Assembly: GCA_029009115.1 (NCBI GenBank)
Contig: JAQXJU010000065.1
Coordinates: forward strand, 11,336-75,335
Direction: 5' to 3'
Source of the DNA: Bacteroidales bacterium
Lineage (GTDB): Bacteria > Bacteroidota > Bacteroidia > Bacteroidales > UBA932
Length of the DNA: 64,000 nt
In this document: positions 1 through 64,000 of the stretch, one piece after another
Numbering within the stretch: the first letter of the stretch is position 1
How the letters are laid out: each line of letters begins with the position of its first letter
The notes under the pieces: model-generated
The model's input: the letters and a program-made list of their open reading frames with translations, nothing else
Told to the model about the DNA's origin: nothing
The model's database searches: none
Position numbers and translations under genes: made by a program

Positions 1-196
1 GATGGTACTTCAGGGCAATCTTAATGGTATCGTAGGGTTCGCCCTCGACTACCTTGTAGCTGAGGATGTAACCTTTCTCACAAAGAATCTTGGTAAGGGC
101 AACCTTCATCTTGGAAGAGGGAACTTCAACGACTTTCTTTCCAGCGAGATAAGCGTTGCGGATCCGGGTGAGAAAATCTGCAATAGGATCAGTCAT
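1..196 (-). CDS. rpsH: 30S ribosomal protein S8, N-terminal part (gene runs off the window start)
   Basis: My reverse-strand translation from the ATG at 196 gives MTDPIADFLTRIRNAYLAGKKVVEVPSSKMKVALTKILCEKGYILSYKVVEGEPYDTIKIALKYH, a typical S8 N-terminus. It lies directly downstream of S14, as in spc operons. Confidence 0.85.
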   Translation of the reverse strand, partial: MTDPIADFLTRIRNAYLAGKKVVEVPSSKMKVALTKILCEKGYILSYKVVEGEPYDTIKIALKYH

Positions 197-215
197 ATCG
201 TTTGTCTTTTTATTA

Positions 216-485
216 TTACCAACTAGCTTTCTTTACGCCGGGGATGAGACCGTTGCTGGCCATCTCGCGGAACTGCATACGGCTGAGGCCGAATGCACGC
301 ATATATCCCTTGGGTCTGCCGGTCAGAGAACAACGGTTGTGCAGACGGACGGGAGATGAATTCTTGGGGAGCTTGTCGAGGGCTGCCCAATCTCCGGCCT
401 CCTTGAGAGCCTTTCTCTTCTCGGCGTATTTAGCAACCAGTTTCGCGCGCTTTAACTCGCGGGCTTTCATTGATTCTTTTGCCAT
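216..485 (-). CDS. rpsN: 30S ribosomal protein S14
   Basis: 89 aa, [24 protein letters not shown]...[27 protein letters not shown]14 signature and operon position between L5 and S8. Confidence 0.95.
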
Positions 486-491
486 AGTATC

Positions 492-1088
492 TTAGTTGTT
501 ATGTTTCTTGAAAGGCAGGCCGAACTCCTTGAGGAGAGCGTAGCACTCCTCGTCGGTGCGTGCGGTGGTCACAAAGGTAATCTCAAGACCGTGGATTCGG
601 GGGTTCTTGTCGATGTCAATCTCGGGGAAAACGATCTGCTCCTTGAGTCCGAGAGTGTAGTTGCCGCGTCCGTCCATATTCTCGGCGATACCGTTGAAGT
701 CACGGATACGGGGAAGAGCAACCCTGATGAGCTTCTCGAGGAACTCATACATCTTGACGTCGCGCAGGGTAACCTTTGTTCCGATGGGCATGCCCTTACG
801 GAGCTTGAAATTGGAAACATCCTTGCGGGAAGTGGTGATGATAGCCTTCTGGCCTGTGATGAGGGCAAGCTCGGCTGCGGATTCCTCGACAACTTTCTTG
901 TCCTGGGTGCCGGAACCGACACCTTCATTGATGCTGATCTTTACAAGGCGGGGAACCTGCATGACAGTGGTGTAGCCAAACTGCTTCATCAGCTTGTCAA
1001 CAATCTCTTCCTTATATGCCTTCTTGAGGGTAGGAACATATCCTTTCGGCAGAGCCTGAACCTCAACCTGTGTGTTTTTCTTTGCCAT
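492..1088 (-). CDS. rplE: 50S ribosomal protein L5
   Basis: 198 aa with L5-like motifs (MQVPRLVKISINEGVG, ITGQKAIITTSRKDVSNFKLRKGMPIG). Operon order is L24-L5-S14. Confidence 0.95.
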   Translation of the reverse strand: MAKKNTQVEVQALPKGYVPTLKKAYKEEIVDKLMKQFGYTTVMQVPRLVKISINEGVGSGTQDKKVVEESAAELALITGQKAIITTSRKDVSNFKLRKGMPIGTKVTLRDVKMYEFLEKLIRVALPRIRDFNGIAENMDGRGNYTLGLKEQIVFPEIDIDKNPRIHGLEITFVTTARTDEECYALLKEFGLPFKKHNN

Positions 1089-1090
1089 AA

Positions 1091-1408
1091 TTACTTGATC
1101 TCCTCTCCGGATTTTTTAGCGATACGGACCTTCTTGTCTCCTTCGATGCGATAGCCTACGCGAGTGGGCTTGCCGCTCTGGGGATCGATGAGGTTGAGGT
1201 TGGAAATATGGATTCCGGCCTCTTTCTTGATGATGCCGCCCTGAGGCTGCTTGGAGTTGGGTTTGGTGTGCTTGCTCACCATATTGACACCCTCGACGAC
1301 TGCACGGTCCTTGGCAGGGTCAACTGAAAGCACCTTGCCGGTCTTTCCCTTGTCGTTACCCGCGTTTACATACACGGTGTCACCTTTCTTGATGTGTATC
1401 TTTTTCAT
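1091..1408 (-). CDS. rplX: 50S ribosomal protein L24
   Basis: 105 aa, [23 protein letters not shown] (KOW motif). Lies between L14 and L5. Confidence 0.95.
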
Positions 1409-1421
1409 TGCTTCTCAGAAA

Positions 1422-1787
1422 TTAAAGGACCTCGGGTGCCAGTGAAACGATTTTCATATAGTTCTCACGCAGCTCCCTGGCCACAGGTCCGAAGATACGT
1501 GTTCCACGAAGCTCTCCTGCATTGTTGAGGAGTACGCAAGCGTTGTCGTCAAAACGGATGTAGGAGCCGTCGGCGCGACGGATTTCCTTCTTTGTACGGA
1601 CTACGACAGCCTTGGATACGGTGCCCTTCTTGGCATCTGCACCGGGGATGGCGCTCTTGATAGAGACGACAATCTTGTCGCCCACAGTCGCATAACGATG
1701 GTTGGTACCGCCAAGCACGCGGATGCAAAGGACTTCCTTAGCACCGCTGTTGTCGGCCACCTGTAAACGTGATTCCTGCTGTATCAT
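1422..1787 (-). CDS. rplN: 50S ribosomal protein L14
   Basis: 121 aa, [27 protein letters not shown]...; highly conserved L14 sequence. Confidence 0.97.
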
Positions 1788-1789
1788 TG

Positions 1790-2044
1790 TTATTTGGCTT
1801 TTTCTACGATTTCAACTAATCTCCACCTCTTGGTCTTGCTCAGAGGGCGGGTTTCCATAATGCGAACGGTATCACCAATGCCACACTCGTTCTTTTCATC
1901 CTCTGCATAGAATTTGGTGGTCTTCTTGACGAACTTTCCGTAGAGGGGGTGCTTCTCCTTGGTCTCAACGGCCACAACGATGGTCTTGTCCATCTTGTTG
2001 CTGACCACGATACCTGTTCTTTCCTTACGAAGATTTCTTTCCAT
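1790..2044 (-). CDS. rpsQ: 30S ribosomal protein S17
   Basis: 84 aa, [22 protein letters not shown]...[19 protein letters not shown]; S17 pattern and operon position. Confidence 0.95.
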
Positions 2045-2059
2045 GATCCTTTCTGTTTT

Positions 2060-2254
2060 TTAGTTTTGTTTTTCTTTCTCAGCAAGGATAGTGATCATGA
2101 GAGCGATATCCCTTCTGGACTTCTTGAATTTGGAGGTATCCTCCAGGGGAGAGATGGCGTGATTAATCTTCATGGAGTCGAGATTCGCCTTCTCGATCTG
2201 AATGCGGTCGCGGAGGTCTGCTACAGACATTTCGCGAGCTTCTGCTGCTTTCAT
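2060..2254 (-). CDS. rpmC: 50S ribosomal protein L29
   Basis: The ORF is open to 2284. The internal ATG at 2254 (MKAAEAREMSVADLRDRIQIEKANL...) gives a normal 64-aa L29 and removes the overlap with rplP. Confidence 0.85.
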   Translation of the reverse strand: MKAAEAREMSVADLRDRIQIEKANLDSMKINHAISPLEDTSKFKKSRRDIALMITILAEKEKQN

Positions 2255-2273
2255 CTTGTTCTCTGCAGTTTTA

Positions 2274-2693
2274 CTATTCAACATAATCCCTGCGGACGAC
2301 GAACTTCGTTGCTACGGGAAGCTTGTTGGCGCCGAGACGCATAGCCTCCTTGGCGGTAGCGAGGGAAACGCCCTCTGCCTCGAAGATGATACGGCCGGGA
2401 GTGATAGGAGCCACGAAGGCATACGGATCACCTTTACCTTTACCCATACGGGTATCGAGAGGCTTCTTGGTGATAGGCTTGACAGGGAAGACTCTGATCC
2501 AGATCTGTCCTTCACGGTTCATACTACGTGAAATGGCCTGACGGGCTGCCTCAATCTGCTGTGCGGTGAGCCAGCAGTTTTCAAGGGTCTTGATTCCGAA
2601 AGAACCGAATGCAAGCTGGTTGCCGCGCTGGGCCATACCCTTCATGCGATTCTTCTGCTCCCTTCTGAATTTTGTTCTTTTAGGTTGTAACAT
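2274..2693 (-). CDS. rplP: 50S ribosomal protein L16
   Basis: 139 aa, [35 protein letters not shown]...; canonical L16. No rpsC lies upstream (see findings). Confidence 0.95.
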
Positions 2694-2778
2694 CGTTGTA
2701 TTACTTTAAAATAAATTATTTCACCTAACTCTCTAATAGTCAATAAGTAAGCATATTAGAGGCCGTTTTTGGGGACTG

Positions 2779-2786
2779 CAAAGATA
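2779..2786 (-). promoter_or_regulatory. Candidate Bacteroidetes -7 promoter box (TATCTTTG) upstream of rplP
   Basis: The reverse strand reads CGTATCTTTGC, matching the TAnnTTTG consensus. The same extended CGTAnnTTTG form occurs upstream of alaS and two other minus-strand genes in this window. It lies about 85 nt upstream of the rplP ATG. Confidence 0.35.
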
Positions 2787-2940
2787 CGAAAAATTTTCCT
2801 ATTACAAAGATTTTAAATAACTTTTTTCACACATTTTCGACACGAGATTTTTCACTTAACTAGCTTTGATTTGTGGAAGTTACGTACGGTGGTCAAAAAT
2901 ATTCTGCACAGTTTTCGACACGCGTTTTGCAAGTGCAAGT

Positions 2941-2957
2941 GGGGAGGGGAGGGAGGG
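2941..2957 (+). other. Canonical G-quadruplex motif GGGGAGGGGAGGGAGGG, embedded in a G-rich tract running to about 3010
   Basis: Four G3+ runs separated by single A residues, read directly. They are followed by GGGGG, GGG and GGGG runs up to the start of repeat array A. Confidence 0.6.
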
Positions 2958-3065
2958 TTAGCGGCGGGGGTGGAGCGGCGGAGCGGTTAGGGTTGGGCGG
3001 GGCTGGGATGGTTTGACGGAAACATGTCGAAAAAGTAAGTATTTCGGAGTATCCTCAGCCTTCAA

Positions 3066-3574
3066 CAAGACTCCGACAGGGGTAGCCCCGACCCGTGAAA
3101 TTCACCTCGAAAGACGATGTGCCTCTGAAGGCCTTCTGAAGGGGGTCAGCCCGAAAGGTGAATTTCACGAGACCACCCGACCGGCCCCAGAGGCACTTCT
3201 GACAGGGGTAGCCCCAACCGGTGAAATTCACCTTGAAAGACGATGTGCCTCTGAGGGCACTGTAGAGGGGGTAAGGCTCTGAGGTGAATTTCACGAGACT
3301 GCCCAACCGGCTTCTGAGGCACGTCTGACAGGGGTTACCTCGAGCCGTGAAATTCACCTCGGAACGCAATGTGCCTCTGAAGGCATTGTAGAGGGGGTAA
3401 GGCTCTGAGGTGGACACAAAGTCGTTCCACCTCCGAAGGGTATATGCCTCTGAAGGCCTTCTGATGGGGGTCAGTCCGGAAGGTGAATTTCACGAGATCG
3501 CCTAACCAGCCTCTCAGGCACTTCTGACAGGGGTCTCCCCAACCCGTGAAATTCACCTCGAAAGACAATGTGCC
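3066..3574 (+). repeat. Tandem mosaic repeat array A: 8 units of about 62-73 bp, each with a palindromic hairpin core
   Basis: Cores GTGAAATTCAC and GTGAATTTCAC lie at about 3095, 3158, 3221, 3284, 3347, 3482 and 3546. One variant unit carries GAGGTGGAcacaaagtcgtTCCACCTC at about 3405-3432. Unit bodies contain CTTCTGACAGGGGTAGCCCC or CTTCTGAAGGGGGTCAGCCC. Confidence 0.9.
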
Positions 3575-3647
3575 GATATTTTTTGAAAATTCTTTTAGGT
3601 GTTTTGCCTTGCCTTTGCGTATTAAATAACGTTAACACCGCCATATA

Positions 3648-4502
3648 ATGAATAACACCGCTGAAGACATTCAGGACAGAATGCTCTCACACGTTCTCAA
3701 ACACCACTTTTCGGCCATCACCGATAGTGAGCTTGAGTCGCGTCTTTCACAGATAAACAAAGAAATAGATTCTGCAGGCAGAAAGAAAAAGCGTCACAGC
3801 GCATTTGTCGTCTGCTTTGCGTCCGCAGCCGCCGTGGCAATTCTGCTGCTGGTGGGTGGGCTTGGCTTCAGGGCCGCCCGTGTCCCGGCTCTAGAGTATT
3901 ACAATTATGGCGAGAGTGCAATGAACGTCTATCTCCCCGACGGAACCCAGGTATGGATGAATCCCGGAGCAAGGCTTTCCCTCGACGGCAAGTTCAACCG
4001 CGAATGCAGGGACGTCACTCTCGAAGGTGAGGCTTATTTTGACGTGGCCCGCGATGAGCAGCGCCCCTTTACCGTCAGAACCGATGGATTCAGGGTCAGA
4101 GTCCTTGGAACCGTCTTCAATGTGCGGGCTCTTTCAGATGGAGATTCTGAAGTCACCCTTGCCAAAGGCTCGGTGATGATGCAGTCGCCCGAAGGGATGA
4201 ACCTTGTGCGTCTGATTCCGGGTCAGCAGGCTGTTCTTGACGCAGAAACCAGAGCTCTGGAAATACGTCAGACCTCAGTCGGCGATATGCTGATGCGCCA
4301 CTATGGTGCCGTGTCCCTCGATCACGCCACCATAGAAGAGATACTATCTGTCATCAACAGCAGTTACGGCTCCTCGGTAGAATGTTCCAAACCCTCTGAT
4401 ACCCAGACATACAACTTCTCATTCCAGAAAGATTCCCCTCTCGAGGATGTTCTGTCGATGCTGAGGTTCGTATGCCCAGGGCAGGAGTTTGTCATCAGAT
4501 AA
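3648..4502 (+). CDS. FecR-family anti-sigma factor (transmembrane sensor)
   Basis: 284 aa with one TM segment (FVVCFASAAAVAILLLVGGLGF) and a FecR-like periplasmic region (LPDGTQVWMNPGARLS...EAYFDV...FTVRT..FRVRVLGTVFNV). It lies immediately upstream of an STN-bearing SusC. Confidence 0.8.
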   Translation: MNNTAEDIQDRMLSHVLKHHFSAITDSELESRLSQINKEIDSAGRKKKRHSAFVVCFASAAAVAILLLVGGLGFRAARVPALEYYNYGESAMNVYLPDGTQVWMNPGARLSLDGKFNRECRDVTLEGEAYFDVARDEQRPFTVRTDGFRVRVLGTVFNVRALSDGDSEVTLAKGSVMMQSPEGMNLVRLIPGQQAVLDAETRALEIRQTSVGDMLMRHYGAVSLDHATIEEILSVINSSYGSSVECSKPSDTQTYNFSFQKDSPLEDVLSMLRFVCPGQEFVIR

Positions 4503-4520
4503 CCACTTAATTACTTAACA

Positions 4521-7500
4521 ATGGATCCAAGAAAGTTTCTTTCGGGTCTCCTCTTGATTCTGTGCATTTCCGTCAGCGTTCCTGCGGGTGCGGCGGATCC
4601 CGGCAGATATGATGTCCGCATATCGCTCGGGAAGACGAAAGTTGAGACCGTTCTGGGTGAAATCACTAAGCAGACAGGCATTTCTTTCTCATATGAGAAC
4701 TCCATCGGAGAAGAGCCTATGAAGGCGTTAAACGTCTTTTTCAGGAACAAGACCATCTCCGAAATGCTCGAATCGTTGCTTGGCGGGATGAACATCAGCT
4801 GGTCAGTGCACGGCCAGGTGGTGGCCCTGAGCTACAACAAGCCTGCAGCCAAGGCTGACGCCTCTGTCCGGTCCCCCGGAACTTTCAAGGTTTGGGGAAC
4901 GGTCAGCGACGGGACGGGCCTGCCTCTGCCGGGAGTAACGGTGCTTGCCTCTGCCCTCAGGCTCGGGACCCAGAGCGATGCTTCCGGAAAGTGGGAGATA
5001 AGCCTGCCAGAAGGACAGGTTGAACTGAGCTTTTCCTGCCTGGGATACAAGACCCTAACGCGCAGCGTATCGTCCGCCGGCAGCCTTGATGTCATACTCG
5101 AGGACGACAACCAACTGCTCGAGGAAATTGTTGTTGTGGGTTACGGCACCCAGAAAAAGGCTAATGTGACAGGCGCCGTGACTTCTATCGACTATGCCAG
5201 GAACGCCGAAGGGCGTCCTATCCTAAGCACCTCATCTTCGCTTGCCGGACTTGCCCCCGGTATGTCGGTCCTTCAGGGTTCGGGTCAGCCGGGCAGCGAC
5301 GGAGCTACCATACGCATCCGAGGAATAGGTTCCTTTACCTCGGCATCCTGCTCTCCTCTGGTACTTGTGGACGGAATCGAGTGGAGTATGGACAATGTCA
5401 ACCCCAACGACATCGAGTCCATCTCCGTTCTGAAAGATGCCGCATCCACCGCAATCTACGGAACCCGTGCCGCAAACGGTGTCATCCTTGTCACCACCAA
5501 GTCGGGGGCCGAGGCCCAACCGCGTATCAGCTACTCCTACAAGGGGATAATTCAGATGCCCTACAACAATCTTTCGCTGGTGTCGGACTATGCCGAGTAT
5601 ATGGAACTCTTCAACGAAGGCTGCGACAATGCCCGCACCTCGCACTCATTCAGCCAGACCAGCATTGATACATGGAAGAGTGCGGCTGCCGACCCCTATG
5701 CACTCAACGAGTACGGAGTCCCCAACTATGTCGCATACCCCAATACCGACTGGTTCGGCGAAATCTTCGACAACGGTTATTCTCAGGAGCACAACGTCAG
5801 CATCAGCGGAGGCAGTCGCAAGTCAAGATACCTCATATCAGGGGGATATCTCGACAATCAGGGTATTATGAACCGCTTTAATCTTGATTCCTCCAGCCAG
5901 AAGGCCAACTTCAGGACAAATGTCGAGGCCGACGTGCTCGACTGGTTCACTGTAGGTACCAAGATTCTGGGGCAGTGGCAGCAGTACGGCTGTGCCAACA
6001 TCTCGAACGGATTCAACTACCTGTATATGACCACTCCCGGTATCTATCCCGGAAGCGAGAATGCCTGGGGCCGCCCAGCCAATAACGAGGAGAGCCCCAA
6101 CGCCAACAATGTATTCGCCCAGATGGCGGGTTCTACCGGAAGCAAGCAGCAGTGGAGACTCAACGGAACTGTCTATGCCAAGATACGTCCCGTAAAGGGA
6201 GTCAGCATCGAGGGTACATTCAACTATTCCCCTACGCTCAAGGAGAACAAGACCTACAGCCGCGAGAACGGCTTCTGGGACTATGTCAAGGATGTCCGTT
6301 ATTCCAGCTCCGACCTTTCGAAGGCCGTTGCAAGCAATTCGATGTCAAGGACAAGCAAGATGTCCACCGACCTGCTTGTGCGTTATGACGGCTCATTCGG
6401 CGAACATACAATCGGGGCCATTGCCGGTTATTCAGCCATCCAGTACAGAACCTGGGGCTGGGGAGTCACCAAGAAGGGAGCCACCGACTGGGACCTTCAC
6501 GACCAGTCAACCTTCGAGACCATAGACTCGTCATCTTCAAGCCCGCTTGCCGGATGGGGCCTGCGTTCATACTTCGGAAGAGTGAACTATTCGCTGCGCG
6601 ACCGCTATCTGTTCGAGGCTAATCTCCGTGTGGACGGCTCGTCCAAGTTCGGATCAGCGACACGCTACGGTGTGTTTCCTTCGTTCTCAGCCGGTTGGAA
6701 GATGCACGAAGAAGAGTTTATGGCCCCTGTAAGAGGATGGCTCAATTCCTTGAAAATCAGGGCTTCGTGGGGCCAGACCGGAAACAACCAGGGTATAGGC
6801 GACTTTGCCTGGCAGGCTACCTACGCCACCGGAAAGGTCACTATCGACGGCAGCAATTCCACAGGCCTGTACATAGCTTCGATGAGCAACATCAACCTTA
6901 AGTGGGAAACGACATCGACCACCGATATCGGTATAGATGCAGCGATGCTCGACAGCCGCCTGACTGCCGAACTCGACTTCTACGACAAGAGCACTAACGA
7001 CATTCTCTTTACTCCGAGCGTGTATATGACTATGGGATTTGTCTCTCAGGTGCCCTCCAACCTCGGTTCGATGTGGAACAGGGGAGTGGAGCTCGCCCTC
7101 AACTGGAAGGATACCATAGGCAAAGACTTCTACTATCACGCCGGAGTTAACTTCTCATACAACCGCAACAGAGTTACTTCTTTCAAGGGAGAGCTTGTCA
7201 AGGAATGGCGCAACGGAAAGTATTACAACAATCTCAGTGACGTTTCCGAAAACTGGTCTTCGCCCGGAAAGCTCTGCGAAGGCCACGCGATTGGAGAGCA
7301 CTATATTCTCCAGCGCTACCGCGGAACAGGTGAAGGATATACCGGAGGCGGAGTTGACCCCGATGCCGGTCCTGTTGACGGAATGATACGCACCGAGACT
7401 GATATGAAATGGGTCAAGGCTATGATAGAGTCGGGCTATTCCTTCGGAGGCAAGACTATGACGACTCCCGACCAGTTGTGGTACGGCGACTTCATATATC

Positions 7501-8066
7501 AGGATACCAACGGCGACCGCAACTACGGAAACGAAGATGACAAAGAGTTCAACGGTCACAGTTCGACTCCTGCCGTGAATCTCGGCCTCAACCTTGGAGT
7601 TTCCTACAAGGGCTTCGACCTTAGTATGGTATGGGCGGGAGCATTCGGCTTCCATATCTACTGGGCATCGGAGTATTACAACTCCTCGACAGTGACCTGG
7701 GGCTACGGAATAGGACGCAGGGTTGCCGACGACCACTATTTCTACGACCCAGAGAATCCTTCTGACCCCAGGACCAACATCGACGGAACCTATCCGCGAC
7801 TCTACAAGGGGGCATCCCGTAACAAGGAAGTCTCCGACTTCTACGAATACCGCGGAGACTATCTCAAACTCAAGAACCTGCAACTGGGATACACCCTTCC
7901 GAAGAGCATCTCCGACAAGGCCTCCATCAACCAGTTAAGGTTCTATGTGTCGGGCGAGAACCTTCTGACTCTCACTTCTTTCCCCGGTATGGATCCTGAA
8001 AGGGGCTCCTCTATCGGATACCCTCTGATGAGGCAGATTTCTCTAGGAGCACAAATCACATTCTAA
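4521..8066 (+). CDS. SusC/RagA-family TonB-dependent outer-membrane transporter with an N-terminal STN signalling extension
   Basis: 1181 aa with a signal peptide. It has an STN-like segment (DVRISLGKTKVETVLGEITKQTGISFSYEN), a CarboxypepD_reg-like segment (FKVWGTVSDGTGLPLPGVTV), a plug (EEIVVVGYGTQKK, IRIRGIGS) and a terminal ...GAQITF. A SusD gene follows. Confidence 0.92.
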   Translation: MDPRKFLSGLLLILCISVSVPAGAADPGRYDVRISLGKTKVETVLGEITKQTGISFSYENSIGEEPMKALNVFFRNKTISEMLESLLGGMNISWSVHGQVVALSYNKPAAKADASVRSPGTFKVWGTVSDGTGLPLPGVTVLASALRLGTQSDASGKWEISLPEGQVELSFSCLGYKTLTRSVSSAGSLDVILEDDNQLLEEIVVVGYGTQKKANVTGAVTSIDYARNAEGRPILSTSSSLAGLAPGMSVLQGSGQPGSDGATIRIRGIGSFTSASCSPLVLVDGIEWSMDNVNPNDIESISVLKDAASTAIYGTRAANGVILVTTKSGAEAQPRISYSYKGIIQMPYNNLSLVSDYAEYMELFNEGCDNARTSHSFSQTSIDTWKSAAADPYALNEYGVPNYVAYPNTDWFGEIFDNGYSQEHNVSISGGSRKSRYLISGGYLDNQGIMNRFNLDSSSQKANFRTNVEADVLDWFTVGTKILGQWQQYGCANISNGFNYLYMTTPGIYPGSENAWGRPANNEESPNANNVFAQMAGSTGSKQQWRLNGTVYAKIRPVKGVSIEGTFNYSPTLKENKTYSRENGFWDYVKDVRYSSSDLSKAVASNSMSRTSKMSTDLLVRYDGSFGEHTIGAIAGYSAIQYRTWGWGVTKKGATDWDLHDQSTFETIDSSSSSPLAGWGLRSYFGRVNYSLRDRYLFEANLRVDGSSKFGSATRYGVFPSFSAGWKMHEEEFMAPVRGWLNSLKIRASWGQTGNNQGIGDFAWQATYATGKVTIDGSNSTGLYIASMSNINLKWETTSTTDIGIDAAMLDSRLTAELDFYDKSTNDILFTPSVYMTMGFVSQVPSNLGSMWNRGVELALNWKDTIGKDFYYHAGVNFSYNRNRVTSFKGELVKEWRNGKYYNNLSDVSENWSSPGKLCEGHAIGEHYILQRYRGTGEGYTGGGVDPDAGPVDGMIRTETDMKWVKAMIESGYSFGGKTMTTPDQLWYGDFIYQDTNGDRNYGNEDDKEFNGHSSTPAVNLGLNLGVSYKGFDLSMVWAGAFGFHIYWASEYYNSSTVTWGYGIGRRVADDHYFYDPENPSDPRTNIDGTYPRLYKGASRNKEVSDFYEYRGDYLKLKNLQLGYTLPKSISDKASINQLRFYVSGENLLTLTSFPGMDPERGSSIGYPLMRQISLGAQITF

Positions 8067-8078
8067 ACGGAAGTCAGT

Positions 8079-9935
8079 ATGAAAAAGATTGTTACAATAA
8101 CACTTTCGGCTCTTCTGGCTGTCTCTTGTGCAGATATGCTGAATATTTCGCCCGACAACCAGATTGCCAGCGGAAATATGTGGACTACCGAGTCTCTTGC
8201 CGACAAGGGAATGGCGGGCCTGTATGTGAATTTTTATCGCAAAGACCTGTCACGCATACAGTTACGCTATAACGACTTTACCGGAATCAACCGTCAGGGT
8301 TGGATGGGGATGGATTTTGCCTGTGACTTCGTTTCAGACAACTATCCCCTGAGAGCCCTTTCCGATGCCCGCAAGGATGCCACGGAGTTTGTGGTATGGT
8401 ACGAGTGGAAGTGGGCATACACCAATGTTCACGCCTGCAATGACGCCATCGCCAACCTCTCGAGGGCGGGCCTGCCCGTTGCAAAATACCAGAGGTACCT
8501 GTGCGAGGCCAAATTCCTCAGGGCCTGGACATATACCCGTCTTAACGAGATTTTCGGAGGTATGCCGAGCGGAAGTCCCACTCACTATACCCCGGGTGGA
8601 GTTCCCCTCTATCTCGAGGTCATATCCGAAGACCAGTGCACCCGCAGCCAGTCTTCTGCCGAGGCTGTATGGAAGGCTATAATCGATGACCTGACGGACT
8701 GCATCAACAACGAATACTTCCCCGACAACACCCTCTCTGCCAACTACGGGCGGCCTTCAAAGGGTGCCGCCTACGCGCTCCGGGGCAAGGCCTATATGTA
8801 TCTCGAGAAGTATGATCTGGCAGCCGCCGACTTTGAGAAGGTGGGCACCTGCGGATATTCCATCTTCAAGGGCAAGTACATCGACTTCTTCACCGAAGCC
8901 AACGAGAAGAGCAGCGAGATGATCTACCCCCTCCAGTTTGGTGAGGAGGCAGGATACAGCGACAACCTCCAGCTTATGATTGGAGGCCGCGATTCCTGGA
9001 ACAGCTGGTCCAACGCCCGTCCGAGCTCAGACTTCGTCAACTATTTTCAGAATGCCGACGGAACTGCCTTCAGCTGGAGCAAGGTTCCGGGGCTCGAAGA
9101 CTGGGACAAGCTCACTCCAGCGCAGAGAGAGGTATTCTTCCTCAGGGATGGTATCAAGTCGAAGACCTGGTCTAAGGCCGACAAGGGCACCATCGACGAG
9201 AGAATAGCAAAGATTGGCAAGACTGTTTTCGACACCTACTACCTTGACAACGGCAACGAGGCCCGCATACGCAAGGCGTACGAGAATCGCGACCCCCGCC
9301 TCAAGCAGATTGTACTTACCCCATACGAGAGTTTCGACACCTTCAAGGACCCTACCGACAATGGTGGCAAGATTCAGATTGGCAAGCAGTTGCGCTGGCC
9401 ATTCCTGGACGAGGGCGACAACGGCGGAGACTATTACATTGGGAGTTTCAACAATATGTATGTCTTCAAGAAGTTCAACTGCACCCGTCCCGAGGACCTC
9501 ACCGACAGGCTCCGCTGCAAGATGGACTGGCCGCTTATCCGCTACACCGACGTTTACCTGATGCTGGCCGAGGCTTATGCCCAGACCGGTCAGAATACAA
9601 AGGCCGTGGCAATCGTTAACGAAATCCGCAGTCGCGCAGGAATGCCCCCTGTATCTGTCTCGGACAAGGAAGAATTGCTCGAAGCCGTCCGCTACGAGCG
9701 TAGAATCGAGCTCTGTCTTGAGGGACAGAACTACTTCGACGAGTGGAGGTGGGGAACATACCGCAGGATGAAGTTCCAGGGCAGGGATGTTTACGGAGGT
9801 TCTCCCTGGTGGGGAGACTGGGAAGGATATAAGTATAACTGGTACTATACTCCAGATATGTATCCCTGGCCCGCTCCTTCAGGAGAATGCCAGCGCAATC
9901 CTAATCTCAAGAAAAAGGAAGGTTGGGCATATTGA
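8079..9935 (+). CDS. SusD/RagB-family nutrient-binding lipoprotein
   Basis: 618 aa with a lipobox (LLAVSCAD) and SusD-like helical motifs (YLCEAKFLRAWTYTRL, RYTDVYLMLAEAYAQTG, VRYERRIELCLEGQNYFDEWRWG). Paired with the upstream SusC. Confidence 0.92.
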   Translation: MKKIVTITLSALLAVSCADMLNISPDNQIASGNMWTTESLADKGMAGLYVNFYRKDLSRIQLRYNDFTGINRQGWMGMDFACDFVSDNYPLRALSDARKDATEFVVWYEWKWAYTNVHACNDAIANLSRAGLPVAKYQRYLCEAKFLRAWTYTRLNEIFGGMPSGSPTHYTPGGVPLYLEVISEDQCTRSQSSAEAVWKAIIDDLTDCINNEYFPDNTLSANYGRPSKGAAYALRGKAYMYLEKYDLAAADFEKVGTCGYSIFKGKYIDFFTEANEKSSEMIYPLQFGEEAGYSDNLQLMIGGRDSWNSWSNARPSSDFVNYFQNADGTAFSWSKVPGLEDWDKLTPAQREVFFLRDGIKSKTWSKADKGTIDERIAKIGKTVFDTYYLDNGNEARIRKAYENRDPRLKQIVLTPYESFDTFKDPTDNGGKIQIGKQLRWPFLDEGDNGGDYYIGSFNNMYVFKKFNCTRPEDLTDRLRCKMDWPLIRYTDVYLMLAEAYAQTGQNTKAVAIVNEIRSRAGMPPVSVSDKEELLEAVRYERRIELCLEGQNYFDEWRWGTYRRMKFQGRDVYGGSPWWGDWEGYKYNWYYTPDMYPWPAPSGECQRNPNLKKKEGWAY

Positions 9936-9936
9936 T

Positions 9937-11913
9937 ATGAATATGAAACTAAGGTATATACTGTCATCGGCTGCACTCGTTGTCCTGCTGATGTTATCCG
10001 GATGCGGAAAGACCCGCCCGGAGGTGTTTGTCCCCGGTTCATCTCAAAAGCCGGGAGATTCCGGAGAAACTCCTTCTCCCGGAGGGGATACCCCTTCTCC
10101 TGCGGCAGAGTTCGATTATTCCCGCCTGACTGAGCAGAATCATCCGAGAGTTATCTTTACCCAGAGTGACTTTGATGCGATACTCTCCGCCACAGCCTCT
10201 GACAAGGTTCTCTCTACTGTTCACTCAGCCGTGATAACCATTGCCAATCAGTCGCTTACGAAGGCTGTCCCCGTGTATAAGCTCGACGGTAAGAGGTTGC
10301 TGAGCGTAAGCCGCGAGTCTGAGCTCAGGCTGCTGAGCTGCGCCTATGCCTACAGGACCACCCGCGATTCAAGGTATCTCACCTGCGCTGAGAACACCCT
10401 CGAAGCGGTATGCTCTTTCCAGGACTGGAATGCCCGCAAGCACTTCCTCGATGTTGGAGAGATGGCTGCCGGAGTAGGGCTTGCATATGACTGGCTTTAT
10501 GCCGACCTCAGCAGCGAGCTGAAGGCAAAAATCGAGAAGGCTCTCGTTGACTTTGCATTCACTCCTGCCCAGAACAAGGTGTGGAATCTCGATTTCTACA
10601 ATTCGACCAGCAACTGGAATCAGGTCTGCAACGGAGGTCTCGTCTGCGCGGCCCTTGCCGTTTACGAGAAGAACACTTCTGTGGCCAAGTCCATCATCGA
10701 AAAGGCTGTCGAGTCCAATGCAAAAGCTGTAGCAGAGATGTACTCGCCCGACGGGAACTATCCCGAAGGCTACAGTTACTGGAACTACGGCACTCTTTAT
10801 CAGGCTCTTATGAATACGGCATTCGAGACTGCCGGTGCTTCTGACTTCGGACTCTCCTCGCTTGAGGGTTTCAGCAAGACGAGCCGTTATATGATGAATA
10901 TGGAAGGCCCTGTAAAGAACTGCTTTAACTATTCCGACTCGGCGCCTTCGGTCAATCCCTGCATCGCCCAGTTCTATTTCGCCTGGAAATTCAAGGACGT
11001 CTCGCTCCTGTATATGGAAAAGAACCGTCTTCAGTCATACCAGTCCTGCTCGGAGAACCGACTTCTTCCGCTGATAGCCTGGTATGCCTACAAGATGAAG
11101 ATAGGCTCGAGTGACTCGATTCCGGCTCCTGAAGAAAAGGTCTATTCCGGCCAGGGAATAACCCCTGTGGTGCTTGTGCACGGTAACTGGAAGATGGACA
11201 ACAGTGACAAGTTCTTAGGCATAAAGGGCGGAAAGGGCAATACCTCCCACGCCCATTTAGATGCGGGCAGTTTCGTATTCGACGCCGAGGGAGTCCGCTG
11301 GGCTGCCGACATCGGTCTGCAGAGTTACTCTACCCTTGAACCTTACATCAATCTCTGGGATATGAACGACGGTTCGCAGCGCTGGACCTCTTTCAGATAC
11401 AACAACTTCAATCACAACACCCTTACAGTCAACGATGCGTATCACAAGGCCGCCGGTGAGGCTGTAGTGGAGTCTGTCATCAATTCCGACGGCAAAGCCG
11501 GAGCCATACTGAATCTCAGCGCTCCCCTTGCTGGAGAGGTCGAATCAGCCAGGAGGACCATCTATCTGCAGGGCGAGGACCTGATTGTGCGGGATGAAAT
11601 CAAGGCTCTGTCCTCCAAGGATGCAAAAGTCCGCTGGATGATGATATCAAAGGCATCGCCCGAGATTGAGTACGGAGCAATTACCCTTAAGAGCAGCACC
11701 GGCAAGTACCGCTACCTGAAGACCTCGTCACCAACCCTCCACAGGCCCACCCTCAAATGCTCTGTGGGAGCCGCTGACGGCACGGCCTGGAGTCTTGTGA
11801 GCAGCAATTACTTCGACCAGTCCAACTCCGGCTATTACAAGGCAGGTTATGAACTCACTGTCAAGGCCGGAACTTCGGCAACGGTTGAGGTAAGGCTGAC
11901 CCCGGAAGAATAA
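9937..11913 (+). CDS. Heparinase II/III-like polysaccharide lyase (alpha/alpha-toroid plus beta-sandwich type), lipoprotein
   Basis: Start taken at the ATG at 9937 (MNMKLRYILSSAALVVLLMLSGCGK, lipobox), directly after the SusD stop. Motifs are HPRVIFTQSDFDAIL, NWNQVCNGGL and GNTSHAHLDAGSFVFDAEGVRWAADIG (Hepar_II_III-type). The CAZy family (PL12/15/17/21) cannot be decided by eye. Confidence 0.75.
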   Translation: MNMKLRYILSSAALVVLLMLSGCGKTRPEVFVPGSSQKPGDSGETPSPGGDTPSPAAEFDYSRLTEQNHPRVIFTQSDFDAILSATASDKVLSTVHSAVITIANQSLTKAVPVYKLDGKRLLSVSRESELRLLSCAYAYRTTRDSRYLTCAENTLEAVCSFQDWNARKHFLDVGEMAAGVGLAYDWLYADLSSELKAKIEKALVDFAFTPAQNKVWNLDFYNSTSNWNQVCNGGLVCAALAVYEKNTSVAKSIIEKAVESNAKAVAEMYSPDGNYPEGYSYWNYGTLYQALMNTAFETAGASDFGLSSLEGFSKTSRYMMNMEGPVKNCFNYSDSAPSVNPCIAQFYFAWKFKDVSLLYMEKNRLQSYQSCSENRLLPLIAWYAYKMKIGSSDSIPAPEEKVYSGQGITPVVLVHGNWKMDNSDKFLGIKGGKGNTSHAHLDAGSFVFDAEGVRWAADIGLQSYSTLEPYINLWDMNDGSQRWTSFRYNNFNHNTLTVNDAYHKAAGEAVVESVINSDGKAGAILNLSAPLAGEVESARRTIYLQGEDLIVRDEIKALSSKDAKVRWMMISKASPEIEYGAITLKSSTGKYRYLKTSSPTLHRPTLKCSVGAADGTAWSLVSSNYFDQSNSGYYKAGYELTVKAGTSATVEVRLTPEE

Positions 11914-11953
11914 ACAACTTATTACATTACTTAATAACCAATTCATTTGTTTT

Positions 11954-12418
11954 ATGAAACGAATCCTTTACATCGCAGCCGTGTGCGGGGCATTGCTTGC
12001 CACCGCCTCTTCCTGCAAGAAGGCAGAGCCCGCCAAGGAAGACCCTGTCAAAGTCACCCTGGAGGTGACGGACATAGCCGACAACTGTGCTACTGTCCGT
12101 GCCAGTCTTGAATCCGGAAAGTTTTACGGAGCCAAAATCATTGATATGATGAATCGCGACGACCTCGCTGTCGATTTGGCAAACGAGATTCAGCTGGTCA
12201 GATTCATCGAAGAGAATGGTACCGAAATCACCCTCCCCTACGAGAAGAAGCTCGAGAAGGTCAAAATCGGAATCGAGCGCTTCAGTGCAGTCATCGCTTA
12301 TGATTCCAAGGGCATAGCCAAGAGCGTTGCCTATGTGGTATGGAGTCCCGAAGGCAATCCCGAAGGATGGAGCACCGACAACGGCGCAGGCTCCCTCGGT
12401 GAAAACGAATGGAAATAA
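11954..12418 (+). CDS. Small PUL-encoded lipoprotein of unknown function
   Basis: 154 aa with a signal peptide and lipobox (LLATASSCKK). Sits in the PUL operon context. Confidence 0.6.
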   Translation: MKRILYIAAVCGALLATASSCKKAEPAKEDPVKVTLEVTDIADNCATVRASLESGKFYGAKIIDMMNRDDLAVDLANEIQLVRFIEENGTEITLPYEKKLEKVKIGIERFSAVIAYDSKGIAKSVAYVVWSPEGNPEGWSTDNGAGSLGENEWK

Positions 12419-12433
12419 TAAAAGGAACAGACT

Positions 12434-14575
12434 ATGAACAAGATATCAAATGTCGGAATGCTTGCTGTGCTGTTTGCCGCAGCAGCCGTGTCCTGCACTA
12501 AGGACAATCTTTCAGTTAATGCCGATATTCAGGGGAGCAGGCTTACTTTTACAGGTAATACCGTCATCGATACCCGTTTCTCCATCGGCGAGAAAGATGG
12601 CGAAGTCTATCCTCTCCTCTGGCAGGAAGGCGATGCCATTGCAATCTGGTCGCAGAATGCCGCTCCGGGAAAACCCGACGAAAGCGGTGCTCCCACGATG
12701 ACCGGAAACATACTCGGCGAGCAGGCCCAGCTGTGGTCCGGCAGCGCAGGCAAGACCAGCGGTGTGTTTCAGACCAACAATCCGGTCAGCGTTACCTCTG
12801 ACGAGGACATCGTCATCGTATATCCCGCCTCGGCAGCTTACTCCGAAGGGGTGATTTCTGCAAACGTCCCCGAATTCCAGGAGCAGAGAGGTTCCAACTC
12901 CAGTCTCCACGTCGGTAAGTATGCTATAGCTTATGACAAAATCAGCCTCAAGGCCAACCAGACAGAGGATGTCGTCTTCCATCTCCAGCAGAAGACGGCC
13001 TTCGTGAAACTGGTACTCACCACCAGCGAGTATGCCTCGATGAAACTCGTCGGAGCTTCCATCACCTGCCCCGGGGAGGTGCTTGCCGGACAGGTTACTG
13101 CAAACGTCGCTGACGGCACCCTCACGACCGTCGAGGGAAAGACCTTCGATAGGGCAGGAGTGAAGTACCGCACCCCAGTCACTTTCTCCTCCCGCCAGGA
13201 ACTCTACTTCACCGCCCTTCCTGCCGACCTCAGCGGCAAGGATTGCGTCATTACCGTAGTGATGACGGATGACACCAAGACCGTCACCATCCCCGTGGTG
13301 GTTAAGGGAGGAAAACTGGAAGCTTCGAAACTTTCGGTTATCACCGTAGAGAATGTCAGCAAGGCTTCGGTTAACTGTGCCTGGTACGAGCCCGAGGAGA
13401 CCAGAGACCTTCTGGACGCCTGGGCATACGGTCCCCAGAACACCTATTTCATCGAGCAGAAGGCAAAGGGTGAGGGAGATACAAAACTCACCATTTCCGT
13501 CAAGGCCAGAGGAGACTTCTCGAAGGTTCGCGAGCCCAAGTACTATGGACTTTTGAGCGGTTCTTCCGAGATGTCAACCAGAAAACTCATAAAGATGCCT
13601 GACGGCACCACTACATATCAGGCCGACCCGACCACTCCCGTAAACCCTGATTATACCATCGACCTTTATTCCTTCGACCAGAGCCAGAACGGCCGCTGGG
13701 CAACCGTAGCTCTCTACGATGCCAACAAGAAGATAATCTGGTCCTTTATGATATGGCGTTACCTCGCAGGGGACAAACCTTCGGACGTCGCTTATCCCGG
13801 CACGGACATAGTGCTGATGGACAGAATCCTCGGCGCCCCGTACAGCAACAAGATGGCCCTCGAGAAGGGGAACTACGACGGAGCTCCCGGAGCATTCTTC
13901 CAGTGGGGCCGCAAGGATCCGTTTATGTGGAGCAACAGCGGAATAACTGCTGTCTATAACGAGAAGCCGACTACCCCTGCCGCCGGAATCGTAGAAGCAA
14001 TCGAATCTCCGGGAATCATCTTCGAAAACTGCGCAGAGAGTTATTCCGACTGGCAGGGCAAGGAGCACAGGACTGACCTTTGGGGTGGCGTGAACAACAC
14101 ACAGGATTGGTATGATCCTGCCGGAATCGGTCATAAGACCATCTACGACCCCTGCCCCGAGGGATACCGCGTACCCGATGCAAGGGTCTTCCAAGAAGTA
14201 GGCTCAAAGGCTCAGCCTTGGGAGGTAGATTTGAAGCTGGCATTCCAGCCTGAAGGGAATATCAAGGCGGATTCTCCTTTCAAGGCGTCGAACACCGCTG
14301 TTCTTGCCTATCCTCTCAGCGATACTGAGTTCGACTTCTGGCCTTACGGCGGAGCACACTGGTGCGACAAAGGCAAGGGCTGGGGCAACAGAACTGCAAG
14401 CAATACCCGTCACGCCTGCCTCTACTGGGCCAATTCGGTGGATCCCGCCCATACCAATGCCGGTATTATGATGGAGTACTGCTATTTCTCAAGCTCGTAC
14501 AATGCGAACACCCGTCATAATGCAATACGTGTAAGAGCTTTCGGTGTCCGTTGCCAGAAAGAAAGCGCAAAATGA
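12434..14575 (+). CDS. Large PUL-encoded surface lipoprotein with a C-terminal FISUMP-like (Fib_succ_major-type) domain
   Basis: 713 aa with a lipobox (AAAVSCTK). C-terminal motifs are MDRILGA, FFQWGRKDPF, DPCPEGYRVPD, LYWANS and AFGVRCQ. The same motif logic appears in the 40552-41868 protein. Confidence 0.65.
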   Translation: MNKISNVGMLAVLFAAAAVSCTKDNLSVNADIQGSRLTFTGNTVIDTRFSIGEKDGEVYPLLWQEGDAIAIWSQNAAPGKPDESGAPTMTGNILGEQAQLWSGSAGKTSGVFQTNNPVSVTSDEDIVIVYPASAAYSEGVISANVPEFQEQRGSNSSLHVGKYAIAYDKISLKANQTEDVVFHLQQKTAFVKLVLTTSEYASMKLVGASITCPGEVLAGQVTANVADGTLTTVEGKTFDRAGVKYRTPVTFSSRQELYFTALPADLSGKDCVITVVMTDDTKTVTIPVVVKGGKLEASKLSVITVENVSKASVNCAWYEPEETRDLLDAWAYGPQNTYFIEQKAKGEGDTKLTISVKARGDFSKVREPKYYGLLSGSSEMSTRKLIKMPDGTTTYQADPTTPVNPDYTIDLYSFDQSQNGRWATVALYDANKKIIWSFMIWRYLAGDKPSDVAYPGTDIVLMDRILGAPYSNKMALEKGNYDGAPGAFFQWGRKDPFMWSNSGITAVYNEKPTTPAAGIVEAIESPGIIFENCAESYSDWQGKEHRTDLWGGVNNTQDWYDPAGIGHKTIYDPCPEGYRVPDARVFQEVGSKAQPWEVDLKLAFQPEGNIKADSPFKASNTAVLAYPLSDTEFDFWPYGGAHWCDKGKGWGNRTASNTRHACLYWANSVDPAHTNAGIMMEYCYFSSSYNANTRHNAIRVRAFGVRCQKESAK

Positions 14576-16653
14576 CATCAGCATTTCCGAAAACATTCAG
14601 AAAGGCAAACCCGGTGAGATTCCTTCTCACCGGATTTGTCGTATTTGTACTTGGGACCTTGAGCCTCAGGGCAAGCTCTCTGGACCCTGTCAGAAAAGCC
14701 TTCGTAGAGGCTTCGGCATATAATTATGCTCCCGATGCCCAATCGACACAGAACTTCATCCGCTATTCCGACCACGGCCGTGCGAATGACGTGCTGCTCC
14801 TGCAGCTCTATATGTCGGTCCATCTTCCTGACGAAGAGGTACGGGAACTCATCGGCAATTTCGATTTCCAGTCATCCTGCTGGAAAGACATAGACTACCA
14901 GGCACAGGACCGTGGCCGCTGGCCCGCCACCCTGCACGTGACTAGGATGTATTCCCTGGCTAAGCTGTATGTTGCTGGGAATCAGGAGTGGCGAGGCTCG
15001 AAGGAACTCTCCGGGCTTCTTCACGCAGCGATGGGATGGTGGTTCGAGAATATGCCTGTCTGCCCCAACTGGTGGCACAACGACATAGGGGTGCCCAAGA
15101 AGATGACCTCAGTGCTGCTGATGCTCCGCGATGAACTCTCCGCCTCGGAAATCGAGGGCGGTCTGAAGGTGCTTCAGCGCTCCCGCTTCGGGCGTACCGG
15201 ACAGAACAAGGTATGGCTTGCGGGCAACAACCTGATGAAAGGTCTGCTGATCGACGACGAGCCCCTCGTGAGGGAAGCCTGCCGGCAGATATCAGAAGAA
15301 ATCAGCATTGCCGATGGTGGCGAAGGCATTCAGAACGACTGGTCTTTCCATCAGCACGGGCCCCAGATTCAGACCGGAAACTACGGCCTCGCCTATGCCG
15401 AAGGCCTTTCTTTCTGGATGAGGGTTTTGAGTGGAACCGACTTCGACTTCAGCGCTGAAGAGCGCGCCATAGTGTCGCAGATGCTCTCCAAGGGAATTTG
15501 CTGGAGCGTGTGGAAGGGTACTATGGACCCCAGTTTCTGCGGCAGGCAGAACTTTATCGATGCCGGTGCCGGTAAGGGATATGCCCTCGCGGTGGCTGCT
15601 TCGAATATGTCCTTCGTGGGCGACAGCACTTTCTTTAGGAGTGTTGCCCGTGAGATTCTCCAGCCCGGAAAGTACTCCAACACCCTTGTCGGGAACAGAT
15701 ATTACTGGCGCTCCGACTGTGGGATCCACCGCAGCGCCGACTGGTACGGTTCCATTCGTATGCACTCCCGCAGGACAATAGGCTTCGAATTCACGAACAA
15801 GGAGAATACCCTTGCAAACTTCTCGGCCGACGGAGCCGTCATAACAATGGTTTCGGGACGCGAATTCGAGAATATTTTTGCCTGCTGGGACTGGCGCAAG
15901 GTCCCCGGCGTAACTGCTTACGACGACGGCAAGCCCCTGAAGTGTGACGATTCAATCGAGGCAAAGCGCAATGATTCAGAGCACGTTGGAGGAGTTGCTG
16001 CGCCCAGGGCTATGGCCGCCACTATGCAGCTGCGTCGCGACGGTCTGGCTGCCCTCAAATCGGCTTTCTTCTTCGATGACTGTGTCGTAGCCCTCGGAGC
16101 CGGAATCTCGGCCTCAAATCCCGAATTCAGGGAGGTCACTACGGCCATAGACCAGAAGCTCTCGCAGGGGCGGATACGGGCTGGCCGAAACTGGATGCAT
16201 CACGCCTCGTGCGGTTACGTGAGCCTCGATGGTGCGCCCATCTTCTATTCCGACAAGGTTCAGAGCGGAAGCTGGGCGGCTATTGACCCTGCTTTGAAGG
16301 GTGTCGAAGACAGCAAGAGGGTGTTTACCTGTTATTTCCGTCACGACCCTGAGAAGCTTGCCTCAGGCCTTGGCTCGTATGCCTATATGATACTGCCCGG
16401 AGCATCGGCTTCAGAGACTTCGTCTGTGGCTTCCGCTTGTCGCTGCGGCTCCTCTGCCTCAAGGGTCAGGGTTCTTTGCAACGACAGCCAATGCCAGGCA
16501 GTCCGCCACGAAAGCGGAGTGCTGTGTGCGGTATTTCACGTTCCCGGAAACTATACTCTCGACGGAGAGTCATTCGAGGTTCCCTCTCCCCGAGTATTGG
16601 TTGCGGACGGCGCCGATTTGCAGTCCAGCGAACTGCCCTTGGTGCAGGAATAG
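14572..16653 (+). CDS. Polysaccharide lyase family 8-like enzyme (chondroitin AC / hyaluronate / xanthan lyase family)
   Basis: The ATG at 14572 overlaps the upstream stop (ATGA). Motifs are NWWHNDIGVPKKM, GQNKVWLAGNNLMKGLL and NDWSFHQHGPQIQTGNYGLAYAEG (His/Tyr catalytic region of PL8). The track ORF begins at a TTG at 14551. Confidence 0.75.
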   Translation: MTSAFPKTFRKANPVRFLLTGFVVFVLGTLSLRASSLDPVRKAFVEASAYNYAPDAQSTQNFIRYSDHGRANDVLLLQLYMSVHLPDEEVRELIGNFDFQSSCWKDIDYQAQDRGRWPATLHVTRMYSLAKLYVAGNQEWRGSKELSGLLHAAMGWWFENMPVCPNWWHNDIGVPKKMTSVLLMLRDELSASEIEGGLKVLQRSRFGRTGQNKVWLAGNNLMKGLLIDDEPLVREACRQISEEISIADGGEGIQNDWSFHQHGPQIQTGNYGLAYAEGLSFWMRVLSGTDFDFSAEERAIVSQMLSKGICWSVWKGTMDPSFCGRQNFIDAGAGKGYALAVAASNMSFVGDSTFFRSVAREILQPGKYSNTLVGNRYYWRSDCGIHRSADWYGSIRMHSRRTIGFEFTNKENTLANFSADGAVITMVSGREFENIFACWDWRKVPGVTAYDDGKPLKCDDSIEAKRNDSEHVGGVAAPRAMAATMQLRRDGLAALKSAFFFDDCVVALGAGISASNPEFREVTTAIDQKLSQGRIRAGRNWMHHASCGYVSLDGAPIFYSDKVQSGSWAAIDPALKGVEDSKRVFTCYFRHDPEKLASGLGSYAYMILPGASASETSSVASACRCGSSASRVRVLCNDSQCQAVRHESGVLCAVFHVPGNYTLDGESFEVPSPRVLVADGADLQSSELPLVQE

Positions 16654-19034
16654 GACTCAGGCTCTCTGAATCCGGCGAGGAAGGCCTTGATGTCCATTCT
16701 CTTCTTGCCGGCAATCTGAACGTCATCCAATGCGACTGCCCCATCGGCAGTCGCTATTGCCATATGGGACTTGCCGTCGGAAATCACCGTTCCGGGCTCG
16801 GCCTTGCCAAGGTCATAGCGGGCGTGAGCCTTGAATATCTTCAGCTGGGCGGGCTTTTCGCCGCTTCTTACCAGTTCGGTGAAGGCTGTGGGATAGGGGC
16901 TGAGTCCGCGGATGAGGTTCACTACCGAAGCGCTGCTGTCGTTCCAGTCGATGTGGCACAGGGCCTTGGTGAGTTTCGGAGCGGGCTTCAGTACCTCTGA
17001 ACCCTGAATGAAACTGCGCTGGACCCTGGTCTCGACGTTGTGCTGAATTATTCCCTCGACAGTTTCTACAACGAGATCCGAGCCCAGTTCCATAAGGGCG
17101 TCGTGCACGTCTCCGGCAGTGTCTTCGGGCTTTATCTTATACTCCTGACGAAGGATGATGCCGCCAGTATCGATGTCGTGGTCAATCATAAAGGTGGTGA
17201 CACCTGTGATTCTTTCCCCGTTGATGACTGCCCAGTTGATAGGGGCCGCGCCGCGGTACTGCGGCAGAAGGGCGGCGTGGAGGTTGAAGGTTCCCAGACG
17301 AGGCATGGCCCAAACCTCCTCAGGAAGCATCCTGAAGGCCACAACCACAAACAGGTCAGCCTTCCACGACTTGAGAGCCGATAGGAATTCGGGGTCCTTG
17401 AGCTTGACGGGTTGCAGGACAGGAATCCCGTGCTCCACGGCATAGCGCTTCACCGCACTTTCGTTCACTTTCAGTCCGCGTCCCGAGGGCTTGTCGGCAA
17501 CTGTCACCACTCCCACTACCTTGTATCCGGCCTTAATAAGCCTGTCAAGTGGAGCTACTGCAAATTCGGGGGTGCCCATATATACTATGCGTACAGGGCG
17601 GAAGATGCGCTTGACCTTTGAGACCAGGCGCCGGTACCAGCTCTTGAACTGGTCCGTATCAAAAATAGCTGAGTCGTTCACTGCTTTCCAGGTAAGAAAC
17701 AAACCTATTGGCGCGAGCACATAGGCCGAAATGAATGCCCCGGTCGAGGCGCTTACGGCCCCGTCTCTGGCAAGTTTGGTTCCGGAGATGTCCACCACCC
17801 AGTACAATACGAAGAAAAGTACCGAGATTATGGCACTGTAACCGAGGCCTCCCTTTCGGATAAGGGCTCCGAGAGGGGCGCCGATAAAGAACAGAAGCAG
17901 GCAGGCTAGAGCCTGGGCAAACTTCTTCAGGATTTCCACGTCGGTCCTGCGGAGATAGAAGAGGTATTCGTAAACGTCGTGGCTGCACGAAAGAAGGCTC
18001 GACGACATCCTCTCAGCGGCAAGCGAAGCCTCGGAGTAAGCCTCGATTTTCTTGTCCAGGTCTTTCCATTTGCAGAAGTCGGGCCTGTCGAAGTTGCGGC
18101 TGATTCCGCTGTGCACCGAAGTGTCGAGCTGGGCTCGCATAACAAACGATGAACCCTGGCCTATCTGCCTGTAGTGGAGGTCGCGCGCCTCGCCGGTCTT
18201 TCTGCGAAGAGAATCCTGTTCGTGGCGCAACTGGCTTATCTTCATCGACTTGATGGCATCGCCAAAACGTGAGGAGTCCGATTTCTCGAAGGCGTAGTTC
18301 TTCAGGGGAATCACCAGGTCCTGCCGGGAGAACTCCACCTTCTGCAGCTCGAGAGTGGTGTCGCGATACTTCTTGACATTGGTCTCCTGATAGTTGCAGC
18401 CGTTGAACAGCGAGAAGGTAAGATAGTCCTTGCTCTTTGAGATGCGAAGGGTTGCCGAATCCGCAAGGGTCAGCGAGGTGTTCCCCTTGCCGGAAGTATG
18501 GTCATAGACCATCACCCCGTACATCATTGCCGAATTGTCGTTCTGCGAATCGACCCTGAGGATGTATCCTTCGATGCCGTCGTAGAATGTTCCGGAAGGA
18601 ATCTTGATTTCTTCCTTTGTGCGCCCTATGTCGTCACGCAGGGTGTATATTTCGTTGTAGGCCTTGGGAACGAGGTTGTTGCCCGCATAGAAAGCTGCTA
18701 TGCTGATAACCACCGATGATATCATCAGAGGAGTCATTATCCTCGTCAGGGATATGCCTGCGGCCTTGATGGCCATCAGCTCCTTGTTCTCGCCCAGCGA
18801 ACCTACCGTCATCATCGATGCGAGCAGGGTTGCAAGAGGCAGGGCGAGGGGCAGGATGGTGCAGGTCCCCCACATCAGGAACTCGAGAATGACCTTCATA
18901 CTCAAACCCTTGCCGACGAGTTCGTCGATATAGAGCCAGAGGAATTGCATCATAAGTATGAATACAACCACCAGCAGGATCGCTACGAACGGTCCTATGA
19001 AAGATTTGAGTATGAACCTGTCGAGTCTCTTCAC
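16551..19034 (-). CDS. fmt: Single 827-aa ORF: LptF/LptG (YjgP/YjgQ)-family permease (about aa 1-485) read in frame into methionyl-tRNA formyltransferase (about aa 486-790 plus a roughly 35-aa tail)
   Basis: The N-terminus MKRLDRFILKSFIGPFVAILLVVVFILMMQFLWLYIDELVGKGL is LptF/G-like. The C-half IVYMGTPEFAVAPLDRL...FNLHAALLPQYRGAAPINWAVINGERITGVTTF is Fmt. No stop codon separates them. A candidate independent fmt start is the ATG at 17579, with a TATTTTTG box at 17660-17667 (minus strand). Confidence 0.8.
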   Translation of the reverse strand: MKRLDRFILKSFIGPFVAILLVVVFILMMQFLWLYIDELVGKGLSMKVILEFLMWGTCTILPLALPLATLLASMMTVGSLGENKELMAIKAAGISLTRIMTPLMISSVVISIAAFYAGNNLVPKAYNEIYTLRDDIGRTKEEIKIPSGTFYDGIEGYILRVDSQNDNSAMMYGVMVYDHTSGKGNTSLTLADSATLRISKSKDYLTFSLFNGCNYQETNVKKYRDTTLELQKVEFSRQDLVIPLKNYAFEKSDSSRFGDAIKSMKISQLRHEQDSLRRKTGEARDLHYRQIGQGSSFVMRAQLDTSVHSGISRNFDRPDFCKWKDLDKKIEAYSEASLAAERMSSSLLSCSHDVYEYLFYLRRTDVEILKKFAQALACLLLFFIGAPLGALIRKGGLGYSAIISVLFFVLYWVVDISGTKLARDGAVSASTGAFISAYVLAPIGLFLTWKAVNDSAIFDTDQFKSWYRRLVSKVKRIFRPVRIVYMGTPEFAVAPLDRLIKAGYKVVGVVTVADKPSGRGLKVNESAVKRYAVEHGIPVLQPVKLKDPEFLSALKSWKADLFVVVAFRMLPEEVWAMPRLGTFNLHAALLPQYRGAAPINWAVINGERITGVTTFMIDHDIDTGGIILRQEYKIKPEDTAGDVHDALMELGSDLVVETVEGIIQHNVETRVQRSFIQGSEVLKPAPKLTKALCHIDWNDSSASVVNLIRGLSPYPTAFTELVRSGEKPAQLKIFKAHARYDLGKAEPGTVISDGKSHMAIATADGAVALDDVQIAGKKRMDIKAFLAGFREPESYSCTKGSSLDCKSAPSATNTRGEGTSNDSPSRV

Positions 19035-19050
19035 TCCTTGGGTGCGATGC

Positions 19051-21687
<2,637 letters not shown>

Positions 21688-21710
21688 ACTTTTATTATAT
21701 TACAGAATCG

Positions 21711-21718
21711 CAAATGTA
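21711..21718 (-). promoter_or_regulatory. Candidate -7 promoter box (TACATTTG) for alaS
   Basis: The reverse strand reads CGTACATTTGCG, about 24 nt upstream of the alaS ATG. It matches TAnnTTTG. Confidence 0.4.
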
Positions 21719-21798
21719 CGGCTTTTTTTTGAGACTCCAATGCGCCGGCCAATATCCCCGGCAGGGATATTCTTCTTTAGATGATTTGTGATAATCAA

Positions 21799-22857
21799 AT
21801 GAAATTGAGTATATTTGCGGCTCAAGTGGCAAAAGGGGACAAATACAGACAGTACAAATACAATCCCGACACTCTCCTCTACGAGATTGTCGAGGTTCCC
21901 AAGTGGAGGGTACATGTCATCTGGGTGCTCAAGGCGCTCGGAGGCATTGCCCTGGCCTTTCTGTATTTCTGGATTTATACCACCGTCCTCGGGCTCGATA
22001 TGCCTAAAACAGCGATTCTCAAGCGCAAGAATGCCGAGTGGGTGGGCCGAATGGAAATTCTGAACCGCCAGCTTGACCTCTACGACGAGACCCTCCACGG
22101 AATAGAAGAGCGTGACGACCACGTGTACCGTTCGATGTTCGGTCTGAACGAGATTCCGGAGGATGTCAAGCAGGCCGGCTTCGGAGGGGTGAACCGCTAT
22201 TCCTACCTCGACGAACTTGGAGGTTCGCCCCTGCTCAAGTCCACCCTTGTGCGAATGGACGTAATGACCAAGCGTACCTATCTGCAGACCAAGGCTCTTG
22301 ATGAGGTGAATCTCATATCGAGAACTGCCGGAGATATGGTTTCCTGCGTACCTGCCGTGATTCCAATCAGGCCCCTTAAGGGTTCGTATCATATTTCGAG
22401 TACCTTCGGATATCGCCGCGACCCGGTGTACGGAGGCAGGCGTTTTCACGAAGGGATGGATTTTGCAGCCGATATCGGCACTCCCATTTATGTCACGGGC
22501 GACGGGGTGGTGGAGAGCGTGCGCCATCAGTTCTACGGCTACGGCAATGTCGTGGTTGTGGACCACGGCTTCGGATACAAGACCCGCTATGCCCATATGA
22601 ACAGCGTTGACGTGGGAGTAGGGATGAGGCTCAAGAGGGGAGACAAGATTGGCGAAGTGGGCAAGACAGGCAAGTCCACCGGGCCCCATCTTCACTATGA
22701 GGTAATCTACAAGGGCAAGCCAGTCAATCCCTATCATTATATGGATACGGGAATCTCACTCGAAGAATTCAGCGCGATGATTGACCGCGGCGATGCCTCG
22801 GCCAGTGCTCCGAAGAAGGTGCCTTCGAGTTCTGAACTGTTGCGACGCAGGAGGTAA
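21799..22857 (+). CDS. M23-family metallopeptidase (membrane-anchored)
   Basis: Motifs are HEGMDFAADIGTPIYVTGDGVV and GKSTGPHLHYEV, with an N-terminal TM segment. The start is uncertain: ATG at 21781 or 21799, or GTG at 21826. The last lies just after a TATATTTG box at 21810-21817. Confidence 0.85.
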   Translation: MKLSIFAAQVAKGDKYRQYKYNPDTLLYEIVEVPKWRVHVIWVLKALGGIALAFLYFWIYTTVLGLDMPKTAILKRKNAEWVGRMEILNRQLDLYDETLHGIEERDDHVYRSMFGLNEIPEDVKQAGFGGVNRYSYLDELGGSPLLKSTLVRMDVMTKRTYLQTKALDEVNLISRTAGDMVSCVPAVIPIRPLKGSYHISSTFGYRRDPVYGGRRFHEGMDFAADIGTPIYVTGDGVVESVRHQFYGYGNVVVVDHGFGYKTRYAHMNSVDVGVGMRLKRGDKIGEVGKTGKSTGPHLHYEVIYKGKPVNPYHYMDTGISLEEFSAMIDRGDASASAPKKVPSSSELLRRRR

Positions 22858-22860
22858 GTT

Positions 22861-23811
22861 ATGGGAAACGGATACGAATTCGACAAGATAAGCTTCCGCT
22901 TCCGGAAGGCCAGTGTCTCGGTATGGAAAATCTTGCTGAGCACCCTCAAATACATAGCCGTAACCTTTTCTCTGACGGTGGTGGCATATCTGATTATCAG
23001 CCTTTTCGTTTCGACAGACAGCCAGAGGCGACTTCGCCGCGAGAACAGGATGTACGAAAAGACCTATGCCCAGCTGCAGTCAAAGGAGCAGTTGCTCGGA
23101 GATGTGATTGCCGGCCTCCAGCTGAAGGATAACGAAATCTACGGGGCGGTATTCCACAGCGAGGCTCCGAATGTTGATCCTATCAGTTCTCTGGACTTTC
23201 TTTTCGCATCTGACACCATCCCCGACGGACAGATTACAAGATACACAAGGCTCAAGGCCTCCGAACTAGAGGCCAAGGTAGCCAGGGTTGATTCTGCCTT
23301 CGCGTCCATCTTCAGGACAGTGGCCTCCGAAGGCTTCGTGCCCCCTCCTATGACCCTCCCCCTGAAGGGAATCTCCTATCCCCAGGTAGGTGCATCTACC
23401 GGAATGAAACTCAATCCTTTCCTAAAGGCCAGGGTCCAGCACAACGGGATGGATTTCATAGTCCCCCAGGGTACTCCGGTATATGCCGCAGCCGACGGGG
23501 AGGTTGTAAGTGTCGTGCGCTCCAACAAGGGACAGGGAAACATTGTGGGCATCGCCCACGCGGGGGGATACCGCACGAACTATGCTCACCTTTCGTCAAT
23601 CTCGGTAAACAAGGGGCAGAAGGTTCGCAAGGGCAGCCGCATAGGTACGGTGGGAATGACCGGAAATGCCTTTGCTCCCCATCTGCATTACGAGGTGATG
23701 AGAGACACCGTCTATCTCGATCCGGTGGGATACCTTTTCGCATCGGCCGCACCGGACGAGTATTCGAATATGCTCTTTATGGCAGTGAATACAGAACAAT
23801 CTATGGATTAA
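22861..23811 (+). CDS. M23-family metallopeptidase (second paralogue)
   Basis: 316 aa with HNGMDFIVPQGTPVYAAADGEV, GNAFAPHLHYEV and an N-terminal TM segment. Confidence 0.88.
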   Translation: MGNGYEFDKISFRFRKASVSVWKILLSTLKYIAVTFSLTVVAYLIISLFVSTDSQRRLRRENRMYEKTYAQLQSKEQLLGDVIAGLQLKDNEIYGAVFHSEAPNVDPISSLDFLFASDTIPDGQITRYTRLKASELEAKVARVDSAFASIFRTVASEGFVPPPMTLPLKGISYPQVGASTGMKLNPFLKARVQHNGMDFIVPQGTPVYAAADGEVVSVVRSNKGQGNIVGIAHAGGYRTNYAHLSSISVNKGQKVRKGSRIGTVGMTGNAFAPHLHYEVMRDTVYLDPVGYLFASAAPDEYSNMLFMAVNTEQSMD

Positions 23812-23820
23812 CGACATACA

Positions 23821-24138
23821 ATGGAAAAGCTTTACTACACCATCGGCGAGGTCGCGGACATTATGAAAGTGTCCGTATCGCTTGTTCGCTTCTGGTCAAA
23901 CTCCTTCCCCTATTTCGCAAAAATCAAGCGCAATGCCAAGGGAAACCGCCTGTACAGGGTAGAAGACATTGCTGTGCTGAAGCAGATTCAGCACCTTGTA
24001 AAAGTCAAGGGAATGACCCTTGAAGGGGCCCAGGCCGAGCTTGCCCTCAACTCTTCTTCCGTTGACCGCAGGGTTCGCACCATAGAGTCCCTTAAGGAAA
24101 TAAGGAGGCAACTTGCCGAAATCCGCAATTTTTTATAA
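23821..24138 (+). CDS. MerR-family helix-turn-helix transcriptional regulator
   Basis: 105 aa. YYTIGEVADIMKVSVSLVRFWSNSF...RNAKGNRLYRVEDIAVLKQI is a MerR-type HTH. Confidence 0.8.
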   Translation: MEKLYYTIGEVADIMKVSVSLVRFWSNSFPYFAKIKRNAKGNRLYRVEDIAVLKQIQHLVKVKGMTLEGAQAELALNSSSVDRRVRTIESLKEIRRQLAEIRNFL

Positions 24139-24183
24139 TTTTGCAACCCTTTTTACGGATAACTCAGATAATTGCACAAATAT

Positions 24184-24999
24184 ATGGCTACCACCAAGAA
24201 AATCAAGAAAATCGAGACGCCGATAGACCAGAGGGAGACTTTCGTTTCCCTGCAGAAGAACTTTGCCGATTCGGACCTCTCGGTAGAGGAGAAGCTCAAG
24301 ACCCTTTACCAGCTCCAGCAGACTGACAACGCCATCGACAAGATTGTCCATCTGCGCGGAGAACTCCCCCAGGAGGTAACTGCGCTCGAGGAGGAGATTG
24401 CCTCGCTCCAGTCGAAGTATGCCCACGTCGAAGAACTCATCGACGGATACGAGAAGTCAATTGTCTCCAACAAGGAGCAGATCGTCGAGCTCGATGCTGA
24501 TATCGCCAAGTATCAGAAGCAACTTGAGAATATCGCCAACAGCCGTGAATACGACTCCATCAACAAAGAAGTCGAGAACCAGACCCTCCTGAGGCAGATT
24601 GCCGAGAAGCATATAGGCGAGGCCCGCTTCGCAATCGAAGAGAAAAAGGCTGACCTCGAAGACATCACCGCCCGCATCTCCATACGCAACGAGGACCTCG
24701 AGGCCAAAAAGGCCGAGCTCGACAGCATTATCGAGTCCACCTCCAAGGAAGAGGAAGTTCTTGTCCAGAAGAGGCAGGCCTGCGCCGAGAAGATCGACGA
24801 GCGCACGATGAGCGCATACAACCGCATCCGCGCATCGGTTTCGAATCATCTGGCAGTGGTGTCCATCTACAACGGCGACTCCTGCGGAGGATGTTTCAAC
24901 ACCATCACTCCCCAGCGCATCATCGACGTTGCTTCCAATCACAAACTGGTGATTTGCGAGCACTGCGGCCGAATTATCGTCAATCCCGACTTCGAGTAG
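24184..24999 (+). CDS. Coiled-coil protein with a C-terminal C4 zinc ribbon (COG1579/DUF164-like)
   Basis: ATG at 24184 (the track start at 24172 is TTG). It has a long heptad-like acidic region and a C-terminal CGGCFNTI...ICEHCGRI. Confidence 0.75.
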   Translation: MATTKKIKKIETPIDQRETFVSLQKNFADSDLSVEEKLKTLYQLQQTDNAIDKIVHLRGELPQEVTALEEEIASLQSKYAHVEELIDGYEKSIVSNKEQIVELDADIAKYQKQLENIANSREYDSINKEVENQTLLRQIAEKHIGEARFAIEEKKADLEDITARISIRNEDLEAKKAELDSIIESTSKEEEVLVQKRQACAEKIDERTMSAYNRIRASVSNHLAVVSIYNGDSCGGCFNTITPQRIIDVASNHKLVICEHCGRIIVNPDFE

Positions 25000-25009
25000 A
25001 GGACTTCAA

Positions 25010-26515
25010 ATGGCAGAAGGTAAATCCGGTTCTCGCAAAAAGCAGGACGTCAATCTGGACATCATTGGGCTTGAGATGGGCAACAAACCCCCTCAGGCTC
25101 TTGATGTAGAAGAGGCAGTCCTCGGAGCGATGATGCTCGAAGGTTCCTGTGTCGATCTGGTGATGGAAGAACTGAACTCAGCATGCTTCTATGACCCCAA
25201 GCACAGGATGGTTTTCGAGGCCATCGTCTCTCTTACAGCGGAGCACACTCCCGTAGATATCGTTACCGTCACCTCTATGCTCAGGCAGAAAGGCAATCTC
25301 GAGACGGTAGGCGGCGTGGTGGCTCTCGCATCGATGACCGAAAAGGTAGCCGCCGCCTCCAATATCGAAGTCTATGCCAAGCTCCTCAAGGAGAAGACTA
25401 TACAGCGAGACCTCATAAAGGCCTCATTCGACATTCTCAAGGACGCCTTTGACGAGTCGGTCAAGGTCGATGACCTCATCGACAAGGCTCAGTCCCGGGT
25501 TTACGATGCCATCCAGAGCAATGTACGCAAAGAGGTGCAGGATATCGGAAGCATCATCAATGCCGCGATGCAGGATATCCAGGAGCATCAGGACAAGACC
25601 GGACTCACCGGAGTTCCCTCGGGCTTCGTGTCTCTGGACAAGATTACTATGGGATGGCAGCCTTCCGACCTCATCATCCTTGCAGCGAGGCCTTCCGTCG
25701 GTAAGACGGCCTTTGCCCTGAACCTTGCCCGCAATGCCGCAGTTGACCATCACAAGCCGGTTGCGGTGTTCTCTCTGGAGATGTCGGCAGTGCAGCTCGT
25801 CAAGCGTATCATGACCTCGGAGTCCGGGCTCAGCGCCGACAAAATCAAGGGTGGCTCAAGGCTCGAAGATTACGAGTGGGAGCAACTCGAATACAAAATC
25901 AAGAACCTTTCCAAGGCTCCGCTGTACATCGACGACACCCCCGGTCTGCCGGTGATGGAATTCAGGACCAAGGCCAAGTCCCTGGTCAAGAACAAGGGTG
26001 TGAAGCTCATAATAGTTGACTACCTGCAGCTGATGCAGGCCCCGGGCGACTACAAGGGTATGCGAGAGCAGGAAGTTGCATTCATTTCCCGTACCCTCAA
26101 GGCTACCGCCAAGGAGCTCAACGTTCCCATCATAGCCCTTTCGCAGCTGTCCCGTGCCTCGGTGCAGAGGTCGGGTGCAACCGGAAAGCCCCAGCTGAGC
26201 GACCTGCGCGAATCCGGATCCATTGAGCAGGATGCCGATATGGTACTCTTCATCCACCGTCCCGACTATGTTGGAATGTCGGACAGTGAGGAAGACAAGG
26301 AAAAGACTCAGATTATCATAGCCAAGCACCGTAACGGTGAAACCTGCGACATAGATATGCGCTTCCGTGGCGAACAGGTGCGCTTTGTTGAGATCGACGA
26401 TTTGCGGGCGAATGAACTTCAGGGCCCCATTGCTTCAGCAATGAATGATGATACGGCCGTGAGCGACTCTCCCGCCTATGATGCTTATCAATTCCCCGAC
26501 AGCGACTTTAATTAA
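25010..26515 (+). CDS. dnaB: Replicative DNA helicase
   Basis: 501 aa with PQALDVEEAVLGAMMLE, Walker A ILAARPSVGKTAFALN, LIIVDYLQLM and SQLSRA. Confidence 0.95.
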   Translation: MAEGKSGSRKKQDVNLDIIGLEMGNKPPQALDVEEAVLGAMMLEGSCVDLVMEELNSACFYDPKHRMVFEAIVSLTAEHTPVDIVTVTSMLRQKGNLETVGGVVALASMTEKVAAASNIEVYAKLLKEKTIQRDLIKASFDILKDAFDESVKVDDLIDKAQSRVYDAIQSNVRKEVQDIGSIINAAMQDIQEHQDKTGLTGVPSGFVSLDKITMGWQPSDLIILAARPSVGKTAFALNLARNAAVDHHKPVAVFSLEMSAVQLVKRIMTSESGLSADKIKGGSRLEDYEWEQLEYKIKNLSKAPLYIDDTPGLPVMEFRTKAKSLVKNKGVKLIIVDYLQLMQAPGDYKGMREQEVAFISRTLKATAKELNVPIIALSQLSRASVQRSGATGKPQLSDLRESGSIEQDADMVLFIHRPDYVGMSDSEEDKEKTQIIIAKHRNGETCDIDMRFRGEQVRFVEIDDLRANELQGPIASAMNDDTAVSDSPAYDAYQFPDSDFN

Positions 26516-26523
26516 CAGAGGAA

Positions 26524-26946
26524 ATGGCAGCCAGAAAGAAAGACATATCCCACGATGGCAGGATTGTGGACCTGAATCCCGAGTTCACGACTGTGGAGAT
26601 TATCTCCCAGGCTGCCTGCGCATCTTGTCACGCCTCAGCCCTGTGCGGAATGTCGGAGTCGAAGAAGAAGATTGTTGAGGTCCCCACCACCCTTGGTGAC
26701 TGGTATCCCGGCCAGGAGGTTAAGGTGCTTCTCAAGCCCTCTATGGGCTTCAAGGCAGTGTGGATTGCCTATGTGATTCCTCTCGTGATTCTGCTCTCCG
26801 TGCTTCTGTCGATGATTGCCCTTGGCTTCAGCGAGCCCGTATCGGGCCTTGGAGGAATAGCGGCTGTCGGCCTTTACTATCTAGTAATCTGGCTGTTCAG
26901 GGACTCCCTCAGAAAAGAATATACATTTCATATAATAGCAAAATGA
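26524..26946 (+). CDS. RseC/MucC-family (SoxR-reducing system) protein preceding rnf
   Basis: 140 aa with a Cys-rich N-terminus (QAACASCHASALCG) and two C-terminal TM helices. This is the usual first gene of Bacteroidetes rnf operons. Confidence 0.75.
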   Translation: MAARKKDISHDGRIVDLNPEFTTVEIISQAACASCHASALCGMSESKKKIVEVPTTLGDWYPGQEVKVLLKPSMGFKAVWIAYVIPLVILLSVLLSMIALGFSEPVSGLGGIAAVGLYYLVIWLFRDSLRKEYTFHIIAK

Positions 26947-27836
26947 CAACGATTATCTGGACAATTGTGACTTTGGCCGCCCTCGGTCTGGTGCTCTCCG
27001 TCGTCCTCTTCTTCGTGGCGAAGAAGTTCAAGGTCGAGGAGGACCCCCGTATCGATGAGGTGGAGAAAGTGATGCCGGGTGCAAACTGCGGCGGATGCGG
27101 ATTCGCAGGCTGCCGTGCATTTGCCGACAGCGCCGTGAAGGCCAGTTCGCTCGATGGCATCTTCTGCCCTGTGGGCGGCAATGACGTGATGAAGAAAGTA
27201 GCCGGAATTCTCGGTTACGAGCTTAAGGAGAAGGCCCCCGAGGTCGCCGTTCTGCGTTGCAACGGCACTTGCTCGGCACGCCCCCGTGTCAACGATTATG
27301 ACGGAGCCGCCTCCTGCCGTGTTAAGGCTGCCCTCTACAGCGGAGACACTCTCTGTGCTTTCGGCTGCCTGGGTTGTGGAGACTGCGTTGCGGCCTGCCA
27401 GTTCGGAGCTATCTCAATGGACCCCGAAACAGGACTCCCCGTAGTTGACGAGGCCAAGTGCACCGCTTGCGGAGCCTGCGCCAAGGCCTGCCCCAGGAAA
27501 CTCATCGAGATTCGCCCCAAGGGTCCCCGCAGTATGCGCGTATATGTAGCCTGCAGCAACCGTGACAAGGGCCCTGCCGCAAAGAAGGCCTGCGCCAATG
27601 CCTGCATAGGTTGCGGAATCTGCGCCAAGACCTGCACACACGGAGCAGTCACAGTCGAGAACAACATCGCATATATTGATCCCACAAAGTGCAAGCTCTG
27701 CCGCGAGTGCGAGGCTATGTGCCCCACCGGAGCAATTCACGGGCTCAACTTCCCCAAGCCTCTTGACAAGGCAGCCGTGAAGGCCCGTATCGCAGAGCGT
27801 GCAAAAAAGGCAAAGGAGGCAGCAAATGAGCAGTAA
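26943..27836 (+). CDS. rnfB: Rnf electron-transport complex subunit B (ferredoxin-like)
   Basis: ATG at 26943 (ATGA overlap with the upstream stop). It has an N-terminal TM segment, CGGCGFAGC and several CxxCxxCxxxCP ferredoxin motifs. Confidence 0.9.
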   Translation: MTTIIWTIVTLAALGLVLSVVLFFVAKKFKVEEDPRIDEVEKVMPGANCGGCGFAGCRAFADSAVKASSLDGIFCPVGGNDVMKKVAGILGYELKEKAPEVAVLRCNGTCSARPRVNDYDGAASCRVKAALYSGDTLCAFGCLGCGDCVAACQFGAISMDPETGLPVVDEAKCTACGACAKACPRKLIEIRPKGPRSMRVYVACSNRDKGPAAKKACANACIGCGICAKTCTHGAVTVENNIAYIDPTKCKLCRECEAMCPTGAIHGLNFPKPLDKAAVKARIAERAKKAKEAANEQ

Positions 27837-29265
27837 GATTACATTTTCAATCGGCGGCGTCCATCCCGATGACGCCAAGCTGGCACGCGCCTGTGCGACA
27901 GAGGTCCTGCCTCTTCCCGAGGTTGTCTATGTTTCAATGGCCCAGCATCTTGGAGCTCCCGCCAAGCCCGTAGTGTCAGTCGGCGACTACGTCAAGGCAG
28001 GTCAGGTCATTGCGGAACCCGGAGGATTCATCTCGGCATTCGTCCATTCTCCCGTCAGCGGAACCGTAAAGTCCATTGCACCCCGCAAGGACCTTGCAGG
28101 CAACAGTGTGACCCACGTGGAGATAGCTGTAGAGGGTGATGAATGGGCCGAGGGCATAGACCTCAGCGACACTCTCGTAACCGAGATTCCCGAAGACCGC
28201 CAGTTCATACTCGACCGGGTAAAGAACAACGGTGTAGTCGGACTCGGAGGAGCCACCTTCCCTGCCCACGTCAAACTCAACCCCGCGCCCGGGAGCAAGG
28301 CCGAGTGCCTCATCCTCAACGGTGCAGAGTGCGAGCCTTATCTTACCAGTGACTACCGCATTATGGTAGAGCGCCCCAAAGAGATTGTCATAGGCGCTGC
28401 CATAATGCAGAAGGTTCTCGGAGGATGCCGTTGCGTTATCGGAATCGAAGAGAACAAGCCCGAGGCCATTAAGAGTATGAGCGAGGCTGTCGCTTCGCTG
28501 GGCTATCCCGATATCAGGGTGCAGGTTCTTAAGAAGCGCTATCCCCAGGGTGGAGAGAAGCAGCTCATCGATGCCGTGATGCACCGTCAGGTAGGTTCTG
28601 GAGCCCTTCCTATCAGCGTTGGTGCCGTTGTACAGAACGTCGCCACCTCACTGGCAGTTTATGAGGCCGTTCAGAAGAACAAGCCTTTGGTAACCAATAC
28701 CCTTACTATTACCGGCGACTGCCTGCCCGTTGAAAAGATGCACAACTATCTCTTCCGCATAGGTATGCCTCTGAGCTACATTGCCGAGGTTGCGGGTGGA
28801 GTGCCTCAGGATGCAGCCAAGATTATCAGCGGCGGTCCGATGATGGGACGTGCAATCAGCAATCTCGACGCATGCACTGTCAAGGGGTCGTCGTCTCTGT
28901 TGTACCTTTCCGAGTCCAGGACCCGTCGTAAGAGCGCGTCTGCCTGCATACGTTGCGGCCGCTGTTCCGATGCCTGTCCTATGGGTCTCGAACCTTTCCT
29001 TCTGAACAGGCTCTACAAGGCCGGAGATGTCGAAGGCCTCGAGCAGGCCTCTGCTCAAGACTGCATAGAGTGCGGATGCTGTCTGTACAGCTGCCCTGCA
29101 TACATCCCTCTGCTGGACTACGTCCGTCAGGCCAAGGGTATGGCCCTGGGTGCCATCCGCGCTCGTGCCGCTGCCGCCAAGGCCGCTGCAGAAGCCGCAA
29201 AAGCCGCCGCTCCGACACCCGCTCCGGCCGAAGCCGCCAAGAACAACGAAAAAATAAGTAAGTAG
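27826..29265 (+). CDS. rnfC: Rnf complex subunit C
   Basis: ATG at 27826 (MSSKITFSIGGVHPDD). Motifs are GLGGATFPAHVK, LNGAECEPYLTSD, CIRCGRCSDACP and CIECGCCLYSCP. Confidence 0.93.
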   Translation: MSSKITFSIGGVHPDDAKLARACATEVLPLPEVVYVSMAQHLGAPAKPVVSVGDYVKAGQVIAEPGGFISAFVHSPVSGTVKSIAPRKDLAGNSVTHVEIAVEGDEWAEGIDLSDTLVTEIPEDRQFILDRVKNNGVVGLGGATFPAHVKLNPAPGSKAECLILNGAECEPYLTSDYRIMVERPKEIVIGAAIMQKVLGGCRCVIGIEENKPEAIKSMSEAVASLGYPDIRVQVLKKRYPQGGEKQLIDAVMHRQVGSGALPISVGAVVQNVATSLAVYEAVQKNKPLVTNTLTITGDCLPVEKMHNYLFRIGMPLSYIAEVAGGVPQDAAKIISGGPMMGRAISNLDACTVKGSSSLLYLSESRTRRKSASACIRCGRCSDACPMGLEPFLLNRLYKAGDVEGLEQASAQDCIECGCCLYSCPAYIPLLDYVRQAKGMALGAIRARAAAAKAAAEAAKAAAPTPAPAEAAKNNEKISK

Positions 29266-29267
29266 AT

Positions 29268-30221
29268 ATGGGCACAATGATTGTTTCTCCAAACCCCCAC
29301 ATCCACGCCCCGGTATCGACAAAATCACTGATGAGGGATGTTGTCATCGCACTTCTGCCCGCAGTAATCGTCTCCATCCTTTTCTACGGATGGTCCGAGC
29401 TGCTGGTTCTGGGCGTGAGCGTCGCCTCCTGCGTACTGCTGGAGTGGGCTATTACCAAATGGCTCCTTAAGAAACCTTCGACAATTGGCGATTTGTCAGC
29501 TGTCGTTACTGGTCTTCTTCTAGCTATGAACCTTCCCTGCACAACCCCCTGGTGGATTGTGTTCATCGGAGCAGTAGTGGCTATCGGCGTTGCCAAGATG
29601 ACCTTCGGCGGGATAGGCCAGAATGTCTTCAACCCCGCCATCACGGGACGTGTGTTCCTTCTGATTTCCTTCCCCCAGCAGATGACAGACTGGACTGTCC
29701 CTGGCGGATTCATCAAGGGCGTTGACGCAGTTTCGGGTTCAACCCTTCTTGGTCAGGCCAAACTCGGGCAGCTAATCGATTTCAATGCCCTGGATACCTT
29801 CTTCCTGAATATCGGCGGTTCTGCAGGTGAGATTTCGGCACTTGCACTGCTCCTCGGATTCGGGTATCTGCTTGTCAGACGGGTTGTAAAGATATGGGTT
29901 CCCCTTAGCATCTTTGCTACCGTTGCAGTGATTTCAGGCATCTTCCATGCCATTGACCCCGTGGCATTCACCGGCCCCCTGTTCAACCTCCTCACCGGTG
30001 GAATGATTCTCGGCGCCTGCTTTATGGCCACTGACTACGTCACTTCCCCGATGAGCACTTGGGGAGGTGTCATCTACGGAATAGGAATAGGTCTTATCGT
30101 GATGATGATCCGCTACTTCGGAGCATATCCCGAAGGAATGTCCTTCGCCATTCTTCTTATGAATATGGTGGTCCCCCTGCTCAACAGATGGTTCCATCAG
30201 CGTAAATACGGGAGGGCTTGA
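29268..30221 (+). CDS. rnfD: Rnf complex subunit D
   Basis: 317 aa, polytopic. Contains NPAITGRVFLLISFP and the SGSTLL flavin-attachment-region motif. Confidence 0.92.
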   Translation: MGTMIVSPNPHIHAPVSTKSLMRDVVIALLPAVIVSILFYGWSELLVLGVSVASCVLLEWAITKWLLKKPSTIGDLSAVVTGLLLAMNLPCTTPWWIVFIGAVVAIGVAKMTFGGIGQNVFNPAITGRVFLLISFPQQMTDWTVPGGFIKGVDAVSGSTLLGQAKLGQLIDFNALDTFFLNIGGSAGEISALALLLGFGYLLVRRVVKIWVPLSIFATVAVISGIFHAIDPVAFTGPLFNLLTGGMILGACFMATDYVTSPMSTWGGVIYGIGIGLIVMMIRYFGAYPEGMSFAILLMNMVVPLLNRWFHQRKYGRA

Positions 30222-30224
30222 GTT

Positions 30225-30854
30225 ATGGCAGCAAAATCGACTCTTTCCAATATGGTAATCTGCCTGACCGGCGTATGTCTGGTCTGTGCGGCAATACTCG
30301 GTGCGGTCTATTCCGTTACCAAAGTTCCCATTGAACAGGCCTCTCAGAAGGCTATGCTCACCTCTATCGGAATGGTCATTCCCGAAGGTGGCGAACTTTC
30401 CGAGGCTATCTCTGACGAAGCTACTGGAATGTCGTACTACAAGAGCGTGGCCGAAGGCAAGACCATCGCTTATGCAGTCAATTCTACCGTTACTGGTTTC
30501 GGTGGTCCCCTTGTCCTGATGGTAGGTGTCCTGCCCGACGGTACTGTCTATGCGACCAAGGTGCTCTCTCAGAGCGAGACTCCCGGACTCGGTGCACAGT
30601 GCGCCACAAGCGAATCCTTCATCTCCCAGTTCCGCGGACTCGGTCCCGACAAGAAGATTGCCGTTCGCAAGGATGGAGGTGATATCGATGCAATTACCGC
30701 TTCGACCATCACTTCCCGCGCCTATGCTCTTGCTGTCAGCAATGCAGTGACTCTCGTCAAAACACTTGAGGGACAGGTATTAAATGAGGCTGACAGCTGG
30801 TCCGGTGCCAGTACCAAAGCTGAACAAACCGAAAACAAGGAGGAACAGAAATGA
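30225..30854 (+). CDS. rnfG: Rnf complex subunit G
   Basis: 209 aa with an N-terminal TM segment, ETPGLG and DAITASTITSRA (FMN-binding motif). Confidence 0.9.
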   Translation: MAAKSTLSNMVICLTGVCLVCAAILGAVYSVTKVPIEQASQKAMLTSIGMVIPEGGELSEAISDEATGMSYYKSVAEGKTIAYAVNSTVTGFGGPLVLMVGVLPDGTVYATKVLSQSETPGLGAQCATSESFISQFRGLGPDKKIAVRKDGGDIDAITASTITSRAYALAVSNAVTLVKTLEGQVLNEADSWSGASTKAEQTENKEEQK

Positions 30855-31435
30855 GTAAATGGTCTATGCTAACCGACGGGCTCGTAAAAAACAATCCCGT
30901 CTTTGTGCTGGTGCTGGGAATGTGCCCAACTCTGGCTACTACATCTTCCGCAATTAACGGACTTGAGATGGGTGTTGCTACTATGTTTGTGCTCATTCTC
31001 AGTAACATAGTCATATCTCTGCTCGCTCCGGCGGTCCCCGACAAGGTGCACATTCCGGTTTACATCGTAGTCATTGCGACCTTCGTGACCGTACTTCAAC
31101 TCCTTATGCAGGCCTTTGTTCCTTCGGTTTACGAGACCCTCGGACTGTTCATCCCTCTGATTGTGGTGAACTGCATAGTTCTTGGACGCGCCGAGGCTTT
31201 CGCAGGCAAGCACAATGCTCTTGAGAGTGCACTTGACGGAGTAGGAATCGGTTTAGGATTCACCCTTGCCCTCACGGTGATAGGTCTTGTTCGCGAGGTT
31301 CTCGGAAGCGGCTCCGCCTTCGGATTCAAGTTTATCCCCGGCGACGGAATCCTCGCTTTCGTAATGGCGCCCGGTGCCTTCCTCGTTCTGGGATATCTGA
31401 TGGTCCTATTCAATAAGTTCGTCAAAAAACAATAG
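30851..31435 (+). CDS. rnfE: Rnf complex subunit E
   Basis: 194 aa with NPVFVLVLGMCPTLA and VVNCIVLGRAEAFA. Confidence 0.92.
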   Translation: MSKWSMLTDGLVKNNPVFVLVLGMCPTLATTSSAINGLEMGVATMFVLILSNIVISLLAPAVPDKVHIPVYIVVIATFVTVLQLLMQAFVPSVYETLGLFIPLIVVNCIVLGRAEAFAGKHNALESALDGVGIGLGFTLALTVIGLVREVLGSGSAFGFKFIPGDGILAFVMAPGAFLVLGYLMVLFNKFVKKQ

Positions 31436-31441
31436 TACGAT

Positions 31442-32041
31442 ATGGAATACCTGCTTATTATTGTCTCTGCGATATTCGTCAACAATATCGTCCTGGCCCA
31501 GTTCCTTGGCATATGCCCGTTCCTGGGAGTATCGAACAAGCTTTCGACGGCAACCGGAATGTCCGGAGCAGTGTGCTTTGTCATCACTCTTGCCACAGTC
31601 GTAACATACCTTCTGAACAACTATGTCCTTGTTCCTCTGGGACTCGGATTCCTGCAGACCATCGCTTTCATTCTTGTGATTGCAGCTCTTGTGCAGATGG
31701 TCGAAATCGTCCTTAAGAAGATAAGCCCCAGCCTCTATCAGGCACTGGGAATCTTCCTCCCTCTCATTACCACCAACTGCGCCGTTCTGGGTGTGGCCAT
31801 CACCGTAGTATCCAAGGAGTTTAGCTTTGGCGGTGCTGCTCATATGCTCAACCTCGCAGAGGCAGTGGTCTATGCTCTTGCAACTTCTATCGGCTATGGT
31901 CTTGCTATGATACTCTTTGCGGGTCTTCGCGAGCACCTCTCCGGAAACAGCATCCCCAAACCCTTCAAGGGCCTTCCTATTGCTCTGATAACCGCGAGCA
32001 TAATGGCAATGGCCTTCCTCGGATTCTCGGGGATTGTCTGA
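31442..32041 (+). CDS. rnfA: Rnf complex subunit A
   Basis: 199 aa with NNIVLAQFLGICPFLGVS and ITTNCAVLGVA. It ends ...AFLGFSGIV. The stop codon lies in the first bases of a downstream repeat copy. Confidence 0.92.
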   Translation: MEYLLIIVSAIFVNNIVLAQFLGICPFLGVSNKLSTATGMSGAVCFVITLATVVTYLLNNYVLVPLGLGFLQTIAFILVIAALVQMVEIVLKKISPSLYQALGIFLPLITTNCAVLGVAITVVSKEFSFGGAAHMLNLAEAVVYALATSIGYGLAMILFAGLREHLSGNSIPKPFKGLPIALITASIMAMAFLGFSGIV

Positions 32042-32150
32042 TAACCGCGAGCATTGTGGCAATGGCCTTGCGGAGATTCGGAGGATTGTCTTTTAACCGC
32101 GAGCATAATGACAATGGCCTTACGGATATTCGGAAGATTGTCTGATAACC
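31985..32150 (+). repeat. Tandem 52-53-bp repeat derived from the last 53 nt of rnfA: 3 copies plus a 9-nt partial fourth
   Basis: Copies run 31985-32037, 32038-32089 and 32090-32141. Each begins CT(G/T)(A/T)TAACCGCGAGCAT..GGCCTT. The partial copy CTGATAACC is at 32142-32150. Confidence 0.9.
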
Positions 32151-32200
32151 CTTCAAGACCGGTAGTCCGTTTTGGGGGTCTCCCTTTCCGGGATTATCCA

Positions 32201-32208
32201 TACCTTTG
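32201..32208 (+). promoter_or_regulatory. Candidate -7 promoter box (TACCTTTG) for the small OMP gene
   Basis: Matches TAnnTTTG, about 44 nt upstream of the ATG at 32252. Confidence 0.3.
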
Positions 32209-32251
32209 CCAATAGTCTAACAGAAACACTTTTTTATTACCTAACCCTTTA

Positions 32252-32692
32252 ATGTTTAAAAGAATGAAAAAGATTATTGCAGTTATAGCAACTGTCTTCG
32301 CATTTGCAGCAGTCGCTGCCGCCCAGCCCCGTACCATCGGTATCCGTGGAACATTCGGCGGAGAACTCTCTTATCAGCACACCCTTGGTGCCAACTTCGC
32401 AGAGGCTGACCTAGGTTGGTCAAATGATGGTATCTATGTGACTGGTACTTACAACTTTGTCTTTGCCAGCGAAGGTGATTTCAACTTCTATGCCGGCCCC
32501 GGTGCTGCACTGGGTATTTACAACAATGGAGAAACCAGCGGTCTTAACCTCGGTATCGCCGGTATGGTAGGTGCTGAATACAACTTCAGTATCCCCATGA
32601 CCATCTCCCTTGACTGGAGGCCTTGCTTCAACTTCCTGTATGGAGGATTCGGATACAATGGTTTCGGTCTGGCACTCCGCTACAGATTCTAA
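32252..32692 (+). CDS. Small outer-membrane beta-barrel protein
   Basis: 146 aa with a signal peptide (AFAAVAAAQ), alternating aromatic/Gly beta-strand pattern and a C-terminal ...LALRYRF. Confidence 0.7.
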   Translation: MFKRMKKIIAVIATVFAFAAVAAAQPRTIGIRGTFGGELSYQHTLGANFAEADLGWSNDGIYVTGTYNFVFASEGDFNFYAGPGAALGIYNNGETSGLNLGIAGMVGAEYNFSIPMTISLDWRPCFNFLYGGFGYNGFGLALRYRF

Positions 32693-32710
32693 GAAATCAT
32701 ACATCAATTT

Positions 32711-32753
32711 ATCCCGCCCTGGCATTGAACTAGATCCCAGGGCGGGATTTTTG
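32711..32753 (+). terminator. Rho-independent terminator after the OMP gene
   Basis: Perfect 12-bp stem ATCCCGCCCTGG / CCAGGGCGGGAT followed by TTTTT. Confidence 0.8.
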
Positions 32754-32790
32754 GTGTTAGTAGGTGTTTTTGGTGTTAGTAGAGATTCTT

Positions 32791-32900
32791 GGGATCGTAG
32801 GGTTTGGGGAATTAGTAGGGTTTGGGGGATTGTAGGGCTTCTTCGGCTTGCAGGGTTTTGGGGGATTGTAGGGATTCTTGAGCTTGCAGGGTTTTGGGGG
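32791..32900 (+). repeat. G-tract repeat region (GGGTTTGGGG / GGGTTTTGGGGG units), including a 36-bp direct duplication
   Basis: The region contains GGG..GGGTTTGGGG..GGGTTTGGGGG..GGG..GGGTTTTGGGGG..GGG..GGGTTTTGGGGG. GCTTGCAGGGTTTTGGGGGATTGT occurs twice. Confidence 0.8.
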
Positions 32901-32947
32901 ATTGTGTAAGCGTCTCCGCGATTATGTGTTGATATTGGTTCTGTCGT

Positions 32948-33605
32948 AGGCACCCCGGAAGGCATATAGGGCAAGCTCGTGAAATTCACCTTTCGGGCCG
33001 ACCCCCTCCAGAATGCCTTCTGGGGCAGGTTGCCTTCGGAGGTGGAACGACTTTGTATCCACCTCGAAGCCTCACCCCCTTCACAGGTACCTCAGAGGCA
33101 CATTGCCTTTCGAGGTGAATTTCACCGGTTGATGCTACCCCTGCCAGAAGTGCCTGAGAGGCCGATTGGACGATCTCGTGAAATTCACCTTCCAAGCCGA
33201 CCCCCGTCAGAATGCCTTCTGGGGCACATTGACTTTTGAGGTGAATTTCACCGGTTGGGGCTACCCCTGTCAGAAGTACCTCAGAGGCCGATTCGTCAAT
33301 CTCGTGAAATTCACCTTTCGGGCTGACCCCTGTCAGAATGCCTTCTGGGGCAGGTTGCCTTTCGAGGTGGAACAATTTTGTATCCACCTCGAAGCCTCAC
33401 CACCACTACAATACCTTCAGAGGCACATTGCCTTTTGAGGTGAATTTCACCGGTTGATGCTACCCCTGCCAGAAGTGCCTGAGAGGCCGATTGGACAATC
33501 TCGTGAAATTCACCTTTCGGGCCAACCCCTGCCAGAAGCACTTCAGAGGCAGGTTGCCTTTCGAGGTGAATTTCACCGGTTCGGGCAACCCTTACCCACC
33601 CCCCA
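32948..33605 (-). repeat. Tandem mosaic repeat array B: same family as A and C, opposite orientation, 10 units
   Basis: Cores lie at about 32979, 33115, 33178, 33241, 33304, 33440, 33503 and 33565. Two variant hairpins GAGGTGGAAC...TATCCACCTC lie at about 33038-33066 and 33364-33390. CTACCCCTGTCAGAAGT is the reverse complement of the A/C body. Confidence 0.9.
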
Positions 33606-33725
33606 TGAAATCCCAATTCAGCCAAGCCCTCTATATAATACCTTTTCAAACTGCTACTTCGTTCTTGGATACTTTTCGAAATACTAAACAATTCTAAAAA
33701 TTATCACTATATTTGCAAGCTTTCT

Positions 33726-33799
33726 GGTTCCGTAGCTCAGTTGGATAGAGCAACAGCCTTCTAAGCTGTGGGTCGCGCGTTCGAGTCGCGCCGGAATCA
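33726..33799 (+). tRNA. tRNA-Arg (anticodon TCT)
   Basis: Hand-folded 74-nt cloverleaf. Acceptor GGTTCCG/CGGAATC, D stem GCTC/GAGC, anticodon stem ACAGC/GCTGT with loop CTTCTAA, T arm GCGCG-TTCGAGT-CGCGC, discriminator A. Confidence 0.9.
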
Positions 33800-33831
33800 C
33801 TTTCGAGATAACTTGTCCTGGAATATGGAAG

Positions 33832-33877
33832 GGTGACAGAAGCCCAAAGGCTTTTTGCCACCTTTTTCTTTTTTTTG
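33832..33877 (+). terminator. Probable rho-independent terminator after tRNA-Arg
   Basis: Imperfect hairpin GGTGACAGAAGCC-CAAA-GGCTTTTTGCCACC followed by TTTTTCTTTTTTTT. Confidence 0.6.
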
Positions 33878-34076
33878 TGAGGCAATCCCAACATATCATT
33901 CCAATCGCAACATATCATCCCAATCCCTCAGTATCAAGCCCAAGATAGTATGTCAAGAATCCTCTATCAACCGATTGACAGCCTTTCAGCAATAAGACTA
34001 CCAATTTTGATCAAGCCTGCGAGATGCACTTTCACCGATAATCATTATATTTGAAACTTGCCGAACAAATCGCAAT

Positions 34077-36809
34077 ATGGCAGATAGTCTTCATATTCAG
34101 GATTGCGCAGCGGTCTTACTGTGTGCCGGAAAGGGTACACGGATGAATGACAGTTCCCGGAACAAGGTCAGTTTCGACTGCGCTGGCGACAGCGTAATCC
34201 GACGGATAGTCAGGCAGATGCGCCAGGGAGGTGTGAACCTCTTCGCGGTGGTTGTGGGTTATCGTGCCGAGACCGTAATGGCTGCACTCAGCGGAGAAGA
34301 AGGAGTATTTTTTGTATATCAAAAAGATCAAAAAGGCACAGGGGATGCCGCTCGTCTTGGACTCGCAGCTCTAAAGGCCCAGAATTTCAGGGGCAAGGTG
34401 CTTGTTGCCGTCGGTGACAGGATAGTCAGTAGTGAAGTTATTTCTGGTTTGCTGTCAAGATTCGCCTCCCCCAGTCTCAGTGCCGATGCAACTCCTGCCG
34501 ATGCAACTCCTGTCGATGTAACCCCTGCCGTTGCAAGTCCTGCCGATGCAAGTCCTGCCGCCTCCCCCAGGCTCAGCGCCGATGCAACCCCTGCCGATGC
34601 AAGCCCTGCCGATGCAACCTCTGCCACCTCCCCCAGGCCCAACACCGATTCAACCCCTGTCGGTGTCGGGCCCGTGGCAAAATCTCCCAAGGCAGTTTTC
34701 GGCGTCCAGCCCCTTGCGCACAATCCCAGGGGAGGTCATGTGCTGATGTCAATGGACAAGCCTTGCGGGATTGTGGAGATGGCAGATGTCAGAAGATTAT
34801 CTGACGGTGATTTGGTAACCAAGGCCGGAGTCAGTTTCAGCGCCGATCAAGTCAGGAATGCTCCGTACGCCAATGCATCGCTTTATTGCTTTGACCTTGA
34901 TGCAGCTGTCGAAGCTACCGGCTCCCTCACAAGCGATAATGCCCAGAAAGAGTTCTATCTTACTGATACACTGGAGTATTTTGCAATCAGGGGTGAGGCG
35001 GATGTTTTTGTCGTCCGCGACCCTGAGAGTATGTCCTCGTTCAGCACGAAGCCTGAGCTCAGAAGCATAAGCACACGCTTTATGCGAAATGCCTCCAGCC
35101 TGATTGCTGAGTTGAAAGGCGGCGGTCTCGACAAAGAACTCCAGAGTATCTATGGCAGCGGCTTTCAAGAACAGAAGCCAAGATATATTGCTCTTATAGA
35201 GCATTTTATATCTCGATATGGTGACCGTAGGATTGTCCTGACCCGAGCCCCGGGGAGGGTAAACCTTATGGGGAGGCACATCGACCACCGCGGCGGTGGA
35301 ATTAACGTTATGGCGATAGACCGTGACCTTCTGTGCGTAAGTTCCCCAAGGGAAGACGATTCAATCTGCCTGACGAATACTGATGCACAGTTTCCCGATC
35401 GTTGCTTCCGTCTGTCAGAGCAGCTTCCGGAGGGGGTCCTTCGTGCCCTTGCTCTACCTTTCGACAAAACCGGTGCCGCCGGAGAGCCCGGAGGGGATGC
35501 TCAACCCTTCGACAGAACCGGTACCGCCGGGGAGTCCGGAGGTGATGCTCATCTAGACAGAACCGGTGCCGCCGGGGAGTCCGGAGGTGATGCTTATCTA
35601 GACAGAACCGGTGCCGCCAGAGAGCCCGGAGGGGATGCTCTACCCTTCGACACCCGCTGCTGGCTGGACTATCTTGCGTCCGAGGCAGCTGTCCGGAGCC
35701 TGGAAGATACCCGCGGCGACTGGGCCAACTACGTCAAGGCCGCAGTCCTGAGGCTGCAGTTCGAGACACCTATGCTCCTCTCCGGAATGGATATGGCCTT
35801 CAGCGGAAGTATCCCTGTTGCAGCCGGTCTCAGTTCGTCATCGGCAGTGGTCGTAGCTTCAGCCGAGGCAGTCTGCGCTCTTAACTGCTTGAATATTACC
35901 CAGCAACGCTTTATCGAACTCTGCGGAGAAGGCGAATGGTTCGTCGGCTCCAGAGGTGGGGCTGGGGACCACGCCGCTATGAAGTGCTCACGCAAAGGAT
36001 GCATCACCCATCTCGACTTCAAGCCCTTCAGGGTAGGCGAGAGGACAGATTTTTCTGACGAATACGCTGTGATTGTGGCAGATACCTGCATCAAATCGCG
36101 AAAGAGCGAAGGCAGCCGCGACATATTCAATTCAAAGGTTGCCGCTTCTGATATCGCCTTTATGATTCTCCGTCAGAGGTACCCTGAATACGGTCTGCGA
36201 GAATTCCGCGATTTGGCTGATCTTCCATCAGAGACTGTTTACAAAATGATGCTGAGCGTGCCTCATACTGCCACACGCGAAGAGTTGAGGACCCTGCTCC
36301 CCGAGTATTCCAATAGCCTGAATCAGTGCTTTTCGAGCCACGCGGACCCCGGCGCATACGACCTGCGCTCAGTGGCCTTGTTCGGAATCGCCGAGTGCCT
36401 CAGATCCCGAAAGTTCCAGCAGCTGCTCTCGTGCGGAGATTATCTTGCCATCGGAGAGATGATGAAAACCAGCCATCTGGGCGATGCAGTTCCGGGCGAG
36501 AATTACCCCGATTCCCGGCTTGAGGAGATGGCGCGCGACGGAGTTGACCTCTCTCAGGTTCCCGGGGGATACCGTTGCTCAACCCAGGCAATCGACGCTT
36601 TGTGCCGGATGCTGGACGAGTTCCCCGGTGTTCTCGGAAGCCAGATGGTCGGAGCCGGTCTCGGGGGATGTGTCGTAGCTCTTGTCCGCAAGGATGCCTC
36701 CTTGAGGGTTGTCGAGATGCTGCGCAGAGAATACTACGACAAGAACGGCCTCGATTCGGGCTCGGCCCATATATTCGTCCCCTCCTCGGGTACGGCGGTA
36801 ATATTCTGA
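34077..36809 (+). CDS. Bifunctional sugar-1-phosphate nucleotidyltransferase (GlmU/RmlA-like, N-terminal) / GHMP sugar kinase (galactokinase-like, C-terminal), with two internal tandem-repeat insertions
   Basis: 910 aa. N-terminal motifs are AAVLLCAGKGTRM, VVVGYRAETV, QKDQKGTGDAA, VLVAVGDRIV and NAQKEFYLTD. C-terminal motifs are APGRVNLMGRHIDHRGGGIN (galactokinase signature type), PVAAGLSSSSAVVVA (GHMP motif II) and MVGAGLGGCVVAL (motif III). Confidence 0.8.
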   Translation: MADSLHIQDCAAVLLCAGKGTRMNDSSRNKVSFDCAGDSVIRRIVRQMRQGGVNLFAVVVGYRAETVMAALSGEEGVFFVYQKDQKGTGDAARLGLAALKAQNFRGKVLVAVGDRIVSSEVISGLLSRFASPSLSADATPADATPVDVTPAVASPADASPAASPRLSADATPADASPADATSATSPRPNTDSTPVGVGPVAKSPKAVFGVQPLAHNPRGGHVLMSMDKPCGIVEMADVRRLSDGDLVTKAGVSFSADQVRNAPYANASLYCFDLDAAVEATGSLTSDNAQKEFYLTDTLEYFAIRGEADVFVVRDPESMSSFSTKPELRSISTRFMRNASSLIAELKGGGLDKELQSIYGSGFQEQKPRYIALIEHFISRYGDRRIVLTRAPGRVNLMGRHIDHRGGGINVMAIDRDLLCVSSPREDDSICLTNTDAQFPDRCFRLSEQLPEGVLRALALPFDKTGAAGEPGGDAQPFDRTGTAGESGGDAHLDRTGAAGESGGDAYLDRTGAAREPGGDALPFDTRCWLDYLASEAAVRSLEDTRGDWANYVKAAVLRLQFETPMLLSGMDMAFSGSIPVAAGLSSSSAVVVASAEAVCALNCLNITQQRFIELCGEGEWFVGSRGGAGDHAAMKCSRKGCITHLDFKPFRVGERTDFSDEYAVIVADTCIKSRKSEGSRDIFNSKVAASDIAFMILRQRYPEYGLREFRDLADLPSETVYKMMLSVPHTATREELRTLLPEYSNSLNQCFSSHADPGAYDLRSVALFGIAECLRSRKFQQLLSCGDYLAIGEMMKTSHLGDAVPGENYPDSRLEEMARDGVDLSQVPGGYRCSTQAIDALCRMLDEFPGVLGSQMVGAGLGGCVVALVRKDASLRVVEMLRREYYDKNGLDSGSAHIFVPSSGTAVIF
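34462..34680 (+). repeat. In-frame 15-nt minisatellite (GCCGATGCAACTCCT-like, encoding ADATP/ADASP/VDVTP) with a higher-order duplication, inside the nucleotidyltransferase domain
   Basis: It encodes SPSLSADATPADATPVDVTPAVASPADASPAASPRLSADATPADASPADATSATSPRPNTDSTPVGVGP. The block CGCCTCCCCCAG(T/G)CTCAG(T/C)GCCGATGCAAC recurs at 34462 and 34559. Confidence 0.9.
35455..35655 (+). repeat. In-frame 48/48/45/45-nt tandem repeat inside the GHMP kinase domain
   Basis: It encodes PFDKTGAAGEPGGDAQ / PFDRTGTAGESGGDAH / LDRTGAAGESGGDAY / LDRTGAAREPGGDAL / PFDT. Confidence 0.9.
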
Positions 36810-36822
36810 TTTGGAACTTATT

Positions 36823-37872
36823 ATGCATATGATTCAGGAGATACTTACCGATGCGATCCGCAGCTCCGTTCTGATTTCGGGGCTTGTGGTGGTAATGATG
36901 ATGCTGATAGAATCGCTGAACATCGACTCCAGAGGCGACTTCTTCTCCGGACTCAGGCGCAGCCGCCTTGGACAAGTCGTCATATCGGCATTCCTCGGAA
37001 TTATCCCCGGCTGTATGGGCGGATTCGCTTCGGTATCTCTATATACCCACGGCATACTCAGTTTCGGTGCTCTTGTGGCAATGATGATAGCCTCATCCGG
37101 CGACGAAGCCTTTGTGCTTCTGGCAACAGTTCCCGACAAGGCTTTTATGATTTTCCTGATTCTCTTTGTCCTGGCAGTCGCCGTGGGATTCGCCGTTGAT
37201 CTCATCTTCCCCCGCAAGCGAAGCTCGGTGAGCTGCACTATGGATTTGCACGACAGCACAGAGGTCGCCGAGAATCACGGAAGGCATCTGACCTGGCACA
37301 GGGCTCTGATGTTTGTTGGTGTGGCTGCATTCATCGCAGCGCTACTGGCCGGCTTTCTCGAACACGAAGAGCACGTGGAGCATCCCGAGACAGGTATCGT
37401 GAACCTTCTCAGCGAAGATTGGATGTACTGGCTGTTCGGTGCTCTCAGTCTGCTCGTGCTGGCAGTGCTCATTTTCGGTAACGACCATTTTGTAGAAGAA
37501 CACCTCTGGCACCACATCGTGGTTAAGCATCTTCCTTCGGTTTTCTGCTGGACCTTCGGGGTTCTCGTGGCTCTGGGAGTGCTGATGCAAGTGGTGGATA
37601 TCAGCTCCTGGATAAGTTCGAACACCGCCCTGATGATTCTTCTCGCGGCGCTGGTGGGAATTATCCCCGAGTCGGGACCGCATCTCGTGTTCGTGACCCT
37701 CTATGCCAGCGGGATAGTACCTCTGCCCGTGCTTCTCGCCAGCTGCATCAGCCAGGATGGGCATGCATCCCTGCCACTGCTTGCCGAGAGCAAGAAGGAC
37801 TTTCTTCTGGCAAAGTCGGTCAATCTGATAGTTGCAATTGCTGTGGGCTTTGCCGCAATGCTTGTATGTTGA
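36823..37872 (+). CDS. Polytopic membrane protein, possibly of the putative 10-TM metal-exporter (ArsP_2-like) family
   Basis: About 349 aa from the ATG at 36823 (the track start at 36811 is TTG). It has roughly 10 hydrophobic segments, the motifs GIIPGCMGGFASVSLY and GIIPESGPHLVFVTLY, and a His/Glu-rich loop (EHEEHVEHPE). The family call comes from memory of these motifs only. Confidence 0.45.
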   Translation: MHMIQEILTDAIRSSVLISGLVVVMMMLIESLNIDSRGDFFSGLRRSRLGQVVISAFLGIIPGCMGGFASVSLYTHGILSFGALVAMMIASSGDEAFVLLATVPDKAFMIFLILFVLAVAVGFAVDLIFPRKRSSVSCTMDLHDSTEVAENHGRHLTWHRALMFVGVAAFIAALLAGFLEHEEHVEHPETGIVNLLSEDWMYWLFGALSLLVLAVLIFGNDHFVEEHLWHHIVVKHLPSVFCWTFGVLVALGVLMQVVDISSWISSNTALMILLAALVGIIPESGPHLVFVTLYASGIVPLPVLLASCISQDGHASLPLLAESKKDFLLAKSVNLIVAIAVGFAAMLVC

Positions 37873-37911
37873 TCTCAATTACCGTCTGATTATTAACCAA
37901 ATAACACTGAT

Positions 37912-39996
37912 ATGAACAGATTTCGATTAATCTTTATGGCATTAGCCATGATGGCAGGCATTTCGGCCACTGCCGCCGGCTCAGGTCTGTCTTCCCTCTC
38001 TTCCAAGGCAGCCGAATCCACCCCAGCCGCCAACAAACCCCTTAAGGTTCTGGCCATCGGAAACAGTTTTTCTGTCGATGCCGTTGAGCAGAACCTCTGG
38101 GAGATTGCCGCTGCCGATGGTGTCGAACTGATTATCGGCAATATGTACATAGGCGGATGCCCGCTTGAGAAGCATTGGAATAATGCCTCATCTGACAAAC
38201 CCGCATACAAGTACCGCAAGATTGTTGCAGGACAAAAGACAGAGTATCCCGAAACCAGTCTTGACACAGCCCTTTCAGACGAACAGTGGGATGTGGTTAC
38301 CTTCCAGCAGAACAGCCCCAACTCCGGATTCTACGAGACATTCAGTCCCTATCTCGAGAAACTGATCGAATACGTCAAGCTCAGGACCCCCAAGGGTGTA
38401 AGGCTGATGTTCCACCAGACCTGGGCTTATGAGAAGAACGCCATCCACTATGCCTTCCCCAGATACGAAAAGAACCAGAACAAGATGTTCAAGGCCATAG
38501 TCGAAGCCTCCAACCAGGCTTGCACCAGATATGGACTCGGGCTCATCCCCGTGGGAACAGCCATCCAGTGCGCGAGGGTGTCGGAACTCCGCAACAACGT
38601 GACCCGCGACGGTTATCACCTCAATCCAGTGGGCCGCTATATCGCTGCCTGCACCTGGTACGAAGCCCTCACGGGGCGCAGCGTTATCGGAAACAGCTAC
38701 GATGCCCCTCACGTCGAACCTTGGATGAAGCAGCTTGCGCAGGAAGCCGCCCACAGCAGCGTAAGCCAGCCCGGCAAGGCCATAAAAGTAGGCCCCGAGC
38801 CCAACCATACCAACCGTGATGAGGCCAACGTGCCCCGGTACACCCTGCCCGATCCCCTCGTGATGGAGGACGGAACTCCGGTCAGAACCCGCGAAGAGTG
38901 GTTCTCCGCCCGCAGGCCTGAACTTATGAAGATGTACACCGAGCTGATGTACGGAAAAGCTCCCGAAGTAAAGGGCGACCTCCACTTCAAACTCGTAGAA
39001 TCTTCGGAAGATGCCCTTGGCGGAAAGGCTGTCCGCAAGCAGGTAAAGCTCTATCTGTCGAAAGAAGAGCGCTACCGCCTCAACCTTCTCATCTATCTCC
39101 CCAAGGATGCCAGTGGGCCTGTGCCCGTTTTTATGGGAGTCAACTTCACCGGAAACTGGGGAGTCTGCGACGACCCCGCCATTGTTATGCCCAACGAGAA
39201 GGAGCAGAAGAGATACTCTGTCCTTGAGAATCTCGACCGGGGAGCATCTGCATCCCGCTGGCCTCTGGAACAGATTCTGTCGGCCGGATACGGGGTTGTG
39301 ACTTTCTACCGCGGCGATGTTGACCCTGACTTCCACGACGGATTCCACAACGGTATTACCCCTATGATTTACAAGAAGGGGCAGGATTGGCCCGAACCCG
39401 ACCAGTGGGGAGCGATTTCTGCCTGGGCCTGGGCTTTGAGCCGGACCCTTGACTACTGCGGACTCGACCCCGATATCGACGAGAAGAAGGTTGCGGTCAT
39501 AGGTCACTCACGCCTCGGAAAGGCAGCACTCTGGGCCGGAGCCACTGACGAGCGCTTTGCCGTAGTTATTTCCAACTGCTCGGGAGCGGGTGGAGCCGAT
39601 CTTTTCCGCCGTCAGTTCGGCGAGAGCGTTCAGGACCTCAACCGCCACTTCCCGCACTGGTTCTGCGCCAATTTCCACAATTACAACGGCCGCGATTCCG
39701 AGCTCCCGTTCGACCAGCACGAACTTCTTGCCTGCATAGCTCCCCGTCCTCTATACATCGCCAGTGCCGATGCAGATTCCTGGGCAGACCCCAAGGGAGA
39801 GTTCCTTGCCGCCAGAGAGGCCTCGAAGGTCTATGAATTCCTCGGAGTTCCGGGGCTGGCAGTGAGCGAGTGGCCTGCAGTAGAGCTTCCCTCCATCGAA
39901 GGTAACGTCGCCTATCACCTGCGTGAGGGTAAGCACGACATAACCCTCTATGACTGGCAGAATTACATTCTTTTTGCAGACAAGTACCTGAAGTAG
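37912..39996 (+). CDS. Two-domain carbohydrate esterase: N-terminal DUF4886/SGNH-like domain plus C-terminal CE15-like glucuronoyl esterase
   Basis: 694 aa with a signal peptide. The N-domain has LKVLAIGNSFSVDAVEQNLWEIA and RDGYHLN. The C-domain has GHSRLGKAALWAGATDERFAVVISNCSGAGGA, the CE15 nucleophile-Ser motif in its G-x-S-R-x-G form. Confidence 0.7.
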   Translation: MNRFRLIFMALAMMAGISATAAGSGLSSLSSKAAESTPAANKPLKVLAIGNSFSVDAVEQNLWEIAAADGVELIIGNMYIGGCPLEKHWNNASSDKPAYKYRKIVAGQKTEYPETSLDTALSDEQWDVVTFQQNSPNSGFYETFSPYLEKLIEYVKLRTPKGVRLMFHQTWAYEKNAIHYAFPRYEKNQNKMFKAIVEASNQACTRYGLGLIPVGTAIQCARVSELRNNVTRDGYHLNPVGRYIAACTWYEALTGRSVIGNSYDAPHVEPWMKQLAQEAAHSSVSQPGKAIKVGPEPNHTNRDEANVPRYTLPDPLVMEDGTPVRTREEWFSARRPELMKMYTELMYGKAPEVKGDLHFKLVESSEDALGGKAVRKQVKLYLSKEERYRLNLLIYLPKDASGPVPVFMGVNFTGNWGVCDDPAIVMPNEKEQKRYSVLENLDRGASASRWPLEQILSAGYGVVTFYRGDVDPDFHDGFHNGITPMIYKKGQDWPEPDQWGAISAWAWALSRTLDYCGLDPDIDEKKVAVIGHSRLGKAALWAGATDERFAVVISNCSGAGGADLFRRQFGESVQDLNRHFPHWFCANFHNYNGRDSELPFDQHELLACIAPRPLYIASADADSWADPKGEFLAAREASKVYEFLGVPGLAVSEWPAVELPSIEGNVAYHLREGKHDITLYDWQNYILFADKYLK

Positions 39997-40512
39997 ATGG
40001 TATTCTTCTACAGGCAGATAGATTCGCTTCCGAAAGAAGAGGCAAAGATTCCGGACGGCCTCCGAGTAAGGGTGCGCCGTCCGGCGTCTTATGTCGAGGG
40101 GATGAGCGAGATGAATCTCGGGCGGCGGATGAATGAGTTATATTCGAGGCAGACTTTCAGGAGCAAAGGCCTGTTGAGGACCTTTAAAGAATTCGATCTG
40201 ATGCGCGGAGATAAGATTCTCTGCAAGGCACTGTTGATATCAAAGATTCCTGAATACGAATTCCTGCCTTCTGACGGGGTTCACCTCTGCTACTGCGAGA
40301 CTGCCTCCGACGAGAGGGGTAAAGGATACTATCCTATGCTGCTGCGGCATATCAGGGCACGTTATCCCCGCAAGGACCTGCAGATGATTGTCTATGAGGA
40401 TAATACAGCCAGCATCAAAGGGATAGAGAAGGCTGGGTTCATCCGTTATGCCGAAGGCCGGAAAACTTCTGACGGCCGCTTTGTCATAACCGCAAGATAC
40501 TTCCCTGAATGA
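39997..40512 (+). CDS. GNAT-family N-acetyltransferase
   Basis: 171 aa. ETASDERGKGYYPMLLRHI (acetyl-CoA pocket-like R/Q-x-x-G-x-G/A) and NTASIKGIEKAGF. The ATG directly follows the upstream TAG. Confidence 0.6.
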   Translation: MVFFYRQIDSLPKEEAKIPDGLRVRVRRPASYVEGMSEMNLGRRMNELYSRQTFRSKGLLRTFKEFDLMRGDKILCKALLISKIPEYEFLPSDGVHLCYCETASDERGKGYYPMLLRHIRARYPRKDLQMIVYEDNTASIKGIEKAGFIRYAEGRKTSDGRFVITARYFPE

Positions 40513-40551
40513 AACGCCCAAGTAATAACTCGACTCCATAACAATACTATT

Positions 40552-41868
40552 ATGAAAAAGTTTTTTAGTCTTGCTGCAGCTTCAGTCTTGCTGCTTGCGT
40601 CTTTCTCTTCTTGTCAATTCAGTGACTCTGCCGAAGATACGTTTGTCTCTATTGTATGCACAACAGCCCAGGCAAGCGAGATTACCATCGACTCGGCAAG
40701 TCTGAATGGAACAGTACAGCTTAGCAATGCAAAAGCAGAGCAGGCAGAACTGTGGTTTATGATTGGCCAGGACGAAAATACTCTGGCTGAAAGCGGAGAA
40801 AAGATTTCGGCTGGAACTATCTCCTCCAAAGGAGGCACCGTTTCGGCAAGCGTCAGCAATCTGCAAGCTCAGACCACATACTATTATATGCTTTGCGCTT
40901 CTATAGATGGGAAGCAAGCTTCAGGAGAGGCTGTATCGTTCACCACTCTTCCTAAGCCGAAGGAGACAATAGTAACTCTTACGACAGGACAGGCAAGCGG
41001 AGTCACCTGTTTCATCGCAAAACTGAATGGCTCCCTGACTGTTGAAAGCGAAAAACAGCTATCGCAATCAGTGAGTTTTCTTTACAGCGATTCAGCAAGA
41101 ACAGTAGAGGAACTGAAGGCATCCGGAAAGAAAGTGCCAGCTGAATTGACCGAAGACGGCTCGTTCACAAGCGCACTGAGTAAATTGGGAAGCAATACTA
41201 CTTACTTCTACGTTGCCTGTGCAGAAGTTTCCGAAAAGGAGTATTATGGAGAAGTCAAGAGTTTCAAAACGGTGGATCTTCATTTGGAGGCAGTTGATAT
41301 GGGCTTGTCTGTAAAGTGGGCTTCAAGCAATCTCGGAGCTGCAAAACCTGAAGATTATGGAGATTACTATGCTTGGGGCGAAATCGAGCCCAAAGACAAC
41401 TATGACTGGAATACATACAAGTGGTGTGATGATTCAAAACTTTTTGACAAACTGACAAAGTATAACAATATGCCTGATTACGGCACAGTTGACAACAAGA
41501 CCAGACTTGATCTGGATACAGATGATGTTGCACGTGTCCTGTTAGGAGAAAAATGGCGGATGCCTGAAGAAGAAGATTTTGAATCTCTGAGAACAAACTG
41601 TACCTGGAAGTGGACTCAGTTGAATGGAGTAAACGGATATCTTGCCACCAGTAAAAAGAATGGTGCAAGCATCTTCTTACCTGCTGCCGGTTACCGTCGT
41701 TATGGCGAGCTCGAGAATGCCGGCTCCCATGGCTACTATTGGTCTGCAACTCTGTTTTTGAACTTACCGGAATACGCCAGGTGCCTGGATCTCACCTCTG
41801 ACGATTTCTTTGTGAACCACAAAAATCGTTTCTTTGGCTTCCCTATCCGTCCTGTTCAGATAAATTGA
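40552..41868 (+). CDS. Surface lipoprotein with two Fn3-like repeats and a C-terminal FISUMP-like domain
   Basis: 438 aa with a lipobox (LASFSSCQ). Two modules of about 100 aa end in TTYYYMLCA...AVSFTT and TTYFYVACA...VKSFKT. C-terminal motifs are VKWASSNLGA, YYAWGE, WRMPEEEDFESL, FLPAAGYR, GYYWSATL and GFPIRPV. Confidence 0.65.
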   Translation: MKKFFSLAAASVLLLASFSSCQFSDSAEDTFVSIVCTTAQASEITIDSASLNGTVQLSNAKAEQAELWFMIGQDENTLAESGEKISAGTISSKGGTVSASVSNLQAQTTYYYMLCASIDGKQASGEAVSFTTLPKPKETIVTLTTGQASGVTCFIAKLNGSLTVESEKQLSQSVSFLYSDSARTVEELKASGKKVPAELTEDGSFTSALSKLGSNTTYFYVACAEVSEKEYYGEVKSFKTVDLHLEAVDMGLSVKWASSNLGAAKPEDYGDYYAWGEIEPKDNYDWNTYKWCDDSKLFDKLTKYNNMPDYGTVDNKTRLDLDTDDVARVLLGEKWRMPEEEDFESLRTNCTWKWTQLNGVNGYLATSKKNGASIFLPAAGYRRYGELENAGSHGYYWSATLFLNLPEYARCLDLTSDDFFVNHKNRFFGFPIRPVQIN

Positions 41869-41889
41869 CGGGCATAGGCTTTTAGTAAT

Positions 41890-41933
41890 TCAAGCGTTTT
41901 TCCTGTCCGCCGGGCGGGTGACGCTTGATTTTT
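41890..41933 (+). terminator. Probable rho-independent terminator
   Basis: Stem TCAAGCGT...ACGCTTGA enclosing a GC-rich inner hairpin, followed by TTTTT. A TATCTTTG box follows at 41936-41943. Confidence 0.6.
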
Positions 41934-41949
41934 GTTATCTTTGTGGGCT

Positions 41950-42825
41950 ATGCATAACAAGAAATTCGAGATCCTGTCGAAGGAAATGCTGACCGCAGCA
42001 ACCTGCAGGATGAAAATCAGTGCTCCAAGGATTGCATCTGCCGCACAGCCAGGACAGTTCCTCATTGTCCGAGCCGACGAGAAAGGCGAAAGAATCCCTC
42101 TTACAATCAGTGATTACAACTCAGACGAAGGTACAGTGACGATAGTGACCCAGTCAATAGGGGTCTCATCAGGCCATATCAATTCCTTCAGCGAGGGAGA
42201 GTGCTTTGCCGACGTGGTCGGCCCCCTGGGATTACCTTCAGAATTCATCGAGTACAGTCCCGAGAGACTCCGCAGCGAGAGTTATGTGTTCATCGCCGGA
42301 GGTCTGGGGACAGCTCCTGTATATCCCCAGGTGCGCTGGCTCAAGGAGCACGGAGCATCAGTGGATGTGATTATCGGTGCCCGCAGCAAGGACCTTCTGA
42401 TTTATACCGAAGAGATGGCCTCGGTCTGCGACAATCTGTATCTGTGCACCGACGACGGTTCCTGCGGATTCCACGGAGTAGGCACTGCGCAGCTTGAGGC
42501 TCTTGTTGCCCAGGGAAAGAATTATACCCGCTGCGTGGCAATTGGGCCTATGATAATGATGAAGTTTTCTACCCTGACCTGCAAGAAATTGGGTATTCCC
42601 ATTACGGTGAGTCTCAATACCCTGATGGTGGACGGAACCGGGATGTGCGGGGCGTGCAGGGTTAGCGTTGCCGGAAAGATGCGTTTCGCCTGTGTTGAGG
42701 GCCCCGAGTTCGACGGCTTCGAGGTCGATTTCGACGAGGCTATGCGTCGCCAGGGTCAGTACCGCCTCGAAGAAAAGGAAGCTTCTGCGATGGAAGAACA
42801 TAAATGCAAGATAGGGAGGGGATAG
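41950..42825 (+). CDS. NfnA-like FAD/NAD(P)-binding oxidoreductase subunit (sulfide/dihydroorotate dehydrogenase-like; partner of GltD-like subunit)
   Basis: ATG at 41950 (MHNKKFEILSKE...). Motifs are PGQFLIVRADEKGERIPLTI, IAGGLGTAPVYP and a C-terminal Cys cluster (GTGMCGACRV...FACVEGPEF). Confidence 0.8.
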   Translation: MHNKKFEILSKEMLTAATCRMKISAPRIASAAQPGQFLIVRADEKGERIPLTISDYNSDEGTVTIVTQSIGVSSGHINSFSEGECFADVVGPLGLPSEFIEYSPERLRSESYVFIAGGLGTAPVYPQVRWLKEHGASVDVIIGARSKDLLIYTEEMASVCDNLYLCTDDGSCGFHGVGTAQLEALVAQGKNYTRCVAIGPMIMMKFSTLTCKKLGIPITVSLNTLMVDGTGMCGACRVSVAGKMRFACVEGPEFDGFEVDFDEAMRRQGQYRLEEKEASAMEEHKCKIGRG

Positions 42826-42828
42826 ACG

Positions 42829-44292
42829 ATGCCAGCAAGAATACCAAGAGTTCCGGTCCGCGAACAGGACCCGAAGGTAAGAGCAAGAAACTTTGATGAA
42901 GTCTGCTACGGATACAATGTCGAGGAAGCCAGAACCGAAGCATCCAGATGCCTTGGTTGCCGCAATCCAAGATGCGTAGCTGCATGCCCCGTAGGAATCA
43001 GCATTCCCGAATTCATAGCCCAGGTCAATTCCGGAGACTTCAGAGCCGCAGCCAGGGTGATAGCCCGAGACTCCAGCCTTCCTGCCGTATGTGGTCGCGT
43101 ATGTCCTCAGGAAACCCAGTGCGAGGGCAGTTGCATACTCGGAGTCAAGAGTGAGCCGGTTGCTATCGGCAAGCTTGAACGCTTTGTTGCAGACTGGAAT
43201 CGCGAGAATCCTGAGCCCGCGCCCGCAGACTCCGGAGCCACCCCCGGAGTCGCCCCTGGAGGCCCCGCCCTCGGAGCCCCCGCGCCCGCAGAGTCCGCAA
43301 CCCCTGACTCCGCATCTCACGCCACCAAGGTCGCCGTAGTGGGTTCGGGACCTGCCGGACTTGCCTGTGCGAGCGACCTGGCCCGTCTCGGCTACGATGT
43401 GACCATCTTCGAGGCTCTCCACAAAGCAGGGGGAGTGTTGGAATACGGAATCCCTGAGTTCAGGCTTCCGAAGGATACCGTCCTGAAGGCCGAGATTGAT
43501 GAAGTCAGGGCTCTCGGGGTCAAGATTGAAACAGATGTCATTATTGGCAGGACCATAACCGTAGATCAGCTCTTTGATGAGGAAGGCTTCAGCGCCGTGT
43601 TCATAGGGACAGGTGCAGGTCTGCCAAAGTTTATGGGGATACCAGGCGAGAACCTGAACGGAGTATTTTCTGCCAACGAATTCCTGACCCGTAACAATCT
43701 GATGAAGGCTTTCCGGGAAGACTATCTTACTCCCATTCACGCGGGAAAGAAGTGCTGCGTTGTGGGAGGAGGAAATGTGGCGATGGATGCCGCCAGAACT
43801 GCCCTCAGGCTCGGTGCCGAGACTACCATAGTATATCGCCGCACCGAGAAGGAGCTTCCGGCCCGTGTCGAGGAGGTGCATCACGCCAGGCAGGAAGGAG
43901 TTGAATTTGCTATGCTCACCAACCCTGTGGAGATACTCTCCGACGACAAAGGCTGGGTTCGTGCCCTCAGATGTGTCAGAATGGAGCTCGGCGAAGCGGA
44001 TGAGTCTGGCCGAAGGTCGCCTGTCCCCATTGAGGGCTCGGAGTTTGAGATTCCTACCGAGGTGGTGATTATGGCACTTGGAACATCTCCCAATCCTCTT
44101 ATTTCAACGACGACTCCCGGTTTGCAGACAACGCGGCGCGGGTGCCTCGTGGCCTCCGACGACGGAGCCACGACGCGCCCCGGCGTGTTCGCCGGCGGTG
44201 ACGCTGTCACCGGCGCCGCTACCGTCATCCTGGCAATGGGAGCCGGTCGCAAAGCTGCTGCCGCAATAGACGCCTACCTCAAGGCCCTGTAA
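42829..44292 (+). CDS. NfnB/GltD-like NADPH-dependent oxidoreductase (glutamate synthase small-chain family)
   Basis: 487 aa with CLGCRNPRCVAACPV, CGRVCPQETQCEGSC, VAVVGSGPAGLACASDLARLG and VVGGGNVAMDAART. A low-complexity insert precedes the FAD-binding motif. Confidence 0.88.
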   Translation: MPARIPRVPVREQDPKVRARNFDEVCYGYNVEEARTEASRCLGCRNPRCVAACPVGISIPEFIAQVNSGDFRAAARVIARDSSLPAVCGRVCPQETQCEGSCILGVKSEPVAIGKLERFVADWNRENPEPAPADSGATPGVAPGGPALGAPAPAESATPDSASHATKVAVVGSGPAGLACASDLARLGYDVTIFEALHKAGGVLEYGIPEFRLPKDTVLKAEIDEVRALGVKIETDVIIGRTITVDQLFDEEGFSAVFIGTGAGLPKFMGIPGENLNGVFSANEFLTRNNLMKAFREDYLTPIHAGKKCCVVGGGNVAMDAARTALRLGAETTIVYRRTEKELPARVEEVHHARQEGVEFAMLTNPVEILSDDKGWVRALRCVRMELGEADESGRRSPVPIEGSEFEIPTEVVIMALGTSPNPLISTTTPGLQTTRRGCLVASDDGATTRPGVFAGGDAVTGAATVILAMGAGRKAAAAIDAYLKAL

Positions 44293-44470
44293 CACGCTAC
44301 CTCCTCCCGGCTCGCTTGGTCCCTGGGTAGCTCTCCGGTTGGTTCCGGCCTATCCTCGGCCCCCGGCAAGCCCCCGGTCCTCAATCGGCCCGACAGAGCC
44401 CCCTCCTCCCGGTGCCCCTCCCGGCCCGACAGATCCCCCTCCCCCCGGAGCCCCTCCCGGCAGCCTACTG
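44293..44470 (+). repeat. C-rich intergenic tract (G-tracts on the minus strand) with a 36-bp direct duplication
   Basis: CGGCCCGACAGAGCCCCCTCCTCCCGGTGCCCCTCC is followed by CGGCCCGACAGATCCCCCTCCCCCCGGAGCCCCTCC (about 44387-44458). There are many C3-C6 runs. Confidence 0.8.
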
Positions 44471-44493
44471 CTAAATGAATGAAACAGAACAAT

Positions 44494-46590
44494 ATGAAAT
44501 TTACAACATCGCTTGCGGCCTGTCTGTTCCTGGCCGCGTCAATCACATCCTGCAAGATGCAACAGAACCCTCTTCTTTCCGAATCGGCCCTGCCATTCGG
44601 TGCTCCCCAGTTCGACAAGATCAAAACCTCAGATTATCTTCCCGCATTCCAGCAGGCGATTGCCTCCGGAAAGGCAGAAATAGATGCCATAGTAGCTAAT
44701 CCCGACGCTCCGACCTTCGAGAATACCATCGAGGCTCTCGAGTTCAGCGGAGCCGCTCTAGACAAGGTGGCTTCCATCTTCTACAACCTTATGGAAGCCG
44801 ACACGAACGAAGAGATGCAGCAGCTCGCCGAGCAGCTTTCGCCTATGATGACCGAATATTCTTTGTATATCTCGTTGAACGAGAAGCTGTTCGAGCGTAT
44901 CAAGGCAGTATGGGAGCAGCGCGAATCCCTCAATCTTGCCAAGGACCAACAGCGCCTCCTCGAAAAAACATACAAGAGTTTCGTCCGCGGCGGCGCCAAT
45001 CTCGACCCCGAGCAGAAGAGCCGATACAGCGCTCTCAGCGAAGAGATTTCTCTCCTTCAGCTGCAGTTCGGAAAGAATCTGCTTGCCGCCACCAACGCTT
45101 TCACCCTCGACCTCACTGACGAAAGCCAGCTTGCCGGATTGCCCCAGTACGTAATAGATATGGGTGCGTCCACCGCCGCCGAGAAAGGCAAGAGCGGATG
45201 GGTTTACGACCTCACTGCTCCGAGCTATCTTCCGTTTATGAAGTTCAGCACCCGTCGCGATCTTCGCGAGACACTCTACAAGGCCTACCGCAGCCGCAGT
45301 GTCTCGGGCGAATTCGACAACCGCGAGGTTTGCGCCCAGATAGCAAGCAAGCGTATTGAGGTAGCCAATCTCCTCGGATACAAGACCTACGCCGACTATG
45401 TCCTCGACGACAGAATGCTCGGCAGCGTGCAGAAAGTCCGCGAGTTTATGGCAGAGCTCTCCGAACCCTCTCTCCCCATTGCACGCAAGGAGGTAGCCAC
45501 CGTCGAGGCCTATGCCCGCCGCAACGGATTCACCGAGGCCGTCTTCCAGCCATGGGATTTCACCTATTGGTCCGAGAAGTACCGTGCCGAGGCGTATGAC
45601 CTCTCCGACGAGGAACTAAAGCCCTACTTCCGCCTCGAAGACTGCATCGATGCCGTTCTGGGTCTGGCTACCCGTCTTTATGGCATTAGCTTCAACGAGC
45701 GCAAAGATATCCCCGTTTACCACAAGGACGTAAAGGTCTATGAGGTGTCAGACTCCGACGGAAGGCATCTGGCACTCTTTTACTGCGACTTCTTTCCTCG
45801 CGAGAGCAAGAGGGGAGGAGCCTGGATGACCGAATTCCGCGGGCAGAGCATACGTAACGGCGTTGAGATGCGCCCCTTCATCTCCATAGTATGCAATCTG
45901 TCCAAGCCCACCGCCAGCGCACCTTCTCTGCTGACCCACGACGAACTCACCACCTTCCTCCACGAGTTTGGCCATTCGCTTCACGGAATTCTTGCCGAAG
46001 GCCGCTACGGATCGCTTACCGGTACCAATGTTGACCACGACTTCGTTGAACTTCCCTCGCAGATAATGGAGAACTTCGCCTTCCAGCCCGAGTGGCTCAA
46101 GACTTTTGCACGTCACTACGAGACAGGTGAGCTTATCTCCGACGAGCTCATTGCCAAGATAGTCGCTGCAAAGAACTATCTTTCAGCCTATTATCAGATA
46201 GGGCAGCTCCAGTACGGCACTATCGATATGGCGTGGCACACTCTTACCGAGGCTCCAACTGTCGATGCCGTCGAGTTTGAAAGGCAGGCAGTTTCCTCGC
46301 TCCGCACTCTTCCGAGTGTTCCCGGAACCTGCACTTCTACGTCATTCAGCCATATCTTCAAGGGAGGATACGCTGCCGGTTATTACTCCTACAAGTGGGC
46401 GGAGGTGCTCGAGGCTGATGCCTGGTCTCTATTCGAAGAGAAAGGGATCTTCAACCCCGAGGTTTCATCTGCCTTCCGCCGCGAGATACTCAGCCGCGGT
46501 TCCTCTGAAGACGAGGCTGTGATGTTCCGTAACTTCCGCGGACACGACCCCCAGCCCTCAGCCCTCCTGCACAAGCTCGGCATCAAGTAA
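44494..46590 (+). CDS. dcp: M3-family peptidyl-dipeptidase (Dcp-like), lipoprotein
   Basis: ATG at 44494 (MKFTTSLAACLFLAASITSCK). Zinc motif HEFGHSLHG. M3 length and layout. Confidence 0.88.
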   Translation: MKFTTSLAACLFLAASITSCKMQQNPLLSESALPFGAPQFDKIKTSDYLPAFQQAIASGKAEIDAIVANPDAPTFENTIEALEFSGAALDKVASIFYNLMEADTNEEMQQLAEQLSPMMTEYSLYISLNEKLFERIKAVWEQRESLNLAKDQQRLLEKTYKSFVRGGANLDPEQKSRYSALSEEISLLQLQFGKNLLAATNAFTLDLTDESQLAGLPQYVIDMGASTAAEKGKSGWVYDLTAPSYLPFMKFSTRRDLRETLYKAYRSRSVSGEFDNREVCAQIASKRIEVANLLGYKTYADYVLDDRMLGSVQKVREFMAELSEPSLPIARKEVATVEAYARRNGFTEAVFQPWDFTYWSEKYRAEAYDLSDEELKPYFRLEDCIDAVLGLATRLYGISFNERKDIPVYHKDVKVYEVSDSDGRHLALFYCDFFPRESKRGGAWMTEFRGQSIRNGVEMRPFISIVCNLSKPTASAPSLLTHDELTTFLHEFGHSLHGILAEGRYGSLTGTNVDHDFVELPSQIMENFAFQPEWLKTFARHYETGELISDELIAKIVAAKNYLSAYYQIGQLQYGTIDMAWHTLTEAPTVDAVEFERQAVSSLRTLPSVPGTCTSTSFSHIFKGGYAAGYYSYKWAEVLEADAWSLFEEKGIFNPEVSSAFRREILSRGSSEDEAVMFRNFRGHDPQPSALLHKLGIK

Positions 46591-47258
46591 TCCCCAGAAG
46601 GCCTTTTGACGGGGGGTGAAGCCGACTGGTGAAATTCACCTCGCAAGGCAATGTGCCTCAGAGGGCATTCTGGAGGGGGTGCGGCTCCGAGGTGGACACA
46701 AAGTCGTTCCACCTCAAAAGGCAACCTGCCTCTGAGGCACTTCTGGCAGGGGGAGCCCCGACCGATGAAATTCACCTCGGAAGGCAATGTGCCTCTGAAG
46801 GCATTGTAGAGGGGGTGAGGCTCCGAGGTGGATACAAAGTCGTTCCACCTCTAAGACCAATATGCCCCAGAAGCCCTTCTGAAGGGGGGCAACCCAAAAG
46901 GTGAATTTCACGAGATCATCGAATCGGCCTCTGAGGCACTTCTGGCAGGGGGAGCCCCGACTGGTGAAATTCACCTCGAAAGGCAATGTGCCTGAGAAGC
47001 CCTTCTGACGGGGGTCAGTCCAAAAGGTGAATTTCACGAGATTCCCCAATCGGCCTCTCAAGTACTTCTGACAGGGGTAGCCCTGACCCGTGAAATTCAC
47101 CTCTGAAACCAATGTGCCTCTGAATGCCTTCTGACGGGGGTCGTCCCAAAAGGTCAATTTCACGAGATCATCGAATCGGCCTCTGAGGCCCTTCTGACAG
47201 GGGTTGCCCCAACCGGTGAAATTCGCCTCTGAAACCAACCTGCCCCCTTCACCTCCCC
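46591..47258 (+). repeat. Tandem mosaic repeat array C: same family and orientation as A, 10 units, starting one base after the dcp stop
   Basis: Cores lie at about 46629, 46764 (ATGAAATTCAC), 46891, 46954, 47027, 47090, 47153 (GTCAATTTCAC) and 47217 (GTGAAATTCGC). Two variant hairpins GAGGTGGA(C/T)ACAAAGTCGTTCCACCTC lie at about 46689-46715 and 46825-46851. Confidence 0.9.
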
Positions 47259-47262
47259 TAAC

Positions 47263-47306
47263 AAAAAAGGAGAGTGACGAAGTCAATAGACTTTCTGTCA
47301 CTCTCC
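47263..47306 (-). terminator. Rho-independent terminator for the minus-strand reductase gene
   Basis: Perfect 10-bp stem GGAGAGTGAC / GTCACTCTCC (47269-47278 and 47297-47306). On the minus strand it is followed by TTTTTT (47263-47268). Confidence 0.8.
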
Positions 47307-47330
47307 TTTAGTGATCATCAGCGTGGCTTC

Positions 47331-47462
47331 TTACCTAGCGCCAATGTATTTGTGCAGCGTGGCGCGGACTGTTCCCTTGCCGGCGAACAGTTCTTCTTAC
47401 CTTGCGCTGACGTATTTGTGGAGTGTGGCGCGGACTGCTCCCTTGCCGGCGAACAGTTCCTT
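47331..47462 (-). repeat. Tandem 66-bp duplication of the last 20 codons plus stop of the reductase gene
   Basis: Copy at 47397-47459 encodes ELFAGKGAVRATLHKYVSAR*. The downstream copy at 47331-47393 encodes ELFAGKGTVRATLHKYIGAR* in the same frame. Confidence 0.9.
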
Positions 47463-48986
47463 GACCATTCCTTCAATCTTATCTCCGAGACCTGCCTCGT
47501 AGAGGTCGAGTCCGAAGACATCCTTGCGGCTGTACAGAGCCTTGAGGCAGCTGTAGTCCTGATTGGCCTTTCCGACTTCGAGGGGAGCGACTATCGCCTG
47601 GAGTTCTGCAAGCAGAGGGTCGGTTGAAGGCTCAAAGACTTCGCAGTTGTCATCAAGCCCCTTGAGGTAGCGGGCATATCCTGCGAGGGTCAGAGGGATG
47701 AGCACGAGGTTCGACATATCCAGTCCGCGGGCGATGTACTTCTTGATGGTTTCGCCAAAGCGGATTGAGAGCTTCTGTGAGGTATCGGTAGCGATTCTCT
47801 GAGGAGCATCGGGCATAAAGGGATTGGGCAGACGCTTTCCGATAACGGTTCCCACGAACTCATAGGGGTTCAGGATACCAGGGTCGGTGACGACGGGCAT
47901 AGCCTCGATGTAGGCAATCTTCTGGATGAAGCTGCGGAGGTCCTCATCGGCCATTTCAGCTGAAATGAGCGTGTATCCGAGCATGCAGCCGTAGATTGAC
48001 ATTGCAGTATGCAGGGGATTGAGGCAGGTGGTAACCTTCATAGTCTCAACCTTATCGACGGTCTCGCGGGTGGTGTACAGGGCTCCTCCGAGTTCGAGGG
48101 GAGGACGTCCGTTGGTATAGTTGTCCTCGACCACCAGATACTGAACCTCCTCTGCATTCACGAAGGGTGCGGTGAAAGACCTCTTTTCGGTAACAATGGT
48201 GTTGTTGTCTTCGAAACCGTCTTCAGCGAGCATCTGCTGAACCTTCTCGTGAGGGCGGGGAGTGATCTTGTCAATCATCGACCAGGGGTAGGTTACCTTG
48301 GAGCTATCCTTCACATAGTCCACGAAGGCTGCGGGAACGAGTCCGTCGGCGGCCCATTTCTCGGCATAGGCGTGTACGGCGGCCTTGACCTTGTCGCCGT
48401 TGTGCGAGCAGTTGTCGGTGCTCTGCAGAGTCAGGGGAGCTCCTCCTGCAAGGAATCTCTCGTAGAGGAGAACGGTCAGCTTGCCCATAGCAAATACGGG
48501 GCTGAGCCCGCGCTCGAGGTCGGCAGGAGCGACTCCGTAGCCCTTTTCGGTGATGGTGAAGCTTACCATCTGCAGGCTGGGAGCCTTGAAGATTTCGACA
48601 AGCCTTGCCCAGTCTTCAGCGAACTGGGGGTCGGCCTTGAGGCTTTCGGTGATTGATGCGATGACTTTCTTTTCGATGGTACCGCTCGACTGCAGGCTTA
48701 CGAGCAGCGAAAGGTTCTCGTAGGGACGATAGGCCTTGTCGATGATTTCATAGTCGAAGCTCTCTGCCACAATAACGCCCCTGTCATATTTGCCGCTGTT
48801 CAAGGCATCGTTGAGGATGGCTGCAGGGAATGCGCGGAAGATGTTTCCGGCACCGAAGTGTACCCAGGTGGGAGCATCGTGTGTCTTCTTTGCAACGGCC
48901 GCAATGTCGAAGCTGGGAAGTTCATACCCCTTGGCTTTCCATTCCGAGGGGTTGAAATCTGGTGAAAGGATGTCTGTAAGTTTCAT
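47397..48986 (-). CDS. Mannitol-dehydrogenase-family oxidoreductase (tagaturonate/fructuronate reductase-like)
   Basis: 529 aa. The N-terminal dinucleotide-binding motif WVHFGAGNIFRAF resembles the UxaB-type GEGNFLRAF. Length is typical of the long-chain mannitol DH family. Confidence 0.7.
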   Translation of the reverse strand: MKLTDILSPDFNPSEWKAKGYELPSFDIAAVAKKTHDAPTWVHFGAGNIFRAFPAAILNDALNSGKYDRGVIVAESFDYEIIDKAYRPYENLSLLVSLQSSGTIEKKVIASITESLKADPQFAEDWARLVEIFKAPSLQMVSFTITEKGYGVAPADLERGLSPVFAMGKLTVLLYERFLAGGAPLTLQSTDNCSHNGDKVKAAVHAYAEKWAADGLVPAAFVDYVKDSSKVTYPWSMIDKITPRPHEKVQQMLAEDGFEDNNTIVTEKRSFTAPFVNAEEVQYLVVEDNYTNGRPPLELGGALYTTRETVDKVETMKVTTCLNPLHTAMSIYGCMLGYTLISAEMADEDLRSFIQKIAYIEAMPVVTDPGILNPYEFVGTVIGKRLPNPFMPDAPQRIATDTSQKLSIRFGETIKKYIARGLDMSNLVLIPLTLAGYARYLKGLDDNCEVFEPSTDPLLAELQAIVAPLEVGKANQDYSCLKALYSRKDVFGLDLYEAGLGDKIEGMVKELFAGKGAVRATLHKYVSAR

Positions 48987-49074
48987 ATTGTTAAACAGTT
49001 ATTGGTTTGTCGTGGTTTCTGCTCAGTCTGGGATGCCTGCCGAAAGGCCCGGCCCCGAAATGATACAATCAGCA

Positions 49075-49082
49075 CAAATTTA
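49075..49082 (-). promoter_or_regulatory. Candidate -7 promoter box (TAAATTTG) for the reductase gene
   Basis: The reverse strand reads TTCGTAAATTTGTG, about 90 nt upstream of the ATG at 48986. Confidence 0.35.
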
Positions 49083-49103
49083 CGAATATAAAGGCTTTCC
49101 TGC

Positions 49104-49175
49104 AACCCCCTACGGCACTAAAGCCCACCAGCCTCCATCAACCCCCTACGCCACTAAAGCCTACCAGCCTCCATA
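49104..49175 (+). repeat. 36-bp tandem direct repeat (2 copies)
   Basis: AACCCCCTACGGCACTAAAGCCCACCAGCCTCCATC is followed by AACCCCCTACGCCACTAAAGCCTACCAGCCTCCATA. Confidence 0.85.
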
Positions 49176-49195
49176 CCAAAGCGGCCACAAATAAT

Positions 49196-50188
49196 TCAAA
49201 GCCTGCCGGGCCTTTTTCGGGCGAGGAGAAGGTAGAGGTATCCCAGGCTTCCGGTTATGATCATATTGAGTGCCTGCGATTCGTGCGACAGGGTGGCATA
49301 GATTATCCCCGTGTCCCAGGGAACCCCGAAGAGCCCCGAGAGGGTGAGGGTTACGAAGTAATGGTAGGTGCCGAATCCTCCCGGAGCGGGAACCAGCGAC
49401 GACAGCGAGCCTGCAGCCATAATCAGCAGGGCATCCATCACCCCAATATGGCCCACTGCCGGGAAAGCCATTGCAATCATAACGCACATAAACCAGTAGC
49501 ATACCCATATTCCAATGGAGTAAAGCAGGAACCAGCCCTTCTTCTTCATCCGGGTGAAAGATGCGAATCCGTTCCAGACCCCTGCGCCGAAGGCGTAGAT
49601 GCGCTGGCACAGCCTGTTTGTCGAGCGAAAGGCCAGAACGGCCCTGATCCCGGCCGCAAGCAGCAGCGCAAGGAGTACGACTCCGGCCCAGACCCATCCG
49701 CCGAAGCGCGCCTTCAGAGGTATCCAGATGGCATCGGCGAAGAACGAGCCTGCTCCTCCCCAGTCGCAGAACAGTACCAGAAAGTAAACCGCTCCGAGAA
49801 AAATGATATCCCAGGCCCTTTCGAGAGCCACAGTTCCGAGAATCTTCCCGAATCCGGCCCCGGGAGTCGAAAGAAGTCCGCTGCGGGCAATTTCTCCGCC
49901 GTACGGGATTATGCAGTTTACGAGATTCGCAACGCAGGCTCCGGCTATCGAAGACATTCTCGAGATATTCTTGTCGAGGGGCTTCAGGAGCATATTCCAT
50001 CTGAGCCCTCTCAGAACGAATGCAAGCAGCCCCAGGGCACAGGACAAGCCTACCCAGACCCAGCGGGTCTGCTTGAGGCCATTGACAAAACTATCCCAGT
50101 CCACATTGCGGAAAGAGAAATAAAGAAGTGCTCCGGCTATCGCAAACGAAAGCGTGTACTTGAGTATAGCGCCGAGTTTATTGCCCAT
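49196..50188 (-). CDS. UPF0104 / lysyl-phosphatidylglycerol-synthase-TM-region-like (flippase-like) membrane protein
   Basis: 330 aa, polytopic. LLYFSFRNVDWDSFVNGLKQTRWVWV...VLRGLRWNMLLKPL is typical of the family. Confidence 0.7.
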   Translation of the reverse strand: MGNKLGAILKYTLSFAIAGALLYFSFRNVDWDSFVNGLKQTRWVWVGLSCALGLLAFVLRGLRWNMLLKPLDKNISRMSSIAGACVANLVNCIIPYGGEIARSGLLSTPGAGFGKILGTVALERAWDIIFLGAVYFLVLFCDWGGAGSFFADAIWIPLKARFGGWVWAGVVLLALLLAAGIRAVLAFRSTNRLCQRIYAFGAGVWNGFASFTRMKKKGWFLLYSIGIWVCYWFMCVMIAMAFPAVGHIGVMDALLIMAAGSLSSLVPAPGGFGTYHYFVTLTLSGLFGVPWDTGIIYATLSHESQALNMIITGSLGYLYLLLARKRPGRL

Positions 50189-50196
50189 ACAGGCGG

Positions 50197-50204
50197 CAAA
50201 TTTA
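50197..50204 (-). promoter_or_regulatory. Candidate -7 promoter box (TAAATTTG) for the UPF0104 gene
   Basis: The reverse strand reads TTCGTAAATTTGCC, only about 9 nt upstream of the ATG at 50188. This would imply a near-leaderless transcript. Confidence 0.3.
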
Positions 50205-50216
50205 CGAATTAATACC

Positions 50217-50224
50217 TATATTTG
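50217..50224 (+). promoter_or_regulatory. Candidate -7 promoter box (TATATTTG) for the PfkB kinase operon
   Basis: Matches TAnnTTTG, about 24 nt upstream of the ATG at 50248. It is divergent from the previous box. Confidence 0.4.
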
Positions 50225-50247
50225 TTTCTTGCAAAAACCGTGACTAA

Positions 50248-51240
50248 ATGAAATCAATCCTCGGAATCGGCAATGCCCTCACAGATATCCTTGCAGTTCT
50301 GCCCGACGACAGGCTCCTCAAGGAATACCATCTTCCTATAGGAAGTATGCAGCACGTTGACAGCGAGACAGGCGACAAGGTATGGTCGGCCCTCAAGCCG
50401 CTCGGAGTTCATTATGTGGCGGGAGGTTCCGCTGCCAATACCATCACCTGCACCGCAATCCTGGGTATGCCCTCGGGCTTCATAGGCAAGGTGGGAGATG
50501 ACGAACTCGGCCATCTTTTCAAGAGCGACCAGGAACAGTACGGAGTGAGGAGCACCCTTCTGAAGGGCACCCAGAGCTCGGGACGCTCGATGGTCTTTAT
50601 ATCGGGTCCCAATGCCGAGCGTACCTTCGCAGTGTATCTGGGCGCCGCCCTCGAACTGGTTCCCGAGGATCTGAAGCCCGAATACTTCGAAGGCTACGAC
50701 TACTTCCATATCGAAGGCTATCTGGTTCAGAACCAAGCTCTTATTCGCCAGGCCGTCAAGATGGCGAAGGATGCCGGCTGCATCATTTCGCTGGATATGG
50801 CCTCGTACAACGTGGTCGAATCGAACGGAGCTTTCCTGCACGACCTTGTCGAGAAGTATGTCGATATCGTATTCGCAAACGAAACCGAGTCCAAGGCCTT
50901 CACCAAGTGCGACGACCCCCGCGAGGCCCTCGACGAGATAGCCCGCAGCTGCAGAATTGCAGTTGTGAAGGTGGGCAAGGACGGCAGCTATGTCAAGTCC
51001 GGCGACGAAGTCCACTACATCGAGGCACGCCCTGCCGTCCCCGTGGATGCCACCGGTGCAGGTGATACCTATGCCGCCGGCTTCCTTTATGCCCATTCCC
51101 TGGGGATGGACCTCAAGACCTGCGGAGATGTAGGCTCAATCATTGCCGCCAAGGTTGTGGAGGTTATCGGGACCAAGATTGACATCCCCCGCTGGAGAGC
51201 GGCCAAACAGGAAATCCGCGAGCTATGTTCCAGTCTGTAA
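50248..51240 (+). CDS. PfkB-family carbohydrate/nucleoside kinase (adenosine-kinase-like)
   Basis: 330 aa with GGSAANT and DATGAGDTYAAGFLY (PfkB signature 2). Confidence 0.85.
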   Translation: MKSILGIGNALTDILAVLPDDRLLKEYHLPIGSMQHVDSETGDKVWSALKPLGVHYVAGGSAANTITCTAILGMPSGFIGKVGDDELGHLFKSDQEQYGVRSTLLKGTQSSGRSMVFISGPNAERTFAVYLGAALELVPEDLKPEYFEGYDYFHIEGYLVQNQALIRQAVKMAKDAGCIISLDMASYNVVESNGAFLHDLVEKYVDIVFANETESKAFTKCDDPREALDEIARSCRIAVVKVGKDGSYVKSGDEVHYIEARPAVPVDATGAGDTYAAGFLYAHSLGMDLKTCGDVGSIIAAKVVEVIGTKIDIPRWRAAKQEIRELCSSL

Positions 51241-51737
51241 GAGACTTCCTTCGCCGTCGCGATCTGCGTAAGCACTCATCTACCGTCCCCACGGGCATAC
51301 GTCCTCTTGCCGGAATACGGAAGGTGGCGGTCTTTCTCCCTGCCGCGGAGGCTGATGCTCCGACCCTCTCCCTCATCAGGGATGCCCTCAGCGGGAAGGA
51401 ACTGAGCATTTTCGTCATCTCCCCCGAACGCAAGGCCAGTCCAGTCAGCGGGGCAGTGCTTCTGACTCCCTCGCATATGAATATTCTCGGGCGGGTCAGC
51501 AGTTCGCGCAAGGTTCCCCGTACCTCAGTGGGAGAAGACCTTTTCATCTCCCTGTTCGAGGAGGACCCCTTTGCCGTGGAGTATGCCGCCAGATGCAGTT
51601 CTGCCGCCTTCAAGGCCGGCCGCAGCCAGCTCGAAGGCTCGATATATGATCTTGTAGTTATGACTCCCGACGGGGAGAGAGGCACCTGCGCCGAGGCATT
51701 CTCGGAGATGGTGCGTATGATGCAACTTGTGAAATGA
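51225..51737 (+). CDS. Hypothetical protein
   Basis: 170 aa. It overlaps both neighbours (16 nt upstream, ATGA downstream), consistent with operon coupling. No motif was recognised. A competing antisense ORF (51164-51685) exists. Confidence 0.5.
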   Translation: MFQSVRDFLRRRDLRKHSSTVPTGIRPLAGIRKVAVFLPAAEADAPTLSLIRDALSGKELSIFVISPERKASPVSGAVLLTPSHMNILGRVSSSRKVPRTSVGEDLFISLFEEDPFAVEYAARCSSAAFKAGRSQLEGSIYDLVVMTPDGERGTCAEAFSEMVRMMQLVK

Positions 51738-52618
51738 ATAAAAATCTGTCAGTTGCCCTCAAGGGTTTCGGAATGGGGGCTGCCAATGTGGTCCCCGGGG
51801 TATCCGGAGGGACAGTGGCCCTTCTTACGGGCATATACTCCGACATTGTGGGAGCCATCAATTCGCTTACCGAGCCCTCGACCTGGAAGGCCCTGCTGAA
51901 GGGTCGTTTCAAGGAATTCTGGCATCTCGTTAACGGAACCTTCCTGCTTTGGCTTGCCGTGGGAGTCCTTGCCAGCGTATTCTCTCTGGCCAAGCTTATG
52001 ACCTGGGCTCTGTCGCACTATCCTATTCTGACCTGGGCCTTCTTCTTCGGGCTTATTCTCGCTTCGATATACTTTATGCTCAGGGATATACGCGGGTGGA
52101 AGCTGACCGACGCCCTGTTTGTGGCCGCCGGAATTGCCCTTGGAGTGGGCATCTGTACCCTGTCTCCGACCCAGACCCCCGATTCGCTGGCATTCATCTT
52201 CCTCTGCGGGGCAATAGCCATCTGCACTATGATTCTTCCCGGAATCTCGGGCAGTTTCATACTGGTGATACTCGGAAAGTACGACTATATAATGGAGGCC
52301 CTCTCGCGGCTCGACATACCTGTGCTCGCGGTGTTCGGGGCCGGGTGCCTGGTGGGTATCCTGGCCTTCGCCAAGCTCCTTCACTGGCTCCTTGCGCGCT
52401 TCGAGAAACAGACTATGCTCGTGCTGGTGGGATTCGTGGCCGGGGCGCTGGTGAAAGTATGGCCCTGGGCCGACAAGGCCTCGGCACTCGCCGCCCAGAC
52501 CCTGCGAGGCTCCGCATCCGATACCCTCGACCTCCAGATTCCCTGGGCGGTGATCTGCATAGTTGCCGGAGCGGCCCTTGTTTTCATCCTCGAAAAAGCC
52601 TCATATTCAAAGAAATGA
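51734..52618 (+). CDS. DUF368-family membrane protein
   Basis: 294 aa, polytopic. GMGAANVVPGVSGGTVALLTGIY and ILPGISGSFILVILG form the duplicated DUF368 motif. Confidence 0.8.
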   Translation: MNKNLSVALKGFGMGAANVVPGVSGGTVALLTGIYSDIVGAINSLTEPSTWKALLKGRFKEFWHLVNGTFLLWLAVGVLASVFSLAKLMTWALSHYPILTWAFFFGLILASIYFMLRDIRGWKLTDALFVAAGIALGVGICTLSPTQTPDSLAFIFLCGAIAICTMILPGISGSFILVILGKYDYIMEALSRLDIPVLAVFGAGCLVGILAFAKLLHWLLARFEKQTMLVLVGFVAGALVKVWPWADKASALAAQTLRGSASDTLDLQIPWAVICIVAGAALVFILEKASYSKK

Positions 52619-53826
52619 AAAAGACGATCCTTGCAATTCTTCTGGCTCTGCCCCTGCTGCTTTCTGCACAGCAGAAGAAGACCCTTCCAGTGTGGCAGGA
52701 GGGCTATCTCGACATCCATAATGTGGCAACGGCCTGCGGCGACTGTACCTTCATCAAGATGCCGGACGGAACCACTATGCTCATCGATGCCGGCGATATG
52801 CGAGGCAGCAGCTGGAATGTAAGATGCCTCCCCGATGACAGCAGGACTCCGGCACAGTGGATTGCCCGCTACATATCCCGAGTGGCACCGGGCACCGAGA
52901 CCCTCGACTATGTGTTCCTTACGCATCTGCATCCCGATCACTGCGGAAACGGCAGGGCCCTGCGCGACTCCGACCACGGATACAAAGTCTGCGGAATCAC
53001 CGAGGTAGGAGAGTATTTCAAGATTGGAAAGATGGTTGACAGGGGTTATCCCACTTACGACCTTCCTTCAAAGGAGTACTGCCTGAATCTCAACAAGGCC
53101 TTCTTCCCCCACTACCTCAAGTTCCTCGAAAGGGTATCTTCAGAAGGAGGCACGGTTGAGCGCTTCAAGGTTGGTTCACGGGGGCAGTTCGCCCTTCTTC
53201 ATGACCCTGCATCCTACAAGGGACTCTACGAGGTCTTCAACATAGCCGGAAATGCACTCAAGGCTACTGTGAAAGGCAAGGCCGTAAAGATGTATGCCCC
53301 GGGAGACGATGTGTCGAAGTTTGACGAGAATATGTTCAGCTGCGCCATACGCATACGCTACGGAAACTTCGTATATTACAACGGAGGCGACCTGCCCGGC
53401 AACAACTACGGCCCCAAGAAGAGAGCCGCCCACAACCGCGACTACGAGTCCGAAATCGCAGACCTGATAGGCCACGCCAATGCAGTCAAGGCCGACCACC
53501 ACGGTTGGAAGGACAGCTGCAACCCCAATTTCCTGTGGAAGGTACGTCCCGACGTGATAGTCATTCAGGCAAGCCAGGAAAGGCATCCCTGGGTCGAGAC
53601 CGCGCAGCGCTTCTGCGACCCCCAGTATCCCGGCGAGATGCAGTTGTACATCACCTCCGACCGAAGCCGCAAGCAGCTCGGTGAAGAACTTTACTCGAAG
53701 TTCCATACCCCGGGACACATCGTGTTCAGGGTGTACCCTGGAGGAGAGAACTGGCAGGTATTCGTGCTTGACGCAAACGATCCCCAAAATTGGATAATTG
53801 AAGAATCAGAACTCAAACAGCTATGA
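52615..53826 (+). CDS. Secreted MBL-fold metallo-hydrolase
   Basis: ATG at 52615 ([19 protein letters not shown]), ATGA overlap with the upstream stop. Motifs are LIDAGD and [11 protein letters not shown] (HxHxDH). The longer track ORF from 51949 overlaps the DUF368 gene. Confidence 0.8.
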
Positions 53827-55349
53827 GACAATTCTACCTTACAAATACCCTCACTCACCGCAAGGAACTCTTTGTTCCTGTAAATCCCGGCCACGTGGGG
53901 ATGTATGTCTGCGGTCCCACAGTCTATGGCGACGCGCATCTCGGCCACGCCCGTCCGGGTGTAACCTATGATGTGCTGAGCAAACTCCTCCGCCATCTCG
54001 GCTACAAGGTGCGTTATGTCCGCAACATTACCGACGTGGGTCATCTCGAACACGATGCCGACGAGGGAGAGGACAAGATTTCGAAGAAGGCTCGCCTTGA
54101 ACAGCTCGAACCTATGGAGGTCGTGCAGACCTATACCCTGCGCTACCACGAGGCTATGCGCCTGCTCAACGTGGCTCCTCCCTCCATCGAGCCCCGTGCT
54201 TCGGGACATATACTCGAGCAGATAGAGGCAGTGAAGACAATTCTCGACGCAGGCTATGCCTACGAGAGCAACGGAAGCATCTACTTCGATGTGGAGAAGT
54301 ACAATGCCGACCACCACTACGGCATTCTTTCAGGACGTACCCTCGAATCGACCCTCGAAGGAACCCGCAGCCTCGACGGTCAGTCCGACAAGAAGGCTCC
54401 TTATGACTTTGCCCTCTGGAAAAAGGCTGAGCCCCAGCATATTATGAGGTGGAATTCCCCTTGGGGAGAGGGCTTCCCCGGCTGGCATCTCGAATGCTCG
54501 GTGATGGGCGAAAAGTATCTCGGACGCGAGTTTGACATACACGGCGGCGGAATGGACCTTATGTTCCCCCACCACGAGTGCGAAATAGCCCAGAATGTAG
54601 CATCGCGCGGGACTGCCGGTGTCCGCTACTGGGTTCACAACAATATGATTACCATCGCCGGCCAGAAGATGGGCAAGTCGCTCGGCAACTTCATAACCCT
54701 GCCGCAGCTCTTCTCGGGCAATCATCCCAAGCTCGCGCAGGCCTACACTCCTATGACCGTGCGCTTCTTCATTCTCCAGGCCCACTACCGCGGCACTCTC
54801 GACTTCTCTAACGAAGCCCTGCAGGCTGCAGAGAAGGGACTCAAGAGGCTGATGCAGGCCGCCCGCGATCTCTACAACCTTGCAGGTAAGACTCCCGCTG
54901 TCCTCTCTTACGGCGAGTTCTCAGAAAGCATAGCTCCCGACAGCTGCAACGCAGAGTCTGCCGAGGTACGGGCCATCTTCGAGGGAGTCTATGATGCCCT
55001 ATGCGATGATATGAACACCCCCGTAGCTCTTGCACACATCTCCGATGCCGTAAGGCTCATCAATTCGGCCAAGGCGGGCAGTGTCAGACTCAGCGCTTCC
55101 GACCTCGAGACTCTGGTCAGGCTCTTCGACGACATAGTCTTCGGGGTGCTCGGCCTTCGTGACGATGAGGCTTCTGCCGGCGAGTCGGGCAAGGTTATAG
55201 ACGGGCTTATGCAGATGATACTACAGCAGAGAGCCGAGGCCAAGGCCGCCCGCGACTGGGCCACCTCCGACCGCATAAGAGACTCGCTCAAAACATTAGG
55301 AATCAGCGTAAAAGACACAAAGGAGGGAGCCGAATGGACAATGGACTGA
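53823..55349 (+). CDS. cysS: Cysteine--tRNA ligase
   Basis: 508 aa with [17 protein letters not shown] (HIGH) and KMGKSLGN (KMSKS). Confidence 0.96.
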
Positions 55350-56101
55350 AGTTCGTGAGCTGGAATGTGAACGGGCTTCGTGCCGTTGCATCCAAGGGCT
55401 TTGCCGACATCTTCGCATCTTTCGATGCCGACTTCGTGTGCCTTCAGGAGACCAAACTTCAGGCAGGCCAGATAGACCTTGAGTTCCCCGGATACAGTTC
55501 GTGGTGGAACTATGCCGACAAGAAGGGATACTCCGGAACGGTCATCTACACCCGCAGGGAGCCTCTGGCGGTGTCCTATGGGATAGGAATAGACGAGCAC
55601 GACCACGAGGGACGCACCGTGACCCTCGAGATGGAAGATTTCTACCTCGTGAATGTATATACCCCCAATTCCCAGGACGGTCTGCGGCGGCTTTCATACC
55701 GTATGACCTGGGAAGATGCCTTCAGAGAGTACCTCGGGGCCCTGGCCTCAAGAAAGCCCGTGATAGTGTGCGGCGATATGAACGTGGCCCACTGCCCCAT
55801 AGACCTCAAGAACCCCGATACCAATCACTTCAACGCCGGTTTCTCCGACGAGGAGAGAGGCAAGATGAGCGAACTTCTCGCCTCGGGCTTCAAGGATACC
55901 TTCCGCGAACTTCATCCCGACGAGGTCAAGTATTCCTGGTGGTCTTACCGTATGGCAGCCCGCGAGCGGAACGTGGGGTGGCGTATAGACTACTTCCTTG
56001 TCTCCGGGGAACTTATGTCCCGTGTAGCTTCGGCCTCAATCCATAACGAAATATTCGGATCTGACCACTGTCCGATCAGTCTTGAACTCAGAAACGCCTG
56101 A
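55334..56101 (+). CDS. xth: Exodeoxyribonuclease III
   Basis: 255 aa with [24 protein letters not shown] and [10 protein letters not shown]. Confidence 0.93.
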
Positions 56102-56105
56102 TATT

Positions 56106-59100
56106 ATGATGATAAAGAGAATTGCAGCAGTGCTGTTTGCAGCAGCAGGCATCTGTCTGAGCCTCGGAGCTCAGAACAGTCCTTCGTGGATACGTTCAGC
56201 ATCCATCTCCCCCGACGGAAAGACCATTGCCTTTGCCTGGCAGGGAGATATCTGGACGGTCCCCGTCGGTGGAGGACTTGCGAGCCAGATTACTACCAAC
56301 CCCGCCCACGAGACCGACCCTATGTGGACTCCCGACGGCAGCCGCATAGTCTTCTCCTCGACCCGCGAGCTGTCGAAGGACATCTGGTCTGTTCCCGCAA
56401 GGGGAGGCCGTCCCACCCGGATTACGACTTTCCCCGGCAACGAAACCCCTCTTACCGTTACCCCCGACTCCAAGTTGGTCTTCTGGGCGAATATCCTTCC
56501 GGATCCTGCCTACAGCGGATTCCCTTCGACTCCCCAGATTTATGAGGTTTCTCTCGAGGGAGGCAAGCCCCGGATGATATTCTCAATACCTATGATGAAT
56601 ATGAGTTTCAATGCTGCCGGAGATGTCCTGTACGAAGACTACAAGGGCTACGAGGACAGCTTCCGTAAGCACCACACCTCGTCGGTAACCCGCGATATCT
56701 GGCTCTGTAGCAAGGGAGTATATCGCCAGCTGTCCGACTTCAAGGGCGAGGACCGCAACCCTGTGTTCGGCCCCGACGGCGACCGCTACTACTACATCAG
56801 CGAGCGCGACGGTACCCTGAACGTGTGGAGCGGCCGAATCTCGGATCCAACAGAGTTGAGGCAGATTACCCGTTTCACCACCAACCCTGTCCGCAACCTC
56901 AGCGTTGCGTCGGACGGTACCCTCCTTTTCGGCTGGAACGGCTCTCTTTACACCTGCCGCGACGGGGCTGAGCCTTCAAAGGTCAGCATCGAGGCCGTCA
57001 AGGATCAGCTTGAGAGGGATGTCGTGCGCAAGCGTATTCTGGGAGGGGTCACAGACTGCAGCCCTTCGCACAACGGCAAGGAGGTGGCAATAGTTTCGAG
57101 AGGCGAAATCTTTGTCAGTGCAGTTGATTTCAGCTCCACCGCCAGAGTTACCGAGACTCCCTATCAGGAAAGGGGAGTGAGCTTTGCCCCCGACGGAAAG
57201 ACTGTTTACTATGCCGCCGAGAAGAACGGGCACTGGGGAATCTACCGCAGTTCACCCAAGGATAAGAAGGCAAAGTTCCTCTCGCTTGAGACCGACTTCG
57301 AAGAGGAGCAGTTCTCCGACGGCGACCAGACCTGCTTCCAGCCGGCAGTATCTCCCGACGGAAAGTGGGTGGCATTCCTGCGCGACCGCACCGAAATCGT
57401 AATCAAGAGCACGAAGGGCAAGGAAGAAAGGTCGCTTCTGAAGGGAGCCAACTACTCCTACCGCGACGGCGACCTAGACTTCGCCTGGAGTCCCGACAGC
57501 CGTTACATCCTCACCGACTACGGTGCCCAGGGAGGATGGAACAATTCTGACATAGCCCTCATCGACATCGAGAAGGGCACGGTGACCAACCTGACCTGCA
57601 GCGGATATTCCGACGGCGGTTTCCGCTGGGCCCTCGGCGGAAAGGCTATGACCTGGACCTCCGACAAGGCCGGTTACCGCAGCCACGGCAGCTGGGGAGC
57701 CGAAAGGGACATTTACATTATGTTCTTCGACCGCCAGGCTTACACCGATTTCCTGCGCAACGAGAACGACACCAAGATAGAAAAGGCCGTCAGTGCTTCA
57801 GACAAGAAGAAGTCCGACTCTAAAGATAAGGACAAGAAGGACTCTACCAAGGTCGAGAAGGTCAAACCCCTCGAACTCGACCTCGAGAATCTTGAAGACA
57901 GAACCATAAGACTCACAAGCAATTCGGGCCGTCTCGGAGGGCATATCCTCTCGCCCGACGGCGAAAAGCTCTACTATGTCGCCAGTGGCCTCAAGGGTTC
58001 CGAACTCCTCTGTATGGAGGTCAAGTCCAGGAGCATCAAGGTGGTATCTTCGGGCATTGGAGGATTCGTGGCCAGCCCCGACGGCAAGAGCATCTACTTC
58101 TCGAGCCTGTTCGGAATAAGCAAGATGGATCTTGCCTCGGGCAAGAGGACTTCCATCTCCTTCAGCGGCGAGTACCAGTACAGGGCCGACAAGGAGCGAG
58201 AATACATCTTCGAGCATATCTGGAAGCAGGTTAAGGAGAAGTTCTACGATGCCGACATCCACGGAATCGACTGGCAGGGCATTCACGACAACTATGCCTC
58301 GTTCCTGCCTGACATCACCGACAACTACGCATTCCAGGAACTCCTATCCGAGATGCTCGGCGAACTCAACGGTTCGCATACCGGGGCCCGCTACCGCACC
58401 AGCGTTGGCGTAGGGGCAGGAAGGCTCGGTGTCCTGTACGACGACTCCTTCGATGGTGAGGGGCTCAGGATTGCCGAAGTGCTCCCGGGCAGCTGCCTTG
58501 GCAATGCATATCCTTCGCTGAAGGCCGGCGATGTCATCACCGCCGTGAACGGCAAACCCATTGCCGCAGGAAGCAACTGGTACGACGTTCTTCTGAATAA
58601 ATATGACAAGAGGACTGTAGTAAGCGTCAAGAGCGGCTCAAAGACAAGCGACGTTGTCGTGTATCCCACCAAGAGCGACACCGAACTGCTGTATCGCAGA
58701 TGGGTACGCCGGAACGAAGAGACTGTCGCACGCCTCTCGGGAGGCAAGGTTGGCTATGTCCACGTCAAGGGAATGGACTCCGACAGTTTCCGTGAGGTGT
58801 ATTCCAAGGCCCTCGGCAAGTATCGCAGCTGCGACGCCCTTATCGTGGATACCCGTCACAACGGCGGCGGGTGGCTCCACGACGACCTTGCGACCTTCCT
58901 CAGCGGCAAGGCATACATCGAGTTCCGCCCCCGCGGGCAGTACATCGGCACCGAGCCTTTCAGCAAATGGACCAAGCCGTCCTGCGTGCTTATGGGCGAG
59001 GACAACTATTCCGATGCCTGCGGCTTCCCCTATGTTTACAAGACCCTTGGTCTGGGTAAGCTCATAGGAGCCCCTGTGCCCGGAACGATGACTGCCGTAT

Positions 59101-59294
59101 GGTGGGAGTATCAGGTTGACTCCAGCATTGTCTTCGGTATTCCTCAGGTCACTTCTTGGGGCCTGAAGGAGAACCGACCCCTTGAAAATTTGCAGATAGA
59201 GCCTGATATTCTGGTATATAACGATCCGGCAAGCGTCGCCGAAGGCAGGGATATCCAGCTTGAAAGGGCTGTACAAGAGATGCTAGGAATGTAA
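56106..59294 (+). CDS. Tricorn-protease-like S41 peptidase with TolB/PD40-type beta-propeller repeats and a PDZ-like region
   Basis: ATG at 56106 (MMIKRIAAVLFAAAGICLSLGAQ). It has repeated SPDGK/TPDG motifs (SPDGKTIAF, TPDGSRIVFSS, SPDGKWVAF, SPDGEKLYY, SPDGKSIYF) and a C-terminal S41 block (LIVDTRHNGGGW). Confidence 0.8.
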   Translation: MMIKRIAAVLFAAAGICLSLGAQNSPSWIRSASISPDGKTIAFAWQGDIWTVPVGGGLASQITTNPAHETDPMWTPDGSRIVFSSTRELSKDIWSVPARGGRPTRITTFPGNETPLTVTPDSKLVFWANILPDPAYSGFPSTPQIYEVSLEGGKPRMIFSIPMMNMSFNAAGDVLYEDYKGYEDSFRKHHTSSVTRDIWLCSKGVYRQLSDFKGEDRNPVFGPDGDRYYYISERDGTLNVWSGRISDPTELRQITRFTTNPVRNLSVASDGTLLFGWNGSLYTCRDGAEPSKVSIEAVKDQLERDVVRKRILGGVTDCSPSHNGKEVAIVSRGEIFVSAVDFSSTARVTETPYQERGVSFAPDGKTVYYAAEKNGHWGIYRSSPKDKKAKFLSLETDFEEEQFSDGDQTCFQPAVSPDGKWVAFLRDRTEIVIKSTKGKEERSLLKGANYSYRDGDLDFAWSPDSRYILTDYGAQGGWNNSDIALIDIEKGTVTNLTCSGYSDGGFRWALGGKAMTWTSDKAGYRSHGSWGAERDIYIMFFDRQAYTDFLRNENDTKIEKAVSASDKKKSDSKDKDKKDSTKVEKVKPLELDLENLEDRTIRLTSNSGRLGGHILSPDGEKLYYVASGLKGSELLCMEVKSRSIKVVSSGIGGFVASPDGKSIYFSSLFGISKMDLASGKRTSISFSGEYQYRADKEREYIFEHIWKQVKEKFYDADIHGIDWQGIHDNYASFLPDITDNYAFQELLSEMLGELNGSHTGARYRTSVGVGAGRLGVLYDDSFDGEGLRIAEVLPGSCLGNAYPSLKAGDVITAVNGKPIAAGSNWYDVLLNKYDKRTVVSVKSGSKTSDVVVYPTKSDTELLYRRWVRRNEETVARLSGGKVGYVHVKGMDSDSFREVYSKALGKYRSCDALIVDTRHNGGGWLHDDLATFLSGKAYIEFRPRGQYIGTEPFSKWTKPSCVLMGEDNYSDACGFPYVYKTLGLGKLIGAPVPGTMTAVWWEYQVDSSIVFGIPQVTSWGLKENRPLENLQIEPDILVYNDPASVAEGRDIQLERAVQEMLGM

Positions 59295-59370
59295 AATAGT
59301 CATTATCAGGCAGGAAACGCTTGCTTTTTTGCGTTTTTTTTTATTGCTTTGCTACTTTCGGCCTGAATTT

Positions 59371-62300
59371 ATGAAGCAAAGTAAGATACTTTGTGTGCTG
59401 GCTGCTCTGTGCGTCAGCACACTTCTTTTTTCACAGACCTACCGTCAGGTTACCGGAAAGGTCCTTGATACCGACGACCTGCCTCTCCCCGGGGCGGTCG
59501 TAATGGTCGCCGGAACCAAGACCGTTGCCGTAGCCGACGAGAAGGGTTCGTTTTCACTGCGCCTTTCAGATGCGAAGAATACGCTGAATGTCAGCTTCCT
59601 GGGAATGGAAGACGTAAGTGTTGTCGTTGGCCCCGAGCAAAGCAGCCTTACAATCAGGATGAAGGCGAACAATATGCTTGAGGAGGTCATAGTGGCGGGT
59701 TATGGTGTTGTCCAGAACCGCGAAAACCTCACCGGATCGGCCTTCGAGGTAAAGTCGGAGAAGATTGCCAAACTGCCCGCCGCACGTATCGACAACCTTC
59801 TTGCCGGCCAGATTCCAGGCCTGCGCATAATGGAGAGCACCACTACCGGCGGCCGCACCTCCATCAAGATAAGGGTGCGAGGCGAGGGTTCGCTCAGCGC
59901 CTCGAACGAGCCTCTGTGGGTTATTGACGGGGTTCCCATCTATACCGGAACCAAGAACAACCAGGTTTACGGAACCAGCAATACCGTCAGCCCGATGTCG
60001 ATGATTGACCCCGAGGACATCGAGAGTATGACTGTTCTAAAGGATGCCTCCACGACCGCCCTCTACGGAGCCGACGGAGCCAACGGGGTTATTCTCGTCA
60101 CCACCAAGAGCGCCTCTGGCAAAGGAGCACGCTTCGGAGCTTCAGTCAAGTACGGTATCTCGAGCCTTGACCGTTCAACCACTGTCAAACGCCTGAACGG
60201 CAAGCAGTTCCTTGAGCTCGCAAGAGAAGGATGGGCCAATGCCGGCAAGGACCCCGCCCTCTTCCCCTATCAGGACAACGAGCACAATACCTACAGCACC
60301 ACCGACACAGACTGGTACAGCGTCTATTGCGGCATAGGCCAGAATATGCAGGCCAGCTTCAATGCATCGAGTTCTTCGGACAAGATTGAAAACTACTTCA
60401 CTGCGTCGTACTACACCAACAAGTCCAACTACATCGGCAACTCGCAGCAGAGGGTATCCTTCCGCAACAAAAGCAGTTTCAAGTTTACCGACAACTTCAA
60501 TATCCAGGTAAACCTGTCCGGAACCTATAACCACAACGACATCTTTACCATCTACTCGAGCTACGACGAGATTCCTCCCATCTTCGACCCTTATCTCGAG
60601 AATGGCGACTACAGGCTCTACAACTGGTATTATGACGATACCGGAGAGATGGTCCAGAAGAAGTTCTACGCCAACAAGCTCCCCGAACGCGAGTACAACG
60701 ACAACTACCAGCGTACAGGAACCGTTCAGGCAAATGCCCGTGCCTCGTGGAAACCTTTCAAGGGTATGGAGATATCCGCCGTGCTGGGCACCGACCTAAT
60801 GAATACCTACGAAGCCACCTACAGCGACTCGCGTACCCTTTCGGGAATGAGTTCGAGCGGCTACAACGGCTATTCACGCAGGTCAGGCGTGTTTTCGATG
60901 GTCTCAAACGGCAACTTCAGGGCCAATTACAACCGCACCTTCTCAGGCAAGCACAGCGTTCAGGGAATGGCTGGAATAGAACTGACCGACAAGCGCAACG
61001 AGTACCTCTATGCCACCGGCAACGGCTTTATGAACGATTCCATCAAGGAGATCAACTTTGCCGAGGCTTCTACCCGCAAGGGTTCTTCAAACGCCTACCA
61101 CAACAGGTCTCTCTCCTATATGGGATTCGCATCCTATTCCTACGACCGCCGTTACACGATAACCCTCACTGCCCGTCGCCAGGGTTATTCCTCGTTCAGT
61201 GACTATTCGCGCTGGGGCGAATTCCTGTCACTCGGTCTCAACTGGAACGTAAAGGCAGAACCCTTCTTCAACGTGGACCCCATTTCGACCCTGAATGTCA
61301 AGGCCTCCTACGGTAACAACGGAAACTCCCGCGTTGACACTTCCGCATCATACGGTTCGTATTCCATCTCCGACGGCAACTATTACGGAGGTGCTGCGGG
61401 AGCCGTGCGCGGAACTCCTGCCAATCCGGGTCTGAGTTGGGAGAATACCTACATCACCAACTTCGGATTCAACCTCGGATTCTGGCACCGGCTCAACTTC
61501 TCGGCCGAGTACTACAATAGGCGCACCGCCGACCTTCTGTACAGCGGAAGGGTATCTGCGGCCATCACCAGCGGCAGCGTCACGAGGAACGTGGGCGAAA
61601 TCACCAACCACGGTTTCGAGTTCACAATCAGCGGCACACCCATCGACAACGGAGATCTCACCTGGAATATCGAGCTCAACGGCTCCAAAAACTGGAATCT
61701 CATCACCAAGCTCTATAAGGGAATGCACACAGGCTTCTTCGACTATGTATGGATGGAGGGAGCCAGCAAGGATGCCTGGTGGCTGGTCAGATGGGCCGGA
61801 GTTGATCCTACCAACGGCAAACCTATGTGGTACGACATCGACGGCAACTTGACCTATACCTTCAGCTACGACAACCGTGTCCTTCTTCCGGAGTACTCGC
61901 ACGAGCCCGATTTGTACGGAGGTCTGACCAGCACCTTGAGATGGAAGAACCTCTCAGCCAGGATAGTTCTGGACTACACTCTCGGAGGATACGACCTCTT
62001 CAGCCTGCTCGACGACGGTTACGACTGTATAGGCGACAACCCTCCCGTCGAAGCGCTGGACCACTGGAGACAGAGCGGAGAAGCAGCCCTGAATCCCGCG
62101 TTCATATACAAGAACGACAGCAAGTCATTGACAAGCAGCACCCGCAACCTCTATAAGATGACCAATGTCCAGTTGAGGAACATCACCCTCACATACTCGG
62201 TCCCCAAAAACCTTTGCAAGGTCATTAACCTCAAGGGACTGGAACTCTCGCTCATTGGCGACAACCTCTATCTGTGGACTCCTGGCCAGAGTTCGAAACA

Positions 62301-62376
62301 CAACAGCTACAAGACCCTCAAATACAGCGAGGGTATGACAAGAACCGTTTCCGGACAGATTTCACTGCAGTTCTAA
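59371..62376 (+). CDS. SusC/RagA-family TonB-dependent outer-membrane transporter
   Basis: ATG at 59371 (MKQSKILCVLAALCVSTLLFSQ). It has a CarboxypepD_reg segment (VTGKVLDTDDLPLPGAVVMV), a plug (EEVIVAGYGVVQNRE, IRVRGEGS) and a terminal ...ISLQF. Confidence 0.92.
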   Translation: MKQSKILCVLAALCVSTLLFSQTYRQVTGKVLDTDDLPLPGAVVMVAGTKTVAVADEKGSFSLRLSDAKNTLNVSFLGMEDVSVVVGPEQSSLTIRMKANNMLEEVIVAGYGVVQNRENLTGSAFEVKSEKIAKLPAARIDNLLAGQIPGLRIMESTTTGGRTSIKIRVRGEGSLSASNEPLWVIDGVPIYTGTKNNQVYGTSNTVSPMSMIDPEDIESMTVLKDASTTALYGADGANGVILVTTKSASGKGARFGASVKYGISSLDRSTTVKRLNGKQFLELAREGWANAGKDPALFPYQDNEHNTYSTTDTDWYSVYCGIGQNMQASFNASSSSDKIENYFTASYYTNKSNYIGNSQQRVSFRNKSSFKFTDNFNIQVNLSGTYNHNDIFTIYSSYDEIPPIFDPYLENGDYRLYNWYYDDTGEMVQKKFYANKLPEREYNDNYQRTGTVQANARASWKPFKGMEISAVLGTDLMNTYEATYSDSRTLSGMSSSGYNGYSRRSGVFSMVSNGNFRANYNRTFSGKHSVQGMAGIELTDKRNEYLYATGNGFMNDSIKEINFAEASTRKGSSNAYHNRSLSYMGFASYSYDRRYTITLTARRQGYSSFSDYSRWGEFLSLGLNWNVKAEPFFNVDPISTLNVKASYGNNGNSRVDTSASYGSYSISDGNYYGGAAGAVRGTPANPGLSWENTYITNFGFNLGFWHRLNFSAEYYNRRTADLLYSGRVSAAITSGSVTRNVGEITNHGFEFTISGTPIDNGDLTWNIELNGSKNWNLITKLYKGMHTGFFDYVWMEGASKDAWWLVRWAGVDPTNGKPMWYDIDGNLTYTFSYDNRVLLPEYSHEPDLYGGLTSTLRWKNLSARIVLDYTLGGYDLFSLLDDGYDCIGDNPPVEALDHWRQSGEAALNPAFIYKNDSKSLTSSTRNLYKMTNVQLRNITLTYSVPKNLCKVINLKGLELSLIGDNLYLWTPGQSSKHNSYKTLKYSEGMTRTVSGQISLQF

Positions 62377-62377
62377 G

Positions 62378-63862
62378 ATGAAAAGAATAACACTGATATC
62401 AGCACTCGTGTCGCCTTTCCTCCTGACCGGATGCAACTTCCTGAAGGTCGAGAGCATTGGAAAGAGCACAATAGACACCTTCTTCAGCGAGCCTTCGGGG
62501 ATGATAGCAGCCGGAGAGGGGCTTCATACCCTTTTGCTTGAATTCTTCGACGACATAGTGATACGCTGTGCCGAGATGGGCGGAGATATGCTCAACGAGA
62601 ACAGCATAAATGCCGACGAGGGCATGGACCTTTACTACAACTTCGGTCTTACGCCCGACTACAATGCCACCTATCCACTCACTGCATACAGCAAGGGATA
62701 CACAGTGGTATCCAATGCAAACTATATCCTCAAATACGGTCCCTCTCTGATTGAGCAATATCCGACCCGTGCCGATGAGATGCGCCGGGTGATGGCATAT
62801 GCGTACTTTGCCCGTGCAGTTGCCCACCACCAGGAGTGCAACCTCTACGCCCAGCCCTGGTCCTATACCAAAGATGCCTCGCACCTCGGGATGCCTGTCA
62901 TTACCTATGTCCCCGGATTCGAGGATATCATCCCCCGAAAGACTGTCGCTCAGGTTTATGCCCAGGTCATCGAAGACCTCCACGAGGCTCTGAAGATCTT
63001 TAACTCCCTTGCCGCTTCGGGCGAAGAGACCTCGGTGAAAGACCCCTACCACATCAGTGGCATTGCCTGCGAGGCTATGCTAGCGAGGGTTTATCTCTAC
63101 AAGAACGACTGGGAGAATGCCGAGAAGTATTCCTCAAAGGTCATAGCCAAGGTCCCCCTCTCTCCCAGGAGCGAATATGTGGCAATGTTCCGCCAGAGCC
63201 AGACCAACAAGGGCAAGGAGACGATACTCAGGATGAACGGCTATGACAAGACCAGTTCGATGCGTGCCTTCTACGACCCCACAGCCCTTATGAAGTTCTA
63301 TCCCGACCCTGTTGTTTACACTTGGTTCGATGATGACGATGTTCGCAAGGAGCTACTTACTTATGTGGGAGAGTCCTGCGAGGACAGCTATGCCGGAAAG
63401 AGTTTCTCCGCGGTATGCAAGTTCCTCCCCCTGAAGAGTATTACCGACGAGATGCTCCGGGTTCCCGACAATTTCATTCTCCGTTGCTCCGAGATGTATC
63501 TCATTCACGCAGAGGCTCTTGTAAAGGGCGACTCTCACAATCTTTCTGCCGCTGCTGATGACCTCCGCAAGCTCATAGCCCGTGCGCGCGGATGTGCGGA
63601 GAGCAGTGTGTCGCTCCCGTACACAGATGCCTCGTCGCTCGAGGAACTGATTGATTTCGAACGTCGCCGCGAACTTGCCTATGAGGGGCACCGCCAGTTC
63701 GACATAGCCCGTACCGGACGCGACCTCGTGCGCTCTTCGACCAGCAACGCCAGGGTCAAGACCCTCAAGTATCCGGCCTACAATTACATCCTGCCCATAG
63801 CCCAGATGGAGATGCAGGCCAACGAGTCGATGATTCAGAACGATGGTTACAAAAAGCAATAG
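62378..63862 (+). CDS. SusD/RagB-family nutrient-binding lipoprotein
   Basis: 494 aa with a lipobox (LLTGCN). Motifs are YAYFARAVAHH, FILRCSEMYLIHAEA and IDFERRRELAYEGHRQFD. Confidence 0.9.
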   Translation: MKRITLISALVSPFLLTGCNFLKVESIGKSTIDTFFSEPSGMIAAGEGLHTLLLEFFDDIVIRCAEMGGDMLNENSINADEGMDLYYNFGLTPDYNATYPLTAYSKGYTVVSNANYILKYGPSLIEQYPTRADEMRRVMAYAYFARAVAHHQECNLYAQPWSYTKDASHLGMPVITYVPGFEDIIPRKTVAQVYAQVIEDLHEALKIFNSLAASGEETSVKDPYHISGIACEAMLARVYLYKNDWENAEKYSSKVIAKVPLSPRSEYVAMFRQSQTNKGKETILRMNGYDKTSSMRAFYDPTALMKFYPDPVVYTWFDDDDVRKELLTYVGESCEDSYAGKSFSAVCKFLPLKSITDEMLRVPDNFILRCSEMYLIHAEALVKGDSHNLSAAADDLRKLIARARGCAESSVSLPYTDASSLEELIDFERRRELAYEGHRQFDIARTGRDLVRSSTSNARVKTLKYPAYNYILPIAQMEMQANESMIQNDGYKKQ

Positions 63863-63875
63863 ACCTTTTCCGAAG

Positions 63876-64000
63876 ATGAGAAAGATATTTGCCATACTTG
63901 CCGCAGCATCCATTTTTGCAGGATGCGATGACAATGTCAACGAGGTATTTTCCGACTACTTTGTCTGCATCAAAGACGAGAACGAATCGGAGACTTCCAC
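63876..64000 (+). CDS. Lipoprotein of unknown function, N-terminal fragment (runs off the window end)
   Basis: My translation from the ATG at 63876 gives MRKIFAILAAASIFAGCDDNVNEVFSDYFVCIKDENESETS, with a signal peptide and lipobox. It sits in the usual third-gene position after SusC/SusD. Confidence 0.55.
   Translation, partial: MRKIFAILAAASIFAGCDDNVNEVFSDYFVCIKDENESETS

Follow-up and report, generated by a model that had tools for sequence, protein, structure and literature searches.

The 64,000-nt stretch of DNA analysed here (the window) contains three intergenic arrays of tandem units that constitute a real, previously undescribed, lineage-specific interspersed repeat, and not a new kind of system. 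The repeat belongs to an uncultured pig-gut Bacteroidales bacterium, Candidatus Cryptobacteroides. The interpretation we favour, with a probability of about 60%, is that the arrays represent a lineage-specific, non-coding and selfish or neutral interspersed repeat at the DNA level, which is similar to REP/BIME or MITE elements and would depend on a putative trans-acting protein. The original prediction was supported insofar as the repeat is non-coding and intergenic, forms a mosaic at several loci and contains palindromic boxes.

The three arrays hold 28 units of three types, termed A, B and C, and occupy 2.9% of the 64-kb window. Array A is located on the plus strand at 3066–3574 (from 3063 in the parts list) and comprises eight units in the order A B A B' A C B A, of which the B' unit has a C-like 5' half and the final A unit is cut off at 3574; its cores lie at 3095, 3158, 3221, 3284, 3347, 3410 (C), 3483 and 3546. 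The further family members expected at 32948–33605 (inverted) and 46591–47258 were confirmed. The former, array B (to 33608 in the parts list), is on the minus strand, where its ten units read A B A C B A B A C B. The latter, array C, is on the plus strand with ten units in the order A C A C B A B A B A, and starts immediately 3' of the TAA stop codon of an M3 peptidase gene (44479–46590). Unit HMMs run over the whole window found 13 A, 10 B and 5 C units, with no solitary units outside the three arrays. Tandem Repeats Finder returned periods of 63 and 126 bp at all three loci (including 32972–33591 and 46592–47238), in agreement with the proposed head-to-tail units of approximately 63 bp forming 126-bp pairs. 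The motif GTGAAWTTCAC had 20 exact matches in the window, every one within the three arrays, compared to 0.01 expected from shuffled sequences.

The three unit types emerged when typing was anchored on the core. The A unit (63 bp) consists of up_A followed by GTGAAATTCAC and CTCGAAAGGCAATGTGCC, the B unit (63 bp) of up_B followed by GTGAATTTCAC and GAGATnnnCCAATCGGCC, and the C unit (73 bp) of GAGGTGGAyACAAAGTCGTTCCACCTC set between a 5' half resembling B and a 3' half resembling A. Two boxes that are almost palindromic recur in every monomer, namely GTGAA(A/T)TTCAC as the core and GCCTCtGAGGC as the junction, and the scaffolds around them have the same orientation. The inverted 9-mers CAGAGGCAC (3188–3196) and GTGCCTCTG (3245–3253) described in the original prediction were present, as was the variant hairpin GAGGTGGAcacaaagtcgtTCCACCTC at 3407–3433, which is the C-type core GAGGTGGA-N11-TCCACCTC with an 8-bp stem and an 11-nt loop. 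Further copies of this C core were located at 33039–33065, 33364–33390, 46689–46715 and 46825–46851, and its loop sequence is also conserved. The most conserved element of the family is the 14-nt core box, exemplified by CGTGAAATTCACCT at 3094–3107 on the plus strand; its reverse complement, AGGTGAATTTCACG (3156–3169), is found 63 bp further downstream. Invariant blocks (CTTCTG, GGGG(G)T, the 14-nt core with its flanks, and CAATGTGCCTC / AATCGGCCTC) are interleaved with near-saturated variable blocks of 6–7 nt.

The alternation of AAATT and AATTT cores between neighbouring units could be verified in the sequence. The consensus sequences of A and B were, however, identical at 39 of 63 positions in register and in the same orientation, as direct diverged copies, while A and inverted B shared only approximately 35% identity outside the core. 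The polarity flip is limited to the 14-nt core and the 9-nt junction box. The analogy to BIMEs consequently holds in a broad sense, but not for whole units, which are direct.

Further arrays were read together with their flanks (L096, L097, L098, L099, L100, two on L101 lying 9 kb apart, and L102). L102 has the same array ORF as the second L101 array (L101b) and was therefore not counted, giving 11 distinct loci in total. All 11 were intergenic, in 3' regions and promoter-distal spacers, and relative to the upstream gene four arrays were oriented forward and four reverse. The order A C B A B was found in nine of the 11 loci, mostly as A B A C B A B spanning approximately 405–450 bp (L079, L097, L101a, L096, window array B and L098). 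Arrays from unrelated loci were colinear, with 79–86% identity over 300–570 nt, and their flanks were unrelated. Such a shared order and colinearity between unrelated flanks suggest that a preformed composite of approximately 405–450 bp was dispersed, rather than that units were amplified independently at each locus.

Five arrays (L079, L096, L097, L100 and L101a) terminate exactly after GGTGAATTTCAC, at the B core, and L097 spans CCGGTGAAATTCACC to GGTGAATTTCACGG, i.e. inverted cores at both ends. Other than in L097, the left ends were ragged, and marginal units were degenerate (L099). In array orientation, the left flank tends to be G- or purine-rich and the right flank C-rich, and no target-site duplication was seen in the flanking bases. 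Among 95 units, the core-to-core distance was 63 bp after an A or B unit and 73 bp after a C unit in 79 of 80 cases; the exception, of 126 bp, spans a degenerate core. The 95 units contained no indels, despite a divergence of approximately 25% between units. A length of 63 bp corresponds to 6.0 helical turns, and the C unit, the single length-variant type, adds 10 bp or roughly one turn, which is compatible with a phased nucleoprotein structure. In a positional orthology test, unit identity was approximately 75–78% within arrays and between arrays alike, so that no clear positional orthology is available to date the dispersal. Every occurrence with both ends assembled had at least five units, and neither solitary copies nor simple dimers were seen.

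The concern that the arrays could be an assembly artefact was dispelled, since orthologous arrays recur in independent metagenome assemblies, retrieved by exact-protein look-ups of the flanking genes, and in the NCBI MAG GCA_034100485.1. These orthologous arrays differed in unit number and type, and the anticipated unit-number polymorphism between strains was thereby found. At the array A locus, L16 was the first gene of the ribosomal cluster in 10 contigs from different ENA samples and in GCA_034100485.1, and the same array was contained in, or ended, five of the L16-cluster contigs. In the 96% identical L079 the array read A B A C B A B, and beyond it an Impact_N gene stood where the window has a FecR gene. 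In L080, with a 99.5% identical flank, A B A C was found where the window has A B A B' A C, corresponding to a 126-bp B'A insertion in the window. Six contigs end at array B, or inside it, downstream of the OMP-like gene, and in 94%-identical strains (L090 among the comparisons) the second unit of array B was A-type, not C-type. The exact-protein look-up of the M3 peptidase gave no record. Remodelling in 63- or 126-bp units is thus evident between close strains, and the short-read contigs examined consistently broke at arrays.

Arrays also coincided with synteny breaks in the strain comparison. With Impact_N (L079 915–1574) at the far side in the 96%-identical MAG GCA_034100485.1, the breakpoint falls inside the array. 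The ribosomal-protein cluster S14, L5, L24, L14, S17, L29 and L16 (216–2693, minus strand) starts at L16, which has a Bacteroidetes-type -7 box of its own, TAtcTTTG (2779–2786), and lacks an S3 gene upstream. As the same arrangement was present in 10 independent contigs, the split of S10/spc between S3 and L16 is a real lineage trait, and array A is located at this split. The FecR anti-sigma, SusC and SusD genes (3648–9935) had no ECF sigma factor gene upstream.

The surroundings of the arrays differ from locus to locus. The left flank of array A holds a G-rich, GGTTAGGG-like low-complexity tract (2940–3010, plus strand), the copy number of which differs among the window, L079 and L080. Array B is flanked by a G-rich tandem tract with 19- and 36-nt periods (32746–32905, plus strand), which is C-rich in array orientation. 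Upstream of array B, the OMP-like gene (32252–32692) ends in an intrinsic terminator (32711–32752, plus strand; -33.5 kcal/mol, followed by a U-run), which places the array between a terminator and a tRNA promoter. Array C lies between the M3 peptidase stop codon and a bidirectional terminator hairpin (47266–47306) that separates this gene from a convergent mannitol-dehydrogenase-like gene, and the array is therefore predicted to be part of a 3'UTR. The L096 array, like array B, follows a terminator, and the L100 array, like array C, precedes one.

Other repeats were observed in the same DNA. A 52-nt unit present 3.3 times begins inside the end of rnfA (31442–32041; tandem duplication 31979–32150) and is also found in related strains, and a 66-nt unit present twice (47327–47459) spans the stop codon of the mannitol-dehydrogenase-like gene (47397–48986, minus strand). 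G- or C-rich intergenic low-complexity tracts, some of them GGTTAGGG-like, were located at 2940–3010, 32746–32905, 33883–33927, 44386–44461 and 49103–49174, and those adjoining arrays were strain-variable in copy number. The lineage seems prone to intergenic tandem duplication. A 910-aa fusion of an NTP-transferase and a galactokinase-like GHMP kinase (34077–36809) has two internal low-complexity coding repeats (34481–34659 and 35450–35652).

The window encodes housekeeping genes and polysaccharide-utilisation loci, and, as had been stated, Pfam annotation of its genes revealed no transposase, integrase, HUH or Cas gene. A CRISPR array was rejected, as the variable blocks are at most 7 nt long and lie inside homologous units, and cas genes are absent from the window. 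Outside the window, a PDDEXK_2/Rpn-like gene of the recombination-promoting nuclease family (L101 1741–2715) lies approximately 200 nt from the array at 1081–1529. This is a candidate, but as the only such adjacency among 11 loci it is probably coincidental.

The distribution of the family was assessed in DNA, RNA and protein databases. A two-core DNA pattern had no related match in GTDB representative genomes, JGI metagenomes or IMG/VR; the chance matches that it did give, including a GTGAAATTCAC repeat in a Thermoanaerobaculia MAG and sites in Prevotella, were by blastn not family members. The Thermoanaerobaculia MAG, DASYSN01, carries on several contigs tandem units of approximately 19 nt containing CGTGAAATTCACGAGGAACAA (L004 6340–6500), and has the GTGAAATTCAC palindrome, nothing more, in common with the present family. 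Searches of viral contigs with C-hairpin and B-unit patterns, and blastn against phages and plasmids, also found nothing. In Rfam, the only match in the window at the gathering threshold was a tRNA (33726–33799), and at E ≤ 10 positions 2900–3700 gave only noise, with scores far below the gathering scores. No description of the repeat family was found in the literature searched, which is in line with the proposal that it is undescribed in Bacteroidales.

Since the DNA pattern yielded nothing related, the open frames of the arrays, which arise from the in-frame 63-bp period, were translated and searched against protein databases. This retrieved 168 clusters of array-derived pseudo-proteins, 116 from the forward and 52 from the reverse frame, nearly all on contigs of 0.5–1.5 kb. 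One of the 168 was labelled Candidatus Cryptobacteroides sp., a genus placed in Bacteroidales, and this is also the label of the closest named homologue of the OMP gene nearby. None of the eight further arrays that were read came from outside this lineage. A sister species with 65% amino-acid identity at the OMP gene, represented by contigs of 58–95 kb, has compact intergenic regions at the Rnf-OMP locus, and the one 10-kb locus read contained no units. An empty site was sought by this comparison and not found, the synteny downstream of the OMP gene being different. Together, the negative scans and the one unit-free 10-kb locus of the sister species indicate that the family appears confined to a narrow lineage.

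In the interpretation that we favour, the canonical A-B-A-C-B-A-B composite (approximately 405–450 bp) would have been dispersed as a whole to many intergenic sites, as suggested by the shared order. Each copy has then been remodelled, as the strain comparison shows, by unequal crossing-over or gene conversion in 63- or 126-bp steps. Conversion is suggested by the patchy differences concentrated in variable blocks, and ectopic gene conversion between arrays could alternatively have homogenised the unit order. As neither a target-site duplication nor an empty site was found, it is solely the shared internal order that points to mobility. At the DNA level the arrays would be passengers, selfish or neutral, with the invariant 14-nt core as a putative recognition or cleavage site of a trans-acting protein, e.g. 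a hairpin-recognising transposase or recombinase. The genes of the window include no candidate for such a factor. Such a role of the core is suggested by the sharp array ends at this element, the strict length conservation and the interleaving of invariant with saturated blocks. Co-transcription of an array, as predicted at locus C, would have the side effect of placing stable hairpins in the 3'UTR.

A possible but rather unlikely variant is that the arrays were left behind by an as yet undescribed mobilisation system of Bacteroidota, in which an enzyme that recognises hairpins would cut and paste, or copy, a composite of approximately 450 bp whose termini are the 14-nt core. The spacings of 63 and 73 bp, or 6 and 7 helical turns, would then reflect the geometry of a nucleoprotein complex, and the enzyme would not be a classical RAYT, since the GTAG/CGTC tag is lacking.

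A host function could alternatively underlie the strict spacing of approximately 6 and 7 helical turns, in which case the boxes would be sites, all on one helical face, for a dimeric DNA-binding or nucleoid protein. The constancy of the spacing over 95 indel-free units and the invariant boxes set between near-saturated blocks are what such phased binding sites would be expected to show, and the arrays are neutral in orientation to genes, some of them lying outside transcription units. However, confinement to a narrow lineage, with absence at one sister-species locus, is unusual for a core cellular function; moreover, unit number varies freely between strains, marginal units decay, and no candidate protein is known. 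We consider this explanation improbable.

Improbable to much the same degree, if not slightly more so, is a true REP/BIME family, in which the core hairpins are REPs amplified by a RAYT encoded elsewhere in the genome. REPs have been defined by a stem of 5–13 bp, a loop of 2–20 nt and an unpaired GTAG/CGTC at one end; they are Proteobacterial, extragenic and present in many copies per genome, and the gene for the RAYT, an IS200/IS605-like Y1 protein, is flanked by REPs (Di Nocera et al. 2013, PMC3733652). Stem-loops of these dimensions are formed by the A core (GGTGA-AAT-TCACC, with a 5-bp stem) and by the C core with its 8-bp stem. In further agreement, core polarity alternates at a distance of 52 bp, similar to the HH/TT dimers with 20–100-bp spacers (PMC3733652), and the arrays are clustered in tandem, extragenic and sharply ended at a hairpin. 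In terms of abundance, three arrays were found in 64 kb, in addition to the 168 metagenomic ORF clusters. The GTAG/CGTC that defines the REP superfamilies is, however, absent from the position abutting the hairpin, the core being flanked by ACC(G/C) and CTC in A and by AAG and GAG in B. A GTAG does occur 10 nt upstream, but in the loop of the other small hairpin and in approximately half of the A units only. Whole units being direct rather than inverted, the absence of a RAYT from the window and the lack of solitary units likewise speak against this identity.

The original prediction had argued for selection on structure, and an RNA-level variant of this would see the arrays as 3'UTR stabilisers, attenuators or small-RNA arrays. 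Both array strands indeed folded better than shuffled sequences (z = -4.8 and -5.3), array C is preceded by a stop codon and followed by a terminator, and the C unit retains a hairpin in which a G-C pair replaces an A-T pair. This replacement, by which GTGAA/TTCAC of the A and B cores becomes GTGGA/TCCAC in C together with the 11-nt loop, is the sole symmetric change. As an all-against-all scan for column covariation proved too noisy, explicit structure tests were used in its place. The proposed 65-nt stem-loop was 90.5% paired among 19 internal A units, but showed no compensatory changes and did not exceed shuffles. The A-unit hairpin (-27.6 kcal/mol) is about as stable as a mutually exclusive core-to-core hairpin (-29.3 kcal/mol), and neither candidate fold had a single compensatory change, mutations in the core remaining uncompensated. 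The RNAalifold covariation terms were close to zero (-0.11 and +0.05 kcal/mol), and the B core formed only a 4-bp stem, no different from shuffles. These tests gave no support for a selected fold, whether of RNA or of DNA. Equal folding of both strands is expected of any DNA palindrome, and the 4:4 orientation, the location of array B and the L096 array between terminator and promoter, the lack of an Rfam match and the lack of an internal Bacteroidetes-type promoter motif on inspection all weigh against a structured RNA, which is thus quite unlikely.

Less likely still is independent tandem amplification of a short seed by replication slippage at each locus, with no dispersal of a composite. 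Other tandem duplications do occur in the intergenic DNA and gene 3' ends of this genome, and changes in unit number do arise in situ, but the non-trivial order A C B A B is common to nine of 11 unrelated loci and colinearity across loci extends to 570 nt. The seed would, moreover, still have to reach every locus.

Coding capacity was examined in the arrays as well. Column entropy by codon phase was 0.67/0.58/0.66 for A and 0.52/0.64/0.59 for B, with no period of 3. The 73-bp C units shift the reading frame, and stop codons occur in every frame. Inspection of the window arrays revealed no ATG on either strand, and array ORFs accordingly start at GTG, TTG or a flanking ATG. The forward translation, LTGVAPTGEIHLERQCASEaL, weakly resembles the repeat LTGnAPsvEItHfrQPAaDAL in residues ~600–1200 of P0311, a 1225-aa protein of 21-aa repeats (34% identity, E = 3e-7 summed over nine repeats); the likeness to the large repeat proteins P0301, P0311 and P0322 was judged to be chance, one short motif being multiplied by repetition. 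Coding repeats, or remnants of a gene for a 21-residue repeat protein, can be dismissed as extremely unlikely: the 63-bp period does equal 21 codons and two frames are largely open, but third positions are not excessively variable, frame is broken by C units, the arrays contain no ATG, and they are found at 11 distinct loci in either orientation, some immediately behind a stop codon and some between a terminator and a promoter.

The arrays have consequences for genome assembly and possibly for genome evolution. Arrays that make up approximately 3% of the window, and at which contigs stop, help to explain why MAGs of the Cryptobacteroides lineage are fragmented, and they mark likely points of misassembly or rearrangement. 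Given that they coincide with synteny breaks, such as the ribosomal operon split between S3 and L16 and the anti-sigma/SusC/SusD locus without a sigma factor, the arrays may drive genome rearrangement in an abundant livestock-gut bacterium. Their unit-number polymorphism makes them usable as strain markers, and translating spurious array ORFs for a protein-database search proved an efficient route to such repeats in metagenomes.

Several known repeat systems share features with the family. Streptococcus pneumoniae BOX elements are modular (boxA-boxB(n)-boxC), intergenic and able to form stable secondary structure. As in BOX, there are few unit types in a preferred order, the number of internal modules varies, and the elements are intergenic and structure-forming; there is, however, no sequence relationship, and the present family has one exact unit length and two alternating subtypes. 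Mycobacterial MIRUs, for which translation in phase with the flanking operon genes has been proposed, and other VNTRs are comparable in having, at many loci, intergenic tandem units of approximately 50–100 bp whose copy number differs between strains and whose length is a multiple of 3. In contrast to MIRUs, the present arrays have no coding signature, occur in both orientations and in some cases lie outside operons. MITEs such as the neisserial Correia and enterobacterial ERIC elements are similar in being non-coding, and the composite of approximately 400–450 bp at many intergenic sites corresponds to these. The inverted core boxes at the ends of L097, the cleanest copy, further resemble terminal inverted repeats. 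Unlike MITEs, the arrays have no detected target-site duplication, ragged left ends, and a strict 63-bp interior that expands and contracts.

Compared to REP/BIME elements, the differences are the lack of GTAG/CGTC at the hairpin, the direct whole units, the minimum of at least five units and the host phylum Bacteroidota. In BIMEs of E. coli, whole REPs strictly alternate in orientation, with conserved linkers between them, whereas here only the core and junction boxes alternate in polarity. The likenesses lie in the extragenic location, the stem-loops of alternating polarity at a fixed spacing within 20–100 bp, the tandem clusters and the conserved linker modules, and both kinds of element are often found beside gene 3' ends, strain-variable and lineage-specific. 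With this family, the interspersed palindromic repeats, known mostly from Proteobacteria, gain a representative in Bacteroidota, one with an unusually regular, satellite-like architecture that is built up from a 63-bp monomer through a 126-bp dimer to a composite of approximately 450 bp.
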